Part shown: positions 1-64,000 of the stretch, one piece after another
Layout of the letters: each line of letters opens with the position of its first letter
Position numbering within the stretch: the stretch's first letter is position 1
NCBI GenBank assembly: GCA_048886685.1
Contig: JBHLKM010000002.1
Coordinates: 263,532 to 327,531 of the forward strand
Direction: 5' to 3'
Source of the DNA: Candidatus Hodarchaeota archaeon
Lineage (GTDB): Archaea; Asgardarchaeota; Lokiarchaeia; Sigyniarchaeales; SOKP01
DNA: 64,000 nt
Program-made: the position numbers and the translations under genes
The notes under the pieces: generated by a model
Told to the model about the DNA's origin: nothing
Database searches by the model: none
Seen by the model: only the letters and a program-made list of their open reading frames with translations

Positions 1-1959
1 GAAAAATCTTATTTTAATAAATTGAAATCTACAAGAGATGGAGTATTCTTATGCGGATTCTGTCAAGGTCCAATGGATATTCCAGAAACTGTTGCTGACG
101 CTAGTGGTGTAGCAGCTCAAATAGCTGATCTGTTAAATCCAGTAAAATATACTCAAATGAAAGAGAAAGTCTTTGTTCAAGAAAAAGAAATTAACATAAC
201 TGATGAACCAAGAATTGGTGTTATGGTTTGTCATTGTGGAATAAATATAGGAAACTATGTAGATGTCCCTAAAGTTGTAGAATATGTAAAAACTCTTCCA
301 AATGTAATTGTATGTGAAGATAATTTATATTCTTGTTCTTCAGATTCTCAAATTAGGATTAAAGAATTAATTGATGAACACAATTTAAATAGGTTTATTG
401 TTGCATCTTGCACTCCAAGAACTCATGAATCACTATTTCAAGAAACCTGTCAAGAAGCAGGACTAAATAAATATTTATTTGAACTTGTAAACATCAGAGA
501 TCAATGTTCTTGGGTTCATATGACAGAAAAAGAAGCTGCCACTGATAAAGCCATAGATTTAATTAGAATGCATATTGCAAAATCTAGATTACTAAGACCC
601 CAGAAAGAAGATAAAATTGATATTACTCACACAGCATTAGTTATTGGTGGTGGCATTTCTGGAATGACAGCTGCTTTAAATACAGCAAATCAAGGATTCA
701 AAACTATTATTGTTGAAAAAGAAAGTGAATTAGGGGGGAATTTAAGATTTCTAAATGTATTATATCCTGTTCATAAAAATGCGTTAGAATTATTAAATGA
801 AACAAAAGAAAAGATAGAGAAAAATCACAACATTCAGGTATTCCTAAATGCTGAAATTAAGAATATTAAAGGTTATGTTGGGAATTATGATGTTATGATA
901 AATGATTCTAATAGCGAAACTCATGAAGTAAAAATTGGTACTATAATTGTCGCTACTGGGGGGCAAGAACTTAAACCAATAGGCCTGTTTGGGTATGATG
1001 AGAAAAACAATAATGTAATGACTCAACTAGAGTTAGAACAGAAATTAAAAAGTCAAGATAAATCATGGCTAGATAAAATTAATCGAATAACCATAATTTT
1101 ATGCGTAAATGCTAGACAAAATGAAGGAATAACCTACTGTTCTAATATCTGTTGCTCAAATTCTATTAAAAATGTTCGGATACTAAAAGAAATAAAGCCA
1201 AAACTGGAGATCGTGGTGATTTATAGGGATATGCAAATGGCTAAGAAAGAATTTGAGGAATATTATCGTGAACGGAGAAAAGATGCCATTTTTTTAAGAT
1301 ACGATTTGGAGAATTTGCCCGAAGTAAAGAGGATTAAAGCAAGTTCAGAAAAATATAGTATTAAAGTATTTGATACAAATTTGAAAGATAATGTTGAATA
1401 TGAAACGGATTTAGTTGTCTTATCGACTCCTATGATCCCAGCTGATAATTTAAAGGAATTAGCAATGATGCTGAAAGTTCCATTGGACAAAAATGGATTC
1501 TTCTTAGAAGCACATGTTAAATTAAGACCATTAGATTTTGCTACGGATGGTATTTTTCTATGTGGATGTGCTCAATGGCCAAAGAATGTTCAAGATTCAA
1601 TTTCACAAGCTAATGGCGCTGCAGGAAGAGCAAGTAGGTTCCTAAGTGCTGATAAAATTACCACTTCCGGATTGGTTGCTGAAGTTTCAGAGGAAAAATG
1701 TATAGGGTGTGGTAAATGTGAAGATGTGTGTCCCTATAATGCAATAGAGCTTATAGGAAAAACGAAAGAATTTGAAGATTTTAACATTATGGTGAAAAAA
1801 TCGAATATAAACGCAGCAGTATGTAAAGGTTGTGGAACTTGTGCTGCTACTTGTCCAGTCGGAGCAATAATGGTAAAGCATTATGATTTTGACCAGATAT
1901 CTACGATGATTGATTCCTATTTACTTGATAAAGTCAAAATTAATTCTAAAGGTGAATAA
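1..1959 (+). CDS. hdrA: Heterodisulfide reductase subunit A-like flavoprotein (large HdrA, C-terminal part; 5' end outside window)
   Basis: Frame open from base 1. CHCGINIG, ASCTPRTHE, NIRDQCSWVH, GGGISG FAD motif, YCSNICC, EAHVKLRP, two C-terminal CxxCxxCxxxCP motifs. Confidence 0.95.
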   Translation, partial: EKSYFNKLKSTRDGVFLCGFCQGPMDIPETVADASGVAAQIADLLNPVKYTQMKEKVFVQEKEINITDEPRIGVMVCHCGINIGNYVDVPKVVEYVKTLPNVIVCEDNLYSCSSDSQIRIKELIDEHNLNRFIVASCTPRTHESLFQETCQEAGLNKYLFELVNIRDQCSWVHMTEKEAATDKAIDLIRMHIAKSRLLRPQKEDKIDITHTALVIGGGISGMTAALNTANQGFKTIIVEKESELGGNLRFLNVLYPVHKNALELLNETKEKIEKNHNIQVFLNAEIKNIKGYVGNYDVMINDSNSETHEVKIGTIIVATGGQELKPIGLFGYDEKNNNVMTQLELEQKLKSQDKSWLDKINRITIILCVNARQNEGITYCSNICCSNSIKNVRILKEIKPKLEIVVIYRDMQMAKKEFEEYYRERRKDAIFLRYDLENLPEVKRIKASSEKYSIKVFDTNLKDNVEYETDLVVLSTPMIPADNLKELAMMLKVPLDKNGFFLEAHVKLRPLDFATDGIFLCGCAQWPKNVQDSISQANGAAGRASRFLSADKITTSGLVAEVSEEKCIGCGKCEDVCPYNAIELIGKTKEFEDFNIMVKKSNINAAVCKGCGTCAATCPVGAIMVKHYDFDQISTMIDSYLLDKVKINSKGE

Positions 1960-1962
1960 AAG

Positions 1963-2397
1963 ATGTCAAAATCCAAACAAAAAATAAAAGAAGGAAAATT
2001 TGAGCCGAATATTTTAGTTTTTTGCTGTAATTGGTGTAGTTATGCTGGAGCAGATTTAGCAGGAGTTTCACGATTTCAATATCCTCCAAATATTCGAATA
2101 ATAAGAGTTATGTGTTCTGGACGAGTAGATCCATCATTCGTTTTAAAAGCATTAAAAAATGGTGCTGATGGAGTTCTCGTGAGCGGATGTCATATAGGAG
2201 ATTGTCATTACATTTCTGGAAATGAATATACTAAAGAAAGATTTGAAAAATTACACAGTATTTTAATTACTCAATTAGGGATAGATCCAAAGCGGGTACG
2301 CTTAGAATGGGTAAGTGCTTCTGAAGGTAAGCGATTTGCTGATGTTATAACTGAATTTACAAATCAAATCAAAGAACTAGGTCCCTTCAAACATTAG
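1963..2397 (+). CDS. mvhD: Methyl-viologen-reducing hydrogenase subunit D ([2Fe-2S]), all-Cys form
   Basis: FCCNWCSYAGADLAG, VMCSGRVDP, GCHIGDCHY, WVSASEG; directly after hdrA. Confidence 0.95.
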   Translation: MSKSKQKIKEGKFEPNILVFCCNWCSYAGADLAGVSRFQYPPNIRIIRVMCSGRVDPSFVLKALKNGADGVLVSGCHIGDCHYISGNEYTKERFEKLHSILITQLGIDPKRVRLEWVSASEGKRFADVITEFTNQIKELGPFKH

Positions 2398-2619
2398 GAT
2401 CTTTAATGCTTCATCAATAGACAAGTGCTTTAACTTATCTGCCTTCTGAAAATGTTTCTTACAAAACCATTCTGCATAGGGGGGATGTCCTACACCTTCT
2501 ATTTCCTCCATCCTTTTTTCCCATTCTCTATCAGACTGACGTTTTTTAAAATAGACTAAACCCCCATCATCCGTTTCTTCTAATTCTTTATCACATATCC
2601 TACATATTGGAGGTTTCAT
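2377..2619 (-). CDS. Small putative zinc-binding protein
   Basis: CRIC near the N-terminus and WFCKKH further along; ATG start. Confidence 0.6.
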   Translation of the reverse strand: MKPPICRICDKELEETDDGGLVYFKKRQSDREWEKRMEEIEGVGHPPYAEWFCKKHFQKADKLKHLSIDEALKILMFEGT

Positions 2620-2703
2620 AATTCTACTATTCTTTGTTTAAGTTTAAATCTTTATGCTAAAGCATATAATTAAAAAAAAATTATAAAAATTTATGATTTA
2701 GTA

Positions 2704-3717
2704 TTGAAAATTGAAATTCTATTGAGGAGAAAAATTATTAAAGCAGCAGTTTTTGAAGATATTTACAAAATTGTGTACCGAGAAGATTATCCGAAACCAA
2801 CTCTTGGTTCTGACGATGTGTTAATTAGAGTTCATTACTGTGGTATTTGTGGGTCGGATATAACTAATTTTAAATATAAAATGTTTCAGGTTCCTTTAGT
2901 AATGGGTCATGAGATATCAGGAGAAGTAATCGAAATAGGAGAGAATGTTTCTGAAGTAAAATTAGGTGATAAGGTAGGATGTTTTACTGTGTTGCTGGAT
3001 ATTAGTGAGGGCAACCTAAAAGGATTAGGAACATTTCAGGATGGTGGATTTGCAGAATATGTTAAAGTTCCAAAGGAATGGGTCTTTAAAATTCCGTTAA
3101 AAATATCAATGAAAGAAGCAGTTTTGATTGAAACCTTCTCATTAGCGGTTAGAGCTTTTAAACTCTCAAGAATTAAAAAAGGGGAAAATATATTAATATT
3201 TGGAGGAGGTAGTGTGGGTTTAACAACCTTAAAAGCTTTATTACTTCTGAAAGATCCAAACTACATAGTTGTAGTTGAGCCTCAAGAATTTCTAAGAAAT
3301 AAAGCAATACAAATTGGAGCAACTGATGCAGTAGCTCCAAGAAGAGCAAAAATAAAAAGAGCGATCAAAAATCTAGGAGAACCTTCTTTTATTTTTGATT
3401 GTGTTGGCAATCAGGAAACATTATCTGATTCAATTTTTTTAATAAAAAGAGGAGGTACTATTATACTTGAGGGAATCCATAAGGGGAGTATTCCGTTTCC
3501 CTTCTTTATGATAAATTCTAAAGAAGTTACTTTAAAAGGATGTTTAGGTCATGATCGAGACGATATTTTAGCAGCTATTGAAATGTTTATTAATTTTAAA
3601 ATAAATGCCAACGATTTTATCTCCGAAATAATTCCCTTAAAAGCGGCCCAAAAAGCGTTTGAAAAATTTATTGGATCAAATGAAAGAGATTTTGTTAAGA
3701 TTCTTTTAGAAATTTGA
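2704..3717 (+). CDS. Zinc-dependent medium-chain alcohol dehydrogenase (threonine/sorbitol DH-like)
   Basis: GICGSD, GHEISG, GGGSVG Rossmann motif; the structural-Zn Cys cluster is absent. True start may be ATT at 2737 (see findings). Confidence 0.9.
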   Translation: MKIEILLRRKIIKAAVFEDIYKIVYREDYPKPTLGSDDVLIRVHYCGICGSDITNFKYKMFQVPLVMGHEISGEVIEIGENVSEVKLGDKVGCFTVLLDISEGNLKGLGTFQDGGFAEYVKVPKEWVFKIPLKISMKEAVLIETFSLAVRAFKLSRIKKGENILIFGGGSVGLTTLKALLLLKDPNYIVVVEPQEFLRNKAIQIGATDAVAPRRAKIKRAIKNLGEPSFIFDCVGNQETLSDSIFLIKRGGTIILEGIHKGSIPFPFFMINSKEVTLKGCLGHDRDDILAAIEMFINFKINANDFISEIIPLKAAQKAFEKFIGSNERDFVKILLEI

Positions 3718-3735
3718 AAATGGTACATTATAAGT

Positions 3736-4233
3736 ATGAAAGATGAGAACACCCAGTTGAAAGATATCAAAGCAATATCCTTACGGAGAATTACTAGGCG
3801 TAATTATCGTAAAATTATTGGATTGAAGGTAAAACCAGAACAGAAGACTTTAATTTCTTCTAATGCCGTATCAATGGCAGATGCCTACTTTTACAGGGAA
3901 GCATGGATGCGTGCAATATATTTAGGCGATATCCCTATAGGATTTGTAATGCTTGGAGATAACTATTTGAAATATAAGTTTATTAAACATTTTAAACCTT
4001 ATCTATATATCTGGAGATTTATGATTGCTGATGAATATCAAAGAAAGGGATATGGCAAAAAAGCAATGCAAAGGATTATTGAATATGTGAAATCTAAATA
4101 TAATGCGAAAGAATTGATTGCCTATACATTACCAAAGAATAAAAATGCTCTTGAATTTTATAAAAAATTAGGTTTTAAACCAACAGGCAGGAAATTACCA
4201 GTTGGGGACCTTGAACTTCTATTAGAGTTATAA
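3736..4233 (+). CDS. GNAT acetyltransferase (spermidine N-acetyltransferase-like)
   Basis: IWRFMIADEYQRKGYG acetyl-CoA motif; ALEFYKKLGF. Confidence 0.85.
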   Translation: MKDENTQLKDIKAISLRRITRRNYRKIIGLKVKPEQKTLISSNAVSMADAYFYREAWMRAIYLGDIPIGFVMLGDNYLKYKFIKHFKPYLYIWRFMIADEYQRKGYGKKAMQRIIEYVKSKYNAKELIAYTLPKNKNALEFYKKLGFKPTGRKLPVGDLELLLEL

Positions 4234-4311
4234 TTTCTTAATTATTCTAAATACTTATATCTCTAAGAGACTTTTAAAAATATAATCAAGAAATTATTAG
4301 TTAGCATATTA

Positions 4312-5268
4312 ATGTCATTTCAGGGAATAGAAGAAGCATATAGTAAAATTAGCGGTGTCGTAAATAAGACACCAGTAATGACTTCAAGAACATTAAATTC
4401 AAAATTAAAAGCAGTAATATTTTTTAAATGTGAAAATTTTCAAAGAGTTGGCGCGTTTAAATTTCGAGGGGCATATAATGCATTAAACTTACTTTCAAAG
4501 GAAGAGAAGAAGCGAGGTGTTATTACCCACTCCAGTGGTAATCATGCTCAAGCTGTTGCACTTGCTGCTTCGATATTAGGAATTCAGGCTACAATTGTAA
4601 TGCCAAAAGGAGCTCCTACTAATAAAATTAATGCTACTAAAGATTATGGCGCCCAAATTGTATTTTGTGATAACACACTAGAATCTAGAACTCAAACTAC
4701 GGAAAAGTTAATCGAACAATATCAATATATTCTAATTCATCCATATGATGATTATAATGTAATATACGGGCAAGGAACAGCAGCATATGAATTAATAAAA
4801 GAAATCGGAGAACTTGATATAGCTATTGCTCCTCTAGGTGGGGGGGGATTATTGAGTGGTTCGGCTCTTGCGACTAGAGAATTATGCCCACATGCTCAAA
4901 TTTTTGGTGTTGAACCTTCAATGGCAGATGACGCTTACAGATCAATTCAAGCTGGGCATATAATACCAAGTAATTATCCAAATACAATTGCTGATGGATT
5001 ACGTACATCGATTTGTGAGAAGACATTCAAAATAATTCGAAAACTTGTTAATCAAATTGTAACAGTTTCTGAAACTGAAATCATTGACGCGATGAGATTT
5101 CTCTGGCAACGGATGAAAATTATAGTAGAACCCTCCGGAGTAGTTCCCTTATCAGCATTACTTTCAAAAAAGATAAATGTAGAAGGTAAAAGAGTAGGAC
5201 TAATTATAAGTGGGGGCAATATTGATATAGAACCCTTTTTCAAACTATTAGAAAAAAGAGTGTGTTAA
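4312..5268 (+). CDS. PLP-dependent threonine/serine dehydratase (serine racemase-like, no regulatory domain)
   Basis: KCENFQRVGAFKFRGA, SSGNHAQ, LGGGGL, SGGNID. Confidence 0.92.
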   Translation: MSFQGIEEAYSKISGVVNKTPVMTSRTLNSKLKAVIFFKCENFQRVGAFKFRGAYNALNLLSKEEKKRGVITHSSGNHAQAVALAASILGIQATIVMPKGAPTNKINATKDYGAQIVFCDNTLESRTQTTEKLIEQYQYILIHPYDDYNVIYGQGTAAYELIKEIGELDIAIAPLGGGGLLSGSALATRELCPHAQIFGVEPSMADDAYRSIQAGHIIPSNYPNTIADGLRTSICEKTFKIIRKLVNQIVTVSETEIIDAMRFLWQRMKIIVEPSGVVPLSALLSKKINVEGKRVGLIISGGNIDIEPFFKLLEKRVC

Positions 5269-6545
5269 TGATGATTGAATCTCTCAATAAATTATTTAAT
5301 GATATTGAACTCTCATGGATTGACACCTATAAGGACATAACAGATTCAATGGAATTTACCCAGTTAGTATCAATATTTCCCAATTTAGAAAACAGTTTTC
5401 AAGAAGGAAGGGATAAAGATAACGATGAATACCATAGAACAATACGTCATATCTTTAGACTCTTCAAAATATATTTTCTAATAAAAAATGGAGAGTTCTC
5501 GCATGAAACTCTTTCACAAGAATCATTAAACATAATTAGAGAGAAACTATTAATTCAACATTCTCAAAACGAATTAGTCGTTCCAATCATTTTAATGTAT
5601 CATGATATTGGTCGATTGGACAATAAAAAAGAACATCCTTATTATAGTTATTCAATAATTTCAAAAAAAAACTTGCTTGAACGATATAATCTCTCAGGAA
5701 TTGATAAATTACTTATTAATAAGGTTATTCAATATCATTTGTTATTCGCTACTATTTATACCGGTGAATCTTCTTTTTATGGTGTCTATTCACTCCTAAA
5801 TGATACTGAATTTAAAAAATTATTAACCGATAAAAAAAGTATTGATAGATTCATTGATTTATTAGAAATTTTTACTTATATTGATATATTGGGTTATTCT
5901 TATGCACATATTTATGATCACTATATACAATATTATAACGAAATTAATAATAAACTTAAAACCATCTTAAATTTATGGCCTGATGAAGAAAAAGCTTTAA
6001 AAAAAGCTTTAGAATATTCTCTAGATTGGTTAGATTGGAGAATTGCAGGAGCTCTTCGAATTTTTCAATATGTTAATACTAAACCATACTTAACAAAAAA
6101 TTTCTATTTTAAAAAAATCCAAGAAAGTAATAGTAAAGATAGAGATAAAATTATTAATGTTACTGGTTGGAATGAACTAAAAGAACAGTACTTGACAAAC
6201 TCTTCGAAAATTCAATTGAAATATGGCCTCGCTATATTAATGCTACTTGCGTTTGGAAAATTTTTTAGAGGGCCAATTAAAGAAGAGGAAACAATCTCAA
6301 GTAATCTTATTTTATTTTGGATTTTATTATCAGAAGAAATCACCAGAAGATCATCTGAAGAAAAGGAATATCTATGGAACGTTCATTTTATAGGCCTACC
6401 TAATTGGTGGAAATGGGATAGAAAATTCAAAAAGGAACTTAATTATCATACCCTTAAGGATCTTTTCAAAGACGCTACACACGACGTTGATACCATTAAA
6501 AAAGAATTTAATTTATATTTGGATTTTACTTCAGTATTCAATTAA
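5262..6545 (+). CDS. HD-domain-like hypothetical protein
   Basis: TIRH...YHDIGR...EHP...YH...IDILG pattern of HD phosphohydrolases; 427 aa. Confidence 0.6.
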   Translation: MLMMIESLNKLFNDIELSWIDTYKDITDSMEFTQLVSIFPNLENSFQEGRDKDNDEYHRTIRHIFRLFKIYFLIKNGEFSHETLSQESLNIIREKLLIQHSQNELVVPIILMYHDIGRLDNKKEHPYYSYSIISKKNLLERYNLSGIDKLLINKVIQYHLLFATIYTGESSFYGVYSLLNDTEFKKLLTDKKSIDRFIDLLEIFTYIDILGYSYAHIYDHYIQYYNEINNKLKTILNLWPDEEKALKKALEYSLDWLDWRIAGALRIFQYVNTKPYLTKNFYFKKIQESNSKDRDKIINVTGWNELKEQYLTNSSKIQLKYGLAILMLLAFGKFFRGPIKEEETISSNLILFWILLSEEITRRSSEEKEYLWNVHFIGLPNWWKWDRKFKKELNYHTLKDLFKDATHDVDTIKKEFNLYLDFTSVFN

Positions 6546-6888
6546 AAGAAATCTGGAAAGATTGAATCAATCCCATTTTGAGTAATAGACTTCTTGTTAT
6601 ATATTTCAATATCACATTAGTTTTAAAAGAAATTAGTCTGAAGTTATTTTAATTATTATTCATATTCAATAAATCAAAATTAATGGTGTTTTATTAGAAA
6701 TTTGGTGAAAACTTTTTTGTCAAATGAAATATTTGATAAAATCTTTGTTTCTTTTAATAACACGTACTAGCATTTTAAAGAGTACTTTAAAATCTTTAGA
6801 ATAACTTAAAAAATCATAGCTATATTTAGCTACCAATTGGGGTTAACTTTCAACAATTAATATAATATTTAAATTAGGAGTATTTTAC

Positions 6889-7491
6889 ATGGGGAAATTA
6901 TCTCAATTCTTAAATAGATTAAAGAAATCAAGAAAATTAGTTCGAATGACTATTGTAGGGGATGGAGCAGTCGGAAAGACAACATTAGTACAAGCTTTAA
7001 TACAAAAAACAACGCGTCATGTTAATAACTCTAATGGGGGTGAAGTTCTAGATAATAAAGAGATCACTCGCACATCTTTTATGGAAATAGAATCTTGGGC
7101 ATATAAAGATTTACGATTTCAGTGTTATGATTTAGCGGGGCAAAGAACTCCTGGCACACATCCCTTAGATATCATAAAAGATCAAGTGATTAAATCTATT
7201 GATATTTATATCTTTGTCTTTTCAGTTGACAGATACGAATCATTTGAGAATCTGAATAGTTGGAAAGAATTAATGAACCTTAGTAATGAATTTAAAAATG
7301 GACAGGTAGGTTTAATTCTTGTAGGAAACAAAATAGATTTAGAAAGAAATATATCAGATGAATTGATCAAGTCTGTAGTTGGAAAAAAGAAATATTTTCA
7401 AAAATACATAGAAACTTGCTGTTTAGATGGAAGAGGTATTCATAAATTATTAGATGAGATTACGCATATGGGTAAAAAACTCCTTAGATAA
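6889..7491 (+). CDS. Ras/Rab-like small GTPase
   Basis: G1 GDGAVGKTT, G3 DLAGQ, G4 NKID, G5-like ETCC. Confidence 0.9.
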   Translation: MGKLSQFLNRLKKSRKLVRMTIVGDGAVGKTTLVQALIQKTTRHVNNSNGGEVLDNKEITRTSFMEIESWAYKDLRFQCYDLAGQRTPGTHPLDIIKDQVIKSIDIYIFVFSVDRYESFENLNSWKELMNLSNEFKNGQVGLILVGNKIDLERNISDELIKSVVGKKKYFQKYIETCCLDGRGIHKLLDEITHMGKKLLR

Positions 7492-7555
7492 TATAGAAAA
7501 AGGAGTTCTGTGAATGAATGGTAACTCTCATTTTCAATTGAGATGAGGTGTTAAA

Positions 7556-9784
7556 ATGACTGAGATTAATTGTAAAATATGTGATAAAAAGATCCATTTT
7601 AACCACGTTAATCCTAATACCTACATCCATAAGTCTGAGTCAGGCAACCCAATGATAGGAAAGCTTTATACAATTCGGGTAGGACACTCTACTGAATCAG
7701 ATTCTTTACATGTCAACGTCGTTGTAGTTGATGAAAAAGGAGAATATCGTGCTCATAAAGATTATTATGAAGAAAAAAAAAGTGGAAAAGGAGCTCCTGA
7801 TCTATGGAACACCTTTCAACGTCTTGTTCCTCTAGAGCTGCGGGTTTATTTATCGTTAGCAAATGAAGAAGAAATAAATATTCTTACCTCTATAAAGGGG
7901 ATACAAAAAAAAAATATTAGTGAATGGTATGAGTATTTAATTGACCTAAGAAATAATAATCCTCAAAGTCAATTACTTTCATTCTTAGCAGTTAAATGGG
8001 GATTTATAATTGGAAAAGGTAAAGAACTTCTAGATTTTAGATATAATCCTAGTTCTTGGAGTTATCCCATATATTTACGATTACAAGCAAGGTTTGCACC
8101 CTCATCAGAGCTAATCTTAATCGCTAAAAGAATTAACTTCAAGTTTGCTCCCCCAATTATTCAATTAGAAGCTGCCATTGCAAAAGCTGAAGTCTTCCTT
8201 CGTTTAAGTGCTTATGATCTTTTAGAAAAATTATATGATAATTGTCAAGCGGAATGGGGTGACCAAACTTCTATAGAAATGAAATCAGGATTAATGCTTT
8301 TGCAAGGGTATTATGGCTTCAGATTATATTTTCTTGGTAGGATTAATGAAGCTATAGAAGTTATAGAACCAGTTTTTAATTTCGGACAATTATTAGATAA
8401 TCGAGAAATCATAAGTGTTGTAGGAAATTTTTATGCTGCTGTTAATCAATCTAGTGGAGATTTAGAAAAAGCTTTAGAAATCTTTGAAATTGTATTAAAA
8501 GTCAGCGAAGAAATGGGAGATGAAAGAACTCATGCCGTTATTTCTTCGAATATGTCAGTTCTTGAATCCAAACAAGGATTGTATGATCAAGCTCTAAAAC
8601 GTCAGCAAGCTATATTAGAATTACCAATTGTACAAGAAGAATTTTTTATAAGAAGTTCTTTATTGAGTATTATTGCCGAGACACTATTTATTTCGGAACG
8701 ATATGATGAATCAAAAGAATTATGCCAAAAAGTTCTTTCAGAAGAAAATGTGCCTTCCTATTATAAACTTGATCTACTCTCTACTCTAAAAAGAATTGCT
8801 GGTAAAACAGATTCTCTTGAACTACTAGAATTTGTACGAAATAACTTACCAAATGATACAGATTTCTTAGATTCCCCGGTAGGCAATATCTTTATGCATG
8901 ATCTAGAAGCTATCGAAGGAGAATTACGTGGTAATTGGTCAGAATTGATTACTCATCTGAATGAAGAAAGAGAAATTATGTTTTTGAACCAAATTGTAGA
9001 AGATGCAAGTGATATTGAAATTAGGTTAGCTGAAGGATATTTTAAATATTACCAAGAGACGGGGAATCTAGAGCATTTAAATCATGCTTACAATCATTTG
9101 GATTTAGCAAAAACTATTGCAATTGAAAATCAAAGCTATTTAGATCTTTGTAGATTGGTTTTACTCAAAGGATTATTAGCAGCTGAAAGTAACTTGCCTG
9201 AACAAGCAAAATTGTACTTCGAAGAAGCATTAAAAACAGCACATGAATTCAATTTATCAAGTCTTGAAAAAGATATAAAGTTAAATTTGGGACAATTAAA
9301 TGCGGGAGTAATAGAAAAATCTGCAGATTCTATCTTAAGAAGAATGTTTCAAAGATTAACATTCAGAAAATCTGAGGAGACAAAAACAAAAAAGAAAAGT
9401 ATTGTACAAACAATTTATATAGAAACACAAGATTCTGCTTGGGAATTAATTTTACAAAATGTAAAGAGTGGATCTCCCCAAAATGCTAATTATCTCATAG
9501 GATTTCATGATCTATGGAATAATGTGAGGAAATATGTATTACAACAGCAAGTAAATTATTTTACTGTAAGTAACGGTGCTGTTTTAATTGAAAATTCAAC
9601 TCACTTTCAATTGATTGCTTTATGTGATCAATTAGACTATTTAACCAGATTAACTCTTCAGAACCTCCTACCAGCACTCGAAGATTTTTCTTTTAGACAT
9701 ATTCCAGAAGAATTAGAAGAAGAGACGCTAAAAATACTAAGTTCCAGTATCGGTAAATTCATCAAAGTCGATAAAAATCAATAG
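7556..9784 (+). CDS. TPR/alpha-solenoid protein with N-terminal CxxC domain and small C-terminal alpha/beta domain
   Basis: TPR-like helices (GDLEKALEIFEIVLKVSEEMGD; GLYDQALK; EQAKLYFEEALK); GAGGTG SD; follows the GTPase. Confidence 0.7.
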   Translation: MTEINCKICDKKIHFNHVNPNTYIHKSESGNPMIGKLYTIRVGHSTESDSLHVNVVVVDEKGEYRAHKDYYEEKKSGKGAPDLWNTFQRLVPLELRVYLSLANEEEINILTSIKGIQKKNISEWYEYLIDLRNNNPQSQLLSFLAVKWGFIIGKGKELLDFRYNPSSWSYPIYLRLQARFAPSSELILIAKRINFKFAPPIIQLEAAIAKAEVFLRLSAYDLLEKLYDNCQAEWGDQTSIEMKSGLMLLQGYYGFRLYFLGRINEAIEVIEPVFNFGQLLDNREIISVVGNFYAAVNQSSGDLEKALEIFEIVLKVSEEMGDERTHAVISSNMSVLESKQGLYDQALKRQQAILELPIVQEEFFIRSSLLSIIAETLFISERYDESKELCQKVLSEENVPSYYKLDLLSTLKRIAGKTDSLELLEFVRNNLPNDTDFLDSPVGNIFMHDLEAIEGELRGNWSELITHLNEEREIMFLNQIVEDASDIEIRLAEGYFKYYQETGNLEHLNHAYNHLDLAKTIAIENQSYLDLCRLVLLKGLLAAESNLPEQAKLYFEEALKTAHEFNLSSLEKDIKLNLGQLNAGVIEKSADSILRRMFQRLTFRKSEETKTKKKSIVQTIYIETQDSAWELILQNVKSGSPQNANYLIGFHDLWNNVRKYVLQQQVNYFTVSNGAVLIENSTHFQLIALCDQLDYLTRLTLQNLLPALEDFSFRHIPEELEEETLKILSSSIGKFIKVDKNQ

Positions 9785-9911
9785 GTAATAAAAATCTAAA
9801 ATTTTCTCTTTTTTGACAAAATAAAAATTAGCAAAATAAAAATTATTATAAGATGAAGTTCAAGTATTATTATTCAAATTATCCATATTAATACTCTCGA
9901 TTGAAGCAGAT

Positions 9912-11282
9912 TTGAATATGATTGAAGCATATCAAGAAAGTAGAAAAAAAACTTTCCGTTCCCTCTTTTTTCTATATTTCATGATATTTTTTTGTACAGG
10001 AATTTTACCCGTGAATATAGATAATCTCTTAGCATATCTTCATAATACCACAAAATTCGGAATCGGAATAATTTCAGCTGCATCATTGATCACTGGCATT
10101 ATTAGCATCTTAATATTTGGTTATCATGGAGATAAAATCTCAGAAAAATTTTCAAGGAAGAAAGTATTTATCTATACTAATTTTGTGTGGATCTTTACAT
10201 TTGGCTTAGCTTCTTTATCATATAATTTTTTTTATTTTCTTTTCTTTATTGTAGTAGGCGCAATTGGAACTGGAGCTTTTTTACCTCTTGGTTATTCAAT
10301 GATTGGAGATTTTTATTCTCCCAAAGAGAGAGGGAAAAAATATGGGATAATGCAAGTTAGTTTAATTTTAGGTGCGGGAATGGGGATAATATTTGGAGGA
10401 TTGTTAGGAAGCTATGCCGGACCTTTAGGATGGAGAATTGCCTATGGGCTAGGATTTGTTTTAGGATTATTTGCGTTAATCTCTTATATTTTCTCAGGCA
10501 TAGAACCAGAACGGTTACGATCAGAACCGGAATTTGAGAATTTTAAAGGTGAAATAAATTATAACTATAAAATAACTTACAATAATCTGAAGCTACTGTT
10601 TAAAACACGATCTATAGGAGGAATATTACTTTCAGTATTCTGCTCAGGTATAGCTAATGCTACACTTGCTATATGGGCAATTTTTTATTTAACTACTAAA
10701 ATAAATGGTAGTGATGCGGAATTCATAGCTACAACTATTTATATTCTAGCTGGAGGTGGCGCTCTTCCTGGATCTATAATAGGTGGAAGGTTAGGAGATA
10801 AATATTTCAAGTCTGGAAAATTTAAAGGGCGGGTGATCGTTTCATTAATCGGTCTAATCGTAGGAATCTCTCTTTTGATAATCTTCTATATATTACCATT
10901 CTATACTGAAACAAGACTTCAAGTTATCTTTTCTTGGATATTTTTTCTGATAACAGGTTATTTAGGTTTTTTTCTAACAGCTTTTTCTTCTGGAAATCAA
11001 TTTGCTATTTATTCAGAAGTCTCTCTACCTGAGGTTAGAAGTACTGCTAATGCTATGAATGGATTAATGGTGAATCTCGGGGGGATTATTGGGAATTTGG
11101 TAATATCTTCCATGATTGAAAATAATGAGTCATTGTTACCTTTTGCTATTTTTTTAGTTCTAATGATTTGGTTAATCGGAACACTCTTTTGGATTATTCC
11201 ATACCTTTATTATCCAAAAGATTTGAAAGAATGCAGAGATACTCTATCAAAAAGAAGATTTGATTTAGAAAAAAACATATAA
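9912..11282 (+). CDS. MFS transporter
   Basis: About 12 hydrophobic segments; DFYSPKERGK, GGRLGDK, EVRSTANA loop motifs. Confidence 0.9.
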   Translation: MNMIEAYQESRKKTFRSLFFLYFMIFFCTGILPVNIDNLLAYLHNTTKFGIGIISAASLITGIISILIFGYHGDKISEKFSRKKVFIYTNFVWIFTFGLASLSYNFFYFLFFIVVGAIGTGAFLPLGYSMIGDFYSPKERGKKYGIMQVSLILGAGMGIIFGGLLGSYAGPLGWRIAYGLGFVLGLFALISYIFSGIEPERLRSEPEFENFKGEINYNYKITYNNLKLLFKTRSIGGILLSVFCSGIANATLAIWAIFYLTTKINGSDAEFIATTIYILAGGGALPGSIIGGRLGDKYFKSGKFKGRVIVSLIGLIVGISLLIIFYILPFYTETRLQVIFSWIFFLITGYLGFFLTAFSSGNQFAIYSEVSLPEVRSTANAMNGLMVNLGGIIGNLVISSMIENNESLLPFAIFLVLMIWLIGTLFWIIPYLYYPKDLKECRDTLSKRRFDLEKNI

Positions 11283-11374
11283 AACAAGAAAAAATCCAAT
11301 TGAATTATTTATCATCCCAATTGTATTTTATTTTCTTTAAAAATAAATAAAAGACATTCATTATTGTTTAGTTC

Positions 11375-13351
11375 ATGGATGTTGAAAAATATCTAAACAA
11401 AATATTATCTGAAGTTAATGGGCAAAGAGCTTGGGATTGGGTCGCAAAGATATCTCAGTTTAGCAGAATACAAGGATCTAAGGGATATCACGAAATTGCT
11501 CAAATAATTAAGAATGAATTATCTAGAATTGGATATAGCGAGATCGAGCACTTTAAATCTCCCGCCGATGGAAAAAACAATGTTTGGGGGTATGTTGCGG
11601 CTTATCAGTGGGAAATTGAGTCTGGCGAGCTTTGGATTACTGAGCCTGAAAAGATAAAACTCTGCGATTATAATGAAATTAAAACTTCCGTTATAACCCA
11701 TTCAAAGGCATGTGATATCATTACTGAAGTAGTTGATATAGGAAAAGGGGATAAAAAGGAGGATTATGAAAGTAAGGATATCAATGGAAAAATAATATTG
11801 ATTTCTAGCCCAACGTATAGGTATCATTCCTATATTGAAGATTCGGGAGCTCTAGGGGTAATATACTATCCAGATATGAAAAGAACAGGTGATCAATTGG
11901 ATAAGCGTATTTATAATAGCTTTTTCACTACTCATGACCGACTTGATAAGGCTAAATCTGGTTTTAGTATCTCCTACAAACAAGCTATTTATTTGAAGGA
12001 ACTATTAGCAAAAGGAGCTGTAAAGGTCCATGCATTAATTAATGCCAAATTTATGGAGGGAAATCTTGAAGTAGTCACTTCTTCTATCAAAGGGACTAAA
12101 TATCCTGACCAAGAAATAGTTGTTATCGCCCATTTATGTCATCCTTTTCCAAGTGCAAATGACAATGCTAGTGGTGCTGCTGGATTATTGGAACTCGCAA
12201 GAGCCTTAAAAAACTTAATTGATAAAAAAATTATAAATCCACCAAAAAGAACTATCAGGTTTGTATGGGTTCCAGAATTCAATGGGACAGTCCCATGGAT
12301 GAAGCAGCATGAAAACAAAATTAGCAACGTTTTAGCCTGTCTTAATCTAGATATGATTGGAGAACATCCTCTAAAAATAGGATATCCTTTACTAATAAAT
12401 TTAGCAGCCCATTCCACTCCGTCAATCCTTAATGATATTGCAACGTTCTTTATAGAGAAGATTGTTGATCACCCTAAAGGCATCGCAATTAATGGTACAA
12501 AAGTTCCAATGAGTTATCGGTTTACAGGTTTTGAAGGAGGGAGCGATCACGTTCTTTTTGCGGACTCATATTTCGGAATACCCTCATTAATGTTTGGGCA
12601 TGAGGATCCTTATTATCACTCATCGATGGACACTGTTGAATATTGTGATTCTACAGAATTGAAAAGAGTTATCGGAATGGGTACATCCATATCACATACC
12701 CTCTCATTATTGGATGATAATTTGATATCTGAGTTATGGCCTATTATTCAGCAAGGTGTATATAATAGATGGGGTAAAGCAATTAAACTTCTGGAAGAAT
12801 TGATATTAAGCATAACTGGTCTAAAATACACGTCAAGTAAAGAAGATTTAATTGAAATTGTTATACTAGGAACAGATATCATTCAATCTTTTCTTGATTA
12901 TGAATTGAATTTATTGAATTGGCTAGAAAAATTTGACTCATCTTATAAATTAGTTGGTCTACTAGATTTTTCAAAAAAATTGATTTCAGAAATCCTTGAA
13001 ATTTATAATCTAAGATGGTCTAATCAAATTAAAGAATATATAGGAGATAATAAAGTTGAGGATTTAAAAACCAGATTAAACGTAAGTTATATGCCCAATT
13101 TCAATGGACCCCTTGATATAGAAAAACTATTCCCTCTTTTTGATTTTCCACCATTTAAAGACTTTTGTAAGAGTTTGAAGTCCGAATATTTAGGTCCAAT
13201 TAATGAGTTAATTAATTTACTATGTAAGGGATATAAACTTTTAAGGGTTGCGAGTTATTTATCTTTGGAATATAATACGACTATTCTACCAAAAAAGGTT
13301 GTAGAACTCGTAAATTATTTAGAAAAGGAAAATATTATATATAAAAATTAA
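11375..13351 (+). CDS. Peptidase M28 family aminopeptidase with PA domain
   Basis: AHLCHP-x2-ANDNASG, PEFNG, NLDMIG, GGSDH, YHSSMD. Confidence 0.88.
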   Translation: MDVEKYLNKILSEVNGQRAWDWVAKISQFSRIQGSKGYHEIAQIIKNELSRIGYSEIEHFKSPADGKNNVWGYVAAYQWEIESGELWITEPEKIKLCDYNEIKTSVITHSKACDIITEVVDIGKGDKKEDYESKDINGKIILISSPTYRYHSYIEDSGALGVIYYPDMKRTGDQLDKRIYNSFFTTHDRLDKAKSGFSISYKQAIYLKELLAKGAVKVHALINAKFMEGNLEVVTSSIKGTKYPDQEIVVIAHLCHPFPSANDNASGAAGLLELARALKNLIDKKIINPPKRTIRFVWVPEFNGTVPWMKQHENKISNVLACLNLDMIGEHPLKIGYPLLINLAAHSTPSILNDIATFFIEKIVDHPKGIAINGTKVPMSYRFTGFEGGSDHVLFADSYFGIPSLMFGHEDPYYHSSMDTVEYCDSTELKRVIGMGTSISHTLSLLDDNLISELWPIIQQGVYNRWGKAIKLLEELILSITGLKYTSSKEDLIEIVILGTDIIQSFLDYELNLLNWLEKFDSSYKLVGLLDFSKKLISEILEIYNLRWSNQIKEYIGDNKVEDLKTRLNVSYMPNFNGPLDIEKLFPLFDFPPFKDFCKSLKSEYLGPINELINLLCKGYKLLRVASYLSLEYNTTILPKKVVELVNYLEKENIIYKN

Positions 13352-13464
13352 AAAGATAGTTATATTTTTTATTTAATTACTTTTTTATAGTTAAATTTTT
13401 AGAATAAGTAGAATTTATTTCTCTTGAAGAAAGAACTATTATTATCCTTTAAATTACTATTGGA

Positions 13465-14508
13465 ATGGTTGTTTTGTCGGATATTTTTAATGGATCAGTG
13501 GATAAAAACCCGAATGAAGATCTATGTGTCGTTTATGTATTATATTTTGATGAAAAGAAGGGTCAAATTCCCCTATTAATGTATCCTGATGATAGGCTAA
13601 GGAATGATAAAAGATATATGCGTCCAGTAAATTATCATCCAGTTTGGTTCTTGGAAACTGCGGAACTTGACCATATAGATTTAGAATATAAAGGATATAC
13701 TTTTTTTGGAAAAAAATTTTTAGTAAAATCTAAAAGGCAAAAGAGAAGAGCAGGACTTGAATTAGAGACCCCAGAAACAATAGTAATAATAGTTTCTTTG
13801 CCTATTGAATTAGAAATTTTTGGAGATGAACTAATCCGAAAGTTAGCAGATGAAATTAGGAGTAAATTCGAAGATCAATTTTTTGAAGTTATTGAAAGTG
13901 AAATTGCTAGCGAAAATGTAATTAAATCTCCAAAGGTTCAGGAACGAATAACGAAAGGTAAGAAGATAAAAGTATTCATGAGGGAATTGATTGATACTAC
14001 CATCAGAAATTACTTCTCTAATGCTATTCAGAAAAAAACTGATTCACCATCATTTAAAACTCAAAAAGCTATTTCCTATTTTGCTCTAAAGGGATTTGAT
14101 TTTTCACCTCTTGGCAATTTAAGAAGAGAGGAACCATTCTCTAATATAGAATTATTTGATCCTACAAAACAAGCAAATGAAGGTATCTCAACCGCATTTC
14201 CCGTTTCAATAAATCATATTAATTTTATTGAAAATAGTCAAGAAATAGAAGTTACAGTTCAAAACAATACTGACAAAGAATTACAAAATATTTCTATAAC
14301 AATAACTCATGTGAAAGAATTTTTTGAAAAAGAAGTAATGAACCAAGAGGTTGATTTCTGGTTTTCTCAAGAAGAACTCTTGTTTGTATCTCCAATTGTG
14401 CCTCATATTGATGAATATTTATTTTCCATCAATCAACAAGTCGATGGTGGAGATGATATAAAAATTCTTACACAGAGAATAGATTTAAAATTAATCAATA
14501 AAATTTAA
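13465..14508 (+). CDS. uDENN/longin-like protein with C-terminal Ig-like domain
   Basis: N-terminal YFDEKKGQIPLLMYP resembles the FD-x3-G-x5-YP start of uDENN/longin domains; C-terminal beta-rich IEVTVQNNTDKELQNISITI. Confidence 0.55.
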   Translation: MVVLSDIFNGSVDKNPNEDLCVVYVLYFDEKKGQIPLLMYPDDRLRNDKRYMRPVNYHPVWFLETAELDHIDLEYKGYTFFGKKFLVKSKRQKRRAGLELETPETIVIIVSLPIELEIFGDELIRKLADEIRSKFEDQFFEVIESEIASENVIKSPKVQERITKGKKIKVFMRELIDTTIRNYFSNAIQKKTDSPSFKTQKAISYFALKGFDFSPLGNLRREEPFSNIELFDPTKQANEGISTAFPVSINHINFIENSQEIEVTVQNNTDKELQNISITITHVKEFFEKEVMNQEVDFWFSQEELLFVSPIVPHIDEYLFSINQQVDGGDDIKILTQRIDLKLINKI

Positions 14509-14518
14509 AATTAAAAAA

Positions 14519-15007
14519 ATGGAAATCAAAATGTCATATGATGTATTAAAAGAAGAAGATATTATTATTAGAAATTACCGGACATCAGATTATCAATCAA
14601 CTTTAGAAATTCTAAAAGAGCTTAACAAGCTATATGATATTGGTTTTAATGAAAAACAATGGAGAGAATCTTCAGGATTAAGACAGTTTAAACCAAATTT
14701 AAAACGAATCACCTTGATTGCAGAATTAAAATCTAATGGTGATGTTGTCAGCATGGGTGTAATTGAAGCTCAAAAGAATACTTTAGGGCAGTATGTTGGT
14801 TATTTAGATAATTGGGCTACAAAACGCGGATTCATAGGAAAGGGTGTTGGAAAACTCTTAGCAGATAGAGCCATTCAGATTTTACAATCCTGGGGATGTG
14901 ATTCGATAAGGATCAATCTAGCATATAAAACAGATAAAAAGCTTCTTGATGTATTTGGGAAAACGGGATTTCATCCAATACTCATAGTTCTCGAAAAAAG
15001 ATTTTAG
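14519..15007 (+). CDS. GNAT acetyltransferase (paralogue of 39766..40263)
   Basis: IIRNYRTSD, FIGKGVGKLL, FGKTGF. Confidence 0.8.
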   Translation: MEIKMSYDVLKEEDIIIRNYRTSDYQSTLEILKELNKLYDIGFNEKQWRESSGLRQFKPNLKRITLIAELKSNGDVVSMGVIEAQKNTLGQYVGYLDNWATKRGFIGKGVGKLLADRAIQILQSWGCDSIRINLAYKTDKKLLDVFGKTGFHPILIVLEKRF

Positions 15008-15103
15008 AATTTTTAAAGAGAAAGCTGTTCAAAACTGTTATATCAGATTTTTTATTATTTCTTATTTTAATTAAATGAGTCCATAATCTAAACTTTAAGG
15101 TGA

Positions 15104-15379
15104 ATGAAGATGGGTGAGGTGTGTAGATTATGTAAACATTGTAAGATTGAATACTATATCTGCAATATTGATAAAGAACGAAAAGATCCTGAGGATACAT
15201 GTGAACATTTTAAGAGTTTTAGTGGTTTTAGAGCTTTTACCTTGCCATTTATAATAATTATATTATTAGCTATTGTTAGTTGCGTAGTTTTATGGATTCT
15301 TTTCCCAGATAAGATTATCTTAATATTGTCACCAATAATAGTTGGTGCTATTTGGGTAATTTTTATTTTTCTGCGATAA
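15104..15379 (+). CDS. Small Cys-rich two-TM membrane protein
   Basis: CRLCKHC...C...CEHF followed by two hydrophobic helices. Confidence 0.55.
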   Translation: MKMGEVCRLCKHCKIEYYICNIDKERKDPEDTCEHFKSFSGFRAFTLPFIIIILLAIVSCVVLWILFPDKIILILSPIIVGAIWVIFIFLR

Positions 15380-15502
15380 TTCTTACTCCAGAAGATATTT
15401 GAGTAAAAATTATAGTTAAGAACTGAGATTCAGTTTTTAAAAATTTTAAAGTTCCATGATGATAAATCAATATATTCTTACCTCTTTAATTTTTCTAAGC
15501 TA

Positions 15503-16066
15503 TTACCTTAAAAGGTTAAAATAACTTTTTAGGTATTTTTGCGCAACAAAAATTGAAAGAAGGTTTCCTCCACCCAATATTCCTCCAATTAATACTGTAA
15601 TCCATGCTATTTTTGCGGTCTTAGATGTTTCAAAACGTAAGAAAATGATCGTACCTATAACTGTGATGACGCCTCCCAAAATTGTAATAAATTGGAAAAT
15701 TGTAACAAATAACATTCCTAAAATTAGGAATTCAGGATACAAAACTAATATAAGCGACCCAATAAGTATTGAGATAGTTCCACCGAGAATCCCTAAAGCA
15801 AATCCTCCCGTCTTTGATGTTGACTTAATTCGCTCATCTAGACAATAGGGGCAGTTATCTACTCCTTGAGGGATATAGTTCTTACAATATATACATTTTA
15901 CCATTTTCTCTTGTTGATACAGTTTAAATTGCTCTCCTTCTTTTTCAATATTTTCCAAATGCTTTTCTCTTTCCTCTGTCTTCCTCTTTTCGATTTTTAC
16001 TATTTTTGCTTTCATTTCTTGAGCATAATCCCTTGCATTTCCACCATTTTTTCCTTCTTCATTCAT
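15503..16066 (-). CDS. Zinc-ribbon membrane protein
   Basis: Charged coiled N-terminus, CIYC...CPYC, three hydrophobic helices. Confidence 0.65.
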   Translation of the reverse strand: MNEEGKNGGNARDYAQEMKAKIVKIEKRKTEEREKHLENIEKEGEQFKLYQQEKMVKCIYCKNYIPQGVDNCPYCLDERIKSTSKTGGFALGILGGTISILIGSLILVLYPEFLILGMLFVTIFQFITILGGVITVIGTIIFLRFETSKTAKIAWITVLIGGILGGGNLLSIFVAQKYLKSYFNLLR

Positions 16067-16156
16067 TCCTTACACACATACGTTCAATTCAATTATATAA
16101 CAAATCATATATAATAGAAATTAAATTGCTTCAATTCGTTTAATTAAATTTGATCT

Positions 16157-16251
16157 TTACAAAATTAAGAAAGTTAATGCATCAAACATCTCTTCAATAT
16201 TTCCTTTTTTTACACTACATTCTATGAATCCGTTCACACCCTCGATTTAGC
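16157..16251 (-). pseudogene. Remnant of the C-terminus of a Rab-like small GTPase
   Basis: Minus strand reads AKS(R)/GVNGFIECSVKKGNIEEMFDALTFLIL*, i.e. G5 plus the last helix (compare ECSSKTGENVESVF at 26.7 kb); one frameshift, no upstream domain. Confidence 0.65.
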
Positions 16252-16401
16252 ACACAGTATTATGAAATAATTAGACTTTCTTGTATAAAAACTTAATTAC
16301 AAATCTCTAATTTCGTATATCAATCCTATGTAGATAAATAATACATAATGTCTAACAGGTTAGGAAAATAGAAATTTTATTAATTCTAAATAAAAGGAAT
16401 T

Positions 16402-17772
16402 TTATAATTTTTCAAACCTAGCTTGAAAAAATCTCAAATATTCAGGTTCATAGACCATTTCTAATCCACGAATCGTTTCTCTTTTTTCATAGAGTCTTTT
16501 TATCGATTCTGCTGTGTATTCCATATGGGAATTTGTGTAAACCCTTCTTGGAATTGTTAATCTTACTAATTCTAAAGGTGGAAAAATATTATCACCCGTT
16601 TCCTTATCTCGTCCCTTCGAAATAGCACCTCTCTCCATAGTTCTTACGGCAGAATCCTCATAAATCGCTGCTGCTAATGTTTGAGCAGGCCATTGTTCTC
16701 TTTCGAGATGAGGTAAAAATTTCAAAGCATCAAGAAAGACAGCATGTCCCCCAATAGGTTTTACAATTGGCACGTTAACTTTTTTTAACATCTCACCTAA
16801 ATACCGAACTTGATGAATTCTATATTTTAAATATTCATATTGAGCGCCCTCTCTCAAACCTCGAGCAACAGCTTCCATATCTCTCCCAGCCATACCACCA
16901 TATGTATGTAGACCTTCATAAACCACTACCATATTACGGGTGCTTTCAAAGATTTCCTCGTCATTTGTAGCGAGGAAACCACCAATGTTAACTAAACAAT
17001 CTTTCTTGCTCGAATATATACATCCATCAGAATAGCTCATCATTTCTCTTAAAATTTCAACAATCGGTACGTTTTCATAACCTTTTTCATGTTCTCGAAT
17101 AAAGAAAGCATTCTCACTAGAACGAGTTGCATCATAAATTATTTTAAGTTTGTAATCATTACAAAAATCTCTTAATTTTCTTAAGTTCTCCATAGAAATG
17201 GGTTGACCTCCTGCCATATTTACATCCATTTCCACGCTAACAAAAGCGATTTTATCCAAACCGTAGTCGTCTATATATTTCTGTAATTTTTTTAAGTCTA
17301 CATTTCCCTTAAATGGATGCTCATTCTCTGGATCATGAGCTTCATCAATAATCATGTCAACCATTTTTCCTCCAGGAAGTTCAACATGTAATTTTGAAGT
17401 AGTAAAATACATGTTTCTTGGAACAATTTGCCCTGGTTTTACAAGATGGCTATACATGAGATGTTCAGCACCTCTACCTTGGTGGGTTGGGACTAAATAT
17501 TTATAGCCTAAAACATCTTGTACCGCTTTCTCAAGATGGTAGAAGTTTTTTGCCCCAGCATAAGCCTCATCGCCTAAAAGCATACCACTCCACTGATAAT
17601 CAGACATAGCGGAAGTACCAGAATCAGTTAATAAATCAATAAATACATCTTCAGATTTTAAAAGGAATGTGTTATACCCAGCCTCTTTAATTGCTTCCTT
17701 TCTTCTATTTTCATCCGGCATTCCAACATGTTCGATCATCTTAATTTTAAATGGCTCAACAGGACCGTTCAT
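16402..17772 (-). CDS. tpl: Tyrosine phenol-lyase (beta-eliminating lyase)
   Basis: DLLTDSGT, THQGRGAE, SSKKD PLP lysine; TPL-type rather than tryptophanase-type residues in NMYFTT, MERG and LRFFQARF. Confidence 0.88.
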   Translation of the reverse strand: MNGPVEPFKIKMIEHVGMPDENRRKEAIKEAGYNTFLLKSEDVFIDLLTDSGTSAMSDYQWSGMLLGDEAYAGAKNFYHLEKAVQDVLGYKYLVPTHQGRGAEHLMYSHLVKPGQIVPRNMYFTTSKLHVELPGGKMVDMIIDEAHDPENEHPFKGNVDLKKLQKYIDDYGLDKIAFVSVEMDVNMAGGQPISMENLRKLRDFCNDYKLKIIYDATRSSENAFFIREHEKGYENVPIVEILREMMSYSDGCIYSSKKDCLVNIGGFLATNDEEIFESTRNMVVVYEGLHTYGGMAGRDMEAVARGLREGAQYEYLKYRIHQVRYLGEMLKKVNVPIVKPIGGHAVFLDALKFLPHLEREQWPAQTLAAAIYEDSAVRTMERGAISKGRDKETGDNIFPPLELVRLTIPRRVYTNSHMEYTAESIKRLYEKRETIRGLEMVYEPEYLRFFQARFEKL

Positions 17773-17980
17773 AATAATATCAATAGAGAATACAATTTAG
17801 TATATTAATAATAATTAAGTATGTTAAATTGAAAAATATTCTCATAAAAGTCTCCCATCCTTTTCCCATTATCAAAAATCCTAATGGAAAATTACTTAAA
17901 TTCAAAAAAAGTTTAAATTAAGACTATATAAGGTTATATCTCTTTATTTTTTAACTTTTCATGAAATAATTTAAATTAAT

Positions 17981-18307
17981 CTATTCATTTTTCCTCCAAG
18001 GCTTCGTAAGTTGATGTGCTGCCATTTTTGGTCTTCGATCTCGCGTTAATACGCCTATATAATTTATTCCCCCCATTCTTCGAATTCCTTGGGCAGTTTT
18101 AAAGTCACATAAGTTCCAAACATGGTGTCCCACGATGTATGGCTTTTTATCCAAGAGTTCAATATAGCGCGTTAAAAATTCTACTTGATATTCTTCACTA
18201 AACATTTCTGGAGGTTGTGCATGCCATCCTGATATAGTATCTGCTCCAAATTCGCTTAATATTATTGGTTTATCATATAATTGATAAATTTTATCTAGTT
18301 CTGTTGC
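17981..18307 (-). pseudogene. uidA: C-terminal fragment of a GH2 beta-glucuronidase
   Basis: KPIILSEFGADTISGWH, MFSEEYQ, WNLCDFKT, TRDRRPKMAA; preceded by an in-frame TAA and non-coding AT-rich DNA. Confidence 0.85.
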
Positions 18308-18442
18308 TTATTCAAAATTATATTCTTATAATAATTTTCCTTTTCTGCAATTGTATTGGTAATTTTGAAGAAATATTTTAATTGTGGAAAATTCAGAATC
18401 ATATAATATAATAAACATTAAAAGAAAGGGAGAAAGAAATAA

Positions 18443-19882
18443 ATGATTGGGATAAAATCTTATGGTGCATATTTACCAAAATATCTTATGCCCCGTGAGC
18501 TGATTGCAAAAGCTTGGGACTTTCCATCAGTTCCCGGTACTAAAGCTGTTGCGAGCATTGATGAAGATAGTATTACAATGGCAGTTGAAGCTGGATTAGA
18601 CTGTTTAAGTGGAATTGACCCAAAGAGTATTGATGGTCTATTTTTTGCTACAACAACTCAAGTATATACAGAAAAAGATTCGGCTTCATTTATAGCCACA
18701 GTGTTAGATTTAAGGGAAGACATTATTACTACAGACTTTACTGATTCTTTAAAAGCTGGAACGACAGCTCTAGCTAGAGCAATTGATACTATTAAAGCAA
18801 ATAAAGATATAAGCACTATACTAGTTATTGCCGCTGATACAAGGGAAGCTGAACCTGCAACTATGTCAGAATTTGGATTTGCTGATGGGGCTGCTGCGCT
18901 TCTTGTTAAGGAAGGAGAAGATCTACCTCTTGTAATTGATGATTATTATTCTATTTCAGCTAATGTTACTGGACCTTGGAAACGGACAAAAGAAGATAGT
19001 TTTATTAGGACTTTTGAAGCTAAAATGGATAACCAATTCTACACTCAAAGCATAATAAGGGTTATGTCTGAGATTATGAAAAGGAATAATTTGAATCCTG
19101 AGGATATTGATGTAGCGGCATATTATTATAACAATCCTCGAACACATGGTCGTATTTCCAAAATGATGAAATTCAGTCAAGGAGTTGCTCAAAATGGATT
19201 ATTTTTTCAGATCGGTGACCTTGGTACTCCAATGCCTTTTATGTTATTAATATCGGCCATGAAACGTCCAAAAGAAGATGCAAAGGTTATTTTAGCAGGA
19301 TTTGGTGATGGAGCTGACGCAATCCTAATGCATATTCAAGACAGAAAAGGTCTCAGAGAACTAACAAAGAATCATATGGGCTTATCAGGACATCAAAAAA
19401 CAATGAAAACACTGGAAAACTATACTGTATATATAGAAAACAAAAAGCTACTTACTAAGGATCGTTATGTTCGAAAAAGTTCTGCTGTGACAATGTGGCG
19501 TGAAACACCTACAGTATATAAGATGTATGGTAATAAATGCAAAAATTGTGGTACTGTTCAGTATCCTTCTACATTTAGATCTTGTATTGTTTGTAGGGCT
19601 GATGATCAAATGGAACTTGTGAAACTTGCTCTAAAAGGTAAAATATTTACTTATACATTAGATCATTTAGTTGGTGGATCATATATGGCTACACCTATAC
19701 CTCGTTGTGTTATAGATCTTGATGGTGGTGGGCGTATTTTAGTAAATATGACAGAAATAGAAAATCCAGAAGAGAATGTAAAGATTGGAATGGAAGTTGA
19801 ATTAACTTTCAGAAAAGAGCATGAAGGTGCTGATTTCAAAAATTATTATTGGAAATGTCGACCTTTAAGGGGAAGAATTTAA
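18443..19882 (+). CDS. HMG-CoA-synthase-fold protein fused to DUF35 (Zn-ribbon/OB-fold); thiolase partner
   Basis: IKSYGAYLP, DEDSITMAVEA, GFGDGADA; catalytic Cys position reads DSLKAG; C-terminal CKNC..CIVC, IFTYTLDH, IGMEVELTFR, YYWKC. Confidence 0.85.
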   Translation: MIGIKSYGAYLPKYLMPRELIAKAWDFPSVPGTKAVASIDEDSITMAVEAGLDCLSGIDPKSIDGLFFATTTQVYTEKDSASFIATVLDLREDIITTDFTDSLKAGTTALARAIDTIKANKDISTILVIAADTREAEPATMSEFGFADGAAALLVKEGEDLPLVIDDYYSISANVTGPWKRTKEDSFIRTFEAKMDNQFYTQSIIRVMSEIMKRNNLNPEDIDVAAYYYNNPRTHGRISKMMKFSQGVAQNGLFFQIGDLGTPMPFMLLISAMKRPKEDAKVILAGFGDGADAILMHIQDRKGLRELTKNHMGLSGHQKTMKTLENYTVYIENKKLLTKDRYVRKSSAVTMWRETPTVYKMYGNKCKNCGTVQYPSTFRSCIVCRADDQMELVKLALKGKIFTYTLDHLVGGSYMATPIPRCVIDLDGGGRILVNMTEIENPEENVKIGMEVELTFRKEHEGADFKNYYWKCRPLRGRI

Positions 19883-19896
19883 AGGAGGTGGAGAGG

Positions 19897-21084
19897 TTGG
19901 TAGTAAAAGGAATTAAAGATAAAATCGCTATTATTGGATGTGATGCTACAAAATATGGAGAATTATGGGATAAAGGAAGGGAAGACTTACTTTTTGAAGC
20001 AACTCAGGGTGCTATTAAAGATGCTGGAATCAAAAAGGATGAAATCGAAGCAGCATGGGTTGGTATTTATTATTATTTTACTGGAATGTCAGGTGCTACG
20101 GTAGAAGATATATTAAGACTTGATGGTATTCCAATTACTCGAACTGAGAATTATTGTGCCTCAGGGATGGATGCTTTTCGAAATGCATGTTTTGGAGTTG
20201 TTAGTGGTGCCTATGATGTAGTTCTCGCATGTGGAGTTGAAAAACTTATGGATGAAGGTTCAAGTGGATTACCCGGTTTTAAGATATTTGGGCATCCCGT
20301 ATTACCTTTACCATCTGCACCCGCTATGTTTTCAATGGCAGCAACAAGATGTTTTCATGAATTTGGGTGGACAAAGGAGGACATATCTCGAGTAGCAGTT
20401 AAAAATCATGATAATGGATCCTATCATCCGAAAGCTCATTTTAGAAGCAAGATATCAATCGACCAGGCAATGAAGGCTCCGATGATTGCTGATCCACTAG
20501 GACGTTTCGACTGTTGTGCTATGTCAGATGGTGCTGCATCATTGATTTTAACTAGACCAGAGCTAGCAGAAAGTTATGCTCATGCTGATGATTACATTGT
20601 AGTTAAATCAAATCAAATATCAACTCGAACGAATTTTCCATGGTACGTCCCTCCAAACGGACCTGGAGCGGATTTTACTAGTTTTCCATCTACAGTTAAA
20701 GCGGCTGAAATGGCTTATAAAGAAGCGGGGATTACCAATCCTAGAAAAGAAATTGATGCAGCAGAAGTTCATGATTGTTTTACTATTACAGAACTTATTA
20801 ATTATCAAGATTTGCAATTTTGTGATCGTGGTATGGCTGCAGAAGAATTAAAGAATGGAACGTTTGATTGGGATGGAGAAACAGCTGTTAATCCGAGTGG
20901 TGGTCTAAAATCGTTCGGACATCCGATTGGAAGTACTGGTTGTAGAATGCTTCAAGAGATAACTAAACAATTACAAGGGCGTGCTGAAGGGAGACAAGTT
21001 CCTGATGCAAAGATTGGATTATGTCATAATCTTGGAGGAGCGTTCAGCGTTGCATCAGTTACGATTTTAGGTCAGAGAGGTTGA
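19897..21084 (+). CDS. SCP-x-type thiolase, copy 1
   Basis: ENYCASG, EVHDCFT, NPSGGLKSFGHPIGSTG; TTG start at 19897 after GGAGGTGGAGAGG. Confidence 0.9.
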   Translation: MVVKGIKDKIAIIGCDATKYGELWDKGREDLLFEATQGAIKDAGIKKDEIEAAWVGIYYYFTGMSGATVEDILRLDGIPITRTENYCASGMDAFRNACFGVVSGAYDVVLACGVEKLMDEGSSGLPGFKIFGHPVLPLPSAPAMFSMAATRCFHEFGWTKEDISRVAVKNHDNGSYHPKAHFRSKISIDQAMKAPMIADPLGRFDCCAMSDGAASLILTRPELAESYAHADDYIVVKSNQISTRTNFPWYVPPNGPGADFTSFPSTVKAAEMAYKEAGITNPRKEIDAAEVHDCFTITELINYQDLQFCDRGMAAEELKNGTFDWDGETAVNPSGGLKSFGHPIGSTGCRMLQEITKQLQGRAEGRQVPDAKIGLCHNLGGAFSVASVTILGQRG

Positions 21085-21088
21085 TTAT

Positions 21089-22264
21089 ATGGTTATCCAT
21101 GGTATTAAAGATAAGGTTGCGGTTATTGGTTGTGAAGCTACAAAATATGGTGAATTATGGAATAAAAGCAAAGAGGATTTACTTTTTGAATCAACTCAAG
21201 GTGCAATTAAAGATGCTGGTATTACCAAAGAGGATATAGATGCCGCTTGGCTAGGGGTTTATTATTTCTTTACAGGTGTTTCTGGAACTACTTTAGAAGA
21301 TTCACTAAGGTTAGGTGGTAAACCAGTAACTAGATGTGAGAATTATTGTGCTTCTGGAATGGATGCCTTCCGTAATGCTTGTTTCGGGGTTGCTTCTGGA
21401 GCATATGATGTAGCTATGGCCTGTGGTGTGGAAAAATTAATGGATGAGGGAGGAAGAGGGCTTCCTGGTACTACAGTAATGGGTCATCCTGTATTACCAC
21501 GTCCATCAGCACCTGCGATCTTTTGTCTACTTGCTACTCGTAGTTTTCATGAATATGGATGGAATAAAGAAGATTTAGCGCGTGTAGCTGTAAAAAACCA
21601 CGAAAATGGCTATTATCATCCAAAGGCGCATTTCAAAATGAAAATCACATTGGAACAAGCGTTAAATGCTCCAATGATTGCCGATCCTCTTGGGAGGTTT
21701 GATTGTTGTGCTATGAGTGATGGTTCTGCTGCGTTAATCCTAACTCGACCTGAGCTAGCAGAATCTTATGCTCATGCCGATGATTATGTTCTTGTTAAAT
21801 CCAACTCTCTATCTGTGCATACGGCGTTCCCTTGGTATGATACAAAGTTCGAATTTACATCAGCCCCGGCAACTGTTGATGCTGCAATAATGGCATATAA
21901 AGAAGCAGGTATTACAAATCCTAGGAAAGAGATTGACTTAGCTGAAGTTCATGATTGTTTTACTATAACTGAGTTATTAAACTGTCAAGATCTACAATTT
22001 TGCGAGCGAGGAAAAGCAGCTGAAGAATTAAAAAATGGTACATTTAATTGGGATGGGGAAACAGCAGTGAACCCAAGTGGTGGACTTAAATCATTTGGTC
22101 ATCCAATTGGAAGTACTGGATGCAGAATGGTTCAAGAGGTTACAAAACAACTACAGGGAAGAGCAGAAGGAAGACAAGTACCTGACGCAAGAATTGGTTT
22201 AGCTCACAACCTCGGTGGAGCTTATGCTGTCTGTTCGGTTACTATCTTAGGTCAAAAAGACTAA
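21089..22264 (+). CDS. SCP-x-type thiolase, copy 2 (tandem paralogue)
   Basis: Same motifs; long identical peptide blocks shared with copy 1. Confidence 0.9.
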   Translation: MVIHGIKDKVAVIGCEATKYGELWNKSKEDLLFESTQGAIKDAGITKEDIDAAWLGVYYFFTGVSGTTLEDSLRLGGKPVTRCENYCASGMDAFRNACFGVASGAYDVAMACGVEKLMDEGGRGLPGTTVMGHPVLPRPSAPAIFCLLATRSFHEYGWNKEDLARVAVKNHENGYYHPKAHFKMKITLEQALNAPMIADPLGRFDCCAMSDGSAALILTRPELAESYAHADDYVLVKSNSLSVHTAFPWYDTKFEFTSAPATVDAAIMAYKEAGITNPRKEIDLAEVHDCFTITELLNCQDLQFCERGKAAEELKNGTFNWDGETAVNPSGGLKSFGHPIGSTGCRMVQEVTKQLQGRAEGRQVPDARIGLAHNLGGAYAVCSVTILGQKD

Positions 22265-22308
22265 TTAAGAAGTGAATTAAAAAAAAGAAGATAAAAAAAT
22301 TTTTTATT

Positions 22309-22692
22309 TTATTCAAGTCCTATTTTAGAAGCATATTTGATTATCATAAATATTATAAAAGCAATAATAACGAAATTAATAAAAGCAGCTATAAAATTAC
22401 CTATCCCAAAAACACCAAGCTTAATATCTTGAATTGTATCAAAACCGGGTATAAATATTCCGATTATCGGTGTTATTATATCTTGAGCTAGTGATAAAAT
22501 AAGAGCGTTGACAGCAAGTCCGATAATGAAAGCGGATGCTAATCCAAGGATTTTGTACTTTTTAATGAACTGTAAAAATTCAGCAGCAAGACTTTTTGGT
22601 TTCTCTGGAACCGGTTCTGGTTTAGGAGTAAGAAGCTCCCGTATTTTCTTTAATTCTTCCAACATTTCATTTTCTTTTGACATTTTATACAC
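22309..22692 (-). CDS. mscL: Large-conductance mechanosensitive channel
   Basis: EFLQFIKKYKILGLASAFIIG, DIITPIIG, GNFIAAFINFVIIAFIIF. Confidence 0.88.
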   Translation of the reverse strand: MYKMSKENEMLEELKKIRELLTPKPEPVPEKPKSLAAEFLQFIKKYKILGLASAFIIGLAVNALILSLAQDIITPIIGIFIPGFDTIQDIKLGVFGIGNFIAAFINFVIIAFIIFMIIKYASKIGLE

Positions 22693-22985
22693 ATATTTTA
22701 GTATTTTTTAATTAGAGTAATTAATAATTTATTCCTTAATTATATAAATTTAATTTATATATTTCATAAAGGAGCAATTAAAGACATATACAGTAATGAC
22801 AGAAGTAGAAATAAACACTCTTTTCTCTAAAATCCTAAATAAAAAAATTATTTCTGGTTAATCTATATATTTGGATAATTTTTTTACTAAATTTTAAATA
22901 AGTTTATAAGGTGGTATTTCTATTAGAATAACTCAATAGACATCATTAAATTTTACGTAAAAAGGATACAAGGAGGAATAATCAA

Positions 22986-23894
22986 CTGAAAAGTCATAGA
23001 GAATACCTAGAAAAGAATGAGTCTTTAGAGGAATTATGTTGTAAAGAGCCAGATATTGCTTTTAGGGGAGGTAATAAAGTTTGTTTGAATTGTGGATTGA
23101 TATCAGATATTCATTTGGTCGAAATTGAAAGAAGAGCTTATAATAAAGAAGAAATTGAAAATAGAAAACAGACTGAACCAAGATGGAGAGAGTTTGGATC
23201 TAGAACTGTACTTTCTAAAGACAAATTGGATTATAAAGGAAATAATTTGGGGCCTGAAAAAAATACTCTTTTCTTACGTTTATCGAAAATTCAGAATTCT
23301 TTAATTACAAGCATCGAGAGAAATTTCTGGGAAGCTAAGCCAAAAATGAAACTAATTGTATCTAAATTGAATATTCCTGAATACATTCATGAAACAGCGT
23401 GGAAAATATATTGTCTTATAGCAAAAAAAAAGTTAACCATGGGACGTTCAATTGAAGGTTTTATTGCGGCATCTCTATATGTGGCAATTAGAGTACATGA
23501 ATTTCCAAAAATATTAGAAGAAATTAGTGATGTAACTATGATCCCCCGTAAGACTATAATACATAGTTTAAGTTTAATTCTTAGGGAAGTTTTACCAGAA
23601 TTAAATTTAAATTATAAACCTATTAGTGTTAAACAGCTAATATATAAATTTGGAAATGAATTAGGTCTTTCAATGGAGATTCAAAAGAATGCTTTGAATT
23701 TAGTTTCTAATTCTTCAAAAAGGGGGCTCTCTTTGATTGGAAAAGATCCTAAAGGATTTGCAGCATCATCAATATATCTATCAGCAAAATCTTCAGGCAA
23801 AAAATTGACTCAAACTGAAATAGCTAAAGCTACTAAAATAACAGAAGTCACGTTAAGAACTAGAATAAAAGAGCTTAAAAATACGATGAATTAA
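22986..23894 (+). CDS. tfb: Transcription initiation factor IIB paralogue
   Basis: Zn ribbon CCKEP...VCLNCG, MGRSIE, GKDPKGFAASSIY, TQTEIA...TEVTLRTR. The track start (23085) bisects the Zn ribbon; the frame is open upstream to CTG 22986, 9 nt after AGGAGG. Confidence 0.88.
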   Translation: MKSHREYLEKNESLEELCCKEPDIAFRGGNKVCLNCGLISDIHLVEIERRAYNKEEIENRKQTEPRWREFGSRTVLSKDKLDYKGNNLGPEKNTLFLRLSKIQNSLITSIERNFWEAKPKMKLIVSKLNIPEYIHETAWKIYCLIAKKKLTMGRSIEGFIAASLYVAIRVHEFPKILEEISDVTMIPRKTIIHSLSLILREVLPELNLNYKPISVKQLIYKFGNELGLSMEIQKNALNLVSNSSKRGLSLIGKDPKGFAASSIYLSAKSSGKKLTQTEIAKATKITEVTLRTRIKELKNTMN

Positions 23895-24419
23895 ATTCAA
23901 TAGACAAAATCTAGTTATTAAAAAATGAAAAAAATTTATTATTTATTGATCCTATTCAATATAAGCAAATATTAATAAAATTTAAAATTAGACTTTATGA
24001 TTTAGCATAAATATTAGTATAATTTTGTCTAAGAAAATATACTTTATATAGGCGTTGAGTTTAAAAAGAAAGGGCAAGAATATGGGATAGACTTGATGTC
24101 TGTTTCACAGAAGTTTCTGTAAAGTTTAGTGAGAGAATAGAAAAGTTTTTAGTTCCTAGATTTGATCAATTAACATAAATTATATATTCAAACAAAACAC
24201 TAGCTTCTGAAGTTGGAACTGAAATTTCAAAAGAAAATAACCTTGTAATACAATTTTCTAAAGTATAACTTTATAATACAAACTGTTGAGCATTAAAGTG
24301 TAATTCCACTATTTTACTATTCAAAATATTAGTAATAATTAAAATATTCTATATTCAAACAACAAATATTATCACGGGGATTCAAAAATTATTTAATTTT
24401 ACAATAATTTTGATTAATC

Positions 24420-25271
24420 ATGGATGCTACTTTTAATAAATTTAGAGGAGACGTAAAAACAGAAACTGTTAAATATTTAGCAGATCCGCAGCTTAGAAAT
24501 ATTGTTAATGTGTCTATTGCTCTGGGACGCCCTTTGCTAGTGAAAGGAGAACCTGGAACAGGAAAAACTATGCTAGCCCATGCGATAGCGTTAAATTTAG
24601 GCAAAAGATTAATAATCTGGAATATTAAGAGTACAACTGAAGCTATTGATGGGTGCTATATGTATGACACAGTTCAAAGATTGAATGATAGTAGATTCGG
24701 ATGTGAGGATCGCGATGTTAATAATATTCATGATTATATCACTTTTGGTCCATTAGGAGACGCTTTTAATTCTGATGAGCAGGTTGTACTTCTTATAGAT
24801 GAAATTGATAAAGCTGATATCGAGTTTCCAAATGATTTATTGCAGGAATTAGATGTTATGGAGTTTTATATAAAAGAAACAAAAGAATTTATAAAAGCAA
24901 AAACCAGACCAATAGTAATCATTACTTCTAACAATGAAAAAGAACTTCCTGATGCATTTTTAAGAAGATGTGTGTTCCATTGGATTGAATTTCCTTCAAA
25001 AGAATTTATGGCAGATATATGTAATCTTCATTATCCAAACCTAAAAGAAAATTTATTGGAACAATGCCTAAATCATTTTTATGCATTAAGAGCCATAACC
25101 AAAATGCGAAAATTACCTTCTACTTCTGAACTCCTTGATTGGATTGGAGTATTATTGAAAAGTGGAATAAGCATTGAAGAATTACGCACCCAAATTCCTT
25201 TTTTGGGAGTTTTGATAAAAAAAGAGAAGGACCTTGAAATAGCCCTAGAGAAAATCAAATTTCCTTCATGA
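24420..25271 (+). CDS. moxR: MoxR-family AAA+ ATPase
   Basis: GEPGTGKT, LLIDEIDKAD, FPNDLL, NNEKELPDAFLRRC. Confidence 0.93.
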   Translation: MDATFNKFRGDVKTETVKYLADPQLRNIVNVSIALGRPLLVKGEPGTGKTMLAHAIALNLGKRLIIWNIKSTTEAIDGCYMYDTVQRLNDSRFGCEDRDVNNIHDYITFGPLGDAFNSDEQVVLLIDEIDKADIEFPNDLLQELDVMEFYIKETKEFIKAKTRPIVIITSNNEKELPDAFLRRCVFHWIEFPSKEFMADICNLHYPNLKENLLEQCLNHFYALRAITKMRKLPSTSELLDWIGVLLKSGISIEELRTQIPFLGVLIKKEKDLEIALEKIKFPS

Positions 25272-25319
25272 TTTTAGATTACCTGTTATTTTTTAAAAAT
25301 TTTAATTCAATTACTATCG

Positions 25320-25559
25320 GTGCAGAACTATGAATATTCATGGAACAAGAAAAAATTTATAGAAATAATAGAATTTTATGAGAATGACGATTATCAAGAG
25401 TATCTAGGTGAAGAACAATACCATGATGGTATTAGAGTCCACGATACCTATGTTAGAGGAGATTGGGATATTAACTTTAAAAAACTGGTATATAGCAAGG
25501 AACGAAAGAATTATTATACTGAACAAGGCTGGTATTATCTATATTCTATCCTAGAATAA
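25320..25559 (+). CDS. Hypothetical protein, 79 aa
   Basis: GTG-start ORF filling the gap, followed by a poly-T tract; no motif. Confidence 0.4.
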   Translation: MQNYEYSWNKKKFIEIIEFYENDDYQEYLGEEQYHDGIRVHDTYVRGDWDINFKKLVYSKERKNYYTEQGWYYLYSILE

Positions 25560-25591
25560 AAATTAAAAAAAATTTTTTTTTATCTTTTTTT

Positions 25592-25704
25592 AGTGTGTGG
25601 AAGTCGAAAGGGGAGCACAAGGTTCAGGCTTAGGGTCTGAGGGGTTAAGGCGTGTTAGGATTGGTAAAGGTTAATGAGAAGAAAGAAGGAGTATGTTCTT
25701 GAGC
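25592..25704 (+). repeat. GC/purine-rich dispersed repeat, copy 1
   Basis: 44-nt block, 23-nt divergent middle and 46-nt block; matches 26435..26546. Confidence 0.9.
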
Positions 25705-25791
25705 AAAGATTTTATCTTTATTGTAACACCTGCACAGAGACAACAAGGACAGCTAAAACATAACATTTAAATAACAATTTTTCATATTATA

Positions 25792-26205
25792 ATGATGGTG
25801 ACACCAATGTCAAAACCTACAAGAGAAGATGCCTCCTTACTTCTTCAACTATTGGCGATAAGGGGACAAAATAAAAATTTAACAAAAGCTCTTAGATGGA
25901 TATTTGAAGAATTAGATATAAAGAGTTACGACGAATTTAAAGATAAATATCCATTAAAAAGTGAAGGAAACAGATATATCAGAACTTTTTGTAACAATAT
26001 GGAACTTTTAAGCACTCTTGTGAACAAGGAACTTATTAGTGAAGATCTAGTCTTTGATTTAATGGGTTCTCTAATGTGGGAAAAATTAGGACCAATTGTA
26101 ATAGGTTTACGAAAAGACATAGAGATGCCTAGATATTTAGAGAACTATGAAGTATTAGCTAAAAAATATCCTAGTTGGGCAGAAAAAAATCCTCCTAAAG
26201 TTTAA
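25792..26205 (+). CDS. DUF4760-like hypothetical protein
   Basis: NNMELLSTLVNKELISEDLVFD...WEKLGPIV...R...ENYEVLA pattern. Confidence 0.6.
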   Translation: MMVTPMSKPTREDASLLLQLLAIRGQNKNLTKALRWIFEELDIKSYDEFKDKYPLKSEGNRYIRTFCNNMELLSTLVNKELISEDLVFDLMGSLMWEKLGPIVIGLRKDIEMPRYLENYEVLAKKYPSWAEKNPPKV

Positions 26206-26319
26206 ATAATCAAATCTTAAAATCAACTTTTTTTTTCTTGAAAAGGAATCGTATGATTCAGGTAATATTATATTTAAGTATTGGTTTTCAGCTTTACAGA
26301 AGTGTACAACACAGTCAGT

Positions 26320-26546
26320 AATGCGAACCTTTGGTATGAGACGAGTGCACCCGTAGAAGACGGAGTTGGTGAGGTAGGGGTGTACGTAGGGAACTTTCGG
26401 GCGACCTATTTAGCCTGCTACTCTCAATAGCACGAGTGTATGGAAGTCGAAGGGGAGCACAAGGTTCAGGCTTAGGGCGTAAGGTTATAGAGTGTAGACA
26501 GATTGGTAAAGGTTAATGAGAAGAAAGAAGGAGTATGTTCTTGAGC
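26320..26546 (+). ncRNA. Candidate structured ncRNA or non-autonomous element containing repeat copy 2
   Basis: GC-rich island with no long ORF. Stems GTGCACCC/GGGTGTAC (26345-52/26378-85), TAGG/CCTA around a CT-TTCG-GG loop, and TGAGA/TCTCA; G-U pairs favour the + strand. Confidence 0.45.
26435..26546 (+). repeat. GC/purine-rich dispersed repeat, copy 2
   Basis: 26501..26546 is identical to 25659..25704; the 5' block differs by one substitution and one indel. Confidence 0.9.
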
Positions 26547-26629
26547 TTAGATCTTCTTTTTATTTTTACATTTAATTTCTTCTATTTGGCTCAATAGTAA
26601 ATATATTTAAAGGATTTAAATTTTATTTT

Positions 26630-26932
26630 TTATTTATTTAACCTAAATTTTATGAATTTATGTCCTTTATCTTCAAGAATTTTAGATAATAAAACTCTAA
26701 ATACTGATTCTACATTCTCTCCTGTTTTTGATGAACATTCAATATATTTATAGAATTTATATGATTTCATTATGTCTAACACTTCATCATTTTTACAAAC
26801 CCTTTGTTGTTCAAGGTCTAGTTTACCACCAACTATTATGAGAGGTATATATCTAACTGTCTTCCCAAATTCTGGAAGCCAATCATTTAAAGCAATTAAA
26901 CTTTCATAATTAGTATGATCAAACATAAAAAT
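26630..26932 (-). pseudogene. 5'-truncated Rab-like small GTPase
   Basis: IFMFD...SL..L..W, IVGGKLDL (G4) and ECSSKTGENV (G5) are present; G1-G3 are missing and an in-frame TGA lies just upstream. Confidence 0.8.
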
Positions 26933-27137
26933 TCATAAAAAAAGAGAAAGATCTCGAGATAACTTTGGATAAACTCAAGTTTCCAACCTAATCAATTGAT
27001 TTATTTAAAATTTCTAAACTTTATTTTAAATTCTTCCTCCAAATTTTGATTAAGCAAGAAAAATGAAAAACTAATTCGAATCTCAAACTTTAAAATCCTC
27101 AGCTTTGGATCACTTCATAGAAATACCAAGAAAAAAT

Positions 27138-29126
27138 TTAGGCAGGAATAGCATCCATTACTTTCCCTACAATTGGGAAAGCCTTAATGAATCTTTTTCC
27201 TAATACTCCTATACATCTGGCTATAAGAGTAACTTTTTTGATCTTACCATTACGGTAATCGTCTAAAGCAATTTTGATTTTATCAACATCGCTCCCTATT
27301 CTTTTTCTCAAATAACTTTCAAGATCCTGAATTCCATCCATTATATCTGATATTTGCTCTGTATATTGTTTAATAAGAATTGTATCACTCTTAATCGAAT
27401 CACATTTTACGTTAATATCTCTTAGTAAATCTGTTAATTTTTCCACCCGGTCGCTCATTCCTTTAATAATCACTTGAGTATTATCTTCTTGTTTTTCCAT
27501 TGTTAGCGATAGCGCAACATCTTCTTTATCGTATCTGCCTTGAGCAAAACCCTCCAATGTTCTGTGAGAGGTATCCTGTGCCTGTTTAAGTTGTTCTAAA
27601 AGGAAGAAATTATTTTGCAATAAAATAGAAGAGAGAGCATTCTGAGCTTCATCAATATCTAACCCACAATCAATAACTAATTCTTTAGCATTCATATTTT
27701 TTACTTTTTTCTCGAAATCTTTCCTCGAAATTTGTCTAGGTACTAATAGATTACATACATATTCGATCTCAAATGGTTGAATTTCTATCGTCTCTTGATT
27801 ACCTGAAGGATTTGTATAAGTAATTATAGCCCCAATTGTATCTCCAACGCAACTTTCTAATGCTTTTAATTTAAAAGTGGGGGCTTCAAATGATCTTGGT
27901 CTTAGGGAATCTATTTTGTATAGGTCATCCATAACCTCTAAGCATGAAGGTACTTGTGTTAAGAGGATTTGAATATTTGTAATTACAAATTTCGAGTTAT
28001 TAATAATTTTTGGCTTGTAATAAAATACAGATTGATCTCCTTCGACTTTCCAGTCTCCACCTCTTAAGACTTCTATCTCATTTTTATTAAATTGGTCTTT
28101 TTCAAGATCCCCAGTTGTTTCAAATCGCTGTTCAAATTCTAGTTTCTCAACTATGTCAAATTCACGGTTAGCTTGAGCCGAAATTACATCTAAATTGTAT
28201 TCTGTTGCTTTTTGAAGAATGGCGTATAGCATAGTTTTAGCTTTAGTATATTGCTCTTTTTTAATTAACTTTCCAACTTTCGATAAATCTACTTCGAGCT
28301 GTTCTTCCATTATTTTTGCTTCTTTAGCCCTTTTTTCCTCATCGATTTTATTTTTGCATAAATCAAGCTGAGAATTAGCTTCTTCAAGAATTTCCTTAAA
28401 GATATATAGTTCAGCTTCTTTAAATATAGATTCTAATTCAGGTTTAGCTTTTGAATATTGCTCCTTTTCTATTAACTTTTCGGTTTTCAGTAATTTTTTT
28501 TCAAGATCACTCATTTTTGCTTTTTCATCACTACTAAAGTATCTTTCCTCTAAAATTTCCCAGTTTTGACTCATTGCAAGTTTCATTTTTTCCTTTTCCC
28601 CTAACTTTTTATAAGTTGCAGCTAGATTGTCCCAAGCCACATCGAAATTACGATCTACTAATATAGCGTTTTTAAATGACCTTATCGCGCCACTGTATAA
28701 TTTTTTTTGAAGCTGACCTTGAGCAAGTTCATACCAATAGTCTTTATTATTTGAATTGATGTCACATGCGTGTTTATACTGCTGAATTGCCTGGTCATAA
28801 TTTTTCTCATCATAATTTATTCTTGCAAGATTAGCCCATGCCTTATCAAAATCCTGTTTGAAGCTTAAGCTTTTTTTAAACGCTTCAATTGCTTCTTTAT
28901 TCTTCTTCATATCCCTATAAGTTAATCCGAGTTTGTTCCATATAGAATAGTTCTCTTTATTAACCTTTGTTAAATAATGAGTATAATATGATACGGCTCT
29001 CTTGTATTCACCTAAATTATAATACGCTGCTCCGATTTTCCTTAAATTCTTCTCATCGTTTGGATTCTTTTTCAATTCCTTTCTACACTCCCTAACTATT
29101 TCTTGGAGGTCCTTTTTTGATAACAT
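27138..29126 (-). CDS. TPR protein with C-terminal adaptin/coatomer appendage-like domains
   Basis: About five TPRs (IGAAYYNLGEY, WNKLGLTY, WANLARINY, WDNLAATY), helical repeats, then Ig-like KPKIINNSKFVITNIQILL and a platform-like alpha/beta segment. Confidence 0.65.
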   Translation of the reverse strand: MLSKKDLQEIVRECRKELKKNPNDEKNLRKIGAAYYNLGEYKRAVSYYTHYLTKVNKENYSIWNKLGLTYRDMKKNKEAIEAFKKSLSFKQDFDKAWANLARINYDEKNYDQAIQQYKHACDINSNNKDYWYELAQGQLQKKLYSGAIRSFKNAILVDRNFDVAWDNLAATYKKLGEKEKMKLAMSQNWEILEERYFSSDEKAKMSDLEKKLLKTEKLIEKEQYSKAKPELESIFKEAELYIFKEILEEANSQLDLCKNKIDEEKRAKEAKIMEEQLEVDLSKVGKLIKKEQYTKAKTMLYAILQKATEYNLDVISAQANREFDIVEKLEFEQRFETTGDLEKDQFNKNEIEVLRGGDWKVEGDQSVFYYKPKIINNSKFVITNIQILLTQVPSCLEVMDDLYKIDSLRPRSFEAPTFKLKALESCVGDTIGAIITYTNPSGNQETIEIQPFEIEYVCNLLVPRQISRKDFEKKVKNMNAKELVIDCGLDIDEAQNALSSILLQNNFFLLEQLKQAQDTSHRTLEGFAQGRYDKEDVALSLTMEKQEDNTQVIIKGMSDRVEKLTDLLRDINVKCDSIKSDTILIKQYTEQISDIMDGIQDLESYLRKRIGSDVDKIKIALDDYRNGKIKKVTLIARCIGVLGKRFIKAFPIVGKVMDAIPA

Positions 29127-29602
29127 GCTATTTTTATCCCTCGTAAGATAATTTTATCTACTTTTTATTAATAAATTCTATAGTTAATTAAGGAAAATGA
29201 TATTACATGGATATTCTCAGAAACTTATTTTATCCATTAGTATTCCTAATATTATATAGAATTTTTCAGATTTCTTTTTTAATTTTTATTAATAAAAGTT
29301 TATATTTAACGTTTTTGTCGCTGGTAATTAATTCAAAAAATACTTATTCTTAATAATTGAAATTTTAAAGAGAAATAATAAGATGTATTTATTAATGTTA
29401 GGTTTGATATTTAATTATAAAAAGACAAATGTATCAAAATTATGGATTTGTTATTGCTTTATTCATCACGATTATTTCTATAACAAATTTTATTTATAGA
29501 TTTTAGATAATTAAAAAGAAAAAGTAGAAAAGAAAATACTAAATTTTGATTAATTAAGAAAAATAGAAAAACTAAAATTCCCAACTTAAATTTTTTATTT
29601 CC

Positions 29603-30841
29603 ATGTTTTTGGATTACTTTTTTTATCTTAAAGAAATATTACCGGTAAGTATTACTGAGTTTATGACCTTATTGGAGGCACTCGATAAGGGTTTGATAAA
29701 AAACACTGTCGATTTTTACTATATCTCTCGTTCAATCCTATGTAAGAATGAGCATCAATTTGATATTTATGACATCGCTTTCGCTAATTATTTCAAAGAT
29801 GCTGGATTAGATTTTCCAGAGGATATTAGACAAGAGATTTGGGATTGGCTCCAAACAAACATATCAATCTTTCGTATGCCTGGAGTCATTAAAGAATTTT
29901 TTGGAAATATGAGTTTAGAAGAGTTAGAAGAACAGTTCAGAAAGTTACTCAGAGAGCAGGATGGAGAACATAATTTTGGGGCAAAATGGATTGGTACACA
30001 AGGACAATCTAAATTTGGGCATTCAGGGATTAATATAGATGGATATAGAATTGGTGATAGTTATGGTATGCATACAGCGGTAAAAATAGCTCAAAAAAGG
30101 ATCTTTAAAGATTATCGAAAAGACTTAATCATAGATACGCGCCAAATTAAAATCGCATTAAAACGTTTAAAAAGATTAGATGAAATAGGAAAAAAAGATG
30201 AGTTAGACCTCCCAAAGACAATACATGAGACTGGGCGAAATGGTGGTGATATTGAGCTGATCTTTAATAAAAGGAAAAAGAATAATATAAAGCTCTTACT
30301 TTTGATGGATGTTGGTGGAACAATGGATATTTATATTCACCAAGTAAATCTTTTATTTTCTGCGGCTAACAATATATCTCATTGGAAGGATTTTAAATAC
30401 TATTACTTTCATAATTGTATTTATAATTATTTATATGAGAATGCTGAAAGAAATACAGATCAAGCAATTGAATTTGAGGATTTTTTAAAAAAATACGATG
30501 ATTCCTACCGTGTAATAATTGTGGGAGATCAAACTATGCACCGTAGTGAATTAGTCAATCCGCATGGTGCTATTTATGATGATGCAAGTAACAAAAAGCC
30601 AGGCCTGTATTATGTAAATGAACTTGCTAAGCATTATAAAAAAAATGTGATTTGGTTAAATCCCGAACCAGTTACATTTGATTGGATGTCATGGACCAAA
30701 ATGAAAATCTCAAAAATCATTCCAACTTTCCATCTGACCATTAGGGGCATTGAAAAAGCTATGGATTACTTGAGAACTGGTGGTAAAAATCAATATACAA
30801 CAGTAGACCTACTTAAAGAAGTACCTTTGGCACTTTTTTAA
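29603..30841 (+). CDS. vWA-domain partner of MoxR (CoxE-like)
   Basis: KWIGTQGQSKFGHSG, MIDAS-like MDVGGTM, YYFHNCIY, VGDQTM, WLNPEP. Confidence 0.88.
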   Translation: MFLDYFFYLKEILPVSITEFMTLLEALDKGLIKNTVDFYYISRSILCKNEHQFDIYDIAFANYFKDAGLDFPEDIRQEIWDWLQTNISIFRMPGVIKEFFGNMSLEELEEQFRKLLREQDGEHNFGAKWIGTQGQSKFGHSGINIDGYRIGDSYGMHTAVKIAQKRIFKDYRKDLIIDTRQIKIALKRLKRLDEIGKKDELDLPKTIHETGRNGGDIELIFNKRKKNNIKLLLLMDVGGTMDIYIHQVNLLFSAANNISHWKDFKYYYFHNCIYNYLYENAERNTDQAIEFEDFLKKYDDSYRVIIVGDQTMHRSELVNPHGAIYDDASNKKPGLYYVNELAKHYKKNVIWLNPEPVTFDWMSWTKMKISKIIPTFHLTIRGIEKAMDYLRTGGKNQYTTVDLLKEVPLALF

Positions 30842-30858
30842 ATTATTTCTAGAAGTTT

Positions 30859-31254
30859 CTAGTAGTATCGATAGATCTTTTCCCACCATTTGTTTTTAAG
30901 ATAAATTATAGCAATACCAAAAAGATCTAAATCTTCAAAATCTTGATGATTCCCCTTTAATACTATAAGATCTTTACCATCTTTTGAATATATTTCTCTT
31001 TTTTCTTTAGAAAACTCAAAAACAGGCTCTTCTCTAAAATATATCGTTGAATTTAAAATAAAACCTACCATTTCATTACCAATAAAAATATCATCATGAT
31101 CGTCAAGTTTCAGTAGAATATGCCCATTTTCGTTCTTAACGAGATAACCATCTAAAAATCCAATTAATGTTTGTTTTCTATTAAAGAATTTTTTTTTCTC
31201 AACATATCCTATAATTTTTTTCTTCCTATTTAACACTTCTATAATAATTATCAC
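30859..31254 (-). CDS. Hypothetical beta-rich protein
   Basis: 131-aa ORF with GAGGTGA SD and repeated (I/V)G(Y/F) beta-hairpin pattern. Confidence 0.6.
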   Translation of the reverse strand: MIIIIEVLNRKKKIIGYVEKKKFFNRKQTLIGFLDGYLVKNENGHILLKLDDHDDIFIGNEMVGFILNSTIYFREEPVFEFSKEKREIYSKDGKDLIVLKGNHQDFEDLDLFGIAIIYLKNKWWEKIYRYY

Positions 31255-31290
31255 CTCTACCCTTTCTTATACATATCTCTATAAATATAC

Positions 31291-31632
31291 TTAGAGATAT
31301 AAATTAATTTCTTCTAAGTAGACTTTTAACATTGAAATTAGCCAACATACTTTTTCATAACTAAGAGGAGAATCCATTATTTTTTGAACCCGCTCGATAA
31401 CATCTTGTTCAGAAAAACTACCATGACCTTTTTCAAATATCATTTGGAATTCTGCAAGAGCCCAACATAATGCATCATAAGGATAATATTTTTTTGAAAG
31501 CTCCTTAGCTGTATACTTAGCTTTTGATCTTAATTTTTGATTTAATTCAATTTTAACTCTAAAATCATTCTCTCTAATTACAGGTTCTAGTACATTTGTA
31601 TTATCTTTAGCTTTTAACATTTTTAGAACCAC
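31291..31632 (-). CDS. Hypothetical protein with an internal repeat
   Basis: YPYDALCWALAE and LSYEKVCWLISM repeated motif. Confidence 0.6.
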   Translation of the reverse strand: MVLKMLKAKDNTNVLEPVIRENDFRVKIELNQKLRSKAKYTAKELSKKYYPYDALCWALAEFQMIFEKGHGSFSEQDVIERVQKIMDSPLSYEKVCWLISMLKVYLEEINLYL

Positions 31633-31655
31633 CTCATTTTTTATTTTAATTATAA

Positions 31656-31668
31656 TGAATTTTATTCA
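31656..31668. promoter_or_regulatory. 13-bp palindromic operator TGAAT-TTT-ATTCA
   Basis: Perfect 5-3-5 palindrome just upstream of 31291..31632; member of the recurring motif. Confidence 0.55.
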
Positions 31669-31748
31669 AGAAATAAAAAACAACAGCAATAAACGAAATC
31701 CGATGAGTTCAGAGAGAATTTCCAAATAAATACTTTTTAAAAGGATGC

Positions 31749-31949
31749 CTATCTAAATTTTTTTTGTAATCTTTCTAACAAGCTATCTAATTTCTTCTGA
31801 TATCGCCATTGAAGTATACTATACTTATATTCATCTTTTACTATGAACTCGGAACGTCTAATTTCACTTTCACCGGAATATATAAGTTTATTAATGGTGT
31901 TTCTCCCTTGATTAATCTTTTTAAGTGATTCTTGATTTTTTTTCTGCAT
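31749..31949 (-). CDS. Hypothetical protein, 66 aa
   Basis: AAGGAG SD, ATG start; lies in a run of minus-strand genes. Confidence 0.45.
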   Translation of the reverse strand: MQKKNQESLKKINQGRNTINKLIYSGESEIRRSEFIVKDEYKYSILQWRYQKKLDSLLERLQKKFR

Positions 31950-31974
31950 TTTATCATTCTCCTTTTATACTATA

Positions 31975-32436
31975 TTATCTAACTATTAATACATGACAAG
32001 AGGCATGTTTTACAATTGTTTTAGCTACTAAACCAATTAATTTTTGTTTTAATTTGGAATGAACACCTTTTGCCCCTATTACTACAAAGTCAAATTTTTC
32101 ATCTTCTACAATCCTTAGAATATAATCCTCAGGGTGATCTTCTTTAATAAGCCTAGTCTCAACAGATAAGTTTTCCCTATTAAAAGAATTCTGTACCTTT
32201 AGCAATAATTGTTCACCTTCTTGTATAGTTTCTTCTAATAATTCTCTTTCACTTACATAAAATGAACCATAACTAGAAGGGACAATAGGCATTGCTAATA
32301 ATGGAAATTTATAATGTTTAACCGAATGGACTATTACAATTTTACAATCTAATTTACTTTGAAGTTCAAATACTCTTTTAAATGCTCGTTCTGAATTTTT
32401 TGAGTCATCTATTGTAAATAAGATCTTTCTGTATAT
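31975..32436 (-). CDS. uspA: Universal stress protein (UspA family)
   Basis: YRKILFTIDDSKNSERAF, DFVVIGAKG, LIGLVAKTIVKHASCHVLIVR; start placed at ATA 32436 behind GAGGTG. Confidence 0.9.
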   Translation of the reverse strand: MYRKILFTIDDSKNSERAFKRVFELQSKLDCKIVIVHSVKHYKFPLLAMPIVPSSYGSFYVSERELLEETIQEGEQLLLKVQNSFNRENLSVETRLIKEDHPEDYILRIVEDEKFDFVVIGAKGVHSKLKQKLIGLVAKTIVKHASCHVLIVR

Positions 32437-32474
32437 AAAACCCACCTCTTATACTTCGTGATATTTTAATAATC

Positions 32475-32753
32475 TCGAATAAAATTCGATCTTAACTTTT
32501 TTTATTAAATTTATTATTATTCTTTCTCACGATTATTATTTATGAAATACAATATTTAAACATTCCGAAGAAGATTCGGTCAAACATGAAAAAACCGAAG
32601 AAGATTCTATGAACAGTTGATGATTATACGAATATTTACGATTAAGCCGAATTTCATTCGACGGGTTTAAATAGAATGAATTATATATTTTGATTATAGA
32701 ATAACGAAAGGATGACAGCTTAACCAAAAAGAAATAGACTGAATATTATTCAG
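32475..32753. promoter_or_regulatory. Cluster of five (C/T)GAAN-NNN-ATTC(G/A) operators in the divergent usp intergenic region
   Basis: 32476 CGAATAAAATTCG, 32566 CGAAGAAGATTCG, 32596 CGAAGAAGATTCT, 32648 CGAATTTCATTCG, 32740 TGAATATTATTCA. Confidence 0.65.
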
Positions 32754-32818
32754 ATTATTATAATCAAAAACTGATAATATAAAACTCGAGTTGAAAAATT
32801 TCAATTCAGAAGGAAAAG

Positions 32819-33073
32819 ATGATTTCTATGGTAAAATGTTCTAAGTGTGGAGAAGAATATTCATTAGGAAGAAAAATTTATCATGAATGTAAAGAATATT
32901 CAATATTTCATGGAGCTGTTTGTTCTGAACGCTGTATAGAACATCCTTGGAATTGTAATTCAAACAAAAAGTTAATTCCGTTACAATTAGAAATAAATGA
33001 TTATTTAACCAATGATGAAAAATATATTGATACATTTAATGGGTATTTATCATCGTTTATCTTTTTTTTCTAA
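32819..33073 (+). CDS. Small Cys/His-rich putative zinc-binding protein
   Basis: CSKCG...HEC...CSERC; AAGGA SD. Confidence 0.55.
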   Translation: MISMVKCSKCGEEYSLGRKIYHECKEYSIFHGAVCSERCIEHPWNCNSNKKLIPLQLEINDYLTNDEKYIDTFNGYLSSFIFFF

Positions 33074-33117
33074 TATTAATTTCAGTTAGAAATTATGAAA
33101 TTTAGTTTTTAATTCAA

Positions 33118-33309
33118 TTACTCATGTAAAATTAAGAAAAATTTGAGAGTCCTCCTTAATGATAATATGAAACATAAAAGAAAGAAGTATATAGAAGAAA
33201 TAATGACAAGAATTAAAATTGATGATACATTAGGCACTAAAATTTCTAAAAAACCAATAAGACAACAGATGCGGTTACAAGCCCCACATGAAAGAATTTT
33301 ATTCTTCAT
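33118..33309 (-). CDS. Small membrane protein
   Basis: CGACNRICC plus a hydrophobic stretch; downstream of the response regulator. Confidence 0.35.
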   Translation of the reverse strand: MKNKILSCGACNRICCLIGFLEILVPNVSSILILVIISSIYFFLLCFILSLRRTLKFFLILHE

Positions 33310-33370
33310 TTAAATTTTCTAAAAAATTTTATAAAATTTACAAAAAATAATCGATTATATTTCCCGTTTA

Positions 33371-33814
33371 TTAAACTTCAGGATGTTTTACAATTTTAAA
33401 CCAAAAATATACAATTGATTCAACAATTTTATAGAATTCCTTCATTTCTAATGGTTTTATTACATAACAATTAGCATGGAGATTATAAGCTTTTATTAAA
33501 TCCTCTTCAACATCAGATACTGTCAAAATTACAACAGGAATTCGTTTTAATTTTTCATCTTGCTTGATTTCTTGCAATACCTCAAAACCATTTTTCTTTG
33601 GTAAATTTAAATCTAAAAGAATTAAATTGGGAGTATCTACCTCAGAATATTTTCCTTTTTTCCTTAAGAAATCAATTGCTTCAACACCATCTCTAACAAT
33701 ATATAAATTATTTACAAGTTTATAATCTTGAACAATTTCCTTCGTAATACGAATATCTGCGATATTGTCTTCTACAAGTAAGATTTTAGCATCAACTTTT
33801 TTATAATCATTCAT
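33371..33814 (-). CDS. Stand-alone response regulator (Rcp1-like receiver)
   Basis: LLVEDN, LLDLNLPKKNG, VVILTVS, ANCYVIKP. Confidence 0.93.
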   Translation of the reverse strand: MNDYKKVDAKILLVEDNIADIRITKEIVQDYKLVNNLYIVRDGVEAIDFLRKKGKYSEVDTPNLILLDLNLPKKNGFEVLQEIKQDEKLKRIPVVILTVSDVEEDLIKAYNLHANCYVIKPLEMKEFYKIVESIVYFWFKIVKHPEV

Positions 33815-33826
33815 ATTAAAATGTAA

Positions 33827-34885
33827 TCACTCCTTAGCTTTTTTAGCTGATATAGTAAAAAAAAATGTTGATCCTTTACCAACAACAGATTCCACCCATA
33901 TATTTCCCCCATATCTTTGAACTATTTTTTTACATATGGGTAATCCTATTCCTGTACCGGGATATTCTTCTTTTGTATGTAATCGGTAAAAAATATTAAA
34001 TAAACGGTCAAAATATTTAGATTCAATACCTATACCGTTATCTTCTACCGAGAATAACCATTCTTCATTGATTCTTTTTACTCCTATATAAATTTTAGGT
34101 GACTCTTTTCTTCGAAATTTTATTGCATTACTGATAAGATTCTGAAACAATTGCATGAACTGAGTTTTATCTACTTTTAATGTTGGCATATTGTCATAAG
34201 ATATGATTGCCCCACTTTCCTTTATTGATTCTTGTAAATTAAATAATGCATCTTTTAAAATATTCTCAAGATTAGTTAATTTTGAGGGTTTGGCGTGTGT
34301 AGTGATCCTTGAATAAGCTAATAAATCCTTAATAAGAATATTCATTTTTTTTGCCCCATCTACGATAAATCGAATAAAATCTTTACCATCTTTATCTAAT
34401 TTATCTTGATATTTATCTTCTAGAAGTTGAGAAAAACTTACAATTGCTCGTAAAGGTTCTTGTAGATCATGGGATGCAACATATGCAAATTGCTGTAGAT
34501 CTTCGTTAGATCGTCTTAAATCCAACAAAATATCATTAAATTCAAGTTCTTTTTTTGATATTTGCTCAGATAGTAATGATACAACAGTCCCGATGATTAT
34601 TAATGAACTTCCTCTTAGAAAATTATTGATAGAATCAGGACTAAAGAAATCCATATATAGAATTAAATGTAAAATCACTAATACTGCTGCCAAAAAACCG
34701 GGGACTAATAAACCTTTTTTTTTCCACCATAAACATGATAATATCGAAGGAAAATAGAAAAAATGAGCCACTAGAATAGTAGTTCCCAGAATAACTTCGA
34801 AATAATAAATCAGTAAGCATGAAATTATAACTAAAATTAAAATTGTCAATATCTTTATTTTTTCTTCTTGATATTTCAATTTCAT
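33827..34885 (-). CDS. Membrane sensor histidine kinase
   Basis: N-terminal TM helices, FAYVASHDLQEPLR, NLISNAIKF, DNGIGI, GTGIGL, GKGSTFFF. Confidence 0.95.
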   Translation of the reverse strand: MKLKYQEEKIKILTILILVIISCLLIYYFEVILGTTILVAHFFYFPSILSCLWWKKKGLLVPGFLAAVLVILHLILYMDFFSPDSINNFLRGSSLIIIGTVVSLLSEQISKKELEFNDILLDLRRSNEDLQQFAYVASHDLQEPLRAIVSFSQLLEDKYQDKLDKDGKDFIRFIVDGAKKMNILIKDLLAYSRITTHAKPSKLTNLENILKDALFNLQESIKESGAIISYDNMPTLKVDKTQFMQLFQNLISNAIKFRRKESPKIYIGVKRINEEWLFSVEDNGIGIESKYFDRLFNIFYRLHTKEEYPGTGIGLPICKKIVQRYGGNIWVESVVGKGSTFFFTISAKKAKE

Positions 34886-35185
34886 TGTAATCCTTTCTCA
34901 CATATTATTATTTATTTATTATTTTGAATCTTTGACTAGAAAATATACATATTTTTAATAATCATTTGAAAGCAAAAGTGCCATTATATATTTAAATATC
35001 ATATAGATTATATTTAATTTTTAAGAATATTATCTTGTATAGACTATATCTCATCGAATGTAGATTGGAAAAGTTTTATAAAAATCCTATTATCTATCAA
35101 GAAGAAGATCCATCCACAGGGTTTAAAAAATTTTTAATTAAATTGATTTCATCTAAAATATTGATGAAATAATTATATATTAAAT

Positions 35186-35198
35186 TGAATATTATTCA
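35186..35198. promoter_or_regulatory. Operator TGAAT-ATT-ATTCA upstream of the REC-Lrp gene
   Basis: Identical to the 32740 site. Confidence 0.6.
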
Positions 35199-35278
35199 GC
35201 TTATAGATCAAATTGAGAATGGAATCTATTGTTATTACTAAGTTAAGTTAAATAGAAATACTATAATGGTGAGAAAAA

Positions 35279-36160
35279 ATAGAGAAAAAAAAAATTACTA
35301 TATTATTAATTGAAGATAATTCAGCTGATGTACGTCTAATTAAAGAATTTTTAAAAAAATCAATAGATTTAAGTTATGAAATAGAATCATATTCTCGACT
35401 TTCCGAAAGTCTAAATAATATTAAAACCAGAAATTATGATATAATCCTATTAGATTTGGCTCTCCCTGATAGCGACAGAGAATCTACTCTAGAGAAAGTT
35501 TTAAACGCCACGGCAGAAATTCCTATTGTCATTTTAACTGGATTAGATGATAAGGAATTTGCTTTAGAATCTCTTAAAAAAGGAGCACAAGACTATCTAA
35601 TAAAAAATGAGCTCAATGAGACCAATCTAAGTCGAGCAATCCTTTATAGCATTGAGAGACACAAAATTGAAGGTGAAAGAGTAAAAAACCGAGTTCAAAA
35701 AATACAATTTGACGAAAAAGATAAAGAAATACTTAATATATTGCAAGAAAATTATAGAATCTCTTACAAAGAATTAAGTAAAAAAGTGAATCTAGCGGCT
35801 AGTACAATCCATAACCGAGTGCAAAATATGTTAAAAGAGGGAATTATTCGTAAATTTGATACACTTATAGATCCTTTCAAAGCAGGATATGACTCAATTG
35901 CAATTCTTGGTCTTTCTGTTGACCCATTGAAATTAGAGGAGGCAGCTGAAAAATTAGCAAATTATGATGAAATTCAACTGGTAGCTACCTCAACAGGTGA
36001 CCATAATATGATCTTACGCGTTCTAGCACTAAATGAGAAAGATCTTTGGAGATTCATTAATGAAAAAATTAAAGTAATTGACGGTATTCAACCAACTATG
36101 GATGTATCAAGTTTTATTGATATTTTTAAAATGACTCATAAAATAAATTTTAAAATTTGA
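35279..36160 (+). CDS. Receiver domain fused to an Lrp/AsnC transcription regulator
   Basis: Frame open from 35273: LLIEDN...LLDLALPD, IVILTG, GAQDYLIK, then the Lrp HTH (DEKDKEILNILQENYRISYKELSKKVNLAASTIHNRV) and RAM domain (TGDHNMIL). No ATG/GTG/TTG precedes LLIEDN; ATA 35279 lies 6 nt after GGTGA. Confidence 0.88.
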   Translation: MEKKKITILLIEDNSADVRLIKEFLKKSIDLSYEIESYSRLSESLNNIKTRNYDIILLDLALPDSDRESTLEKVLNATAEIPIVILTGLDDKEFALESLKKGAQDYLIKNELNETNLSRAILYSIERHKIEGERVKNRVQKIQFDEKDKEILNILQENYRISYKELSKKVNLAASTIHNRVQNMLKEGIIRKFDTLIDPFKAGYDSIAILGLSVDPLKLEEAAEKLANYDEIQLVATSTGDHNMILRVLALNEKDLWRFINEKIKVIDGIQPTMDVSSFIDIFKMTHKINFKI

Positions 36161-36221
36161 AAGAATGAAATTCTTGATTAATTTATTCAAAATTATAGAA
36201 TTTAAAACTTGTTCATAAAAA

Positions 36222-36818
36222 TCAATCTGTTATGTCTATTAATGCCACAGTGAACTTATTGTCAATCTCTTTCAAATCTAGCTTGCATTCTACAGAGTTT
36301 AAAATATGATGCATTGGTTTATTATCAATATGAAGTGTTCCCCCTAATTTGGTATAATTCAAATCCCTAGCAATTTTTATAAGATTTTTTAAAAGAAATT
36401 TTGTTATTCCTAGACCACGCCAATTTTTGTGAGTCACAAATATTAGTTCTCCTACCTTAAGATTCATTTTTTTAAATAAACAACCCATTGCCACAATAGA
36501 GTTCTCTTCTTTTTCTATATATTCTGCAACTAATACCATATCTTTATTGTAATTTATATTCACCAGAGATTTTATCTCATTAATTCCAAGCTTTTTTTTA
36601 TATGAGAAAAATCTATAAAACCAATCTTTTTCATCCAAAGAAAGGTGTAATTCTTGAACCTTTTTTTCATCATCAGGTTTTACAGGTCTGATAAATATAT
36701 TCTTTCCATTTTTGAGATTTAAAAATAGGTGATAATTTGCTGGATATTGATTAGCAACTCTATCTGTAAGTTCAGTTCTGATTAAATTTGACATGTTATC
36801 ACCAATCAGGTAAATCAA
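36222..36818 (-). CDS. GNAT acetyltransferase (Pat-like)
   Basis: IFIRPVKPDD, WFYRFF, WRGLGI, NKPM; probable ATG start at 36794; overlaps or abuts the gdh stop. Confidence 0.82.
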   Translation of the reverse strand: MIYLIGDNMSNLIRTELTDRVANQYPANYHLFLNLKNGKNIFIRPVKPDDEKKVQELHLSLDEKDWFYRFFSYKKKLGINEIKSLVNINYNKDMVLVAEYIEKEENSIVAMGCLFKKMNLKVGELIFVTHKNWRGLGITKFLLKNLIKIARDLNYTKLGGTLHIDNKPMHHILNSVECKLDLKEIDNKFTVALIDITD

Positions 36819-38143
36819 GGGAATATCCCTCTAAATTCAATAGCTTTAGCTAACCTCGCGATTGCAATCATATATGCCGCAATACGTAATGAGACATTTT
36901 TTTTTTCTGATAAATTATAAACATCTTCGAAGGTTTGAACCATAATATTCTTTAATTCATGATTTATCCTCTCTATATCCCAAAAGTAACTATGTATGTC
37001 CTGAATATATTCAAAATATGAGACGCAAACACCTCCAGCATTAGCAAGAATATCTGGAACAACTATTACACCTCTCTCATTTAAAACTTCATCTGCTTCT
37101 GGAGTAGTTGGTCCATTAGCACCCTCTAATATAATTTTACAATTTATATTTCTAGCATTTAGGTAAGTTATTTGATTTTCTATCGCAGCGGGGATTAAAA
37201 TATCACATTCTATTTCAAGAAATTGTTCATTTGGAATGATTTTATGATTCTTTTTTTTAAAATCTTTTAAAAAGTTATTTTCGTTTCTCCACTTTAGTAA
37301 TTCCTTTACATTTAAGCCTTCCCCATTATATAATCCTCCCTTAATATCTGAAATTCCTATTATTTTGGCTCCTTTTTCATATAAAATCTCAGCGATAGTT
37401 CCCCCAACATTTCCAAATCCCTGTATAACAACTTTCAAGCTCTTTAAATCTAAATTTAATTTTTTGCATAATGCATCAAGAATAAAAAATAAACCTCTTC
37501 CTGTTGCTGATTCTCTCCCAACTGAACCACCAATTTCTATTGGTTTTCCTGTAACTACTCCAGGAATGGCTCTGCCTTTGTTCATCGAATATGTATCCAT
37601 AATCCACGCCATAATTTGGGCGTTTGTGTTTATATCTGGGGCGGGAATATCTATATCTGGTCCTATAAAATTTATGATTTCAGAAGTGTATCTCCTAGTC
37701 AATCTTTCTAATTCACTTCTTGATAATTTCTTAGGATCGACACATATTCCTCCTTTTGCCCCTCCGAGAGGCAAATTTAACAAGCTACATTTCCATGTCA
37801 TCCAAGTAGCCAATGCTTTTACCTCGTCTAGATTAACATTTGGATCAAATCTTATTCCTCCTTTTCCAGGACCCCGAACTGTTGAATGATGTACCCTGTA
37901 ACCTTCAAATATCTTGAGATCTCCGTTATCCATCATAATAGGGATTGAAACAATTAAACAACGCTCCAATTTTTTAAGATATTTCCTAATATTATTATCC
38001 AATTGCATCTTTTCAGCTACAATATCAATCTGTTTTTTTGCCATTTCAAAGGGATTTGCATCTTTTAATTCCTTTTTCTTTACTTGCCCAGAATCTTCAA
38101 TTTCGTCAATAGAAACTACAACTTTTTTATAAATCGAGTTCAC
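36815..38143 (-). CDS. gdhA: Glutamate dehydrogenase (Glu/Leu/Phe/Val DH family)
   Basis: GPGKGGIRF, GGAKGG, DIPAPD, QGFGNVG, EGANGP, PDILANAGGV. Confidence 0.95.
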   Translation of the reverse strand: MNSIYKKVVVSIDEIEDSGQVKKKELKDANPFEMAKKQIDIVAEKMQLDNNIRKYLKKLERCLIVSIPIMMDNGDLKIFEGYRVHHSTVRGPGKGGIRFDPNVNLDEVKALATWMTWKCSLLNLPLGGAKGGICVDPKKLSRSELERLTRRYTSEIINFIGPDIDIPAPDINTNAQIMAWIMDTYSMNKGRAIPGVVTGKPIEIGGSVGRESATGRGLFFILDALCKKLNLDLKSLKVVIQGFGNVGGTIAEILYEKGAKIIGISDIKGGLYNGEGLNVKELLKWRNENNFLKDFKKKNHKIIPNEQFLEIECDILIPAAIENQITYLNARNINCKIILEGANGPTTPEADEVLNERGVIVVPDILANAGGVCVSYFEYIQDIHSYFWDIERINHELKNIMVQTFEDVYNLSEKKNVSLRIAAYMIAIARLAKAIEFRGIFP

Positions 38144-38173
38144 CTTACAGTTCTTTTTTTAATATAATTCTAT

Positions 38174-38186
38174 CGAACAATGTTCA
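38174..38186. promoter_or_regulatory. Operator CGAAC-AAT-GTTCA upstream of gdh
   Basis: 5-3-5 palindrome of the recurring family, about 30 bp upstream of gdh. Confidence 0.5.
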
Positions 38187-39023
38187 TTTAACCTATTTGT
38201 GATATATTGGGGTAGATATTCAATTCCCATTTTATATATGTTATTTACTATTTATAAATCTGTTGAATACTGTCCCGTTATCAATATAAAATAGTGAAAA
38301 TCATCCAGTATAAACCTATTTAGGAAAATTTTATTCAGTAAGCTGTCTTGTTGTGCTCTTTATTCAGAATGATAAATCTTTCCTAAGTTTTATTAGAATA
38401 GATGCGCTAACAACTGTTAGATTAAGTAAAGTTGCAGATTAAAATTATTCCAAATAGGAAATTAACAAAAAATCGTTCATATTATGAGAATTTTGTTATA
38501 ATTTATAAAAGAAATCCCATATCCATTTTAAGATCATATTTGTTCTTTAAATTCACCAGATTTCCTTTTTTACGATAATAGTGTTTCATGAAGGGAAAAG
38601 TATCCTTCATAAGGGATTTTAAAAAATTTTTAATATCTTCCCCTATAAGACCACTTTATTTGATAAATCTTTCATTTCTCAGTACCTTACCTAAATCTTC
38701 TTTTAAGGTTTCTGATTTTATAATCTTAAGAAATTTGACTTTAAAATCTTTTATAACTGCTTCTGAGATAATTTTCAAATAAATTCTTTTATAAAGACTC
38801 TTTTCTTTAGGGAAAACCATGACAACAGCTATTAAATTGAAAAATTTATACAATTTTTCTATCTCTATTATAAAACTATTTCTTTAAATTTTATGATCTT
38901 CTGTAAAACATACGATATTCCATTTTTCTATCGAATTATTTCCAATAGATTTTAATATTATGAATTATAAATGTACTGTAGATAAGGTATTAAATTCGTT
39001 TAAGATTAATAAAAAGTCAATAA

Positions 39024-39036
39024 TGAACATTATTCA
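39024..39036. promoter_or_regulatory. Operator TGAAC-ATT-ATTCA
   Basis: Further copy of the recurring palindrome. Confidence 0.4.
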
Positions 39037-39252
39037 AGTCATTATTATAAAAAAATTATAACAATAGATCAATTTCTGACGAAAAGTGTCAATAAAATGG
39101 ATTTGAGTTAATGATTTTGATAATATATCCTTTATATAATGGTGAATATTCATTAAGCAGGAAAATTTATCATGGCTGCAAAACTCTTTATTTATTATTC
39201 GGTAGAGAATTATTACATTAATTATATCATAAAGAAAATTAAAAATGAAGGT

Positions 39253-39579
39253 GTGTAAAAGATATTTAGAAAAAAAAAAGAAAAGAAAAAGAAACTGAAA
39301 GAAGAAGTGAAAGAGGAAGAAGTGAAAGAGGGAGAAGTGAAAAAAGAAGAAGTGAAAAAAGAAGAAGTGTAATTATTTGAAGAAGATATTACCTAAATGA
39401 GGGCAAATGTATGTTTCATGTGTCATAAATAGGGACCTATTCTTGAAAATAATTATGTCAATAAAACACAATTGGAAAAGTTTGATTCAATGCATTTTGG
39501 TCAACCTGTTCAAGTTGTAAATAAAGAAAAGTTAGAAAATTATGAAGAATGGGAAAAATTTTTCATGAAAATAAAATAG
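39253..39579 (+). pseudogene. Decayed gene for a K/E-rich repeat plus small CxxC domain protein
   Basis: One frame V*KIFRKKK...(KEEEV)n*LFEEDIT*MRANVCFMCHK*GPIL...HFGQPVQVVN with in-frame stops at 39256, 39370, 39394 and 39430. Confidence 0.5.
39298..39369 (+). repeat. 15-bp tandem repeat (AAARARGRAGAAGTG) x4 plus a partial unit
   Basis: Seen directly; encodes KEEEV/KEGEV/KKEEV. Confidence 0.85.
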
Positions 39580-39765
39580 ATTATATCTTTCTAAGCAATT
39601 GTAATGAGAAGATTTCCTATTTCAAAAGTTACGTTCATTAGATGCGACGAATCTCAACCTTTAGAACCTGATTATACTTTACGGTATAAGGATGCATCAG
39701 AGATCCACATTAAAGAAAAAAGAGAATATTTATCAAAATTACTTTAAAATTATTAAAAAATACTT

Positions 39766-40263
39766 ATGTCTAAGATTAAGTTTGAAGAAAATCAGATTAT
39801 AATTAGAAATTATAAAACCTCTGATTATCACGCTACATTAGAAATATTAAAACAACTTCATGATCTATATGATATCAAATTAAATGAAAATCAATGGAGA
39901 CAATCGTCTGGTCTTAGACAATTTAAACCAAATTTTAAAAGAATTACATTGATTGCTGAACTAAAATCTACTAATGAAATTATAGGTTTGGGAATGATTG
40001 AAGCTTCAAAAAATCCCTTAGGTCAATATATTGGATACTTGGATAATTGGGCAATTAAAAAAGAATTCATCGGAAAACAACTAGGTAGAATCTTGGCAGA
40101 TAAAGCAATTCAAATATTAAAATCATGGGGTTGTGAATCAATTAGAATCAATCTTGGCTATGGCGCTCCAGAAAAATTGCTTAAACTATTTGGACAAATT
40201 GGATTTAATCCTATTATAATTGTGTTGGAAAGAAGATTTATTAATGGAGGTAAAGAATGTTGA
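39766..40263 (+). CDS. GNAT acetyltransferase (paralogue of 14519..15007)
   Basis: Shares QWRxSSGLRQFKPN, GYLDNWA, AIQILxSWGCxSIRINL. Confidence 0.8.
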   Translation: MSKIKFEENQIIIRNYKTSDYHATLEILKQLHDLYDIKLNENQWRQSSGLRQFKPNFKRITLIAELKSTNEIIGLGMIEASKNPLGQYIGYLDNWAIKKEFIGKQLGRILADKAIQILKSWGCESIRINLGYGAPEKLLKLFGQIGFNPIIIVLERRFINGGKEC

Positions 40264-40460
40264 AAGTAAAAAATACGATATCAGCTGAAGTGTTTATGCC
40301 GCAATTATTATCAGAGGGTAAATATTTTTGGATTAAGGTGAGATTTTTGTACGGGTTTCATGATAAAATCATTGGAGCAATTGAGACAATTCCTGAAATA
40401 ACTAAATATAAAATAACTGAACAGAAATTAGAAGAATTAGAAAAAAGTAAAAATAAATAA
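40257..40460 (+). pseudogene. Fragment of a PAS/PAC sensor domain
   Basis: YFWIKVRFLY...IIGAIETIPEITKYKITEQKLEE resembles a PAC motif plus linker; no other domain. Confidence 0.5.
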
Positions 40461-40496
40461 GATATACTGAAAATTAATAAGAAATTAGTGATTTAA

Positions 40497-40781
40497 TTGG
40501 AAGAGATTGTTATTCGAATCTTGATAAAAGAAGATCCTGAAAATACTTGTGCAAAATGTTGTAAAACTATGCAAGCTGTTGAAAAAATGATGAACACAGT
40601 TAATATTTTCAAGGATAAAGTTGAAATTATATATCAGGATGTGACATCTAATGAGATTATTGAAGAATATGGAAACCTTGAACCACCTGTAATATTCATA
40701 AATGGAATATTGTTTACTACGGGACATGTTCCTATTATAAAAAAGCTTGGAAAAAAAATATTTGAAATGTTAAATGAATAA
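40497..40781 (+). CDS. Small thioredoxin-fold protein
   Basis: CAKC, YGNLEPPVIFING, GHVP. Confidence 0.75.
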   Translation: MEEIVIRILIKEDPENTCAKCCKTMQAVEKMMNTVNIFKDKVEIIYQDVTSNEIIEEYGNLEPPVIFINGILFTTGHVPIIKKLGKKIFEMLNE

Positions 40782-40896
40782 ATTAGTTTTAATATGAATT
40801 TAAAATTTGAAATGTCCATATCTCATCCAAATCTCTGATCGAGTTCGATCAATATGTCCACCCGTTATAAAAATTAATCATATAATATTATTTACT

Positions 40897-41040
40897 TTAA
40901 CCTTTTGTATAAGCTGTCTTTTCCTTAATTCCACACAGAGGTAATTCACAGAGATTTAATTTATTTTTTTGTCTTTTAAATTCCTTTTCCATTTCTTTTT
41001 CTAATTCTTCACTCGTTATATGTGTATTATAAATCTTCAT
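40897..41040 (-). CDS. Small hypothetical protein, 47 aa (below the track cut-off)
   Basis: MKIYNTHITSEELEKEMEKEFKRQKNKLNLCELPLCGIKEKTAYTKG*. Confidence 0.35.
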   Translation of the reverse strand: MKIYNTHITSEELEKEMEKEFKRQKNKLNLCELPLCGIKEKTAYTKG

Positions 41041-41179
41041 ATTATATCATCTCTTTATTTTCAGTTAAAAATCATATTTTACTATATTTTAATCGATTTT
41101 ATTAAGATCTTAAATTAACTTCATTTTTCGGTTTTAAAAAGTATGAAATTTTATTGTACTTCTCTTTTTTTTCTATGTT

Positions 41180-41395
41180 TTATTTTTGCATCCAGATCGA
41201 TATTGCGAAAGGATTTGAATTAATCTCCAAATTGTCTGAATTATGATTTAATTTATTTAATCTACCTTGTTTATCAATAAAAACACAGGGAGCTATTTCT
41301 ACTATTATTAGTTCTGGATTTACATTATAATTTCCATTATAATCTTCAAAGCATTTTTTATATTTTAATTTATTATTCATAATCTCTCTTTTCAT
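41180..41395 (-). CDS. Hypothetical protein, 71 aa
   Basis: ORF directly downstream of the FrhB fusion; no motif. Confidence 0.4.
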   Translation of the reverse strand: MKREIMNNKLKYKKCFEDYNGNYNVNPELIIVEIAPCVFIDKQGRLNKLNHNSDNLEINSNPFAISIWMQK

Positions 41396-41414
41396 TACTT
41401 ATTCAACCCTCTTT

Positions 41415-43286
41415 TCAAATAATATTTAATTCAATCGGTCTTGAGCTATCTCTTTTTATTCCTGCTAGCCTTTCTATTTTTAATTGAAGGGGTTTTTTAT
41501 CCAGGTGACTTTTAATTTCAATTAAACCATATTTGATAGCCCCATTAAAAATTTCTTCCCCTGTTTTCGTTCTTGTAATAACAGAAGACCATCCTACTTT
41601 GGAACCAATTGAACCAATTGAAAGATCTGCTAATTCAGCAGTAAAATCATCGCAATAATTACAGAAATCAGAACCATATAACTCACATTCCTCTAAAGGA
41701 ATTGAAAAGATTTCCCCAGATCGAAGAGTTATAACAAATTTTCCAACGTTTATGTCCATTTTAGTTATTTCGTCAATATTAGCACTGAATTTATTTCTAA
41801 AAAACTGAAGGATTTTCTTATAAGGAAAGGATTCTCTACAAAAAATCCCTATTTTATATTTTATATTGTTTAATAAAGGTATTTTTACTGGAAATAATTC
41901 ACCTTTAAAAATTGCTTTTATTTTACATGGTAGAGCAACTAGCGCTAGTTTTTCAAATTTTTTTGCTTTATCTAAAATTGATAAAATTGGAGCATGAACG
42001 TAGGTACTACCTGCTGCTTTATACAGGTCTTCTACTTTTTCTATTATGCTAACTTCAGGTTTCCAATATTTTTTTGAGTGTTTAATTGTTATTACTGCAT
42101 TTATTAAATTTTGGTTAAATAAATAATTGAGTAATGAAGTAACTACGCCTCCATCTTGTCCTACTTTTTTAATTGTATATTTTAATGTTCTTGCCGAAAA
42201 AATATTTTTATAATAACCTAATTCATTGGAATATTTTAAAGAAGTATCAGACTTTTTAATAAGCTTCTTTATTTTATCGATTGAAAAAGATTGTGGGCAT
42301 ACACTATAACATAGACCACAATTACAACATAAACCCTCATCCCTGTATAGATAATCTGTAGTAAGTTCAAGGCAATCTACTGGACATATTGATGTACATA
42401 AACCACAACGACAACAAACTTTATTATCCTGAACTATAGAAACTGATTTGAAATAATTCTTCCTATAACTTTCCTTAATTTCTTTAATTCTGTATTTATA
42501 ACAAAATTCTCTTAGTCCTATTGATTTATTATGATTTAATTTATATTCTGGAATTTCTTCAATGTATCCTTGTTCTTTTAAGTAAAAAATATCTCGAATG
42601 ATATTTTTTACTGAAAAATCAAAAAGATTTATTATTTCTTTTAATGTTAAGGGATTATATCTTTTTAATTCATCAAGTATATAATTCCTAGCAGTTTCAG
42701 CTTCAAAAATCGAATCTAATAAATATGTAAGATCACTTTCATTATATCTTCCTGATTTTAAAATATTTTCTTTTGCTTTGAATAATGATCTATATTGAAA
42801 ATTGTAAGAAGCCTTATATGATGAATATAGCAATTTTTTTATTGGAATCGTTTCAAAATCATAATTATAATTTGACGTTATATGTGTTTTTCGAATTCCT
42901 GAATTAACTGGATTAGGACCAGAATGAATTAATTTTCTTAAGAAATTTTTAAACGTTTCATCTAATTTAGTTTGATTGGTTCCATCAAATTTAAATAACT
43001 TTACTCTTTGATTACCTAAACCTCTTCTTCTTAAAATTCGATTTACTTCTTCTATCGGTTTATGAAATGAATTAAATTTTGAGATAAACTCATCTGTTAT
43101 TATTCTACCTTTAATTATAATAAATATACCGTCAAAACCAAGGTATATTGCCTTTAATAATTGTGTTATATCAAGTGTTCCTATATTCTCTAATTTACTA
43201 ATTTTAACAGAATCTAGTTCTTTAAATTTTTTGATTAATCTAAAATCTGATTCGTTATATTTATATCCAGGGCTCGAAAATATCAT
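41415..43286 (-). CDS. Fusion: Cys-less MvhD-like domain, winged HTH and FrhB/FdhB F420-binding domain
   Basis: LENIGTLDITQLLKAIYLGFDGI (MvhD fold without ligands); ILDELKRYNPLTLKEII...IIRDIFYLKEQGYI (wHTH); 2x[4Fe-4S], GQDGGVVTSLL, LPCK, GIFCRE, ADLSIGSIG. Confidence 0.8.
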   Translation of the reverse strand: MIFSSPGYKYNESDFRLIKKFKELDSVKISKLENIGTLDITQLLKAIYLGFDGIFIIIKGRIITDEFISKFNSFHKPIEEVNRILRRRGLGNQRVKLFKFDGTNQTKLDETFKNFLRKLIHSGPNPVNSGIRKTHITSNYNYDFETIPIKKLLYSSYKASYNFQYRSLFKAKENILKSGRYNESDLTYLLDSIFEAETARNYILDELKRYNPLTLKEIINLFDFSVKNIIRDIFYLKEQGYIEEIPEYKLNHNKSIGLREFCYKYRIKEIKESYRKNYFKSVSIVQDNKVCCRCGLCTSICPVDCLELTTDYLYRDEGLCCNCGLCYSVCPQSFSIDKIKKLIKKSDTSLKYSNELGYYKNIFSARTLKYTIKKVGQDGGVVTSLLNYLFNQNLINAVITIKHSKKYWKPEVSIIEKVEDLYKAAGSTYVHAPILSILDKAKKFEKLALVALPCKIKAIFKGELFPVKIPLLNNIKYKIGIFCRESFPYKKILQFFRNKFSANIDEITKMDINVGKFVITLRSGEIFSIPLEECELYGSDFCNYCDDFTAELADLSIGSIGSKVGWSSVITRTKTGEEIFNGAIKYGLIEIKSHLDKKPLQLKIERLAGIKRDSSRPIELNII

Positions 43287-43485
43287 TATTTTATATTCAA
43301 TAATAAATCACCAAATTTTTATGAATATATTTAATTTAAATAATTTTAATATTATATATCCAATAATTATATATGTAATTAGATCATTTATATGTTAGTA
43401 ATACTATAATGAATATAATAAAATCTATAAAACAATCATTAAAATTAATAGTAATATAAAAAATGAAACAAATTGATGTTAAAAA

Positions 43486-44922
43486 ATGATAACAAAAGAA
43501 CATATGATTGATTATTTACAATGCGATATTTCATCTTTTGGATTTCAAGACTTATATGATTTAGTTATAAGTAAGAAAAATTGCGTAAACTGTGGAGCTT
43601 GTCTCTCGATATGCCCTCGTATCGGTCTTAATGAAAATGAACCCATACTTATAGATTATGACCCACAATGTTCATTATGTTTCAAATATTGCCCAAGAAC
43701 ATTTTTTCCAAAAGAACTCTTTGAAAAAGAACTTTTTAATGAAAAAATCCAAAAAGATTTTCTTTTAGGTATTTTTCAAAAAATAACTGTTGCTAGAAGC
43801 ATTGATAATAATATTTTAAATAATGCTCAAAATGGTGGAGTCGTAACTGCATTACTTATTAATGCATTAAATTTAGGATTAATTGATGGAGTTATCATGG
43901 CTAATAAAGATGAAGATTGGCGCCCTAAACCCATCATAGCAAGAACTCCAGAAGAAGTAATTGATGCTGCGGGTTCAATCTATGCTATGATACCAACTTT
44001 AAGTATATATAAAAAAGCTGTGTACGATTATGAAATTGAAAATCTTGGATTTGTCGGCTTACCATGTCAAATTCAAGCAGTAAGAAAATTTCAATTGTGG
44101 CCACCTCTTTCAGACAAATATGGTAAATTTAAATTAATTATTGGATTATTTTGTTCATCTAATTATTCATATAACTCATTGTATAACATAATACACGATT
44201 TATTGGGAGTTTCTCCTAGGGAAATCAAAAAACTTGATGTTTCGCATGGGAAGTTTATTGTTTATTTGATTAATGGAACTGTTAAAAACATCTCAATAAA
44301 AGATACAAGTAAATTTCATTATTTAAGCTGTGAACATTGTAAAGATTATACTGCTGAATTTGCGGATATTTCCGTAGGGAGTGTAGGTGCCCTAAGTGAT
44401 AATTGGAATAGTGTTATTATTCGCTCTAACACAGGTCAAAAACTTTTTAATGATGCTTTAAAAAAAGGAAAAATAATTAATTCGAATAAATTAGATCTTA
44501 TCAAAATCAAGAAAGCTTCCAAAAAGAAGAAAACGCAAATAATGGAAATGAGCGACAAGATTTATTCTGCTCTTAAATTATTTAATATAACTAAACCTCA
44601 AGTAAAAGTATACACTACACTTTTATCCTTAAGAGAAGCTGATTTGTCTTTGTTGAGTGAAATTATGAAGTTAAAGCCCGAAATAGTGTATAATATACTT
44701 AAAATATTGGAGCAGAGAAAATGGATATCTAAAAATAAAAATTTTTACAGACCAATTAATCCTTCTCAAGTATTGAAAAATGAAATAAATCAATATTTAA
44801 GTAAATTCAAAAATCACGTCAATATAATTAAAAGAAAGATTTTAAAGGATTTAAATACAATTTTTATACAAAATAATCTAATGGATGTAGAAAATCTGGA
44901 CTTCATGGATATCATTTTCTAA
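43486..44922 (+). CDS. Fusion: FrhB/FdhB domain and C-terminal TrmB-type HTH
   Basis: CVNCGACLSICP, AQNGGVVTALL, GLPCQ, GLFC, ADISVGSVG; C-terminal ITKPQVKVYTTLL...IVYNILKILEQRKWI...YRPINP. Confidence 0.82.
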   Translation: MITKEHMIDYLQCDISSFGFQDLYDLVISKKNCVNCGACLSICPRIGLNENEPILIDYDPQCSLCFKYCPRTFFPKELFEKELFNEKIQKDFLLGIFQKITVARSIDNNILNNAQNGGVVTALLINALNLGLIDGVIMANKDEDWRPKPIIARTPEEVIDAAGSIYAMIPTLSIYKKAVYDYEIENLGFVGLPCQIQAVRKFQLWPPLSDKYGKFKLIIGLFCSSNYSYNSLYNIIHDLLGVSPREIKKLDVSHGKFIVYLINGTVKNISIKDTSKFHYLSCEHCKDYTAEFADISVGSVGALSDNWNSVIIRSNTGQKLFNDALKKGKIINSNKLDLIKIKKASKKKKTQIMEMSDKIYSALKLFNITKPQVKVYTTLLSLREADLSLLSEIMKLKPEIVYNILKILEQRKWISKNKNFYRPINPSQVLKNEINQYLSKFKNHVNIIKRKILKDLNTIFIQNNLMDVENLDFMDIIF

Positions 44923-45018
44923 AAATAAAAATATAATTTTATAACTCTACTTAATGTTGATGTAAACGATTAGTCTGAATTTTCTTTGGCCCGATTAATT
45001 AAAATTTAAAAAAAAAAT

Positions 45019-46704
45019 TTAAGTAGAGATTCTTATTTTATTTCCTAGCAAGATCTTCCTTGCTTGTTCAAAAGCATAATTATAATCAAAAACTTTTTTT
45101 CCTTTAGTATTCGATGCTTCTTTAAGGATCTCCGCCTCGATATTAGATTTTAAGCGTCCTAATGCTAATGCACCAATTCCGAAAATACTTGGGTATATTT
45201 CTTTGTAATCATCTTTTGGCTTTAAACCCTCAACACCATAAGGAGGGACAAGATTAATATCGATTATAAGCTTGTTTTGAAGTTTAATTAGTAAATCTTT
45301 TGATAAAATTTGTACAGCAGCAGCAGCTAGACTCCAAATTATATCCGCATCTTTTACTATTTCTAATTTCTTTTCATCATTTGGTGCGAAGACACCGATT
45401 ATTTCAGTATCGTTTACTCCAACTTCTTCATTTAATTCTTTTACTAGGTTTTTAATGAAATTTTCATTTGATTTTTCCCAAGTTTCAACCAAATAAGTTT
45501 TACATTTTAATTTCGTTGCTAATATTGCAGCAATTCTTCCAACAGGTCCTGCTCCAAAGATGACTATTTTTTTCCCTTTTAAATCAAACAAATCATTCTT
45601 TTTAGAAATTTCCATAGTTTTAGCGACTATTGAAGCGGCAGTAGTATGAGAACCACGAGGATCAATAATTACTGGGCATTCAAAAGGAGGTACCAACGAT
45701 TCTATTACTTTTTTAGCAATTTTTTCACCCTCTTTAACATTGGATCCACCAATAAAGAACGTGGTAGGAGCTTTCGGTTTTCTAGAAAAAATAGCATCTT
45801 GAACAAGTTTTGGGACTTGATCAGCAGTCATCCTACTAAAGGGGATGACAATATCAAAGCCAGCATCATAAGCCATATTTATATCGAAAGGAGAAGCATT
45901 ATTATCAGTATCAAAAAAATAACATATTTTTTCTAACGTTTCATTCTGTTTCACTTTAATTGGAGTTAATTCGATTATAGATTTACCAATGATAGTTTTA
46001 AATGAATTAGAACGAGGATTGTTTACAACTCTAGCTAACCGTTTGATTTTTATTTCTTCTGTTTCAATGCCTAATTCTTCTGCCAGTTGAGTGATCCCTT
46101 TGAAATGCCTAGGATCACAGAAAAAAAATGCTGTTAATTTTCCTCCTGCCATTTCCTTCGCAAATTTTAAAATGCCCATCATCATCCATGCTTCTCGAAC
46201 TTCGTATCTTATTTTATTCTCGTGAAGGTTGTATTCTTGTTGTAGGTATTCCCTCCATAAAAACATACGTTGAAACTCAAAATTATCTTTTGGAAATGTT
46301 TTTCCGTTAACCTTTATCATAGCTTTAATCGATTTTGTTAATTGTTTTATAAGTGTTCTAAGATCCTCCAAATTCGAGGAAAGATAATTTTCTGCGTTTT
46401 CTGAAATATCTACTATTTTATAAGGGATATGATTTTCTTCAAATAATGATTCTAGAGGATCATCAGGAGAAATTGTATCTTCCCAACGACTTCCTTTTTC
46501 TTCTAATGCGAAATCAGGATTGTATTTACCTATCAACTCTTTAATTAGATTGAGGTACTCTTTAGAAATCAAATGTAAATTCCATACTAAATCGTGCCTT
46601 TTCTGTGCTGATGTCTCAAACCACCAATCTATTGGAAATTCACTTTCAATCAATACTAATTTCAAACTCTTTCTCTTTAGAGGTTTTAACTCTAAAACTT
46701 CCAT
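45019..46704 (-). CDS. NAD(P)-dependent methylene-H4MPT dehydrogenase (MtdB/MtdA family) with about 255 aa of extra N-terminal domain
   Basis: DTDNNASPFDINMAYDAGFD, DAIFSR, DPRGSHTTAA, GAGPVG, DINLVPPYGVEG, GIGALALG. Confidence 0.85.
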   Translation of the reverse strand: MEVLELKPLKRKSLKLVLIESEFPIDWWFETSAQKRHDLVWNLHLISKEYLNLIKELIGKYNPDFALEEKGSRWEDTISPDDPLESLFEENHIPYKIVDISENAENYLSSNLEDLRTLIKQLTKSIKAMIKVNGKTFPKDNFEFQRMFLWREYLQQEYNLHENKIRYEVREAWMMMGILKFAKEMAGGKLTAFFFCDPRHFKGITQLAEELGIETEEIKIKRLARVVNNPRSNSFKTIIGKSIIELTPIKVKQNETLEKICYFFDTDNNASPFDINMAYDAGFDIVIPFSRMTADQVPKLVQDAIFSRKPKAPTTFFIGGSNVKEGEKIAKKVIESLVPPFECPVIIDPRGSHTTAASIVAKTMEISKKNDLFDLKGKKIVIFGAGPVGRIAAILATKLKCKTYLVETWEKSNENFIKNLVKELNEEVGVNDTEIIGVFAPNDEKKLEIVKDADIIWSLAAAAVQILSKDLLIKLQNKLIIDINLVPPYGVEGLKPKDDYKEIYPSIFGIGALALGRLKSNIEAEILKEASNTKGKKVFDYNYAFEQARKILLGNKIRIST

Positions 46705-47333
46705 TAATTACTCTCCCCCTGTTTTATAATTAAATATGGAATATTATGAATACTATAATAATCATAGACAATCGCCTCTATTTGAAGCTCTTTTAATTGT
46801 TTTATTATTTCTGGAAGAGTTATTTTATGAGCAAAATGAATAAGAAAAATTTTTTCATTTTGATAGGTCCTAACTATATCTAAGATTTTTTTAACAATCC
46901 ACTGTGGTCTTGTTTTCAATTCTAGAATATTTTTATCCTGAAAAACCTCCTTCTTTAGAACATCAATCCAAGATTTTAGATTTAATCCTTTAAAAGAATA
47001 TTTATCATCCATATTTCGATATTCCTGTAATAGTTCACTAATTTTTTCTTCATTTTTTGTTATTTCAGCATACAGACACCCATATGCATGCTCAGGCATA
47101 TCCAATAGGTAATATTCGATGTTAAAAGCATTTAAAATCCTTAATAGAGTTGAATTTTTAAAGGTTTTGAAATTTATCCCATTTATATCAACAGTAATAA
47201 ATTTAATGTTATTATTCTCTATTATTTCCTTTAAAATTTCAAGATCAGTAAGTTGAGAATCAAATCCTATATTTTCCAATAAATATATAACTATTTTTTT
47301 ATTGCTTATCGGTTTTAATTTTAATACTTCCAT
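46704..47333 (-). CDS. Hypothetical protein homologous to the N-terminal domain of the downstream Mtd fusion
   Basis: MEVLKLKP vs MEVLELKP; IEYYLLDMPEHA vs IPYKIVDISENA; RPQWIVKKIL vs REAWMMMGIL. Confidence 0.7.
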   Translation of the reverse strand: MEVLKLKPISNKKIVIYLLENIGFDSQLTDLEILKEIIENNNIKFITVDINGINFKTFKNSTLLRILNAFNIEYYLLDMPEHAYGCLYAEITKNEEKISELLQEYRNMDDKYSFKGLNLKSWIDVLKKEVFQDKNILELKTRPQWIVKKILDIVRTYQNEKIFLIHFAHKITLPEIIKQLKELQIEAIVYDYYSIHNIPYLIIKQGESN

Positions 47334-48096
47334 CTTAATTATCCACCTTTTTAAAATTATTCTTAAAATGTATACATGGAACTGTCATAACGTTATTAAA
47401 CGACCCCTTTCCGTATTTTTGAGCTATGAGATTAGTTCCAATTAGATAATAAGTTGATTAAAATTTAAATAGTTTGAAAAGAAAATTTTTCGTCATTTTG
47501 ACAAATTAAATTTTCAAAAAATTTCTTTAATAATTATTCTTTTCATATAAAAAATTGAAATTTAACCTCATTATAATAATCATACAATTTTAAAAGAGAT
47601 ATTTTAAAAATTGTTTTAGTCAAATTACTTATCAAAAAAATTTTAGTTACAGTTTAATACAATTTTTTGTTGATAGAGGTTAAAAGTTTTAGTAGAATTA
47701 CTAATGAAAGAGTATAGACAAATTTGTTAGATATTAATTAACAAATCTGTACAAATTTATAAATATTTTGTGCTTTTTAAAAATTTTGTTAAATAAAATC
47801 TATAAATTGAAAATAGAATTCTCCTTTTTGATCATTGACATACTCAATCTTACCTTTTATTCTTATTATTATAACTAAAATTCTCAATTATCTATAATAT
47901 CACTATTATAATTAAACAATAAAAATGAGGAAAAGCTCTATTAGATGCAAGGATTTTTAAATAAAAATTACCTCTTTCATAATGGGATTAGATCTTTTTA
48001 AAAAATATATTTTAAAAAAAACACAATATTGTCAAAATAATATATTTAATTCCTGAAAATATCAGGTTTTAAATTAAAAATGGGGGTGGTAAATAC

Positions 48097-48249
48097 ATGT
48101 TAATAGAAAAGATAGAAGAGAAAGAAATATGTAATAAGTGTAAGGCACCTTTAGAAGGTAATGACTATATATACAGACGTAAAGCATCTAATGTTATAAC
48201 ATATGTGTGTTCTAAATGTGGATATTTTGAGATTTATATCAAGGAGTAA
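48097..48249 (+). CDS. Small Zn-ribbon protein, 50 aa (below the track cut-off)
   Basis: MLIEKIEEKEICNKCKAPLEG...YVCSKCGYFEIYIKE*; GGTGGT SD; first gene of the operon. Confidence 0.75.
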   Translation: MLIEKIEEKEICNKCKAPLEGNDYIYRRKASNVITYVCSKCGYFEIYIKE

Positions 48250-48255
48250 AAGTCC

Positions 48256-49506
48256 ATGTCTTCTTACATTAATAATGAAATTAAGTGTAGCATTTGTAAA
48301 TATCAAAACTTAGGTGAAAATATTAAAAATGTAATTTCAATGGCAAATTATTGTTATGCTTGCAATAGATGTGTTAATGTGTGTCCACTTTCGCATTTAG
48401 ATGTATTTTTTCCGCGAACATTAGTAGGAGATTTAGTCCTCTCTTCATTCGGAGAAGTTTTAAATAATCATAATATCTGGGATTGTCTTACATGTGGTCA
48501 ATGTACAATATATTGTCCAATGAGTCAAGAGAATGTAGGAGTAAGAATACCCGAATTAATTTTGGAGTTGAGAAAGGCATCAAGAAATAATAAAATTCAA
48601 ATTAATAGAATACTTGAGAGCCAAACTCATAATGAAATCTTCCCGATAATTTCGAAAATGATGGCAAATAATCCAATAAATCCAAACAAATTAGAGTTTT
48701 TAAAGGAAAAAGGCCTAAAAACAACAGATTCAGGTGATATTGCGTATTTTGTTGGCTGCTTGCCTTTAATGGAAGAAATATTTTATAGCTTTAAAATTAA
48801 TTATAACAACATACCTATAACAATAATAAGTCTACTTAATGAAGCCAATATAGTACCAGTAGTTTTAAATGAAAAATGTTGCGGGCATGATATTTTATGG
48901 GGTGAGGGCGATATTGAAACTTTTAAAAAATTGGCCGAATATAATACTCAGCTTTACAAAGATGCTGAAGTAAAAACTGTTATAGTTGGATGTGCTGAAG
49001 GATATAGAACTTGGAAATATGATTATCCAAAAATAATAGATGGATTTGATTTCAAAGTTTTTCATTTTTCTGAATTTTTTCTAAAAGAGAAAATTCTTGA
49101 CCATTTAAAATTCCCTCGAAATCTCGAGACTAAGGTAACTTATCATGATTCTTGTCGAATGGGCCGTTTAGGCGGAAAATTATATGAAGCCCCAAGAGAA
49201 TTAATTAGACAAATTCCTGGAGTCGAATTAATTGAAATGGATAATATAAAAGATGATTCTAATTGTTGTGGCATCGCAACATTTCTAAATTGTAATGAAT
49301 ATACACGCGTTTTAAGGAAAAATCGTATCAATGAAGCAATTGATACCAGAGCAGAATATTTAATTGTCTCTTGTCCAAAATGTTTAACACATTTTAATTG
49401 TTATCTTAACGACCCTTCCTCAAATGAAGAGAAAAAAGGGTTAAGAAATAAAATAAAGGTGATCGACTTAGCAAGTTTGATTGGTAAATTGCTTCTGCTT
49501 GTTTAA
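48256..49506 (+). CDS. hdrD: HdrD-like Fe-S oxidoreductase (2x[4Fe-4S] plus two CCG domains)
   Basis: CYACNRCVNVCP, CLTCGQCTIYCP, YFVGC, EKCCG, YHDSC, NCCG, SCPKC. Confidence 0.85.
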   Translation: MSSYINNEIKCSICKYQNLGENIKNVISMANYCYACNRCVNVCPLSHLDVFFPRTLVGDLVLSSFGEVLNNHNIWDCLTCGQCTIYCPMSQENVGVRIPELILELRKASRNNKIQINRILESQTHNEIFPIISKMMANNPINPNKLEFLKEKGLKTTDSGDIAYFVGCLPLMEEIFYSFKINYNNIPITIISLLNEANIVPVVLNEKCCGHDILWGEGDIETFKKLAEYNTQLYKDAEVKTVIVGCAEGYRTWKYDYPKIIDGFDFKVFHFSEFFLKEKILDHLKFPRNLETKVTYHDSCRMGRLGGKLYEAPRELIRQIPGVELIEMDNIKDDSNCCGIATFLNCNEYTRVLRKNRINEAIDTRAEYLIVSCPKCLTHFNCYLNDPSSNEEKKGLRNKIKVIDLASLIGKLLLLV

Positions 49507-49562
49507 TTAGAGCTCAAAAATTCAAATTTATCAAATATATTTTATTTTAGGATTATTAAAAA

Positions 49563-52500
49563 ATGTTAAAATTACAGAGTAGTGTTTTAGTTATAGGGGG
49601 TGGAATTGCTGGTATACAGACATCATTAGATCTCACTAGGTTAGGATTCAAAGTTTATCTAGTTGAAATTAAACCTACTATTGGTGGGACTATGGCTCAA
49701 TTAGATAAAATATTTCCTACGCTTGATTGCAGTTTGTGTATTTTAGCTCCCAAAATGGTTGATGTATATAGAAATCCAAATATCGAGTTATTTTCTTATT
49801 CTTACATCAAAAAAATTAGAGGATCTGCTGGAAATTACACAGTAACAGTTATAAAGAAGCCAAGGTACATAAAAGAAGAGATTTGTAAAGGATGTGGAGA
49901 TTGTGTGAATGTTTGTCCAATTAAAGGAATTCCTAGCGAATTTGATACCCATTTAAAAACTCGAGAAGGTATATATATTCCTTTTCCATCATCTGTACCT
50001 CCAGTATATCTTATTGATGACAGAAATTGTTTATTTTTAAATTATCAAATATGTGGAATTTGTGCTAAAGTTTGTAAAGCTAATGCTATAGATTTTTTAC
50101 AAAAATCAGAAGAAATAACTTTGAATGTAGGAGCTATTGTTATTGCCACAGGATATAGCCAAGAAATGCCAGAAAATTATAATACTTTTGCTGGTTATTC
50201 TCCCAATGTTTTGTCTAGTATGCAATTTGAACGTATATTATCCGCAAACGGACCTACTGGTGGTCAAATCATAAAATTAGATGATAGAAAACCTCCTCAT
50301 TCAATTGCTTTTATACAATGTGTAGGTTCTCGGGATGTTCATCATCCTGCATGTAAAAAATATTGCTCTGCAATATGTTGTATGAATTCAGCTAAAGAAG
50401 CAATTGTGGTTAAGGAACATGATCTAAATATTGAATGCTATATTATTAATACAGAAATAAGAGCAAAAGGTAAGAATTTTTATGAATTTATTGAAAGATG
50501 TAAGAGTGAATATAATGTTAAATATATTAATGGTCGTGTTTCATATATCAAAGAGGATTTAGATAATGGGAAATTAAAATTATACTATGAAGATATTGAC
50601 AAAGGAACAGTTGGAACTTTTAAAGTGGATATGGCAATATTAGCTAGTGCTTTATCCCCAACTCCTTCTTACTATAAACTTTTAAGACAATTTAACGTAG
50701 GTTGTAATGATTTAGGATATATTCGTGAAAAAGATATAATCTTACTTGAAAAAAAGAATGTATTTGTAACTGGTTATTCTAGAAAACCAAATGATATTCA
50801 AATGGCAGTTGCTGAAGGTTCTGCATGTGCTGCTAAAATTAGTGAAAAATTATGTTCTGTTAGATTTCAAAATATAAAAAAAATAAGTTATCCTTCAGAA
50901 ATACCACTAACACCCGAGGATGACCCACGTGTAGGTATTTTTATTTGTCGATGTGGTACTAATATTGGGGGAATTGTTAATGTTCCTGAAGTAGTAAATT
51001 ATGTTTCTAAATTGCCTTATGTTGTTCATGTTGAAGAAAATATGTATTCATGTAGCTCTGATTCCCAAGAACGAATTAAAGAATTAATTATAAAATATAA
51101 TCTTAATAAATTTATAGTTGCTTCATGTACTCCTCGAACTCATGAACAACTTTTTAAGAATACTTTAAGAGAGGCTGGATTAAATCCATTTTTATTTGAA
51201 TTAGTCAATATAAGAAATCAAGATTCTTGGGTTCATCAAAATGAACCTGAAAAGGCAACCAAAAAAGCATGTGATTTAATTAGGATGTATTTAGGAAAGG
51301 TAATTAATTCAAAACCATTAGAAACTATTAATGTTAAAGTTGAAAAATCATCTCTAATAATCGGTGGTGGAATAACAGGAATAACTGCTGCACATAATTT
51401 AGCAAACCAAGGATTTGAAGTTTATCTCGTAGAAAAGGATTCTTTACTTGGGGGTGTTGCACTCGAATTTATAGATTTATATTATATACCTATTACGAAA
51501 AATGAAATTTTACAAAAAATTAATGATTTGAGAAATAATTCTGATGTTCATATTATATTAAACTCAGATATAGTTGATATTCAAGGTTATGTTGGTAATT
51601 ATCAGATTAAAGTTAAGAATATTCAAGATAATTCAGAAGATAAAACATTTAAAGTGGGGACAATAATAGTAGCCACGGGAACCAGGCAAATAAGGACAAA
51701 TAGATGGTTAGATTTATCAGAAAGATATCCCAAACGTGTATTAACCCAAAAAGAATTAACTGCGATTAAAGATGCAGATATTCCTAGATTTAAAGATGCT
51801 ACAATAATACTATGTGTAGATCAAAGAAGAAACGAATTTAATGAAGGAGATAATATAAAAACCTATTGTTCAAATATTTGTTGTGGCGTAGCATTAAAGA
51901 ATATCGAAAAATTATTAAATAACAACCCTAATGCTCATATTCATGTTTTATATAGAGAATTTCAATTTTCAGATTTAAATGCTGAACACTTGTGGCGAAG
52001 CCTTCGACAAAAGGTTACATATGAAAAATATCGTTCAATCGATAATATCAAAATCATTGAGGAAAACGGTAGATTTCATATAAAATACAAAAACATTGGC
52101 GCTAGAACAGATATAGAATATAATACAGATTTAATAATATTAGCAACCCCAAAAGTCCCTGCTGATGGAACTGAACAATTAGCAAAATTGTTAAAAGTTC
52201 CAACAAATAAAGATGGCTTTTTTTTAGAAGCTGATGCAAAACTTAGGCCAATTGACTTTGCAACGGAAGGAATTTTCTTATGTGGGGGAGCTCATTGGCC
52301 AAAATGGATTGGTGAAAGCATTACTCAAGCATATGGTGCAGCTGGCAGAGCAACGATATTAATGGTTAAAGGAGAAATAGAAGCTGAATGTATAACAGCC
52401 GGAATCAATGAGGAAAAGTGCATTGGATGCGGTAGATGTGCCGAAATTTGCATTTATAATGCCATCGAATTGTATGACACTATTAAACAAATGGGTTTAT

Positions 52501-52673
52501 ACACTACTAATATAAAGAAAGCACGAGTAATTAAAGCTGTTTGTAAAGGTTGTGGAGCATGTGTTGTAGAATGTCCAGTTAATGCTATTGATCAAAATCA
52601 CTTTAGCAAGATTCAAATTAATAATATGATTGATTTATTACCAGGAATAGAATTACCGCATTATATTATTTAA
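49563..52673 (+). CDS. hdrA: Large two-module HdrA, all-Cys
   Basis: GGGIAG, FPTLDCSLCILAP, QCVGSR, CSAICC, CRCGTNIG, second GGGITG, C-terminal ferredoxin motifs. Confidence 0.95.
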   Translation: MLKLQSSVLVIGGGIAGIQTSLDLTRLGFKVYLVEIKPTIGGTMAQLDKIFPTLDCSLCILAPKMVDVYRNPNIELFSYSYIKKIRGSAGNYTVTVIKKPRYIKEEICKGCGDCVNVCPIKGIPSEFDTHLKTREGIYIPFPSSVPPVYLIDDRNCLFLNYQICGICAKVCKANAIDFLQKSEEITLNVGAIVIATGYSQEMPENYNTFAGYSPNVLSSMQFERILSANGPTGGQIIKLDDRKPPHSIAFIQCVGSRDVHHPACKKYCSAICCMNSAKEAIVVKEHDLNIECYIINTEIRAKGKNFYEFIERCKSEYNVKYINGRVSYIKEDLDNGKLKLYYEDIDKGTVGTFKVDMAILASALSPTPSYYKLLRQFNVGCNDLGYIREKDIILLEKKNVFVTGYSRKPNDIQMAVAEGSACAAKISEKLCSVRFQNIKKISYPSEIPLTPEDDPRVGIFICRCGTNIGGIVNVPEVVNYVSKLPYVVHVEENMYSCSSDSQERIKELIIKYNLNKFIVASCTPRTHEQLFKNTLREAGLNPFLFELVNIRNQDSWVHQNEPEKATKKACDLIRMYLGKVINSKPLETINVKVEKSSLIIGGGITGITAAHNLANQGFEVYLVEKDSLLGGVALEFIDLYYIPITKNEILQKINDLRNNSDVHIILNSDIVDIQGYVGNYQIKVKNIQDNSEDKTFKVGTIIVATGTRQIRTNRWLDLSERYPKRVLTQKELTAIKDADIPRFKDATIILCVDQRRNEFNEGDNIKTYCSNICCGVALKNIEKLLNNNPNAHIHVLYREFQFSDLNAEHLWRSLRQKVTYEKYRSIDNIKIIEENGRFHIKYKNIGARTDIEYNTDLIILATPKVPADGTEQLAKLLKVPTNKDGFFLEADAKLRPIDFATEGIFLCGGAHWPKWIGESITQAYGAAGRATILMVKGEIEAECITAGINEEKCIGCGRCAEICIYNAIELYDTIKQMGLYTTNIKKARVIKAVCKGCGACVVECPVNAIDQNHFSKIQINNMIDLLPGIELPHYII

Positions 52674-52690
52674 ATAAAGGTGAGTACAGC

Positions 52691-53155
52691 TTGTTAAAAA
52701 CTAAAAAAAAAATAGTTAAGGAATTTGAGCCAACTATTTTAGTTTTTTGTTGTAACTGGTGTAGTTATGCTGGAGCGGATTTAGCAGGAGTGTCAAGATT
52801 TCAATACCCCCCAAACATTAGGATTGTCAGAATTATGTGTTCAAGCAGAGTTGAGCCTATATTTATTTTAAGAGCTTTTGACAATGGAATAGATGGTGTA
52901 TTAATTATTGGATGTCATAAGGGTGATTGTCATTATATACATGGATTTGAATATACTCTAATCAGAATGGAACATTTAAAGAATTTATTAAAAATAATTG
53001 GAATTGAGGAAGGTAGATTTAGGTTACACTCAATTTCAGCAAGTGAGGGGAAACAATTTTCAGAATTAATTATAGAATTTACAGATAAAATTAAAGAGTT
53101 AGGGGAATTAAAAATCCCCAAAAAATTTGGACTAATGGAATTTAAATGTAATTAA
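52691..53155 (+). CDS. mvhD: MvhD, all-Cys form
   Basis: FCCNWCSYAGADLAG, IMCSSRV, GCHKGDCHY. Confidence 0.95.
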   Translation: MLKTKKKIVKEFEPTILVFCCNWCSYAGADLAGVSRFQYPPNIRIVRIMCSSRVEPIFILRAFDNGIDGVLIIGCHKGDCHYIHGFEYTLIRMEHLKNLLKIIGIEEGRFRLHSISASEGKQFSELIIEFTDKIKELGELKIPKKFGLMEFKCN

Positions 53156-53163
53156 ATAAAAAT

Positions 53164-54291
53164 TTGAGGATATATATGACAGAATTAAACTCAAAAAAAT
53201 ATTTCGATATTAACATAAAAACTTTTAAAGACCTTGATAATGAAGTTATTAAAACTGATAAATGTTGTAGTTGTGGTGCATGTATAGCTTATTGTGAAAG
53301 TCAGAATTTTAATGTTATTGAGATGGCGGGATATATTCCGAGATTTAAATCAGAAAAAAATGCCTATAATTGTACTGAATGTGGTATCTGCTATTATATA
53401 TGTCCTCAAACATTATCATTATTAAAAGAATTAGAAGATATTCACAGAATAGAAGATAAACTTGGGCATATTATTAAAATTCTCGCAGCTAAAACATCTA
53501 ACGCTACGCTAAAGAAAGTTGGGCAAGATGGGGGTATAGTTTCAACAATATTAACCTATTTATTTGATAAACATAAAATTGATGCCGCCATTGTTTCCGA
53601 ATTTGATAAAAACCTTAAACCAATTCCAAAAATTATATTTGATAAAGAAGATCTGTTGAATTCGGCAGGTACACGTTATTCCATATCTTCTCAAATTATT
53701 CCTTTAAAGGATTTATATCATATTTCAGAAGAAATTCTTATGAAAAAAAGAATCTTTGATATCGATCAACTCCGTATGGGATTCGTAGGAACACCATGTC
53801 AATGTAGAGCAATTAGTAAAATGCAATTTTTACATGTTAAACCAGCTCATATTATAAAATATGTAATAAGTCTTTTTTGTTTTGAAAATTTTGATTATAA
53901 TAAATTATATGATATTTTAAGAAAAGAAACAAATTTAGACCCCAATAATATTAAAAAAGCATGGATAAAGAAGAATTTTTTTATTGCTACTAAGAACAAT
54001 GAGGAATTCGAAGTAAATATTAAAATCCTAAATCCTGCTGTAAGAAAACATTGCCTTGAATGTAATGAATTTACTGGTCGATTTTCAGATATTAGCATTG
54101 GATCATCTGGTGCACCAAAAGAATATTCAATGATAATAACTAGAACAGAAGAGGGGCAGAAAATCATTAAATCCATGCTTTCTTATGGATTAATTGAACA
54201 ATTTATTGCACCAGCTAGCCAAAATGGGGAATGGATAAATAAAAAACTTGAATGGTATAAAAAATTAATTTCTCTTAAGGCAAATAATTAA
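53164..54291 (+). CDS. frhB: FrhB/FdhB-family F420-binding subunit
   Basis: CCSCGACIAYC, GQDGGIVSTIL, AGTRY, GTPCQ, LFCFENF, DISIGSSG. Confidence 0.9.
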   Translation: MRIYMTELNSKKYFDINIKTFKDLDNEVIKTDKCCSCGACIAYCESQNFNVIEMAGYIPRFKSEKNAYNCTECGICYYICPQTLSLLKELEDIHRIEDKLGHIIKILAAKTSNATLKKVGQDGGIVSTILTYLFDKHKIDAAIVSEFDKNLKPIPKIIFDKEDLLNSAGTRYSISSQIIPLKDLYHISEEILMKKRIFDIDQLRMGFVGTPCQCRAISKMQFLHVKPAHIIKYVISLFCFENFDYNKLYDILRKETNLDPNNIKKAWIKKNFFIATKNNEEFEVNIKILNPAVRKHCLECNEFTGRFSDISIGSSGAPKEYSMIITRTEEGQKIIKSMLSYGLIEQFIAPASQNGEWINKKLEWYKKLISLKANN

Positions 54292-54357
54292 GATTTCCTT
54301 TGAAATTTAATATAAAGAATTTCAATAATTTAGAAAAAATTAAAGTTTTTGTTTATT

Positions 54358-54428
54358 TCTGAAAACCCACACTATGGGTTAGTTCCCCCTCAACTATAGT
54401 TTTTTTGAAAGGATCATCCTTTTTCAGA
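54358..54428 (-). promoter_or_regulatory. Candidate eukaryote-type SECIS element of the Sec-hdrA mRNA
   Basis: Minus strand: UCUGAAAA-AGG-AUGA-UCCUUUCAA-AAAAACUAUAG-UUGAGGGG-GA-ACUAA-CCCAUAGUGUGGG-UUUUCAGA. This gives an 8-bp basal helix, an AUGA/GA core, an upper helix with one bulge, an A-rich apical loop and a side hairpin. Folded by eye. Confidence 0.55.
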
Positions 54429-56465
54429 TAATATTTTATGAGGAGCTAGTGCTTCAATCTTTTTCCAAATAAGTTCAATAGATTCGATATACTGTTCCTT
54501 ATATTCAAGTTCAGTACTACAGATTCCTTTCATTTCTTCAATAATTTGTTTGTCTCTATAATATTTGAGATCAATTGCACGAGCTGGACATGAAGATACA
54601 CAAACCCCGCAACCTTTACACTTTAAATCATCTACTTCCGCAATATCTTCTCCATTGACTGTGATTGCTTTATTAACACAGAGCTTCTCACATCTATGAC
54701 AACCCATGCACAGATTTTCATCTATTTCAGCAATAATTAATTCTTGAATTATTGAATCTTTAGAAATTAATGTTGAAACCTTACTTGCAGCGGCTAACGC
54801 TGTTGATACTGAATAAGGGATATTTTTGGGTCCGGCGGCACATCCACATATATAAATGCCCATATTATTTGTCTCTTGAGGTTTTAAGCATCCATGAACT
54901 TCTGTCAAAAATCCGTTCATATCTTTACTTAAACCCAAAATCTCAATTATTTCAGCTGTGCCTTTAGAAGGGACCATGCCTGTTGATAAAACAACTAAAT
55001 CGGTATTCATTATAATGAAATCATTTGTTAAAGTTGAAGCAGCAGTAATCCTAATCTTTTTTGTTGCAGGATCTTCTCGTATATCTCCCACTTTTCCCCG
55101 AATCATCATTATGCCTGCTTCTCTCGCTTTTCTATAATATTCCTCATTTCCTTTATCCCATGCCCGTATATCTATATAAAAAATAGTAATCTCCATATTA
55201 GGATATTCTTGTTTTAACAATTGAGCATTTTTAAGAGCAACACTGCAGCATACTACTGAACAATATGGATTACCTTTTAAAGTTCTTGAACCAACACATT
55301 GAATCATAGCTACTGTTTTAGGGATCTTTCCATCAGAAATCCTATATATATGACCTCCTGTAGGTCCAACTGGACTTAACATTCGTTCTAACTCTATTTG
55401 TGTAATTACATTGGGATAAATCCCATATTTATATTCATTATTTTTCATAATTGGGTATTCATCCCATCCTGTGGCAATAATTACTGCTCCAACTTTTAAT
55501 GTAATATCTTTTGGGGTTTGTTCAAATTCAATAGCTTCAGCGGGGCAAATTCTTTGACAATTTTTACATTCTATTCATACACTCCTATCAATTAGAGCTA
55601 CTTTTGGTACTGATTGGGGAAAAGGTATGTAAATTGCTTTTCGTTCGCCAATACCTCTGTTAAATTCGTTAGGTACTTCTATTGGTCATTTCGTTGTACA
55701 TAATTCACAACCAGTACACTTGTTTTCATTAATATATCGAGGTTTTTTATGTATTTTAACATTATAATTTCCAGGTATGCCGCTGAATTTACTAATTTCG
55801 CTATAGGTAAATAATGTTATATTTGGATGTTTTGAGACACTTACCATAATAGGTGCTAGAACTCATATCGCACAATCATCAGTGGGATAAATTCGATCTA
55901 ATTTTGCCATTTTTCCACCAATAGTGGCTTCTTTTTCGACTAAATACACATTTATTCCTTGATTTGCTAAATCTAATGCAGCATTCATCCCTGCAATACC
56001 AGCGCCGATAATTAATACAGATTTTTCTACTGATACTCTTTTATTAGGTATGATTTCTAATTCTCTAGCACGATTTATCCCTGCTTGCACTAACCTTATA
56101 GCTTTTTCAGTAATTCTTTTCTTATTTCCCGAGTGAGCAAATGAGCATTGTTCGCGAAGATTAACCATTTGGAAATAATATGGGTTTAAACCCGCTTCAG
56201 CTAGCACTGCTCGATAAGTAGATTCATGAATTTTAGGTGTACAAGCTGCCACAACAACACGATTTAAGTCTAAATCTAAAATATCGTTTTTGATAATATT
56301 TTGTCCTGGATTGCTGCAAGTAAAATTGTTCACTCTAGCAACAATAATACCAGGGAGTGCCTCAACATAATCTCTAATAAGCTCGCAATCGATACTGTTA
56401 CTAATATTAACTCCTCATCTACAGATATAGAATCCAATTCTAACATTGGTCTGTTTTTCAGACAT
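54414..56465 (-). CDS. hdrA: Selenocysteine-containing HdrA, 683 aa, four in-frame UGA (codons 17, 201, 260, 297)
   Basis: Single frame from ATG 56465 (SD AAGGT) with no TAA/TAG. TGA at 56417 (ICR-U-GVNI), 55865 (DDCAI-U-VLAP), 55688 ([12 protein letters not shown]) and 55577 ([12 protein letters not shown]); each aligns to Cys in the in-window HdrA paralogues. Confidence 0.92.
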
Positions 56466-56905
56466 TTAATCTACCTTTTTCAACTATCACCTAATATTTT
56501 TCATGATAAAATTTCAAAATTCTGAGTAAAGAAAAACAAAAATTTGCTAAAAGGTAATTATAATTACTTCTGATGATATTTTCCGATTAAATAATGAGCT
56601 AAGAGAAATTTAAAAAATTTGATAAGACAAATTTTGATTATTTTGATAAATTTATTTATCAATCCTTTTATTAAAATTATGGATCTGATCCTTATCTGAT
56701 CTTTTTCGTATCAATATATTATCACTTTTCAAATGTATGATGGAATTCTTAATTATTGGTCTTAATGATCCTTGATCATAATAAGGATGAAAAGGATCAC
56801 ATTTATATATTATGACAATTATTTTTATCATAGAGATCATTTATTTTATTAAAATAGTCAAAAGAATTTTTAAAATGATTAATCTTAAATTGGTGATTTT
56901 TAATA

Positions 56906-58063
56906 ATGAAAATAAAAAACTTTCAGGATTTAATTAAAGAGGTTCATGAGCCTGGCATCTGTCAACAATGTGGGGGCTGCATAAGTTTTTGTAATTCAAT
57001 TGAAAATGAAGTAATTGGTTTTAAAGATCTAAATTCGCCTCCTGAATATTTAAATAAGGAAAAATGTCTTGAATGTGGAATTTGCTATTTAATTTGTCCA
57101 CAAACGCATACTCTAGACGAAGATCTTAATATTACATACAAATTTTCAGGCTTTTCGTCAATGCCATTAGGTTTTCTTGAAAATGTTTACTCTTGTCAGG
57201 CTGTGGATAATGATTTTCTAAAATATGGAACAGACGGTGGGGTTGTAAACTCAATAATAAATTATTTAATAGAAAAAAGAATAATTGATGGCGCAATAGT
57301 TGCAAAAACAAAATCACCATTCTCTAGAGAAGCTATAATAGCTAAAAGTAAAGAAGATTTAATCAAAGCTTCTGGTGTCAAGTTAGATATATCAGCACAA
57401 TTAGATAGCGTCCAGAAATTTCATACATATACAAATTCATTACCTAAATTAAGGAGTGTCAAATTCAAGAAATTAGCACTGGTAGGGACCCCATGTCAAA
57501 TTTATACAATTAGATGTATGCAAAATTTAGGCATCATTCCATCAGAGAATATAGAAATTTGTTTAGGATTATTTTGTTTCGAGAATTTCTTCTTTGACGA
57601 AATAAAAGTTAGGCAATTCGAAGAAGAATTTAATATTAAATTTAAAGATATTGAAAAAATAAACATTAAGGCAGATCTAATTATTAAATTAAAAGATGAA
57701 GTAGCTCGTCGCAAAATAATCCATATACCATTTGAAAGATTAACTGAATACATCCGTCCAGCTTGCACCGTGTGTAATGATTTCACGAATATTTATGCCG
57801 ATGTTTCTTTTGGGGGATTGGGTTCCCCGGATAAATTTACGACTGTAATTATTCGTACTAAAAAAGGAAAAGATATAATTAATATGGCGATAAAAGCAGA
57901 TGTAATTAAACGTTTAAAATTAAATGTAATTGACAAAAAAGAAATGAAAGAAAAAATTACACAATTCTCTCAATTAAAATTAATACGAGCAGAAAAAAAT
58001 ATGAGAGATATTTTGATAACAAGGAGATCCTCATTATCAACCTCAGCAATTAATGAAGAATAA
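56906..58063 (+). CDS. frhB: FrhB/FdhB-family F420-binding subunit
   Basis: CQQCGGCISFC, GTDGGVVNSII, GTPCQ, GLFCFENF, ADVSFGGLG. Confidence 0.9.
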   Translation: MKIKNFQDLIKEVHEPGICQQCGGCISFCNSIENEVIGFKDLNSPPEYLNKEKCLECGICYLICPQTHTLDEDLNITYKFSGFSSMPLGFLENVYSCQAVDNDFLKYGTDGGVVNSIINYLIEKRIIDGAIVAKTKSPFSREAIIAKSKEDLIKASGVKLDISAQLDSVQKFHTYTNSLPKLRSVKFKKLALVGTPCQIYTIRCMQNLGIIPSENIEICLGLFCFENFFFDEIKVRQFEEEFNIKFKDIEKINIKADLIIKLKDEVARRKIIHIPFERLTEYIRPACTVCNDFTNIYADVSFGGLGSPDKFTTVIIRTKKGKDIINMAIKADVIKRLKLNVIDKKEMKEKITQFSQLKLIRAEKNMRDILITRRSSLSTSAINEE

Positions 58064-58132
58064 TTATTAAATCCCATATTAGAATAATTAATTTATTTAT
58101 CTGAAATTGGGAAAAAAGAGGTAGACTAAATT

Positions 58133-60682
58133 ATGGATATATACACAATATTATCTCATCCATTCAGAAGAAAAATCTTATTTCTTCTTGAAAAGGAGGG
58201 CTATATTCCCTATACAGATTTAATGGAAAAACTTGGTTTAGAAACAACAGGACAACTAAATTTTCATCTGAAGAAGATCGGTTCATTAATAAATAAAGAC
58301 AAAAAATCATATTTTCTTACTGAAGATGGTAAACGCGTACTTAAAATTCTCAATCTCAACAAAAGAATTTTATCAGGAGAAAATATTGATGAGTATTTAG
58401 ACTCTAGGGGAAGCGAGATAAGCAGGATTGGAGTAATCATTTGTTATTGCAATACAGAAATTTCAAAGGTAATAAATATAACTGCCCTTGAAAATTATAT
58501 AAATAAGTTAAGAAAGGTAGTTTCGGTAAAGGTCTTTGAAAACTTATGTCAGCAAAAAAATTTTAATAGAATTGGTAAATGGGTTAAAGATAATTTTTTG
58601 AATAAAATTGTGATAGCTGCATGTTCTCCAAGAACACATCAACATCTTTTTGAACGAATTTTTGAGAAAACTATTGATCGAGCTAATTTAGAAATAGCTA
58701 ATATTAGGGAACAATGTTGTTGGGTCCATCAATCTAAAATATATCAAACAGATCTCTCATTTTTATTAGAAAAAACTAAATTATTAATTGAAGCAGCTGT
58801 TGAACGGGTAAGTCTTCAAAAAAAAGTAAAAATTAAGAGAGTTGAAGTAGAAAAGAGTTGTGCAATTTTAGGTGGGGGAATTGCTGGTATAACACTTGCC
58901 TTAAATTTAGCTCGAGCTGGAATTGAAGTATATCTCATTGAAAAATCACCTACCTTGGGAGGTAAGGTAGCCAGATGGCACCGAATCCATAATATGGGTG
59001 ATTGTTCAATATGTCTCATTTCAGAATTGATAGGTGAATTAGTAAATGAGAAAAAAATAAAGATTTATACTAATACTGAAATTGAAAATGTATCAGGTGA
59101 AGTTGGAAATTTCACAATTAAATTGATTAAAAAACCTCGATATATTAATGTGAAAAAATGTACTGGATGTAAACAATGTTTAGAAGTTTGTAGTATAGAA
59201 AAGACAAATCAATATGAATTTGGTTTAACTAATCGAAAAATCATATATATCCCTTTTATTCATTCGTATCCCTATGTTCCTTTGATTGATGAAGAAGATA
59301 TAAAAAATTGTCTTAATTGTAGAATTTGTGAACGTGTATGTGAAAATAAAGCAATAGATTTGACTCAAAAAGAAGAAAAAATCGAAATCAAAGTTGGAAC
59401 TAAAGTAATTGCGATTGGTTCTGACTTTTACGAGGATTTAGAGGATTATCATTATAATTCCAAAAAAAATATAATAACATCAATGGAATTTGAACGAATA
59501 TTATCTTCTGATGGCATCACTGAAGGAAAGCTTTTAACGTTATCAGATAAAAAACCAATAGAATCAATTTCTATCATTCAAGAGGTTGGTCCATCAAAAT
59601 ATCTTGCTGATTACTCAGAAATCTTAGCACAAAAATATATTGAGGATATTAAAATAAAAAATCCTGATTGCGAAGTTAATGTCTTTTATGATTTAAGTAA
59701 ATTAAAAGATAAGGATGAGATTTTATTAAGATCATCTAATCCAAGATTTATATATGCAGACAAAATTACAATTGAGACCAATAAAGATCTAAATTACATT
59801 GTTGCTGATAATATTAAGTTTCCAAGTGATTTAATTGTATTAAATCTAAAATTTATCCCTAATAAAGATTTAAAAAACCTTCGAAAATATATGGATTTTA
59901 CATTAGATGATAATGGATTTATGAGTGAGGAAACATTAGCATCTGGAATTTATGGTGTTGGGACGATTTTTGGTCCATTAAATTATAATTCTACAATTTC
60001 AACAGCTAACAATACTGCATTAAAAATTATTTCATTGCTTTCTAAAGAATATTTAATTGCAGAGTTTACAGGGATAGAAATTGATGAAAATAAATGTGGT
60101 TTGTGTGGTTTGTGTTCTAAAATTTGTCCTTATAATGCTATTACAACAGAATCAGACAAAATAAGTATAGACAAATTTAAGTGTAAAGGCTGTGGTACAT
60201 GCGCTAGTGTGTGTCCAACAAATGCAATAGATTTAAACTTAGACTCTTCTGAGAAGATTTTAAAGACAATTGAAATTTTTTCGAAATTCAGAGCACAACC
60301 AAAAATTCTTGCCTTCTGTTGCGCATCTTGCGGATATGCTGCAGCTGATGATGCTGGTCTTAAGAAGGTCTCCTATAATCCAAATACTTTTATCGTTCGG
60401 GTTCCATGTACAGGACGTATTGATACAAATTTTATTATTAAATCATTTGAGCTCGGATTCGATGGAGTAATGATAATTGGCTGTAGACAAGATGCATGCA
60501 GATATATTGACGGAATAGAAAAAGTAAAGAAAAAAATTATGTTATTAAAGAATATCATACTGCCGAAATATAAAGATCGAATAGTCCTTGAACATTTAAA
60601 TGCTGTAGAGGGTACCAAATTTGCTGAAATCTCAAATAAATTATATAACAAATTAGTCGAGGAGATTAAATTTGAAACCTAG
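58133..60682 (+). CDS. Fusion: ArsR-like winged HTH, HdrA-like flavoprotein and MvhD
   Basis: ILSHPFRRKIL...TTGQLNFHLKKI...YFLTEDG; ACSPRTH, NIREQCCWVH, GGGIAG, DCSIC, four ferredoxin motifs; QCVGSR/CSxxCC replaced by QEVGPSK; C-terminal FCCASCGYAAADDAG, PCTGR, GCRQDACRY. Confidence 0.88.
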   Translation: MDIYTILSHPFRRKILFLLEKEGYIPYTDLMEKLGLETTGQLNFHLKKIGSLINKDKKSYFLTEDGKRVLKILNLNKRILSGENIDEYLDSRGSEISRIGVIICYCNTEISKVINITALENYINKLRKVVSVKVFENLCQQKNFNRIGKWVKDNFLNKIVIAACSPRTHQHLFERIFEKTIDRANLEIANIREQCCWVHQSKIYQTDLSFLLEKTKLLIEAAVERVSLQKKVKIKRVEVEKSCAILGGGIAGITLALNLARAGIEVYLIEKSPTLGGKVARWHRIHNMGDCSICLISELIGELVNEKKIKIYTNTEIENVSGEVGNFTIKLIKKPRYINVKKCTGCKQCLEVCSIEKTNQYEFGLTNRKIIYIPFIHSYPYVPLIDEEDIKNCLNCRICERVCENKAIDLTQKEEKIEIKVGTKVIAIGSDFYEDLEDYHYNSKKNIITSMEFERILSSDGITEGKLLTLSDKKPIESISIIQEVGPSKYLADYSEILAQKYIEDIKIKNPDCEVNVFYDLSKLKDKDEILLRSSNPRFIYADKITIETNKDLNYIVADNIKFPSDLIVLNLKFIPNKDLKNLRKYMDFTLDDNGFMSEETLASGIYGVGTIFGPLNYNSTISTANNTALKIISLLSKEYLIAEFTGIEIDENKCGLCGLCSKICPYNAITTESDKISIDKFKCKGCGTCASVCPTNAIDLNLDSSEKILKTIEIFSKFRAQPKILAFCCASCGYAAADDAGLKKVSYNPNTFIVRVPCTGRIDTNFIIKSFELGFDGVMIIGCRQDACRYIDGIEKVKKKIMLLKNIILPKYKDRIVLEHLNAVEGTKFAEISNKLYNKLVEEIKFET

Positions 60683-61430
60683 ATTTATAATAATTTCTCT
60701 AACTTCGTGTAGTGGTTGCATCTCAACTATTATGTCTTTAGATATTTTTCCACAATTCCTTAAGAGAACTATAATAACTTATTTTCCCTTTATTTCAGAT
60801 TTAAAAGACATTGAAGAATGTGATATTGCTTTAGTAGAAGGTTGTATTTCTGAAGAATCTCAAATTATATTCCTTCGAGAAGTTAGAAGATATGCCAAAA
60901 AAGTCTATGCCTTAGGAACATGTTCTAGTTTTGGAGGGATTTTAAGTCTTTCAAATTCAAAAATAGTAGGACCAATCTCTAATTATATTGAGATTGAGGG
61001 TATTATTCCTGGTTGCCCACCTCCTTCTAAACTACTTGGAAACAGTCTAATCAGATTGGTTGAAAACAAAGATATAATATTATCTGAAAAAAATATGTGT
61101 GCCAATTGCCCATCAAGGGGAAACATGGAAATAAATTCTCATATAAATATCTCTAAGATTAATCCAGATCCAGAAGAGATTGATCTTAATAAGGAAAATT
61201 CTGAATGTTTTTTAAAGAAAGGTATTTTATGTTTAGGACCAGTAACCCGTGATGGATGTGAATTTAATTGTATAAAAATGGGGCTTCCGTGTGAGGGATG
61301 TATAGGGCCGGTATCAAAAGATTTCACTTCAAACATTATTAATTTTTTGAGTTTGATAGAATTATCTCAGGAGCTAAAAGAATATACAGGGATTTTTTAT
61401 CGATTTTCAAAACCAAAATTGAAAGGGTGA
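60672..61430 (+). CDS. mvhG: Group 3 (Mvh-type) [NiFe] hydrogenase small subunit
   Basis: SCSGC, VEG, GTCSSFGGI, PGCPP, CFLKKGILCLGPVT, PCEGCIGP. Confidence 0.88.
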   Translation: MKPRFIIISLTSCSGCISTIMSLDIFPQFLKRTIITYFPFISDLKDIEECDIALVEGCISEESQIIFLREVRRYAKKVYALGTCSSFGGILSLSNSKIVGPISNYIEIEGIIPGCPPPSKLLGNSLIRLVENKDIILSEKNMCANCPSRGNMEINSHINISKINPDPEEIDLNKENSECFLKKGILCLGPVTRDGCEFNCIKMGLPCEGCIGPVSKDFTSNIINFLSLIELSQELKEYTGIFYRFSKPKLKG

Positions 61431-62740
61431 AAACTTTGTTAAAAGTTATTGATGTTTGTAGACGTGTTGAAGGTCATGGAGATGTAAAAATTTTAATTCA
61501 AAATGATGAAATTTCATTGGTGAATTTTGAATTTGGAATATATCGAGAATTTGAAAAAATTTTAATCGGAAAAAGACTACTAGATCTGCCAAAAATAGTA
61601 TCTCGAATATGTGGATTATGTTATACCTCTCAAACAATCGCAAGTTGTAAAGCAATAGAAGATATTTATAATATCAATGTATTAGAACAAACTATTCTCT
61701 TGAGACGCCTTTTAATGAGTGCTGAATTAATTAAATCCCACTCTATGAATTTTTTTTTCCAAACTTTACCCGATCTTTTAGCAATTTTTGGTCTTAGCAA
61801 AATAACATTTTCTCCTTACGAGATAATTAATTATAATCCTCAATTAACAAATAATTTCTATGAATTAATCAGAATTGGAAATGAACTAAATAACTTATAT
61901 GGAGGTAGATCTGTCCATTTGATTTCGCCTATTCCAGGAGGCATTATTTATTCTCCTTCTCGAAAAAAAAATATCTTAGCTCGAAAATGTTTTCAAAAAG
62001 CTTTAGTCAGTTTAGAATGGATTATAGAAAAATTTATTGAATTATTTTCTAATCAAGCTCCTCCAAAAGAATATAACCTTCCAAACTTTATTTCTCTTGG
62101 TTTAACAAACCATGGAAATTATGATCGATATTTAGGTACCTTAAGAATTAAAGGAAACAATAAAAACTTAATAGAATTTGAAAAACACAATTACTCTTCT
62201 TATTTTGGAAAAGAGCTTAATTTACGTGGAATTGATTTTTATTTCGAAAATAAAAAAAATGTAATAGTAGGTCCTTTTTCTCGTTATAATATTGTCGAAA
62301 ATTATGGATTTGATGAATTTAATACTTATATTGAGTATTTCAATAAATCATGGAAAAACAATATACTACTTACAAATTTTATTAAATTACTAGAAATGTA
62401 TATCGAATCTTATCAAGGATTACAAATTTTAGATGATTCATCTTTAACTAAAAGAGAAAAACTTCCTTCTCTGAATTCAGTAAAAAATTTGGATGGAATA
62501 GGCGTCATTGAGGCTCCCAGAGGAGTTTTAATCCATCATTATCACCTTAATAAAAGTAATTATGTTGATCGAGTAAATCTTTTCGTTGCTACTGAGTTTA
62601 ATATTTCACTTATTAACGAGATGATTACAGAATATGCCCAAGAATTATTTGAAAGAACAGGAGATATAAATTTAGTTAAAAAGAAAATTCAGATGATTAT
62701 TAGGACATTTGACCCTTGTATCTCATGTGCAACTCACTAA
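61427..62740 (+). CDS. mvhA: Group 3 (Mvh-type) [NiFe] hydrogenase large subunit without C-terminal extension
   Basis: RVEGHG, L1 SRICGLC, EAPRG, L2 DPCISCATH followed immediately by TAA. Confidence 0.88.
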   Translation: MKTLLKVIDVCRRVEGHGDVKILIQNDEISLVNFEFGIYREFEKILIGKRLLDLPKIVSRICGLCYTSQTIASCKAIEDIYNINVLEQTILLRRLLMSAELIKSHSMNFFFQTLPDLLAIFGLSKITFSPYEIINYNPQLTNNFYELIRIGNELNNLYGGRSVHLISPIPGGIIYSPSRKKNILARKCFQKALVSLEWIIEKFIELFSNQAPPKEYNLPNFISLGLTNHGNYDRYLGTLRIKGNNKNLIEFEKHNYSSYFGKELNLRGIDFYFENKKNVIVGPFSRYNIVENYGFDEFNTYIEYFNKSWKNNILLTNFIKLLEMYIESYQGLQILDDSSLTKREKLPSLNSVKNLDGIGVIEAPRGVLIHHYHLNKSNYVDRVNLFVATEFNISLINEMITEYAQELFERTGDINLVKKKIQMIIRTFDPCISCATH

Positions 62741-62798
62741 TTATATAAATTGAAAACTATAATAATATATTTTTATGGCTTTTGATAAATAATAAATT

Positions 62799-63047
62799 CT
62801 AATCTCCATCTCTTTTTTTTTTATAAATACCCTTCGCATCTAGGTTAAAATTGGTAATATTTAATTTAAAGGAATGGTTTAAATCAAATTTCCAATCCTT
62901 TGGAGGAATTCTAGATTCATATAATCTTCCCAATATTAAATTATGACTAATTGGTATTGTTTGGACTCTGAAGAATCCTGGATTTTTCTTATATCCATCA
63001 AAATTTTTATTTTTTCTTTTTCCATTCAATTTGTATTTCATATTCAC
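62799..63047 (-). CDS. Hypothetical basic protein, 82 aa
   Basis: ORF downstream of lpd; no motif. Confidence 0.35.
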   Translation of the reverse strand: MNMKYKLNGKRKNKNFDGYKKNPGFFRVQTIPISHNLILGRLYESRIPPKDWKFDLNHSFKLNITNFNLDAKGIYKKKRDGD

Positions 63048-63106
63048 TCTTTCCGATACTCTTCAATTTGTAATAAAGTTTAAAGTAAGGGAATAATAGA
63101 AAGCTT

Positions 63107-64000
63107 TCATTTTGAGTAGATCTTGAACTTTTTCAATTCAATTTCAAAAGGTACTTGTTCCATTAAAATATCCCTTAATCTTGGTGTTATAGGTCTTCCC
63201 TTCTTATGTATAGCTCGTCCTACGATAGCTTCTGTTGCTTCTAAAACCATTTCTGAGAGAGTAGGATGACTATGTATTGTATTTGTAATATCTTCAATAG
63301 TTAATCCATTTTGCATCGCAAGAGCAATCTCAGCAATCAATTCTGAGGCTGCTTCGCCAATGCAGGAAGCCCCAACGATTTGGGTTGTATGTTTATCCGC
63401 TAAGATTATTAAAAGCCCATCTTCTCCCATGCATTTTGCCTTTCCTAAACTACTATATGGAAATTGTCCTACTAAGACATCAATACCAAGATCCTTAGCT
63501 TCTTTTCTTTTCAATCCGACTGAACCGATATTAGGACTCGTAAAAATCGTAGAAGGTATGACTCTATAATTTGTTCTCATTGAATGATTTTTAAATATTC
63601 CAAGACTTGAAAGAGCATTGGCAACGGCTATATCACCTTCATAATTTGCTACATGAGCGAGCATTAATCCTCCAGTCACATCACCTATAGCATATATCCC
63701 ATTAACAACTGTCTCTAAAGTACTAGGATCAACTTCAATTGCTCCTCTTCTAGTTTCAATCCCTAATTCTTCTAATCCTAAGTCGTTTGATACTTTGTTT
63801 CTGCCAATTGAAAGCAAACATAGATCTGCTTCAAAAATCGATTTTTCTGAATTTTCGATTTCATCTTTAGGAATCGAAGCAGAACAAGTAATAGCCTTTA
63901 CACTGGAACCTATATTTTCAACAGATAAGACATTTTGGCTTGTGAATATCCTAATACCCATTGAATCGAACTTCTTTTGTAAATGCTTTATGATTATTGG
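63107..64000 (-). CDS. lpdA: Dihydrolipoamide dehydrogenase (C-terminal part; 5' end outside window)
   Basis: SIGR, IYAIGDV, MLAHVA, HSHPTLSE; frame open to the window edge. Confidence 0.92.
   Translation of the reverse strand, partial: PIIIKHLQKKFDSMGIRIFTSQNVLSVENIGSSVKAITCSASIPKDEIENSEKSIFEADLCLLSIGRNKVSNDLGLEELGIETRRGAIEVDPSTLETVVNGIYAIGDVTGGLMLAHVANYEGDIAVANALSSLGIFKNHSMRTNYRVIPSTIFTSPNIGSVGLKRKEAKDLGIDVLVGQFPYSSLGKAKCMGEDGLLIILADKHTTQIVGASCIGEAASELIAEIALAMQNGLTIEDITNTIHSHPTLSEMVLEATEAIVGRAIHKKGRPITPRLRDILMEQVPFEIELKKFKIYSK

Follow-up and report, generated by a model that had tools for sequence, protein, structure and literature searches.

Two divergent FrhB-type genes with winged-helix extensions in a Lokiarchaeial Hdr/Mvh island: candidate F420 oxidoreductase subunits with putative pairing and docking modules

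The window analysed here is a stretch of 64,000 nt from assembly GCA_048886685.1 (contig JBHLKM010000002.1, positions 263,532-327,531, forward strand), to which all coordinates refer. Two divergent genes lie within it. The left gene, P0001 (41415-43286, minus strand), encodes a 623-aa protein composed of a Cys-less MvhD-like domain, a winged helix, a 2x[4Fe-4S] ferredoxin domain and an FrhB module. The right gene, P0002 (43486-44922, plus strand), encodes a 478-aa protein in which a ferredoxin domain and an FrhB module are followed by a TrmB-type winged helix-turn-helix (wHTH) and a coiled coil. The ends of both open reading frames match these coordinates exactly, and the genes share a spacer of 199 bp (43287-43485) with 11% GC. 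A preliminary description of the locus had read the left gene as Cys-less MvhD, winged HTH and FrhB, the right gene as FrhB with a TrmB-type HTH, and the intergenic region as AT-rich and about 200 bp long. All of this is borne out, by Pfam scores, fold matches and the absence of cysteines on the left, and by Pfam scores above cut-offs and superposition on TrmBL2 on the right. It had also placed three HTH-redox fusions inside 20 kb, and with the third one, a wHTH(DUF7347)-HdrA-MvhD gene at 58133-60682, all three indeed fall within 19.3 kb. Absent from that description is the 2x[4Fe-4S] ferredoxin domain, which Pfam detects in both proteins (left residues 287-340, right residues 27-70).

The surroundings form an island of Hdr, Mvh and Mtd genes that is conserved, with a shuffled gene order. 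Within the window, HdrA is encoded at 49563-52673, at 54414-56465 and in the fusion gene at 58133-60682, and MvhD at 52691-53155. In the loci compared, the right gene is mostly monocistronic. An obligate pairing of the two genes was considered and rejected: five genomes, one of them a complete chromosome, carry the right gene without a full-length left gene. For the forms of about 500 aa, synteny is based on the window's own genome and the loci compared.

The redox cores of the two proteins are built alike. In the left protein, the ferredoxin domain (residues 285-340; 42267-42434, minus strand) has eight invariant Cys and is followed by the FrhB N and C domains (residues 355-595; 41502-42224, minus strand), which carry a QDGG motif and in which the cluster cysteines C454, C483, C542 and C545 as well as D378 and G379 are invariant across the family. 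In the right protein, the ferredoxin domain (residues 27-75; 43564-43710, plus strand) has seven Cys and a near-invariant Asp59, and the FrhB N and C domains (residues 94-335; 43765-44490, plus strand) contain invariant C194, C223, C282 and C285 together with invariant Q115, G117 and G118. All four FrhB matches (PF04422 and PF04432) lie above the gathering score, with 69.2 bits (E 3e-19) for FrhB_N and 127.1 bits (E 7e-37) for FrhB_C on the left, and 86.6 bits (E 1e-24) and 141.3 bits (E 3e-41) on the right. With the cluster cysteines invariant and the Q(D/N)GG motif present, both FrhB modules are cofactor-complete. The same genome encodes cofH (457 bits) and cofD (323 bits), both above curated cut-offs, so F420 is plausibly made by the host; from these synthesis genes, binding or turnover of F420 by both modules is likewise plausible. 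Asgard archaea possess many FrhB paralogues, and this genome contains 14 strong FrhB-type matches.

Because a ferredoxin domain joined to FrhB is found in both proteins, their cores share the architecture of FpoF and CODH zeta. Structurally, both are best matched by 8riu_B (Z 40.3 for the left and 40.0 for the right, over 336-337 residues), the CODH zeta subunit, in which a ferredoxin domain (1-83) precedes an F420-reductase domain (84-349) and a C-terminal extension (350-370) forms the homodimer interface (PMC11493965). The CODH zeta and Fwd F420-reductase subunits of Ca. Ethanoperedens thermophilum (8RIU B, 8RJA E; PMC11493965) show the same passage from the ferredoxin domain to the FrhB-type FAD/[4Fe-4S] domain, and both cores superpose on them with Z of 40 and 33-35, rmsd of 2.4-3.1 Å and 30-34% identity. 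The likeness to CODH zeta includes a C-terminal piece after the FrhB fold, the homodimer interface located there being that of the known subunit. However, the known subunits have neither a winged helix nor an MvhD part and are bound to CODH or Fwd, whereas the C-terminal piece of the right protein is a whole TrmB-type domain and the N-terminus of the left protein consists of MvhD and a winged helix. The neighbourhood of the window contains no CODH/ACDS or Fwd genes but Hdr, Mvh and Mtd genes instead, and no frhA/frhG or fpo genes occur nearby. FpoF/FqoF, the input subunit of F420H2 dehydrogenase, and FrhB, the beta subunit of F420-reducing hydrogenase, have Pfam domains and cofactor motifs in common with both proteins yet differ in equivalog scores, as the two proteins reach neither FrhB proper (TIGR03289; 219.7 and 261.5 vs 331.5) nor FpoF (NF040616; 162.2 and 157.2 vs 475). 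The right protein passes NCBIfam PRK09325, with 275 bits against a cut-off of 269.

The N-terminal domain of the left protein (residues 1-125; 42912-43286, minus strand) has the same fold as MvhD of MvhAGD-HdrABC (5ODC/5ODH D; 9SFI K). Residues 8-119 match the FlpD/MvhD family of Pfam (PF02662) with 27.2 bits against a cut-off of 22.3, the fold superposes on 5odh_D over 120 residues (Z 10.1, rmsd 2.8 Å), and the solved MvhD 9sfi_K aligns with an E-value of 1.7e-5. It takes a profile, a solved MvhD or the fold itself to reveal the similarity: when this part is compared by BLASTP with the MvhD encoded in the window, E is 35, and a PDB sequence search with residues 1-285 returned no match to BamF. 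Unlike MvhD, the domain has no [2Fe-2S] Cys ligand and forms part of a longer chain with a winged helix and FrhB: residues 1-289 contain no Cys, and the Cys positions of 9sfi_K correspond to I, K/G and F. Since all the cluster ligands are missing, the domain cannot relay electrons.

Next to it, DSSP of the predicted model delineates a helical segment and a winged helix (residues 149-268; 42483-42842, minus strand), with NIIRDIFYLKEQGYIEE as helix 3 and a long beta-hairpin as the wing. The fold is generic and matches many wHTH proteins with Z of about 6. Residues 200-243 give a weak DeoR/ArsR-type HTH signal, all HTH models on the left protein being under their Pfam cut-offs (HTH_DeoR 18.7 vs 21; HTH_11 14.3 vs 25; HTH_5 14.2 vs 22). 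Helix 3 is better conserved than the FrhB core (0.77 vs 0.70) and bears conserved N, R, Y, K and Q, and the net charge of the wHTH averages -0.8 over the left-gene family. FrhB genes within hdr operons also bear this type of winged helix, and a paralogue of the same genome, with the same helix 3, sits in an operon that runs HdrA fragment, wH-FrhB, FrhB, HdrD, HdrA. In Borrarchaeum loci, a Sec-HdrA gene is followed by a Cys-bearing mvhD and, 66 nt on, by wH-fer4-frhB, in which helix 3 of the winged helix is acidic. Residues 10-616 of the left protein run colinear with these mvhD and wH-fer4-frhB genes; given this colinearity with tandem genes that follow hdrA, the left gene has the appearance of an mvhD/wH-frhB fusion. 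The order hdrA, mvhD, wH-frhB fits the earlier proposal that the Cys-less MvhD may act as a docking module, a role that we infer.

Beyond its FrhB fold, the right protein continues into a TrmB-type wHTH (residues 357-426; 44554-44763, plus strand), whose recognition helix (398-410) carries Tyr402-Asn403, and into a long amphipathic helix (residues 427-469; 44764-44892, plus strand) that is the counterpart of the alpha5 coiled coil of TrmB (PMC4158304). Residues 363-426 match TrmB (PF01978) with 29.3 bits against a cut-off of 25.6, and the C-terminal 112 residues (354-465 of the model) superpose on the DNA-binding domain of TrmBL2 (5bqt_B) with Z 12.8 and rmsd 1.9 Å, the superposition extending through the coiled-coil helix. 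The TrmB family (TrmB, TrmBL1, TrmBL2 and MreA; PMC4158304) shows the same wHTH leading into an amphipathic dimerisation helix. The right protein differs from it in that the domain follows the "sensor" instead of preceding it, that the sugar-binding domain is missing, that the P-R-S/T-K/R stretch becomes P-E-I-V or E-E-E, and that the Tyr is not family-wide. In TrmB, this conserved Tyr50 of the recognition helix is key for DNA recognition (PMC4158304). At its position, the window's protein and orthologues at least 67% identical to it have Y402-N403; the equivalent is already gone at 60-66% identity, and N, F, S, R, G or I stand there elsewhere in the family. The net charge of the wHTH is +7 in the window's protein, +4 to +7 in its closest orthologues and about 0 in most family members, with a family mean of +1.6. 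The tail residues that are invariant in the family (Y376, L408, R411, W413, E433, N463 and N464, the last three on the long helix) belong to the core. Nowhere in the protein is conservation lower than on the exposed face of the recognition helix, where the exposed positions have majority frequencies of 0.19-0.5 and are E-rich in most members, and the helix as a whole is less conserved than FrhB (0.52 vs 0.72).

The spacer contains a conserved element, GATCATTTATATG (43382-43394), about 100 nt from either start codon, the strictly conserved core of which, (C/A)ATTTATATG, is TATA-like. As an exact 13-mer the element occurs once in the genome, and it stays with each gene where the two are apart. 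Among orthologues in which it is unchanged, the recognition helix of the right protein goes from KPEIVYNILKILEQR to DQQEINNALNILEKR, the helices of such loci sharing only 5 of 15 residues. As the promoter element is fixed while the helix diverges, the helix does not read the element.

The reading that we favour, and to which we give about an even chance, is that both proteins belong to F420 oxidoreductases as subunits and use their winged helices to dimerise or dock, presumably without DNA binding. The products of both genes would then be functional modules of the FpoF / CODH-zeta type for F420-linked electron transfer, with a chain that would lead from F420(H2) at the FAD through one [4Fe-4S] cluster to the 2x[4Fe-4S] ferredoxin domain and on to a partner, possibly ferredoxin or an Hdr-type flavoprotein. 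The winged helices would most likely be protein-protein hardware rather than gene switches. On the right, the TrmB-derived wHTH and coiled coil begin at the site of the short homodimerisation extension of the zeta subunit, and the tail probably pairs two enzyme copies. On the left, the winged helix would be an adaptor between the degenerate MvhD and the ferredoxin domain. The left gene may have arisen from the fusion of mvhD and wH-frhB of an hdrA-mvhD-frhB operon, with later loss of the [2Fe-2S] ligands, and through the MvhD remnant and winged helix the F420 module would probably attach to HdrA-type partners encoded in this redox island. Both genes would be co-expressed from the single conserved TATA-like element midway in the spacer. 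Whole-chain pTM values of 0.83 and 0.85, together with the aligned ranges, suggest that the extra domains are compactly packed in the models. Several observations count against pairing and docking, however. The TrmB-type domain is complete and superposes well on the DNA-binding domain of TrmBL2, and this clade has kept both Tyr402-Asn403 and the net charge of +7. A bare coiled coil would be sufficient for dimerisation, the conserved residues of the left helix 3 could read DNA, and three independent wH-redox fusions in 20 kb look like a theme.

The main alternative, possible though on balance unlikely, is that the proteins are redox-sensing one-component regulators, or "trigger enzymes", that bind DNA. 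At least the right protein would do so as a coiled-coil dimer through its TrmB domain, with binding set by F420 occupancy or by the redox state of FAD / Fe-S; the left protein might act likewise, or its MvhD remnant might keep it on HdrA. The above-threshold TrmB score, the close match to TrmBL2 with its alpha5 helix included, Tyr402-Asn403 and the positive charge in the closest orthologues all favour this alternative, as do the retained sensor cofactors, the F420 synthesis genes, the element common to both promoters and the usually monocistronic right gene. There are also precedents, such as PutA and Rex, in which an enzyme or cofactor-binding module is joined to a DNA-binding fold. An archaeal example is RbkR, a kinase/regulator in which an enzyme is joined to a wHTH (PMC5397151). 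These proteins provide a functional model, and their sensor parts are not homologous to the two proteins studied here. The proxies for DNA binding by the right wHTH are its charge and the unconstrained helix face. Against a regulator, the recognition face is unconstrained and acidic across the family and diverges beside a fixed promoter element with a TATA-like core. A regulon was sought and rejected: the 13-mer CATATAAATGATC, with at most one mismatch, has 29 matches in the genome, vs 24 +/- 12 for permuted cores, and one exact copy, and GATCATTTAT occurs 41 times, about the expectation from composition. Moreover, hdr operons harbour the left-type winged helix, which in Borrarchaeum has an acidic helix 3, and the left gene is often missing from genomes with the right gene. 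The preliminary description had proposed one-component regulators, which finds partial support: its domain calls stand, and the complete cofactor motifs and F420 genes fit it, but the recognition face is unconserved, the family charge is low and no regulon emerges for the shared element. Conserved recognition residues, whose absence that description had named as counter-evidence, are largely lacking, though not fully so in this clade, which has Tyr402-Asn403 and +7.

A specific form of the regulator reading, confined to this Lokiarchaeial clade, is more doubtful still. The right protein would be a dimeric TrmB-type F420/ferredoxin redox sensor, whose DNA affinity, via Tyr402-Asn403 and the +7 wHTH, would track reduction of the FAD / Fe-S chain. 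The cluster-less MvhD would let the left protein attach to HdrA or come free of it, and through the two proteins together, transcription of the Hdr/Mvh/H4MPT island would follow the F420H2/F420 ratio.

It is very unlikely that the winged helices bind nucleic acid non-specifically, as chromatin-type proteins like TrmBL2 or on RNA, and thereby place the enzyme on the nucleoid or on transcripts: TrmBL2, the best structural match of the tail, is a chromatin protein and the window's own protein carries +7, but a charge of about 0 in most family members is poor for such binding, and a Rfam search of 40000-48500 and five paralogue loci found no relevant RNA family. The drifting surface of the recognition helix could also mark the tails as functionless relics of a former regulator fusion, which is the least probable reading, as no change occurs in the fold-core residues or at the QNN end of the long helix across 48 sequences of about 50% identity, the tail is retained in more than 100 clusters among the matches listed, and the left-type helix 3 is conserved above the enzyme core.

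Models of Asgard syntrophy depend centrally on how electrons flow among F420, ferredoxin, hydrogenase and Hdr-type bifurcating flavoproteins. Should the winged helices dock or pair, as we favour, they would mark which F420 module fits which complex, and the left gene would record a fusion of mvhD and frhB followed by cluster loss. If at least one of them binds DNA, the locus would encode an F420-responsive regulator, of which none was found in the literature searched; to our knowledge, the right protein as a sensor would be the first known F420-responsive transcription factor.

The spacer also has a mini-ORF at 43409-43459. Its 41 inverted repeats are uninformative at 11% GC, and by eye only a half-site-like TGAATA recalls the Lrp-type palindrome TGAAY-N4-RTTCA. 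A "GATC box" regulon was also considered and rejected, GATC enrichment not being specific to the redox island. The region 56334-56905, which has AGATCATTTAT in common with the element of the pair, ranks third for GATC richness among 2094 intergenic regions; of the two above it, one belongs to a TetR/ABC gene pair and the other separates two short unannotated ORFs, and a further top-ranked one adjoins an Lrp/glutamine-synthetase pair.

The two open reading frames lie exactly where the preliminary description had placed them, and the fusions of FrhB to winged helices that it proposed are confirmed by domain matches and by folds, namely those of MvhD and of the TrmBL2 DNA-binding domain. The ferredoxin domains were overlooked, however, and their presence gives both proteins an FpoF/zeta-type architecture rather than that of bare FrhB. 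The left protein (P0001; 41415-43286, minus strand; 623 aa) is composed of an MvhD/FlpD-like domain (residues 8-119), a helical segment and winged helix (residues ~149-268), a 2x[4Fe-4S] ferredoxin domain with eight Cys, and the FrhB N and C domains. In the right protein (P0002; 43486-44922, plus strand; 478 aa), the ferredoxin domain precedes the FrhB N and C domains, which are followed by a TrmB-type wHTH (residues 357-426) and a 43-residue helix. AlphaFold models of both proteins, which rest on 44-48 homologues, are confident (pLDDT 82-86, pTM 0.83-0.85); with a Z score of 40, the best structural match of either core is 8riu_B, the zeta subunit of F420-reducing CO dehydrogenase from Ca. Ethanoperedens. 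In that subunit a ferredoxin domain is followed by the F420-reductase domain, and an extension at the C-terminus provides the homodimer interface (PMC11493965). The N-terminal part of the left protein folds like MvhD (5odh_D, Z 10.1; 9sfi_K, E 1.7e-5) and, as had been claimed, is without a single cysteine, while the right C-terminus superposes on the TrmBL2 DNA-binding domain and dimerisation helix (Z 12.8, rmsd 1.9 A, 110 residues). No description of an FrhB-wHTH fusion was found in the literature searched. The left gene has a possible earlier start, a near-cognate ATT at 43301-43299 (minus strand), five codons upstream, with a GGTGA Shine-Dalgarno (43312-43308, minus strand) 6 nt before it; the codon is ATG or ATA in left-gene orthologues, whose N-termini read M(E/D)YKIM.

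The source genome is that of a low-GC (30.9%) Asgard archaeon of the Loki type, whose nearest protein matches carry the names Promethearchaeota or Lokiarchaeia. It contains cofH and cofD, both above NCBI cut-offs, and 14 strong FrhB_C matches fused in varied ways. Further fusions there, at C8:159466-160791 and C6:133508-133957 (loci L002, L006), join FrhB to a GltD-like NAD(P) oxidoreductase (911 aa) or to an FNR-like NAD-binding part plus a DHODB Fe-S domain (605 aa). Judged by sequence, the FrhB/ferredoxin redox modules of both proteins are functional: neither the left nor the right family varies in the four cluster Cys or in the Q(D/N)GG motif of FrhB, and the ferredoxin Cys are likewise invariant, one of them being replaced by Asp59 in the right family. 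The second cluster motif of the right protein reads D-x2-C-x2-C-x3-C-P, with the near-invariant Asp59 (43660-43662, plus strand) at the first-Cys position, and all 8 ferredoxin Cys are kept in the left family. Asp59 points to a [4Fe-4S] cluster with an Asp ligand, or else to a [3Fe-4S] cluster, in the right protein.

Our preferred reading, at about even odds, is that both proteins are F420-linked oxidoreductase modules, in which the winged helix would pair two copies of the right module or dock the left one onto Hdr-type partners. The two genes would be expressed from one conserved promoter element, a 13-nt sequence at 43382-43394 in the spacer (43287-43485), inside a conserved Hdr/Mvh/Mtd island. 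The earlier proposal of redox-sensing regulators, with the winged helices as DNA-binding parts, is rather doubtful and holds up chiefly for the clade of the window itself. In the TrmB family, Tyr50 of the recognition helix is key for DNA recognition, and the next helix is a dimerising coiled coil (PMC4158304). The window's right protein carries Tyr402-Asn403 at the Tyr50 position and a wHTH of net charge +7, but the family mean is +1.6, no positions of the protein are less conserved than the exposed ones of the recognition helix, which are Glu-rich, and the Tyr is already substituted in orthologues at 60-66% identity. The invariant residues of the right tail are core residues together with E433 and N463/N464 of the long helix. 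The sharpest test compared orthologues: in those at 54-56% identity, the promoter element is unchanged at every letter while only 5 of 15 recognition-helix residues are those of the window's protein, so the TrmB recognition helix does not read the 13-nt element. This comparison tipped the ranking towards the pairing and docking roles.

The 13-nt element, GATCATTTATATG, precedes the right gene by 99-104 nt whatever the gene arrangement, and its reverse complement precedes the left gene by ~100 nt, also at loci where the genes are apart; divergent loci have a single central copy common to both. Its strictly conserved portion, (C/A)ATTTATATG, is TATA-box-like, and its GATC portion is variable (GACC, GATA, GAAC). 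The exact element occurs once in the genome and, with one mismatch allowed, is not enriched genome-wide. We read it as a core promoter, shared or inherited by the two genes; its reading as an operator was set aside. The region at 56334-56905, which precedes the FrhB / wHTH-HdrA / Mvh operon, has 7 GATC sites where 1.2 are expected and ranks third in GATC richness among the genome's 2094 intergenic regions; its motifs include GGATCTGATCC, TGATCCTTGATCA, GGATCACATTTATATA and AGATCATTTAT, the last being common to this region and the pair's promoter element. The genome's most GATC-rich spacer (C8:2391-2567) is a divergent TetR / ABC-transporter promoter with three copies of GATCATTGATC, probably a TetR operator array.

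The winged helix of the left type seems to be a conserved surface for docking. Conservation of its helix 3 (NvIRDIfYLKEQGYIEE) exceeds that of the enzyme core (0.77 vs 0.70), and the helix is near-identical in a paralogue of the same genome, which sits in an operon of HdrA fragment, wH-FrhB, FrhB, HdrD and HdrA whose genes are 8-24 nt apart. At two Borrarchaeum loci (L022:84-4123, L025:1562-5590), a Sec-interrupted HdrA is followed by a genuine, Cys-bearing mvhD (109 aa) and, 66 nt further, by wH-fer4-frhB (~505 aa), the last two being colinear with left-protein residues 10-616. The Borrarchaeum operon is thus the unfused counterpart of the left gene, which would have arisen when mvhD and wH-frhB fused, the cluster ligands being lost later.

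The right-gene family is large (407 matches, of which the best 120 are all Asgard and of ~478 aa), and only Asgard loci carry the TrmB tail; outside the Asgard archaea, the nearest relatives, from ANME-1 and Methanophagales, align over residues 19-350 only. The full left form with its MvhD part is restricted to a small clade, while a ~500-aa form without it is widespread, two being in the window's genome. The pair is divergent at ~200 bp in 4-5 loci, and there are two convergent and two tandem cases; many right-gene loci have no left gene within 6 kb, and the full-length left gene was not found in five genomes holding the right gene. The two genes are linked, yet not obligate partners. A histidine kinase, a REC-Lrp regulator and a glutamate dehydrogenase (33827-38143) are conserved neighbours of right-gene orthologues (L009, L012, L013, L016, L019), and the REC-Lrp protein is another candidate regulator of the Hdr/Mvh/Mtd island.

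The right-gene leader contains a 16-codon Ile-rich mini-ORF, MNIIKSIKQSLKLIVI (43409-43459, plus strand), which would begin near the transcript 5' end if the TATA box is at 43386-43393. Most type-1 orthologues of the right gene have similar mini-ORFs at the same place, ending ~26 nt before the main ATG (e.g., MTKSLKSLLKIIIT, MVFSIKSSLNPIII); these could be chance in such AT-rich DNA or a leader peptide. A second FrhB-TrmB fusion (type 2) is encoded on another contig of the genome. In its family, a ~170-nt non-coding upstream block is kept across proteins just 46-65% identical, as seen at L004:2120-2349 (contig C21, upstream of the second fusion gene) and 15 related loci (alignment A5). The block, for which an Rfam search gave no match, may be a leader-peptide attenuator: within it is a conserved hydrophobic mini-ORF ending in VRVLISLSIIILVVLII, whose stop codon is followed by a long 14-bp stem (AAGCGAAnCAA..CCG / CGG..TTGTTCGCTT) enclosing a T-run and a TATA-like box. 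In the proposed three-helix structure that includes this stem, 91% of cells are paired, and 9 pairs show compensatory change where shuffles give 4.0 +/- 1.3.

Follow-up and report, generated by a model that had tools for sequence, protein, structure and literature searches.

A winged-helix HdrA-MvhD fusion encoded with a divergent [NiFe] hydrogenase as a candidate H2/redox-responsive transcription factor in Lokiarchaeia

Exchange of H2 with partner organisms lies at the heart of Asgard physiology and of syntrophy models for the origin of eukaryotes, and a direct link from H2 to transcription would therefore make H2 sensing in Asgard archaea testable. Here we ask whether such a link is encoded in a Lokiarchaeia (Promethearchaeota) genome, in which an 849-residue protein combining a domain of the winged helix-turn-helix type (wHTH) with HdrA and MvhD is followed by the genes for the small and large subunits of a [NiFe] hydrogenase. 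Within the window, by which we mean the whole stretch of 64,000 nucleotides analysed, the four open reading frames proposed in an initial annotation were confirmed at their coordinates:

56906..58063, + strand, frhB-like gene (2x[4Fe-4S] plus FrhB N/C), lineage-specific and heading the operon here
58133-60682, + strand, fusion gene wHTH-HdrA-MvhD, 849 aa
60672..61430, + strand, [NiFe]-hydrogenase small subunit, MvhG-like, overlapping the fusion gene by 11 nt
61427..62740, + strand, [NiFe]-hydrogenase large subunit, divergent group 3, with Gln69 and without the C-terminal peptide

Of the overlaps claimed between the last three genes, that of the fusion with the small subunit holds, while that of mvhG with mvhA depends on a GTG start (the database call for the large subunit is 434 aa) and is replaced in many relatives by a gap of 5-7 nt. 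The fusion is neither an assembly artefact nor confined to one genome, an objection that the annotation itself had raised: residues 1-130 are common to 164 full-size proteins, and a GTDB search returned 71 loci carrying the fusion. A search of sequencing runs gave no RNA run with the locus, and DNA contigs from a single study, which may be the source of this sequence, were not taken as independent evidence. The conserved unit, found in several Asgard lineages, consists of three genes, namely the fusion, the small and the large subunit. The frhB-like gene lies directly 5' of the fusion in only 18 of 57 relatives and is a subclade trait; its candidacy as a core subunit was rejected on this count, and the F420/FrhB input that had been part of the original claim is not supported. 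The parts of the fusion protein are as follows:

58133..58372, + strand, winged-helix DNA-binding domain (DUF7347), residues 1-80
58421..60277, + strand, HdrA part, residues 97-715, with N-terminal cluster, FAD, and inserted and C-terminal ferredoxins
59564..59641, + strand, HA4 ligand region without Cys, residues 478-503
60296..60655, + strand, MvhD [2Fe-2S] domain, residues 722-841 (FlpD/MvhD profile match at residues 725-841)

The N-terminal domain matches the DUF7347 profile at residues 2-71 (E 8e-10, above the cut-off), a family unmentioned in the literature searched. Its model (pLDDT 93.7) contains a recognition helix and a wing, and the best structural matches are ArsR/HxlR/MarR-type regulators with Z of about 10-11; by VIA these include 1ub9 (Z 10.9, rmsd 3.8, 83 aligned) and CadC (Z 10.7, rmsd 2.4, 80 aligned), and there is a profile match to 1y0u of A. 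fulgidus (E 2e-5). Mean pairwise identity amounts to 0.81 for the domain and 0.90 for the recognition helix, and dN/dS is, at about 0.07, the lowest among all parts of the proteins. An unconserved recognition helix, named beforehand as a possible refutation, is thus the opposite of what is found. A complex prediction with two wHTH copies scored 0.31 (mark 0.42) and was given no weight.

A palindrome, TGAYAA-N6-TTRTCA, is present in 53 of 57 orthologous promoters, as scored with a matrix built without the sequence of this window. In a matrix scan of the genome the top three sites (24.3, 21.3 and 19.2 bits) all fell into this gene cluster:

56802..56809, + strand, predicted archaeal TATA box, 3 bp 5' of the proximal operator
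56813..56830, proximal operator, exact palindrome match, placed between the TATA box and the expected transcription start, 24.3 bits, best site of the genome
56644..56661, distal operator, exact palindrome match, 21.3 bits
56620..56637, weak tandem partner of the distal operator at a distance of 24 bp, with one good half-site here and a conserved flank
47499..47516, third operator, 1 mismatch, 19.2 bits, third-best PWM site of the genome, conserved in relatives

Exact copies number three in the genome, two of them within the 440-bp promoter of this operon. The offset between TATA box and operator is identical in 31 of 42 promoters, and the 139 sites in 1.15 Mb of related loci lie without exception between genes, where they follow the fusion, o209-mtd and hdrD. 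The same site stands 5' of fusions that are only 36-57% identical, whereas it is weak or not found in the promoters of families f4, f5 and f28 and in some of f31. Since the genome-wide count of sites of at least 18 bits (4, against a permuted-matrix mean of 0.7 and maximum of 4) does not by itself exceed the controls, the operator argument rests on position; likewise, a class-wide pattern count could not tell fusion-bearing from fusion-less genomes and is uninformative because chance copies of the palindrome occur. Five fusion-less genomes of the same genus contain no site in the 15-17 kb around the syntenic mtd gene, although joint loss of site and fusion in one deletion could also explain this. 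An apparent operator without fusion in genome G254 was discarded because the contig stops just past frhB, and further exact palindromes in f19 and f21 genomes lie inside open reading frames and were treated as chance. A sigma-70 promoter scan, not relevant to archaea, stayed below chance. As regards a failure to bind DNA, also named in advance as refuting, a candidate operator does occur at a repressor position in the fusion's own promoter. Taken with the conservation of the wHTH, this makes us confident that the fusion complex would prove to be a DNA-binding autoregulator.

The operators are surrounded by further redox genes:

45019..46704, - strand, mtd-like gene (methylene-H4MPT dehydrogenase-like) with Mpt_N and NAD(P) Rossmann domains and, at the N-terminus, a TraB/GumN-like one
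46704..47333, - strand, o209, a 209-aa gene, stand-alone copy of the Mtd N-terminal domain without HTH, predicted regulon member
48256..54291, + strand, operon of hdrD-like, double hdrA, mvhD and frhB-like genes, probable regulon member
54414..56465, - strand, selenocysteine HdrA, divergent from the fusion operon with a common operator region

The third operator lies 5' of both the o209-mtd operon, by about 165 bp, and hdrD, by about 740 bp. Through rearrangements the palindrome moves with the mtd-like operon, whose mtd-like gene is mostly divergent from the fusion in relatives and a predicted regulon member, and with hdrD; as the operator accompanies hdrD on relocation, the hdrD operon is probably part of the regulon as well. 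Two other fusions of redox modules with HTH domains, FlpD-HTH-FrhB and FrhB-TrmB, are encoded within 17 kb, and neither tracks the palindrome.

In the body of the fusion the GxGxxG FAD motif, the N-terminal cluster cysteines, the DCxxC pair, HA3, both ferredoxin domains and the MvhD cysteines are kept, bearing out the retention originally described and including the features expected of an MvhAGD-HdrABC member. The structure model has a soluble HdrA fold (Foldseek E 1e-55); a search of the ESM Atlas returned generic HdrA-FlpD clusters only. The reported loss of the cluster ligands in the flavin domain is equally borne out, as all four HA4 cysteines are missing and the stretch (mean pairwise identity 0.52) holds no Cys in 44, one in 12 and two in 5 of 61 Lokiarchaeia orthologs. 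It is by way of HA4 that the high-potential electron reaches HdrB (PMC12350162, PMC13580544). The hdrC and hdrB genes are absent from the fusion operon and sit on contig C4 in a canonical vhuG-vhuA-vhuU(Sec)-hdrCB-hyp locus, which also includes hyp genes.

The hydrogenase retains its catalytic residues: 11 Cys of the small subunit are conserved at 95-100%, and in the large subunit the four Ni cysteines (C62, C65, C431, C434), the proton-transfer residue Glu15 and Arg365 of the active site are invariant. The large subunit stops at the His of the last motif, followed by TAA, and has no C-terminal tail; as a mark of a sensor this is unspecific, for about 21 representatives of the His type, nearly all outside the clade, are likewise tail-less. 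Its Gln69 aligns with Gln67 of HoxC and is found in all 57 readable Lokiarchaeia orthologs and in none of the best 150 representatives outside the clade, with one clade member (P0242) carrying His. Gln in place of His is a trait of regulatory hydrogenases, but the same source states that it 'seems not to be involved in H2 sensing' (PMC5665086), which we counted against a sensor. The phylogenetic check places the large subunit in a separate 45-row clade (SH-aLRT 99) apart from the 3b and 3c/3d references, in trees that hold no group 3a and no methanogen MvhA references. It scores 153 bits against the VhuA HMM (cut-off 800) and shows no 3c branching, no His and no cleavable tail, so that the label 'Mvh-type' overstated the kinship; it is also far from HoxC in both trees and does not belong to group 2b. 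Two probable group 3b sequences appeared as sister group in the first tree, a placement that the larger tree did not retain. The HdrA and large-subunit trees are congruent. The sensor-like traits, in the form of the Gln shared with HoxC and the separate canonical Vhu/hyp/hdrCB locus, are stronger than first claimed.

We propose, with a probability of roughly 60%, that the fusion, small and large subunits form a soluble complex acting as an H2/redox-responsive transcription factor. The complex very probably switches genes by hydrogen or redox state, and we lean towards H2, read via the hydrogenase, as the signal. Of the regulator originally claimed, the DNA-binding part gains from the fold and the operator and the sensor-like part from the shared Gln and the separate Vhu locus; F420 input is not supported. 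By homology with MvhAGD-HdrA, H2 would be split at the NiFe site and electrons would pass from the small-subunit clusters via the MvhD [2Fe-2S] cluster to the FAD of HdrA and the clusters that remain, and an HdrA dimer would offer two wHTH domains to the palindrome. In Lokiarchaeia, where the HA4 exit to HdrBC is gone, the flavin would presumably have no outlet for the high-potential electron, and the redox state of the flavin would report H2 or the low-potential carrier pool. A redox-driven swing of the mobile arm of HdrA, with the wHTH tethered by a flexible linker, may then alter operator binding. Given the proximal operator between TATA box and start site, the bound form would repress; the targets would be the complex's own operon, the mtd-like operon and the nearby hdrA/hdrD modules. 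As to direction, our guess, at little better than even odds, is that the operator is released when the complex is reduced, which would turn on electron-disposal and C1 genes as H2 builds up.

The strongest competing explanation, although an unlikely one, is a metabolic hydrogenase interconverting H2 and ferredoxin or another carrier, perhaps with Sec-HdrA or FrhB, whose regulation would be real but come second to flux. It would autoregulate like the trigger enzyme PutA. Every catalytic residue is in place, HA4 is the one cluster missing, and with the low-potential branch (HA3 and both ferredoxin domains) intact, catalytic H2:ferredoxin turnover may occur; moreover, an HA4-intact Sec-HdrA shares the promoter here, and ancestral-type members (families f19, f28 and f31 and locus L190) retain HA4, His and a short tail. 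However, HA4 loss, Gln and tail loss accumulate along the Lokiarchaeia branch, evolution is more rapid in the large subunit (dN/dS 0.23) than in the fusion (0.07-0.16), neither hdrB/C nor another acceptor gene is kept as a neighbour in relatives, and a canonical Vhu-Hdr locus is present elsewhere. The ancestral-type members also carry the HTH, which therefore came first; as these HA4- and His-intact relatives share HTH and operator, the regulator role is independent of the loss of bifurcation. What may have followed is, at slightly less than even odds, a dedicated H2 sensor in Lokiarchaeia: a slow [NiFe] hydrogenase wired without a kinase to a flavoprotein repressor, derived stepwise (HA4, then His to Gln, then the tail) from an autoregulated bifurcating enzyme and setting C1 and electron-disposal genes by syntrophic H2 removal.

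Less probable still is a redox transcription factor that answers to something other than H2 (ferredoxin, F420, NAD(P)H, disulfide state, or Ni/Fe-S cofactor loading), with the hydrogenase only poising or resetting it. The fusion of the same wHTH to an Mtd-like protein in one genome (locus L158), the further redox-module/HTH fusions in the window, the NAD(P)-type Mtd-like gene in the predicted regulon and the co-encoded frhB would fit such a factor. Yet the genes invariably linked to the fusion, and evolving together with it, are those of the hydrogenase and not frhB or mtd, and the active-site residues are invariant.

We consider it very unlikely that the palindrome belongs to another factor and that the wHTH of the fusion binds DNA non-specifically or mediates protein contacts. 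FlpD-HTH-FrhB and FrhB-TrmB do lie nearby and some lineages with the fusion have a weak palindrome, but a search of 15 fusion genomes for an FrhB-TrmB ortholog found none in 12, and the fusion-less G213 has one, the HTH of FlpD-HTH-FrhB occurs in four fusion-less genomes and was not found in f19, f31, G126, G119 and G122, o209 is not an HTH protein, and the site still accompanies the fusion where large-subunit identity is down to 25%.

The gene trio itself is known. In Helarchaeota the same three orthologous genes (Hel_GB_A contig NODE_1033, our locus L051) were presented as a possible or putative membrane energy-transfer complex (Seitz et al., 2019, PMC6478937 Fig. 5; Zhao & Biddle, 2021, PMC9723726), with a large subunit called divergent, Asgard-specific group 3b and common to Lokiarchaeota. 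Such a membrane-associated complex with a vestigial N-terminal domain is the least probable reading, since the transmembrane motifs given for the three orthologs in that figure find no support in the hydropathy of the proteins here (hydrophobicity peaks at the FAD-binding helix and at the Cys motif of the small subunit, and reaches at most 1.16 in the large subunit), the model folds as a soluble HdrA, constraint is strongest on the wHTH and no membrane subunit is a conserved neighbour in relatives. Neither paper mentions HTH, operator, HA4 loss or Gln; in Seitz et al. (2019), 'helix' appears nowhere in the main text and 'HTH', 'winged' and 'ArsR' nowhere in the supplements. The annotation knew of no described archaeal system of this kind; the trio had been published with a different interpretation, and the HTH, the operator and the regulator reading are not described in the literature searched. 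This literature, mostly open-access, describes no archaeal H2-sensing [NiFe] hydrogenase and no DNA-binding hydrogenase complex, and the main text of an archaeal fusion survey (PMC11237513) gives HdrA-MvhD but no HTH-HdrA fusions.

With MvhAGD-HdrABC (PDB 5ODC, 8RVU, 9SW2) the proteins encoded here share the HdrA fold, MvhD, small and large subunits, FAD and most clusters; they differ in the N-terminal wHTH, the lost HA4, an operon without hdrB/C, and a tail-less large subunit with Gln outside the 3c/3d clade. HoxBC-HoxJ-HoxA of Cupriavidus necator (group 2b; HupUV-HupT-HupR) has in common the Gln (67 versus 69), the missing C-terminal peptide and probably the control of H2-metabolism genes, but the conserved unit here includes no histidine kinase or response regulator, and its output is a wHTH on the flavoprotein subunit. 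Given the group 3 ancestry, the Gln and tail loss are convergent. Like the trigger enzymes PutA and archaeal RbkR (PMC5397151), the fusion combines an enzyme with an N-terminal DNA-binding domain, palindromic and often tandem operators, and predicted control of its own pathway genes; unlike these, it belongs to a multi-subunit Fe-S/flavin/NiFe complex for which an electron or H2, in place of proline or FMN, is the proposed ligand.

If the proposal is correct, a domain of 90 aa and an oligo of 18 bp would suffice to test H2 sensing, operator and regulon being named, and genome annotation would be affected, as the large subunit has so far been counted as metabolic 'group 3b' or assigned to a membrane energy complex. 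Members ranging from HA4-intact to HA4-less would in addition offer a natural test of the role of HA4 in flavin bifurcation. The neighbouring Sec-HdrA contains four in-frame UGA codons at Cys positions 17, 201, 260 and 297; multi-Sec HdrA of Loki is already known (PMC4989117).

Re-reading the ORFs of the window placed the four operon genes where the initial annotation had them, namely an frhB-like gene (56906-58063), the wHTH-HdrA-MvhD fusion (58133-60682) and genes for a small (60672-61430) and a large (61427-62740) hydrogenase subunit. In the 849-residue fusion, a DUF7347 winged helix (aa 2-71) is followed by an HdrA body (aa 97-715), and an MvhD domain (aa 722-841) comes last. Its predicted model matches HdrA structures, with low confidence in the linker (aa 75-96), and structure comparison of the modelled DUF7347 domain returned a complete wHTH like those of ArsR, HxlR and MarR regulators. 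The features listed initially as retained (FAD motif, ferredoxin domains, MvhD ligands) are conserved, as are the ligands of the N-terminal cluster and the DCxxC pair, and the reported ligand loss in the flavin domain is borne out: the four cysteines of HA4, the cluster at the exit towards HdrBC, are not conserved. The Glu and Lys adjoining the flavin, which are important for bifurcation, are retained. The wHTH is the most conserved part of the protein and is under selection; its dN/dS estimates are crude and come from pooled pairs.

The fusion occurs in several Asgard lineages, and its N-terminus is common to 164 full-size proteins. About 89 of 132 genomes in the family of the window's genome carry the domain on a frame of ~850 aa; outside it, the fusion occurs in Helarchaeales, Jordarchaeia/Freyarchaeia, three more Asgard families and one further genome, and in 0 of the 14 genomes of family f3. 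Across 71 GTDB loci, genes for the small and the large subunit come after the fusion wherever downstream sequence suffices, except at locus L065, whose fetched flank stops about 180 bp past the fusion stop codon. The frhB-led four-gene layout holds in the window but is not general, as only 18 of 57 relatives have frhB immediately before the fusion. In the hydrogenase phylogeny, every large subunit linked to a fusion falls in a single clade (SH-aLRT 99), apart from the group 3b and 3c/3d references, so that the label Mvh-type is only loosely right. This single clade, together with the same branching in the HdrA tree, marks fusion, small and large subunit as an old, co-inherited three-gene module. 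In one genome (G277, a single contig; loci L119 and L163) the subunit genes lie apart from a C-terminally broken fusion gene, and the system is probably decaying. A large-subunit remnant (aa 135-207; L182:6614-6832) beside mtd, in a genome without the system, shows loss by deletion. In one genome of family f31 the DUF7347 wHTH is joined to an Mtd-like protein in place of HdrA (L158:4501-6477), and no operator was found upstream of that gene.

Searching 58 upstream regions de novo for dyads returned the palindrome TGAYAA-N6-TTRTCA. A matrix built without the window scored in 53 of 57 relatives and found two sites in the window, which, with one further site, are the three best in the genome:

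56644-56661, distal predicted operator, matrix site
56813-56830, proximal predicted operator, matrix site
47499, third predicted site, top-three matrix score, upstream of the o209-mtd operon (a 209-aa stand-alone Mtd N-terminal domain and an Mtd-like protein)

Exact copies number three in the 4.4-Mb genome, two of them in the 440-bp gap before the operon, against four for the reversed control, and strong sites genome-wide are not above permuted controls in number; the evidence for the palindrome is the position of its sites, not their number. In related loci, 139 of 139 sites are intergenic when checked with our own ORF test, and they travel with the fusion, o209-mtd and hdrD; 36 of the 44 o209 promoters reach at least 15 bits. 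A TATA box precedes the start of the proximal site by 3 bp in 31 of 42 promoters, a placement that would be that of a repressor. The palindrome also stands upstream of fusions only 36-57% identical, though in some lineages it is weak or absent. Five genomes of the same genus that lack the fusion have the syntenic mtd gene and no site in 15-17 kb; one deletion could be enough to explain this joint loss. Judged from sequence, the wHTH of the fusion very probably binds the palindrome.

The large subunit shows no variation at the four metal-binding cysteines, the proton-transfer Glu or the active-site Arg; taken together with the retained cluster cysteines of the small subunit and the hyp genes found in the genome, these residues make maturation and activity of the hydrogenase plausible. 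The large subunit ends on the His of its final motif, in agreement with its description as unprocessed. The absent C-terminal tail, initially read as a sensor sign, is indeed a trait of sensor hydrogenases (PMC8229454), though not specific to them. Residue 69 is Gln and aligns with Gln67 of the Cupriavidus necator sensor HoxC, where HoxG, HoxH, HofG and VhuA of the window's genome have His; it is fixed among genome-derived Lokiarchaeia orthologs, the single His exception being from a metagenome. Gln at this position is described as characteristic of regulatory hydrogenases, but seemingly unneeded for sensing (PMC5665086). The genome also holds a separate canonical vhu-hdrCB-hyp locus:

G000 C4:94000-106000 (L072), hypF, hypD, hypE / vhuG (434 aa, long), split vhuA, Sec-vhuU, hdrC, hdrB, hypC

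Another long vhuG-like gene, which has no accompanying large subunit, is found at C10:154597-155961.

Families f19, f31 and f28 and locus L190 combine the wHTH with four HA4 cysteines, the His and a short tail. In Jordarchaeia/Freyarchaeia HA4 is lost and the His kept; in Lokiarchaeia HA4 is lost and Gln present, and the family of the window's genome has also lost the tail. HA4-intact forms are the first branches on the large-subunit and HdrA trees, both quick trees with an outgroup or midpoint root. The predicted DNA binding is older than the losses of HA4, His and tail, and the series reads as an autoregulated enzyme that became a more dedicated sensor. The L190 member (L190:3393-8083, GCA_975853055.1) is very distant, with HA4 intact and two strong palindromes, and is followed by antiporter-like membrane subunit genes.

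A real, conserved module is well supported: a hydrogenase that binds DNA, for which an operator and a small regulon are predicted. In its most likely reading (probability roughly 0.6), H2 would determine how reduced the flavin and clusters of HdrA are in a soluble complex of fusion, small and large subunit; this redox state would govern how two wHTH domains bind the palindrome, where the complex would repress the operon that encodes it, as well as the mtd-like operon and nearby hdr modules. We infer that the complex forms, that redox state is coupled to binding, and in which direction the switch works. The alternative of a metabolic enzyme, for which autoregulation is secondary, appears unlikely; the high-potential electron travels from FAD by way of HA4 to reach HdrB (PMC12350162, PMC13580544), and with this path lost, canonical bifurcation to heterodisulfide by the window's complex is unlikely. 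A redox signal other than H2 is a still weaker candidate; H2 is probably the signal. That the palindrome belongs to another factor is very improbable; neither of the HTH fusions nearby fits as its binder, nor does o209. Least probable of all is a membrane energy complex: the trio in Helarchaeota was shown as a possible membrane energy-transfer complex (Seitz et al., 2019, PMC6478937; the contig name there is that of our Helarchaeota locus L051), but hydropathy of the window's proteins gave no convincing transmembrane helix.

The large subunit has also been named divergent group 3b (Zhao and Biddle, 2021, PMC9723726); an HTH or an operator is named in the text of neither paper. The initial remark that no described archaeal system of this kind was known stands for the regulatory role, which we did not find in the searched literature, but not for the genes, which were already published. 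In its way of working we liken the module, which is not a member of canonical Mvh-Hdr, to the trigger enzymes PutA and RbkR (PMC5397151) and to HoxBC sensors, yet it lies outside their group 2b. Our verdict on its kind is a trigger enzyme; that it is a kinase-free H2 sensor we suggest tentatively, at slightly under even odds.

Other redox genes lie nearby:

41415-43286 (-), FlpD-like + HTH + FrhB fusion, divergent from the next
43486-44922 (+), FrhB + TrmB fusion
54414-56465 (-), selenocysteine HdrA, with UGA in frame at four Cys positions

A SECIS-like hairpin (z -2.1) overlaps the stop of this HdrA; multi-Sec Loki HdrA is already known (PMC4989117). The two divergent fusions, which have paralogs elsewhere in the genome, do not track the operator and are candidate F420-sensing regulators. 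The genome encodes at least 15 HdrA-like and about a dozen FrhB-like genes.
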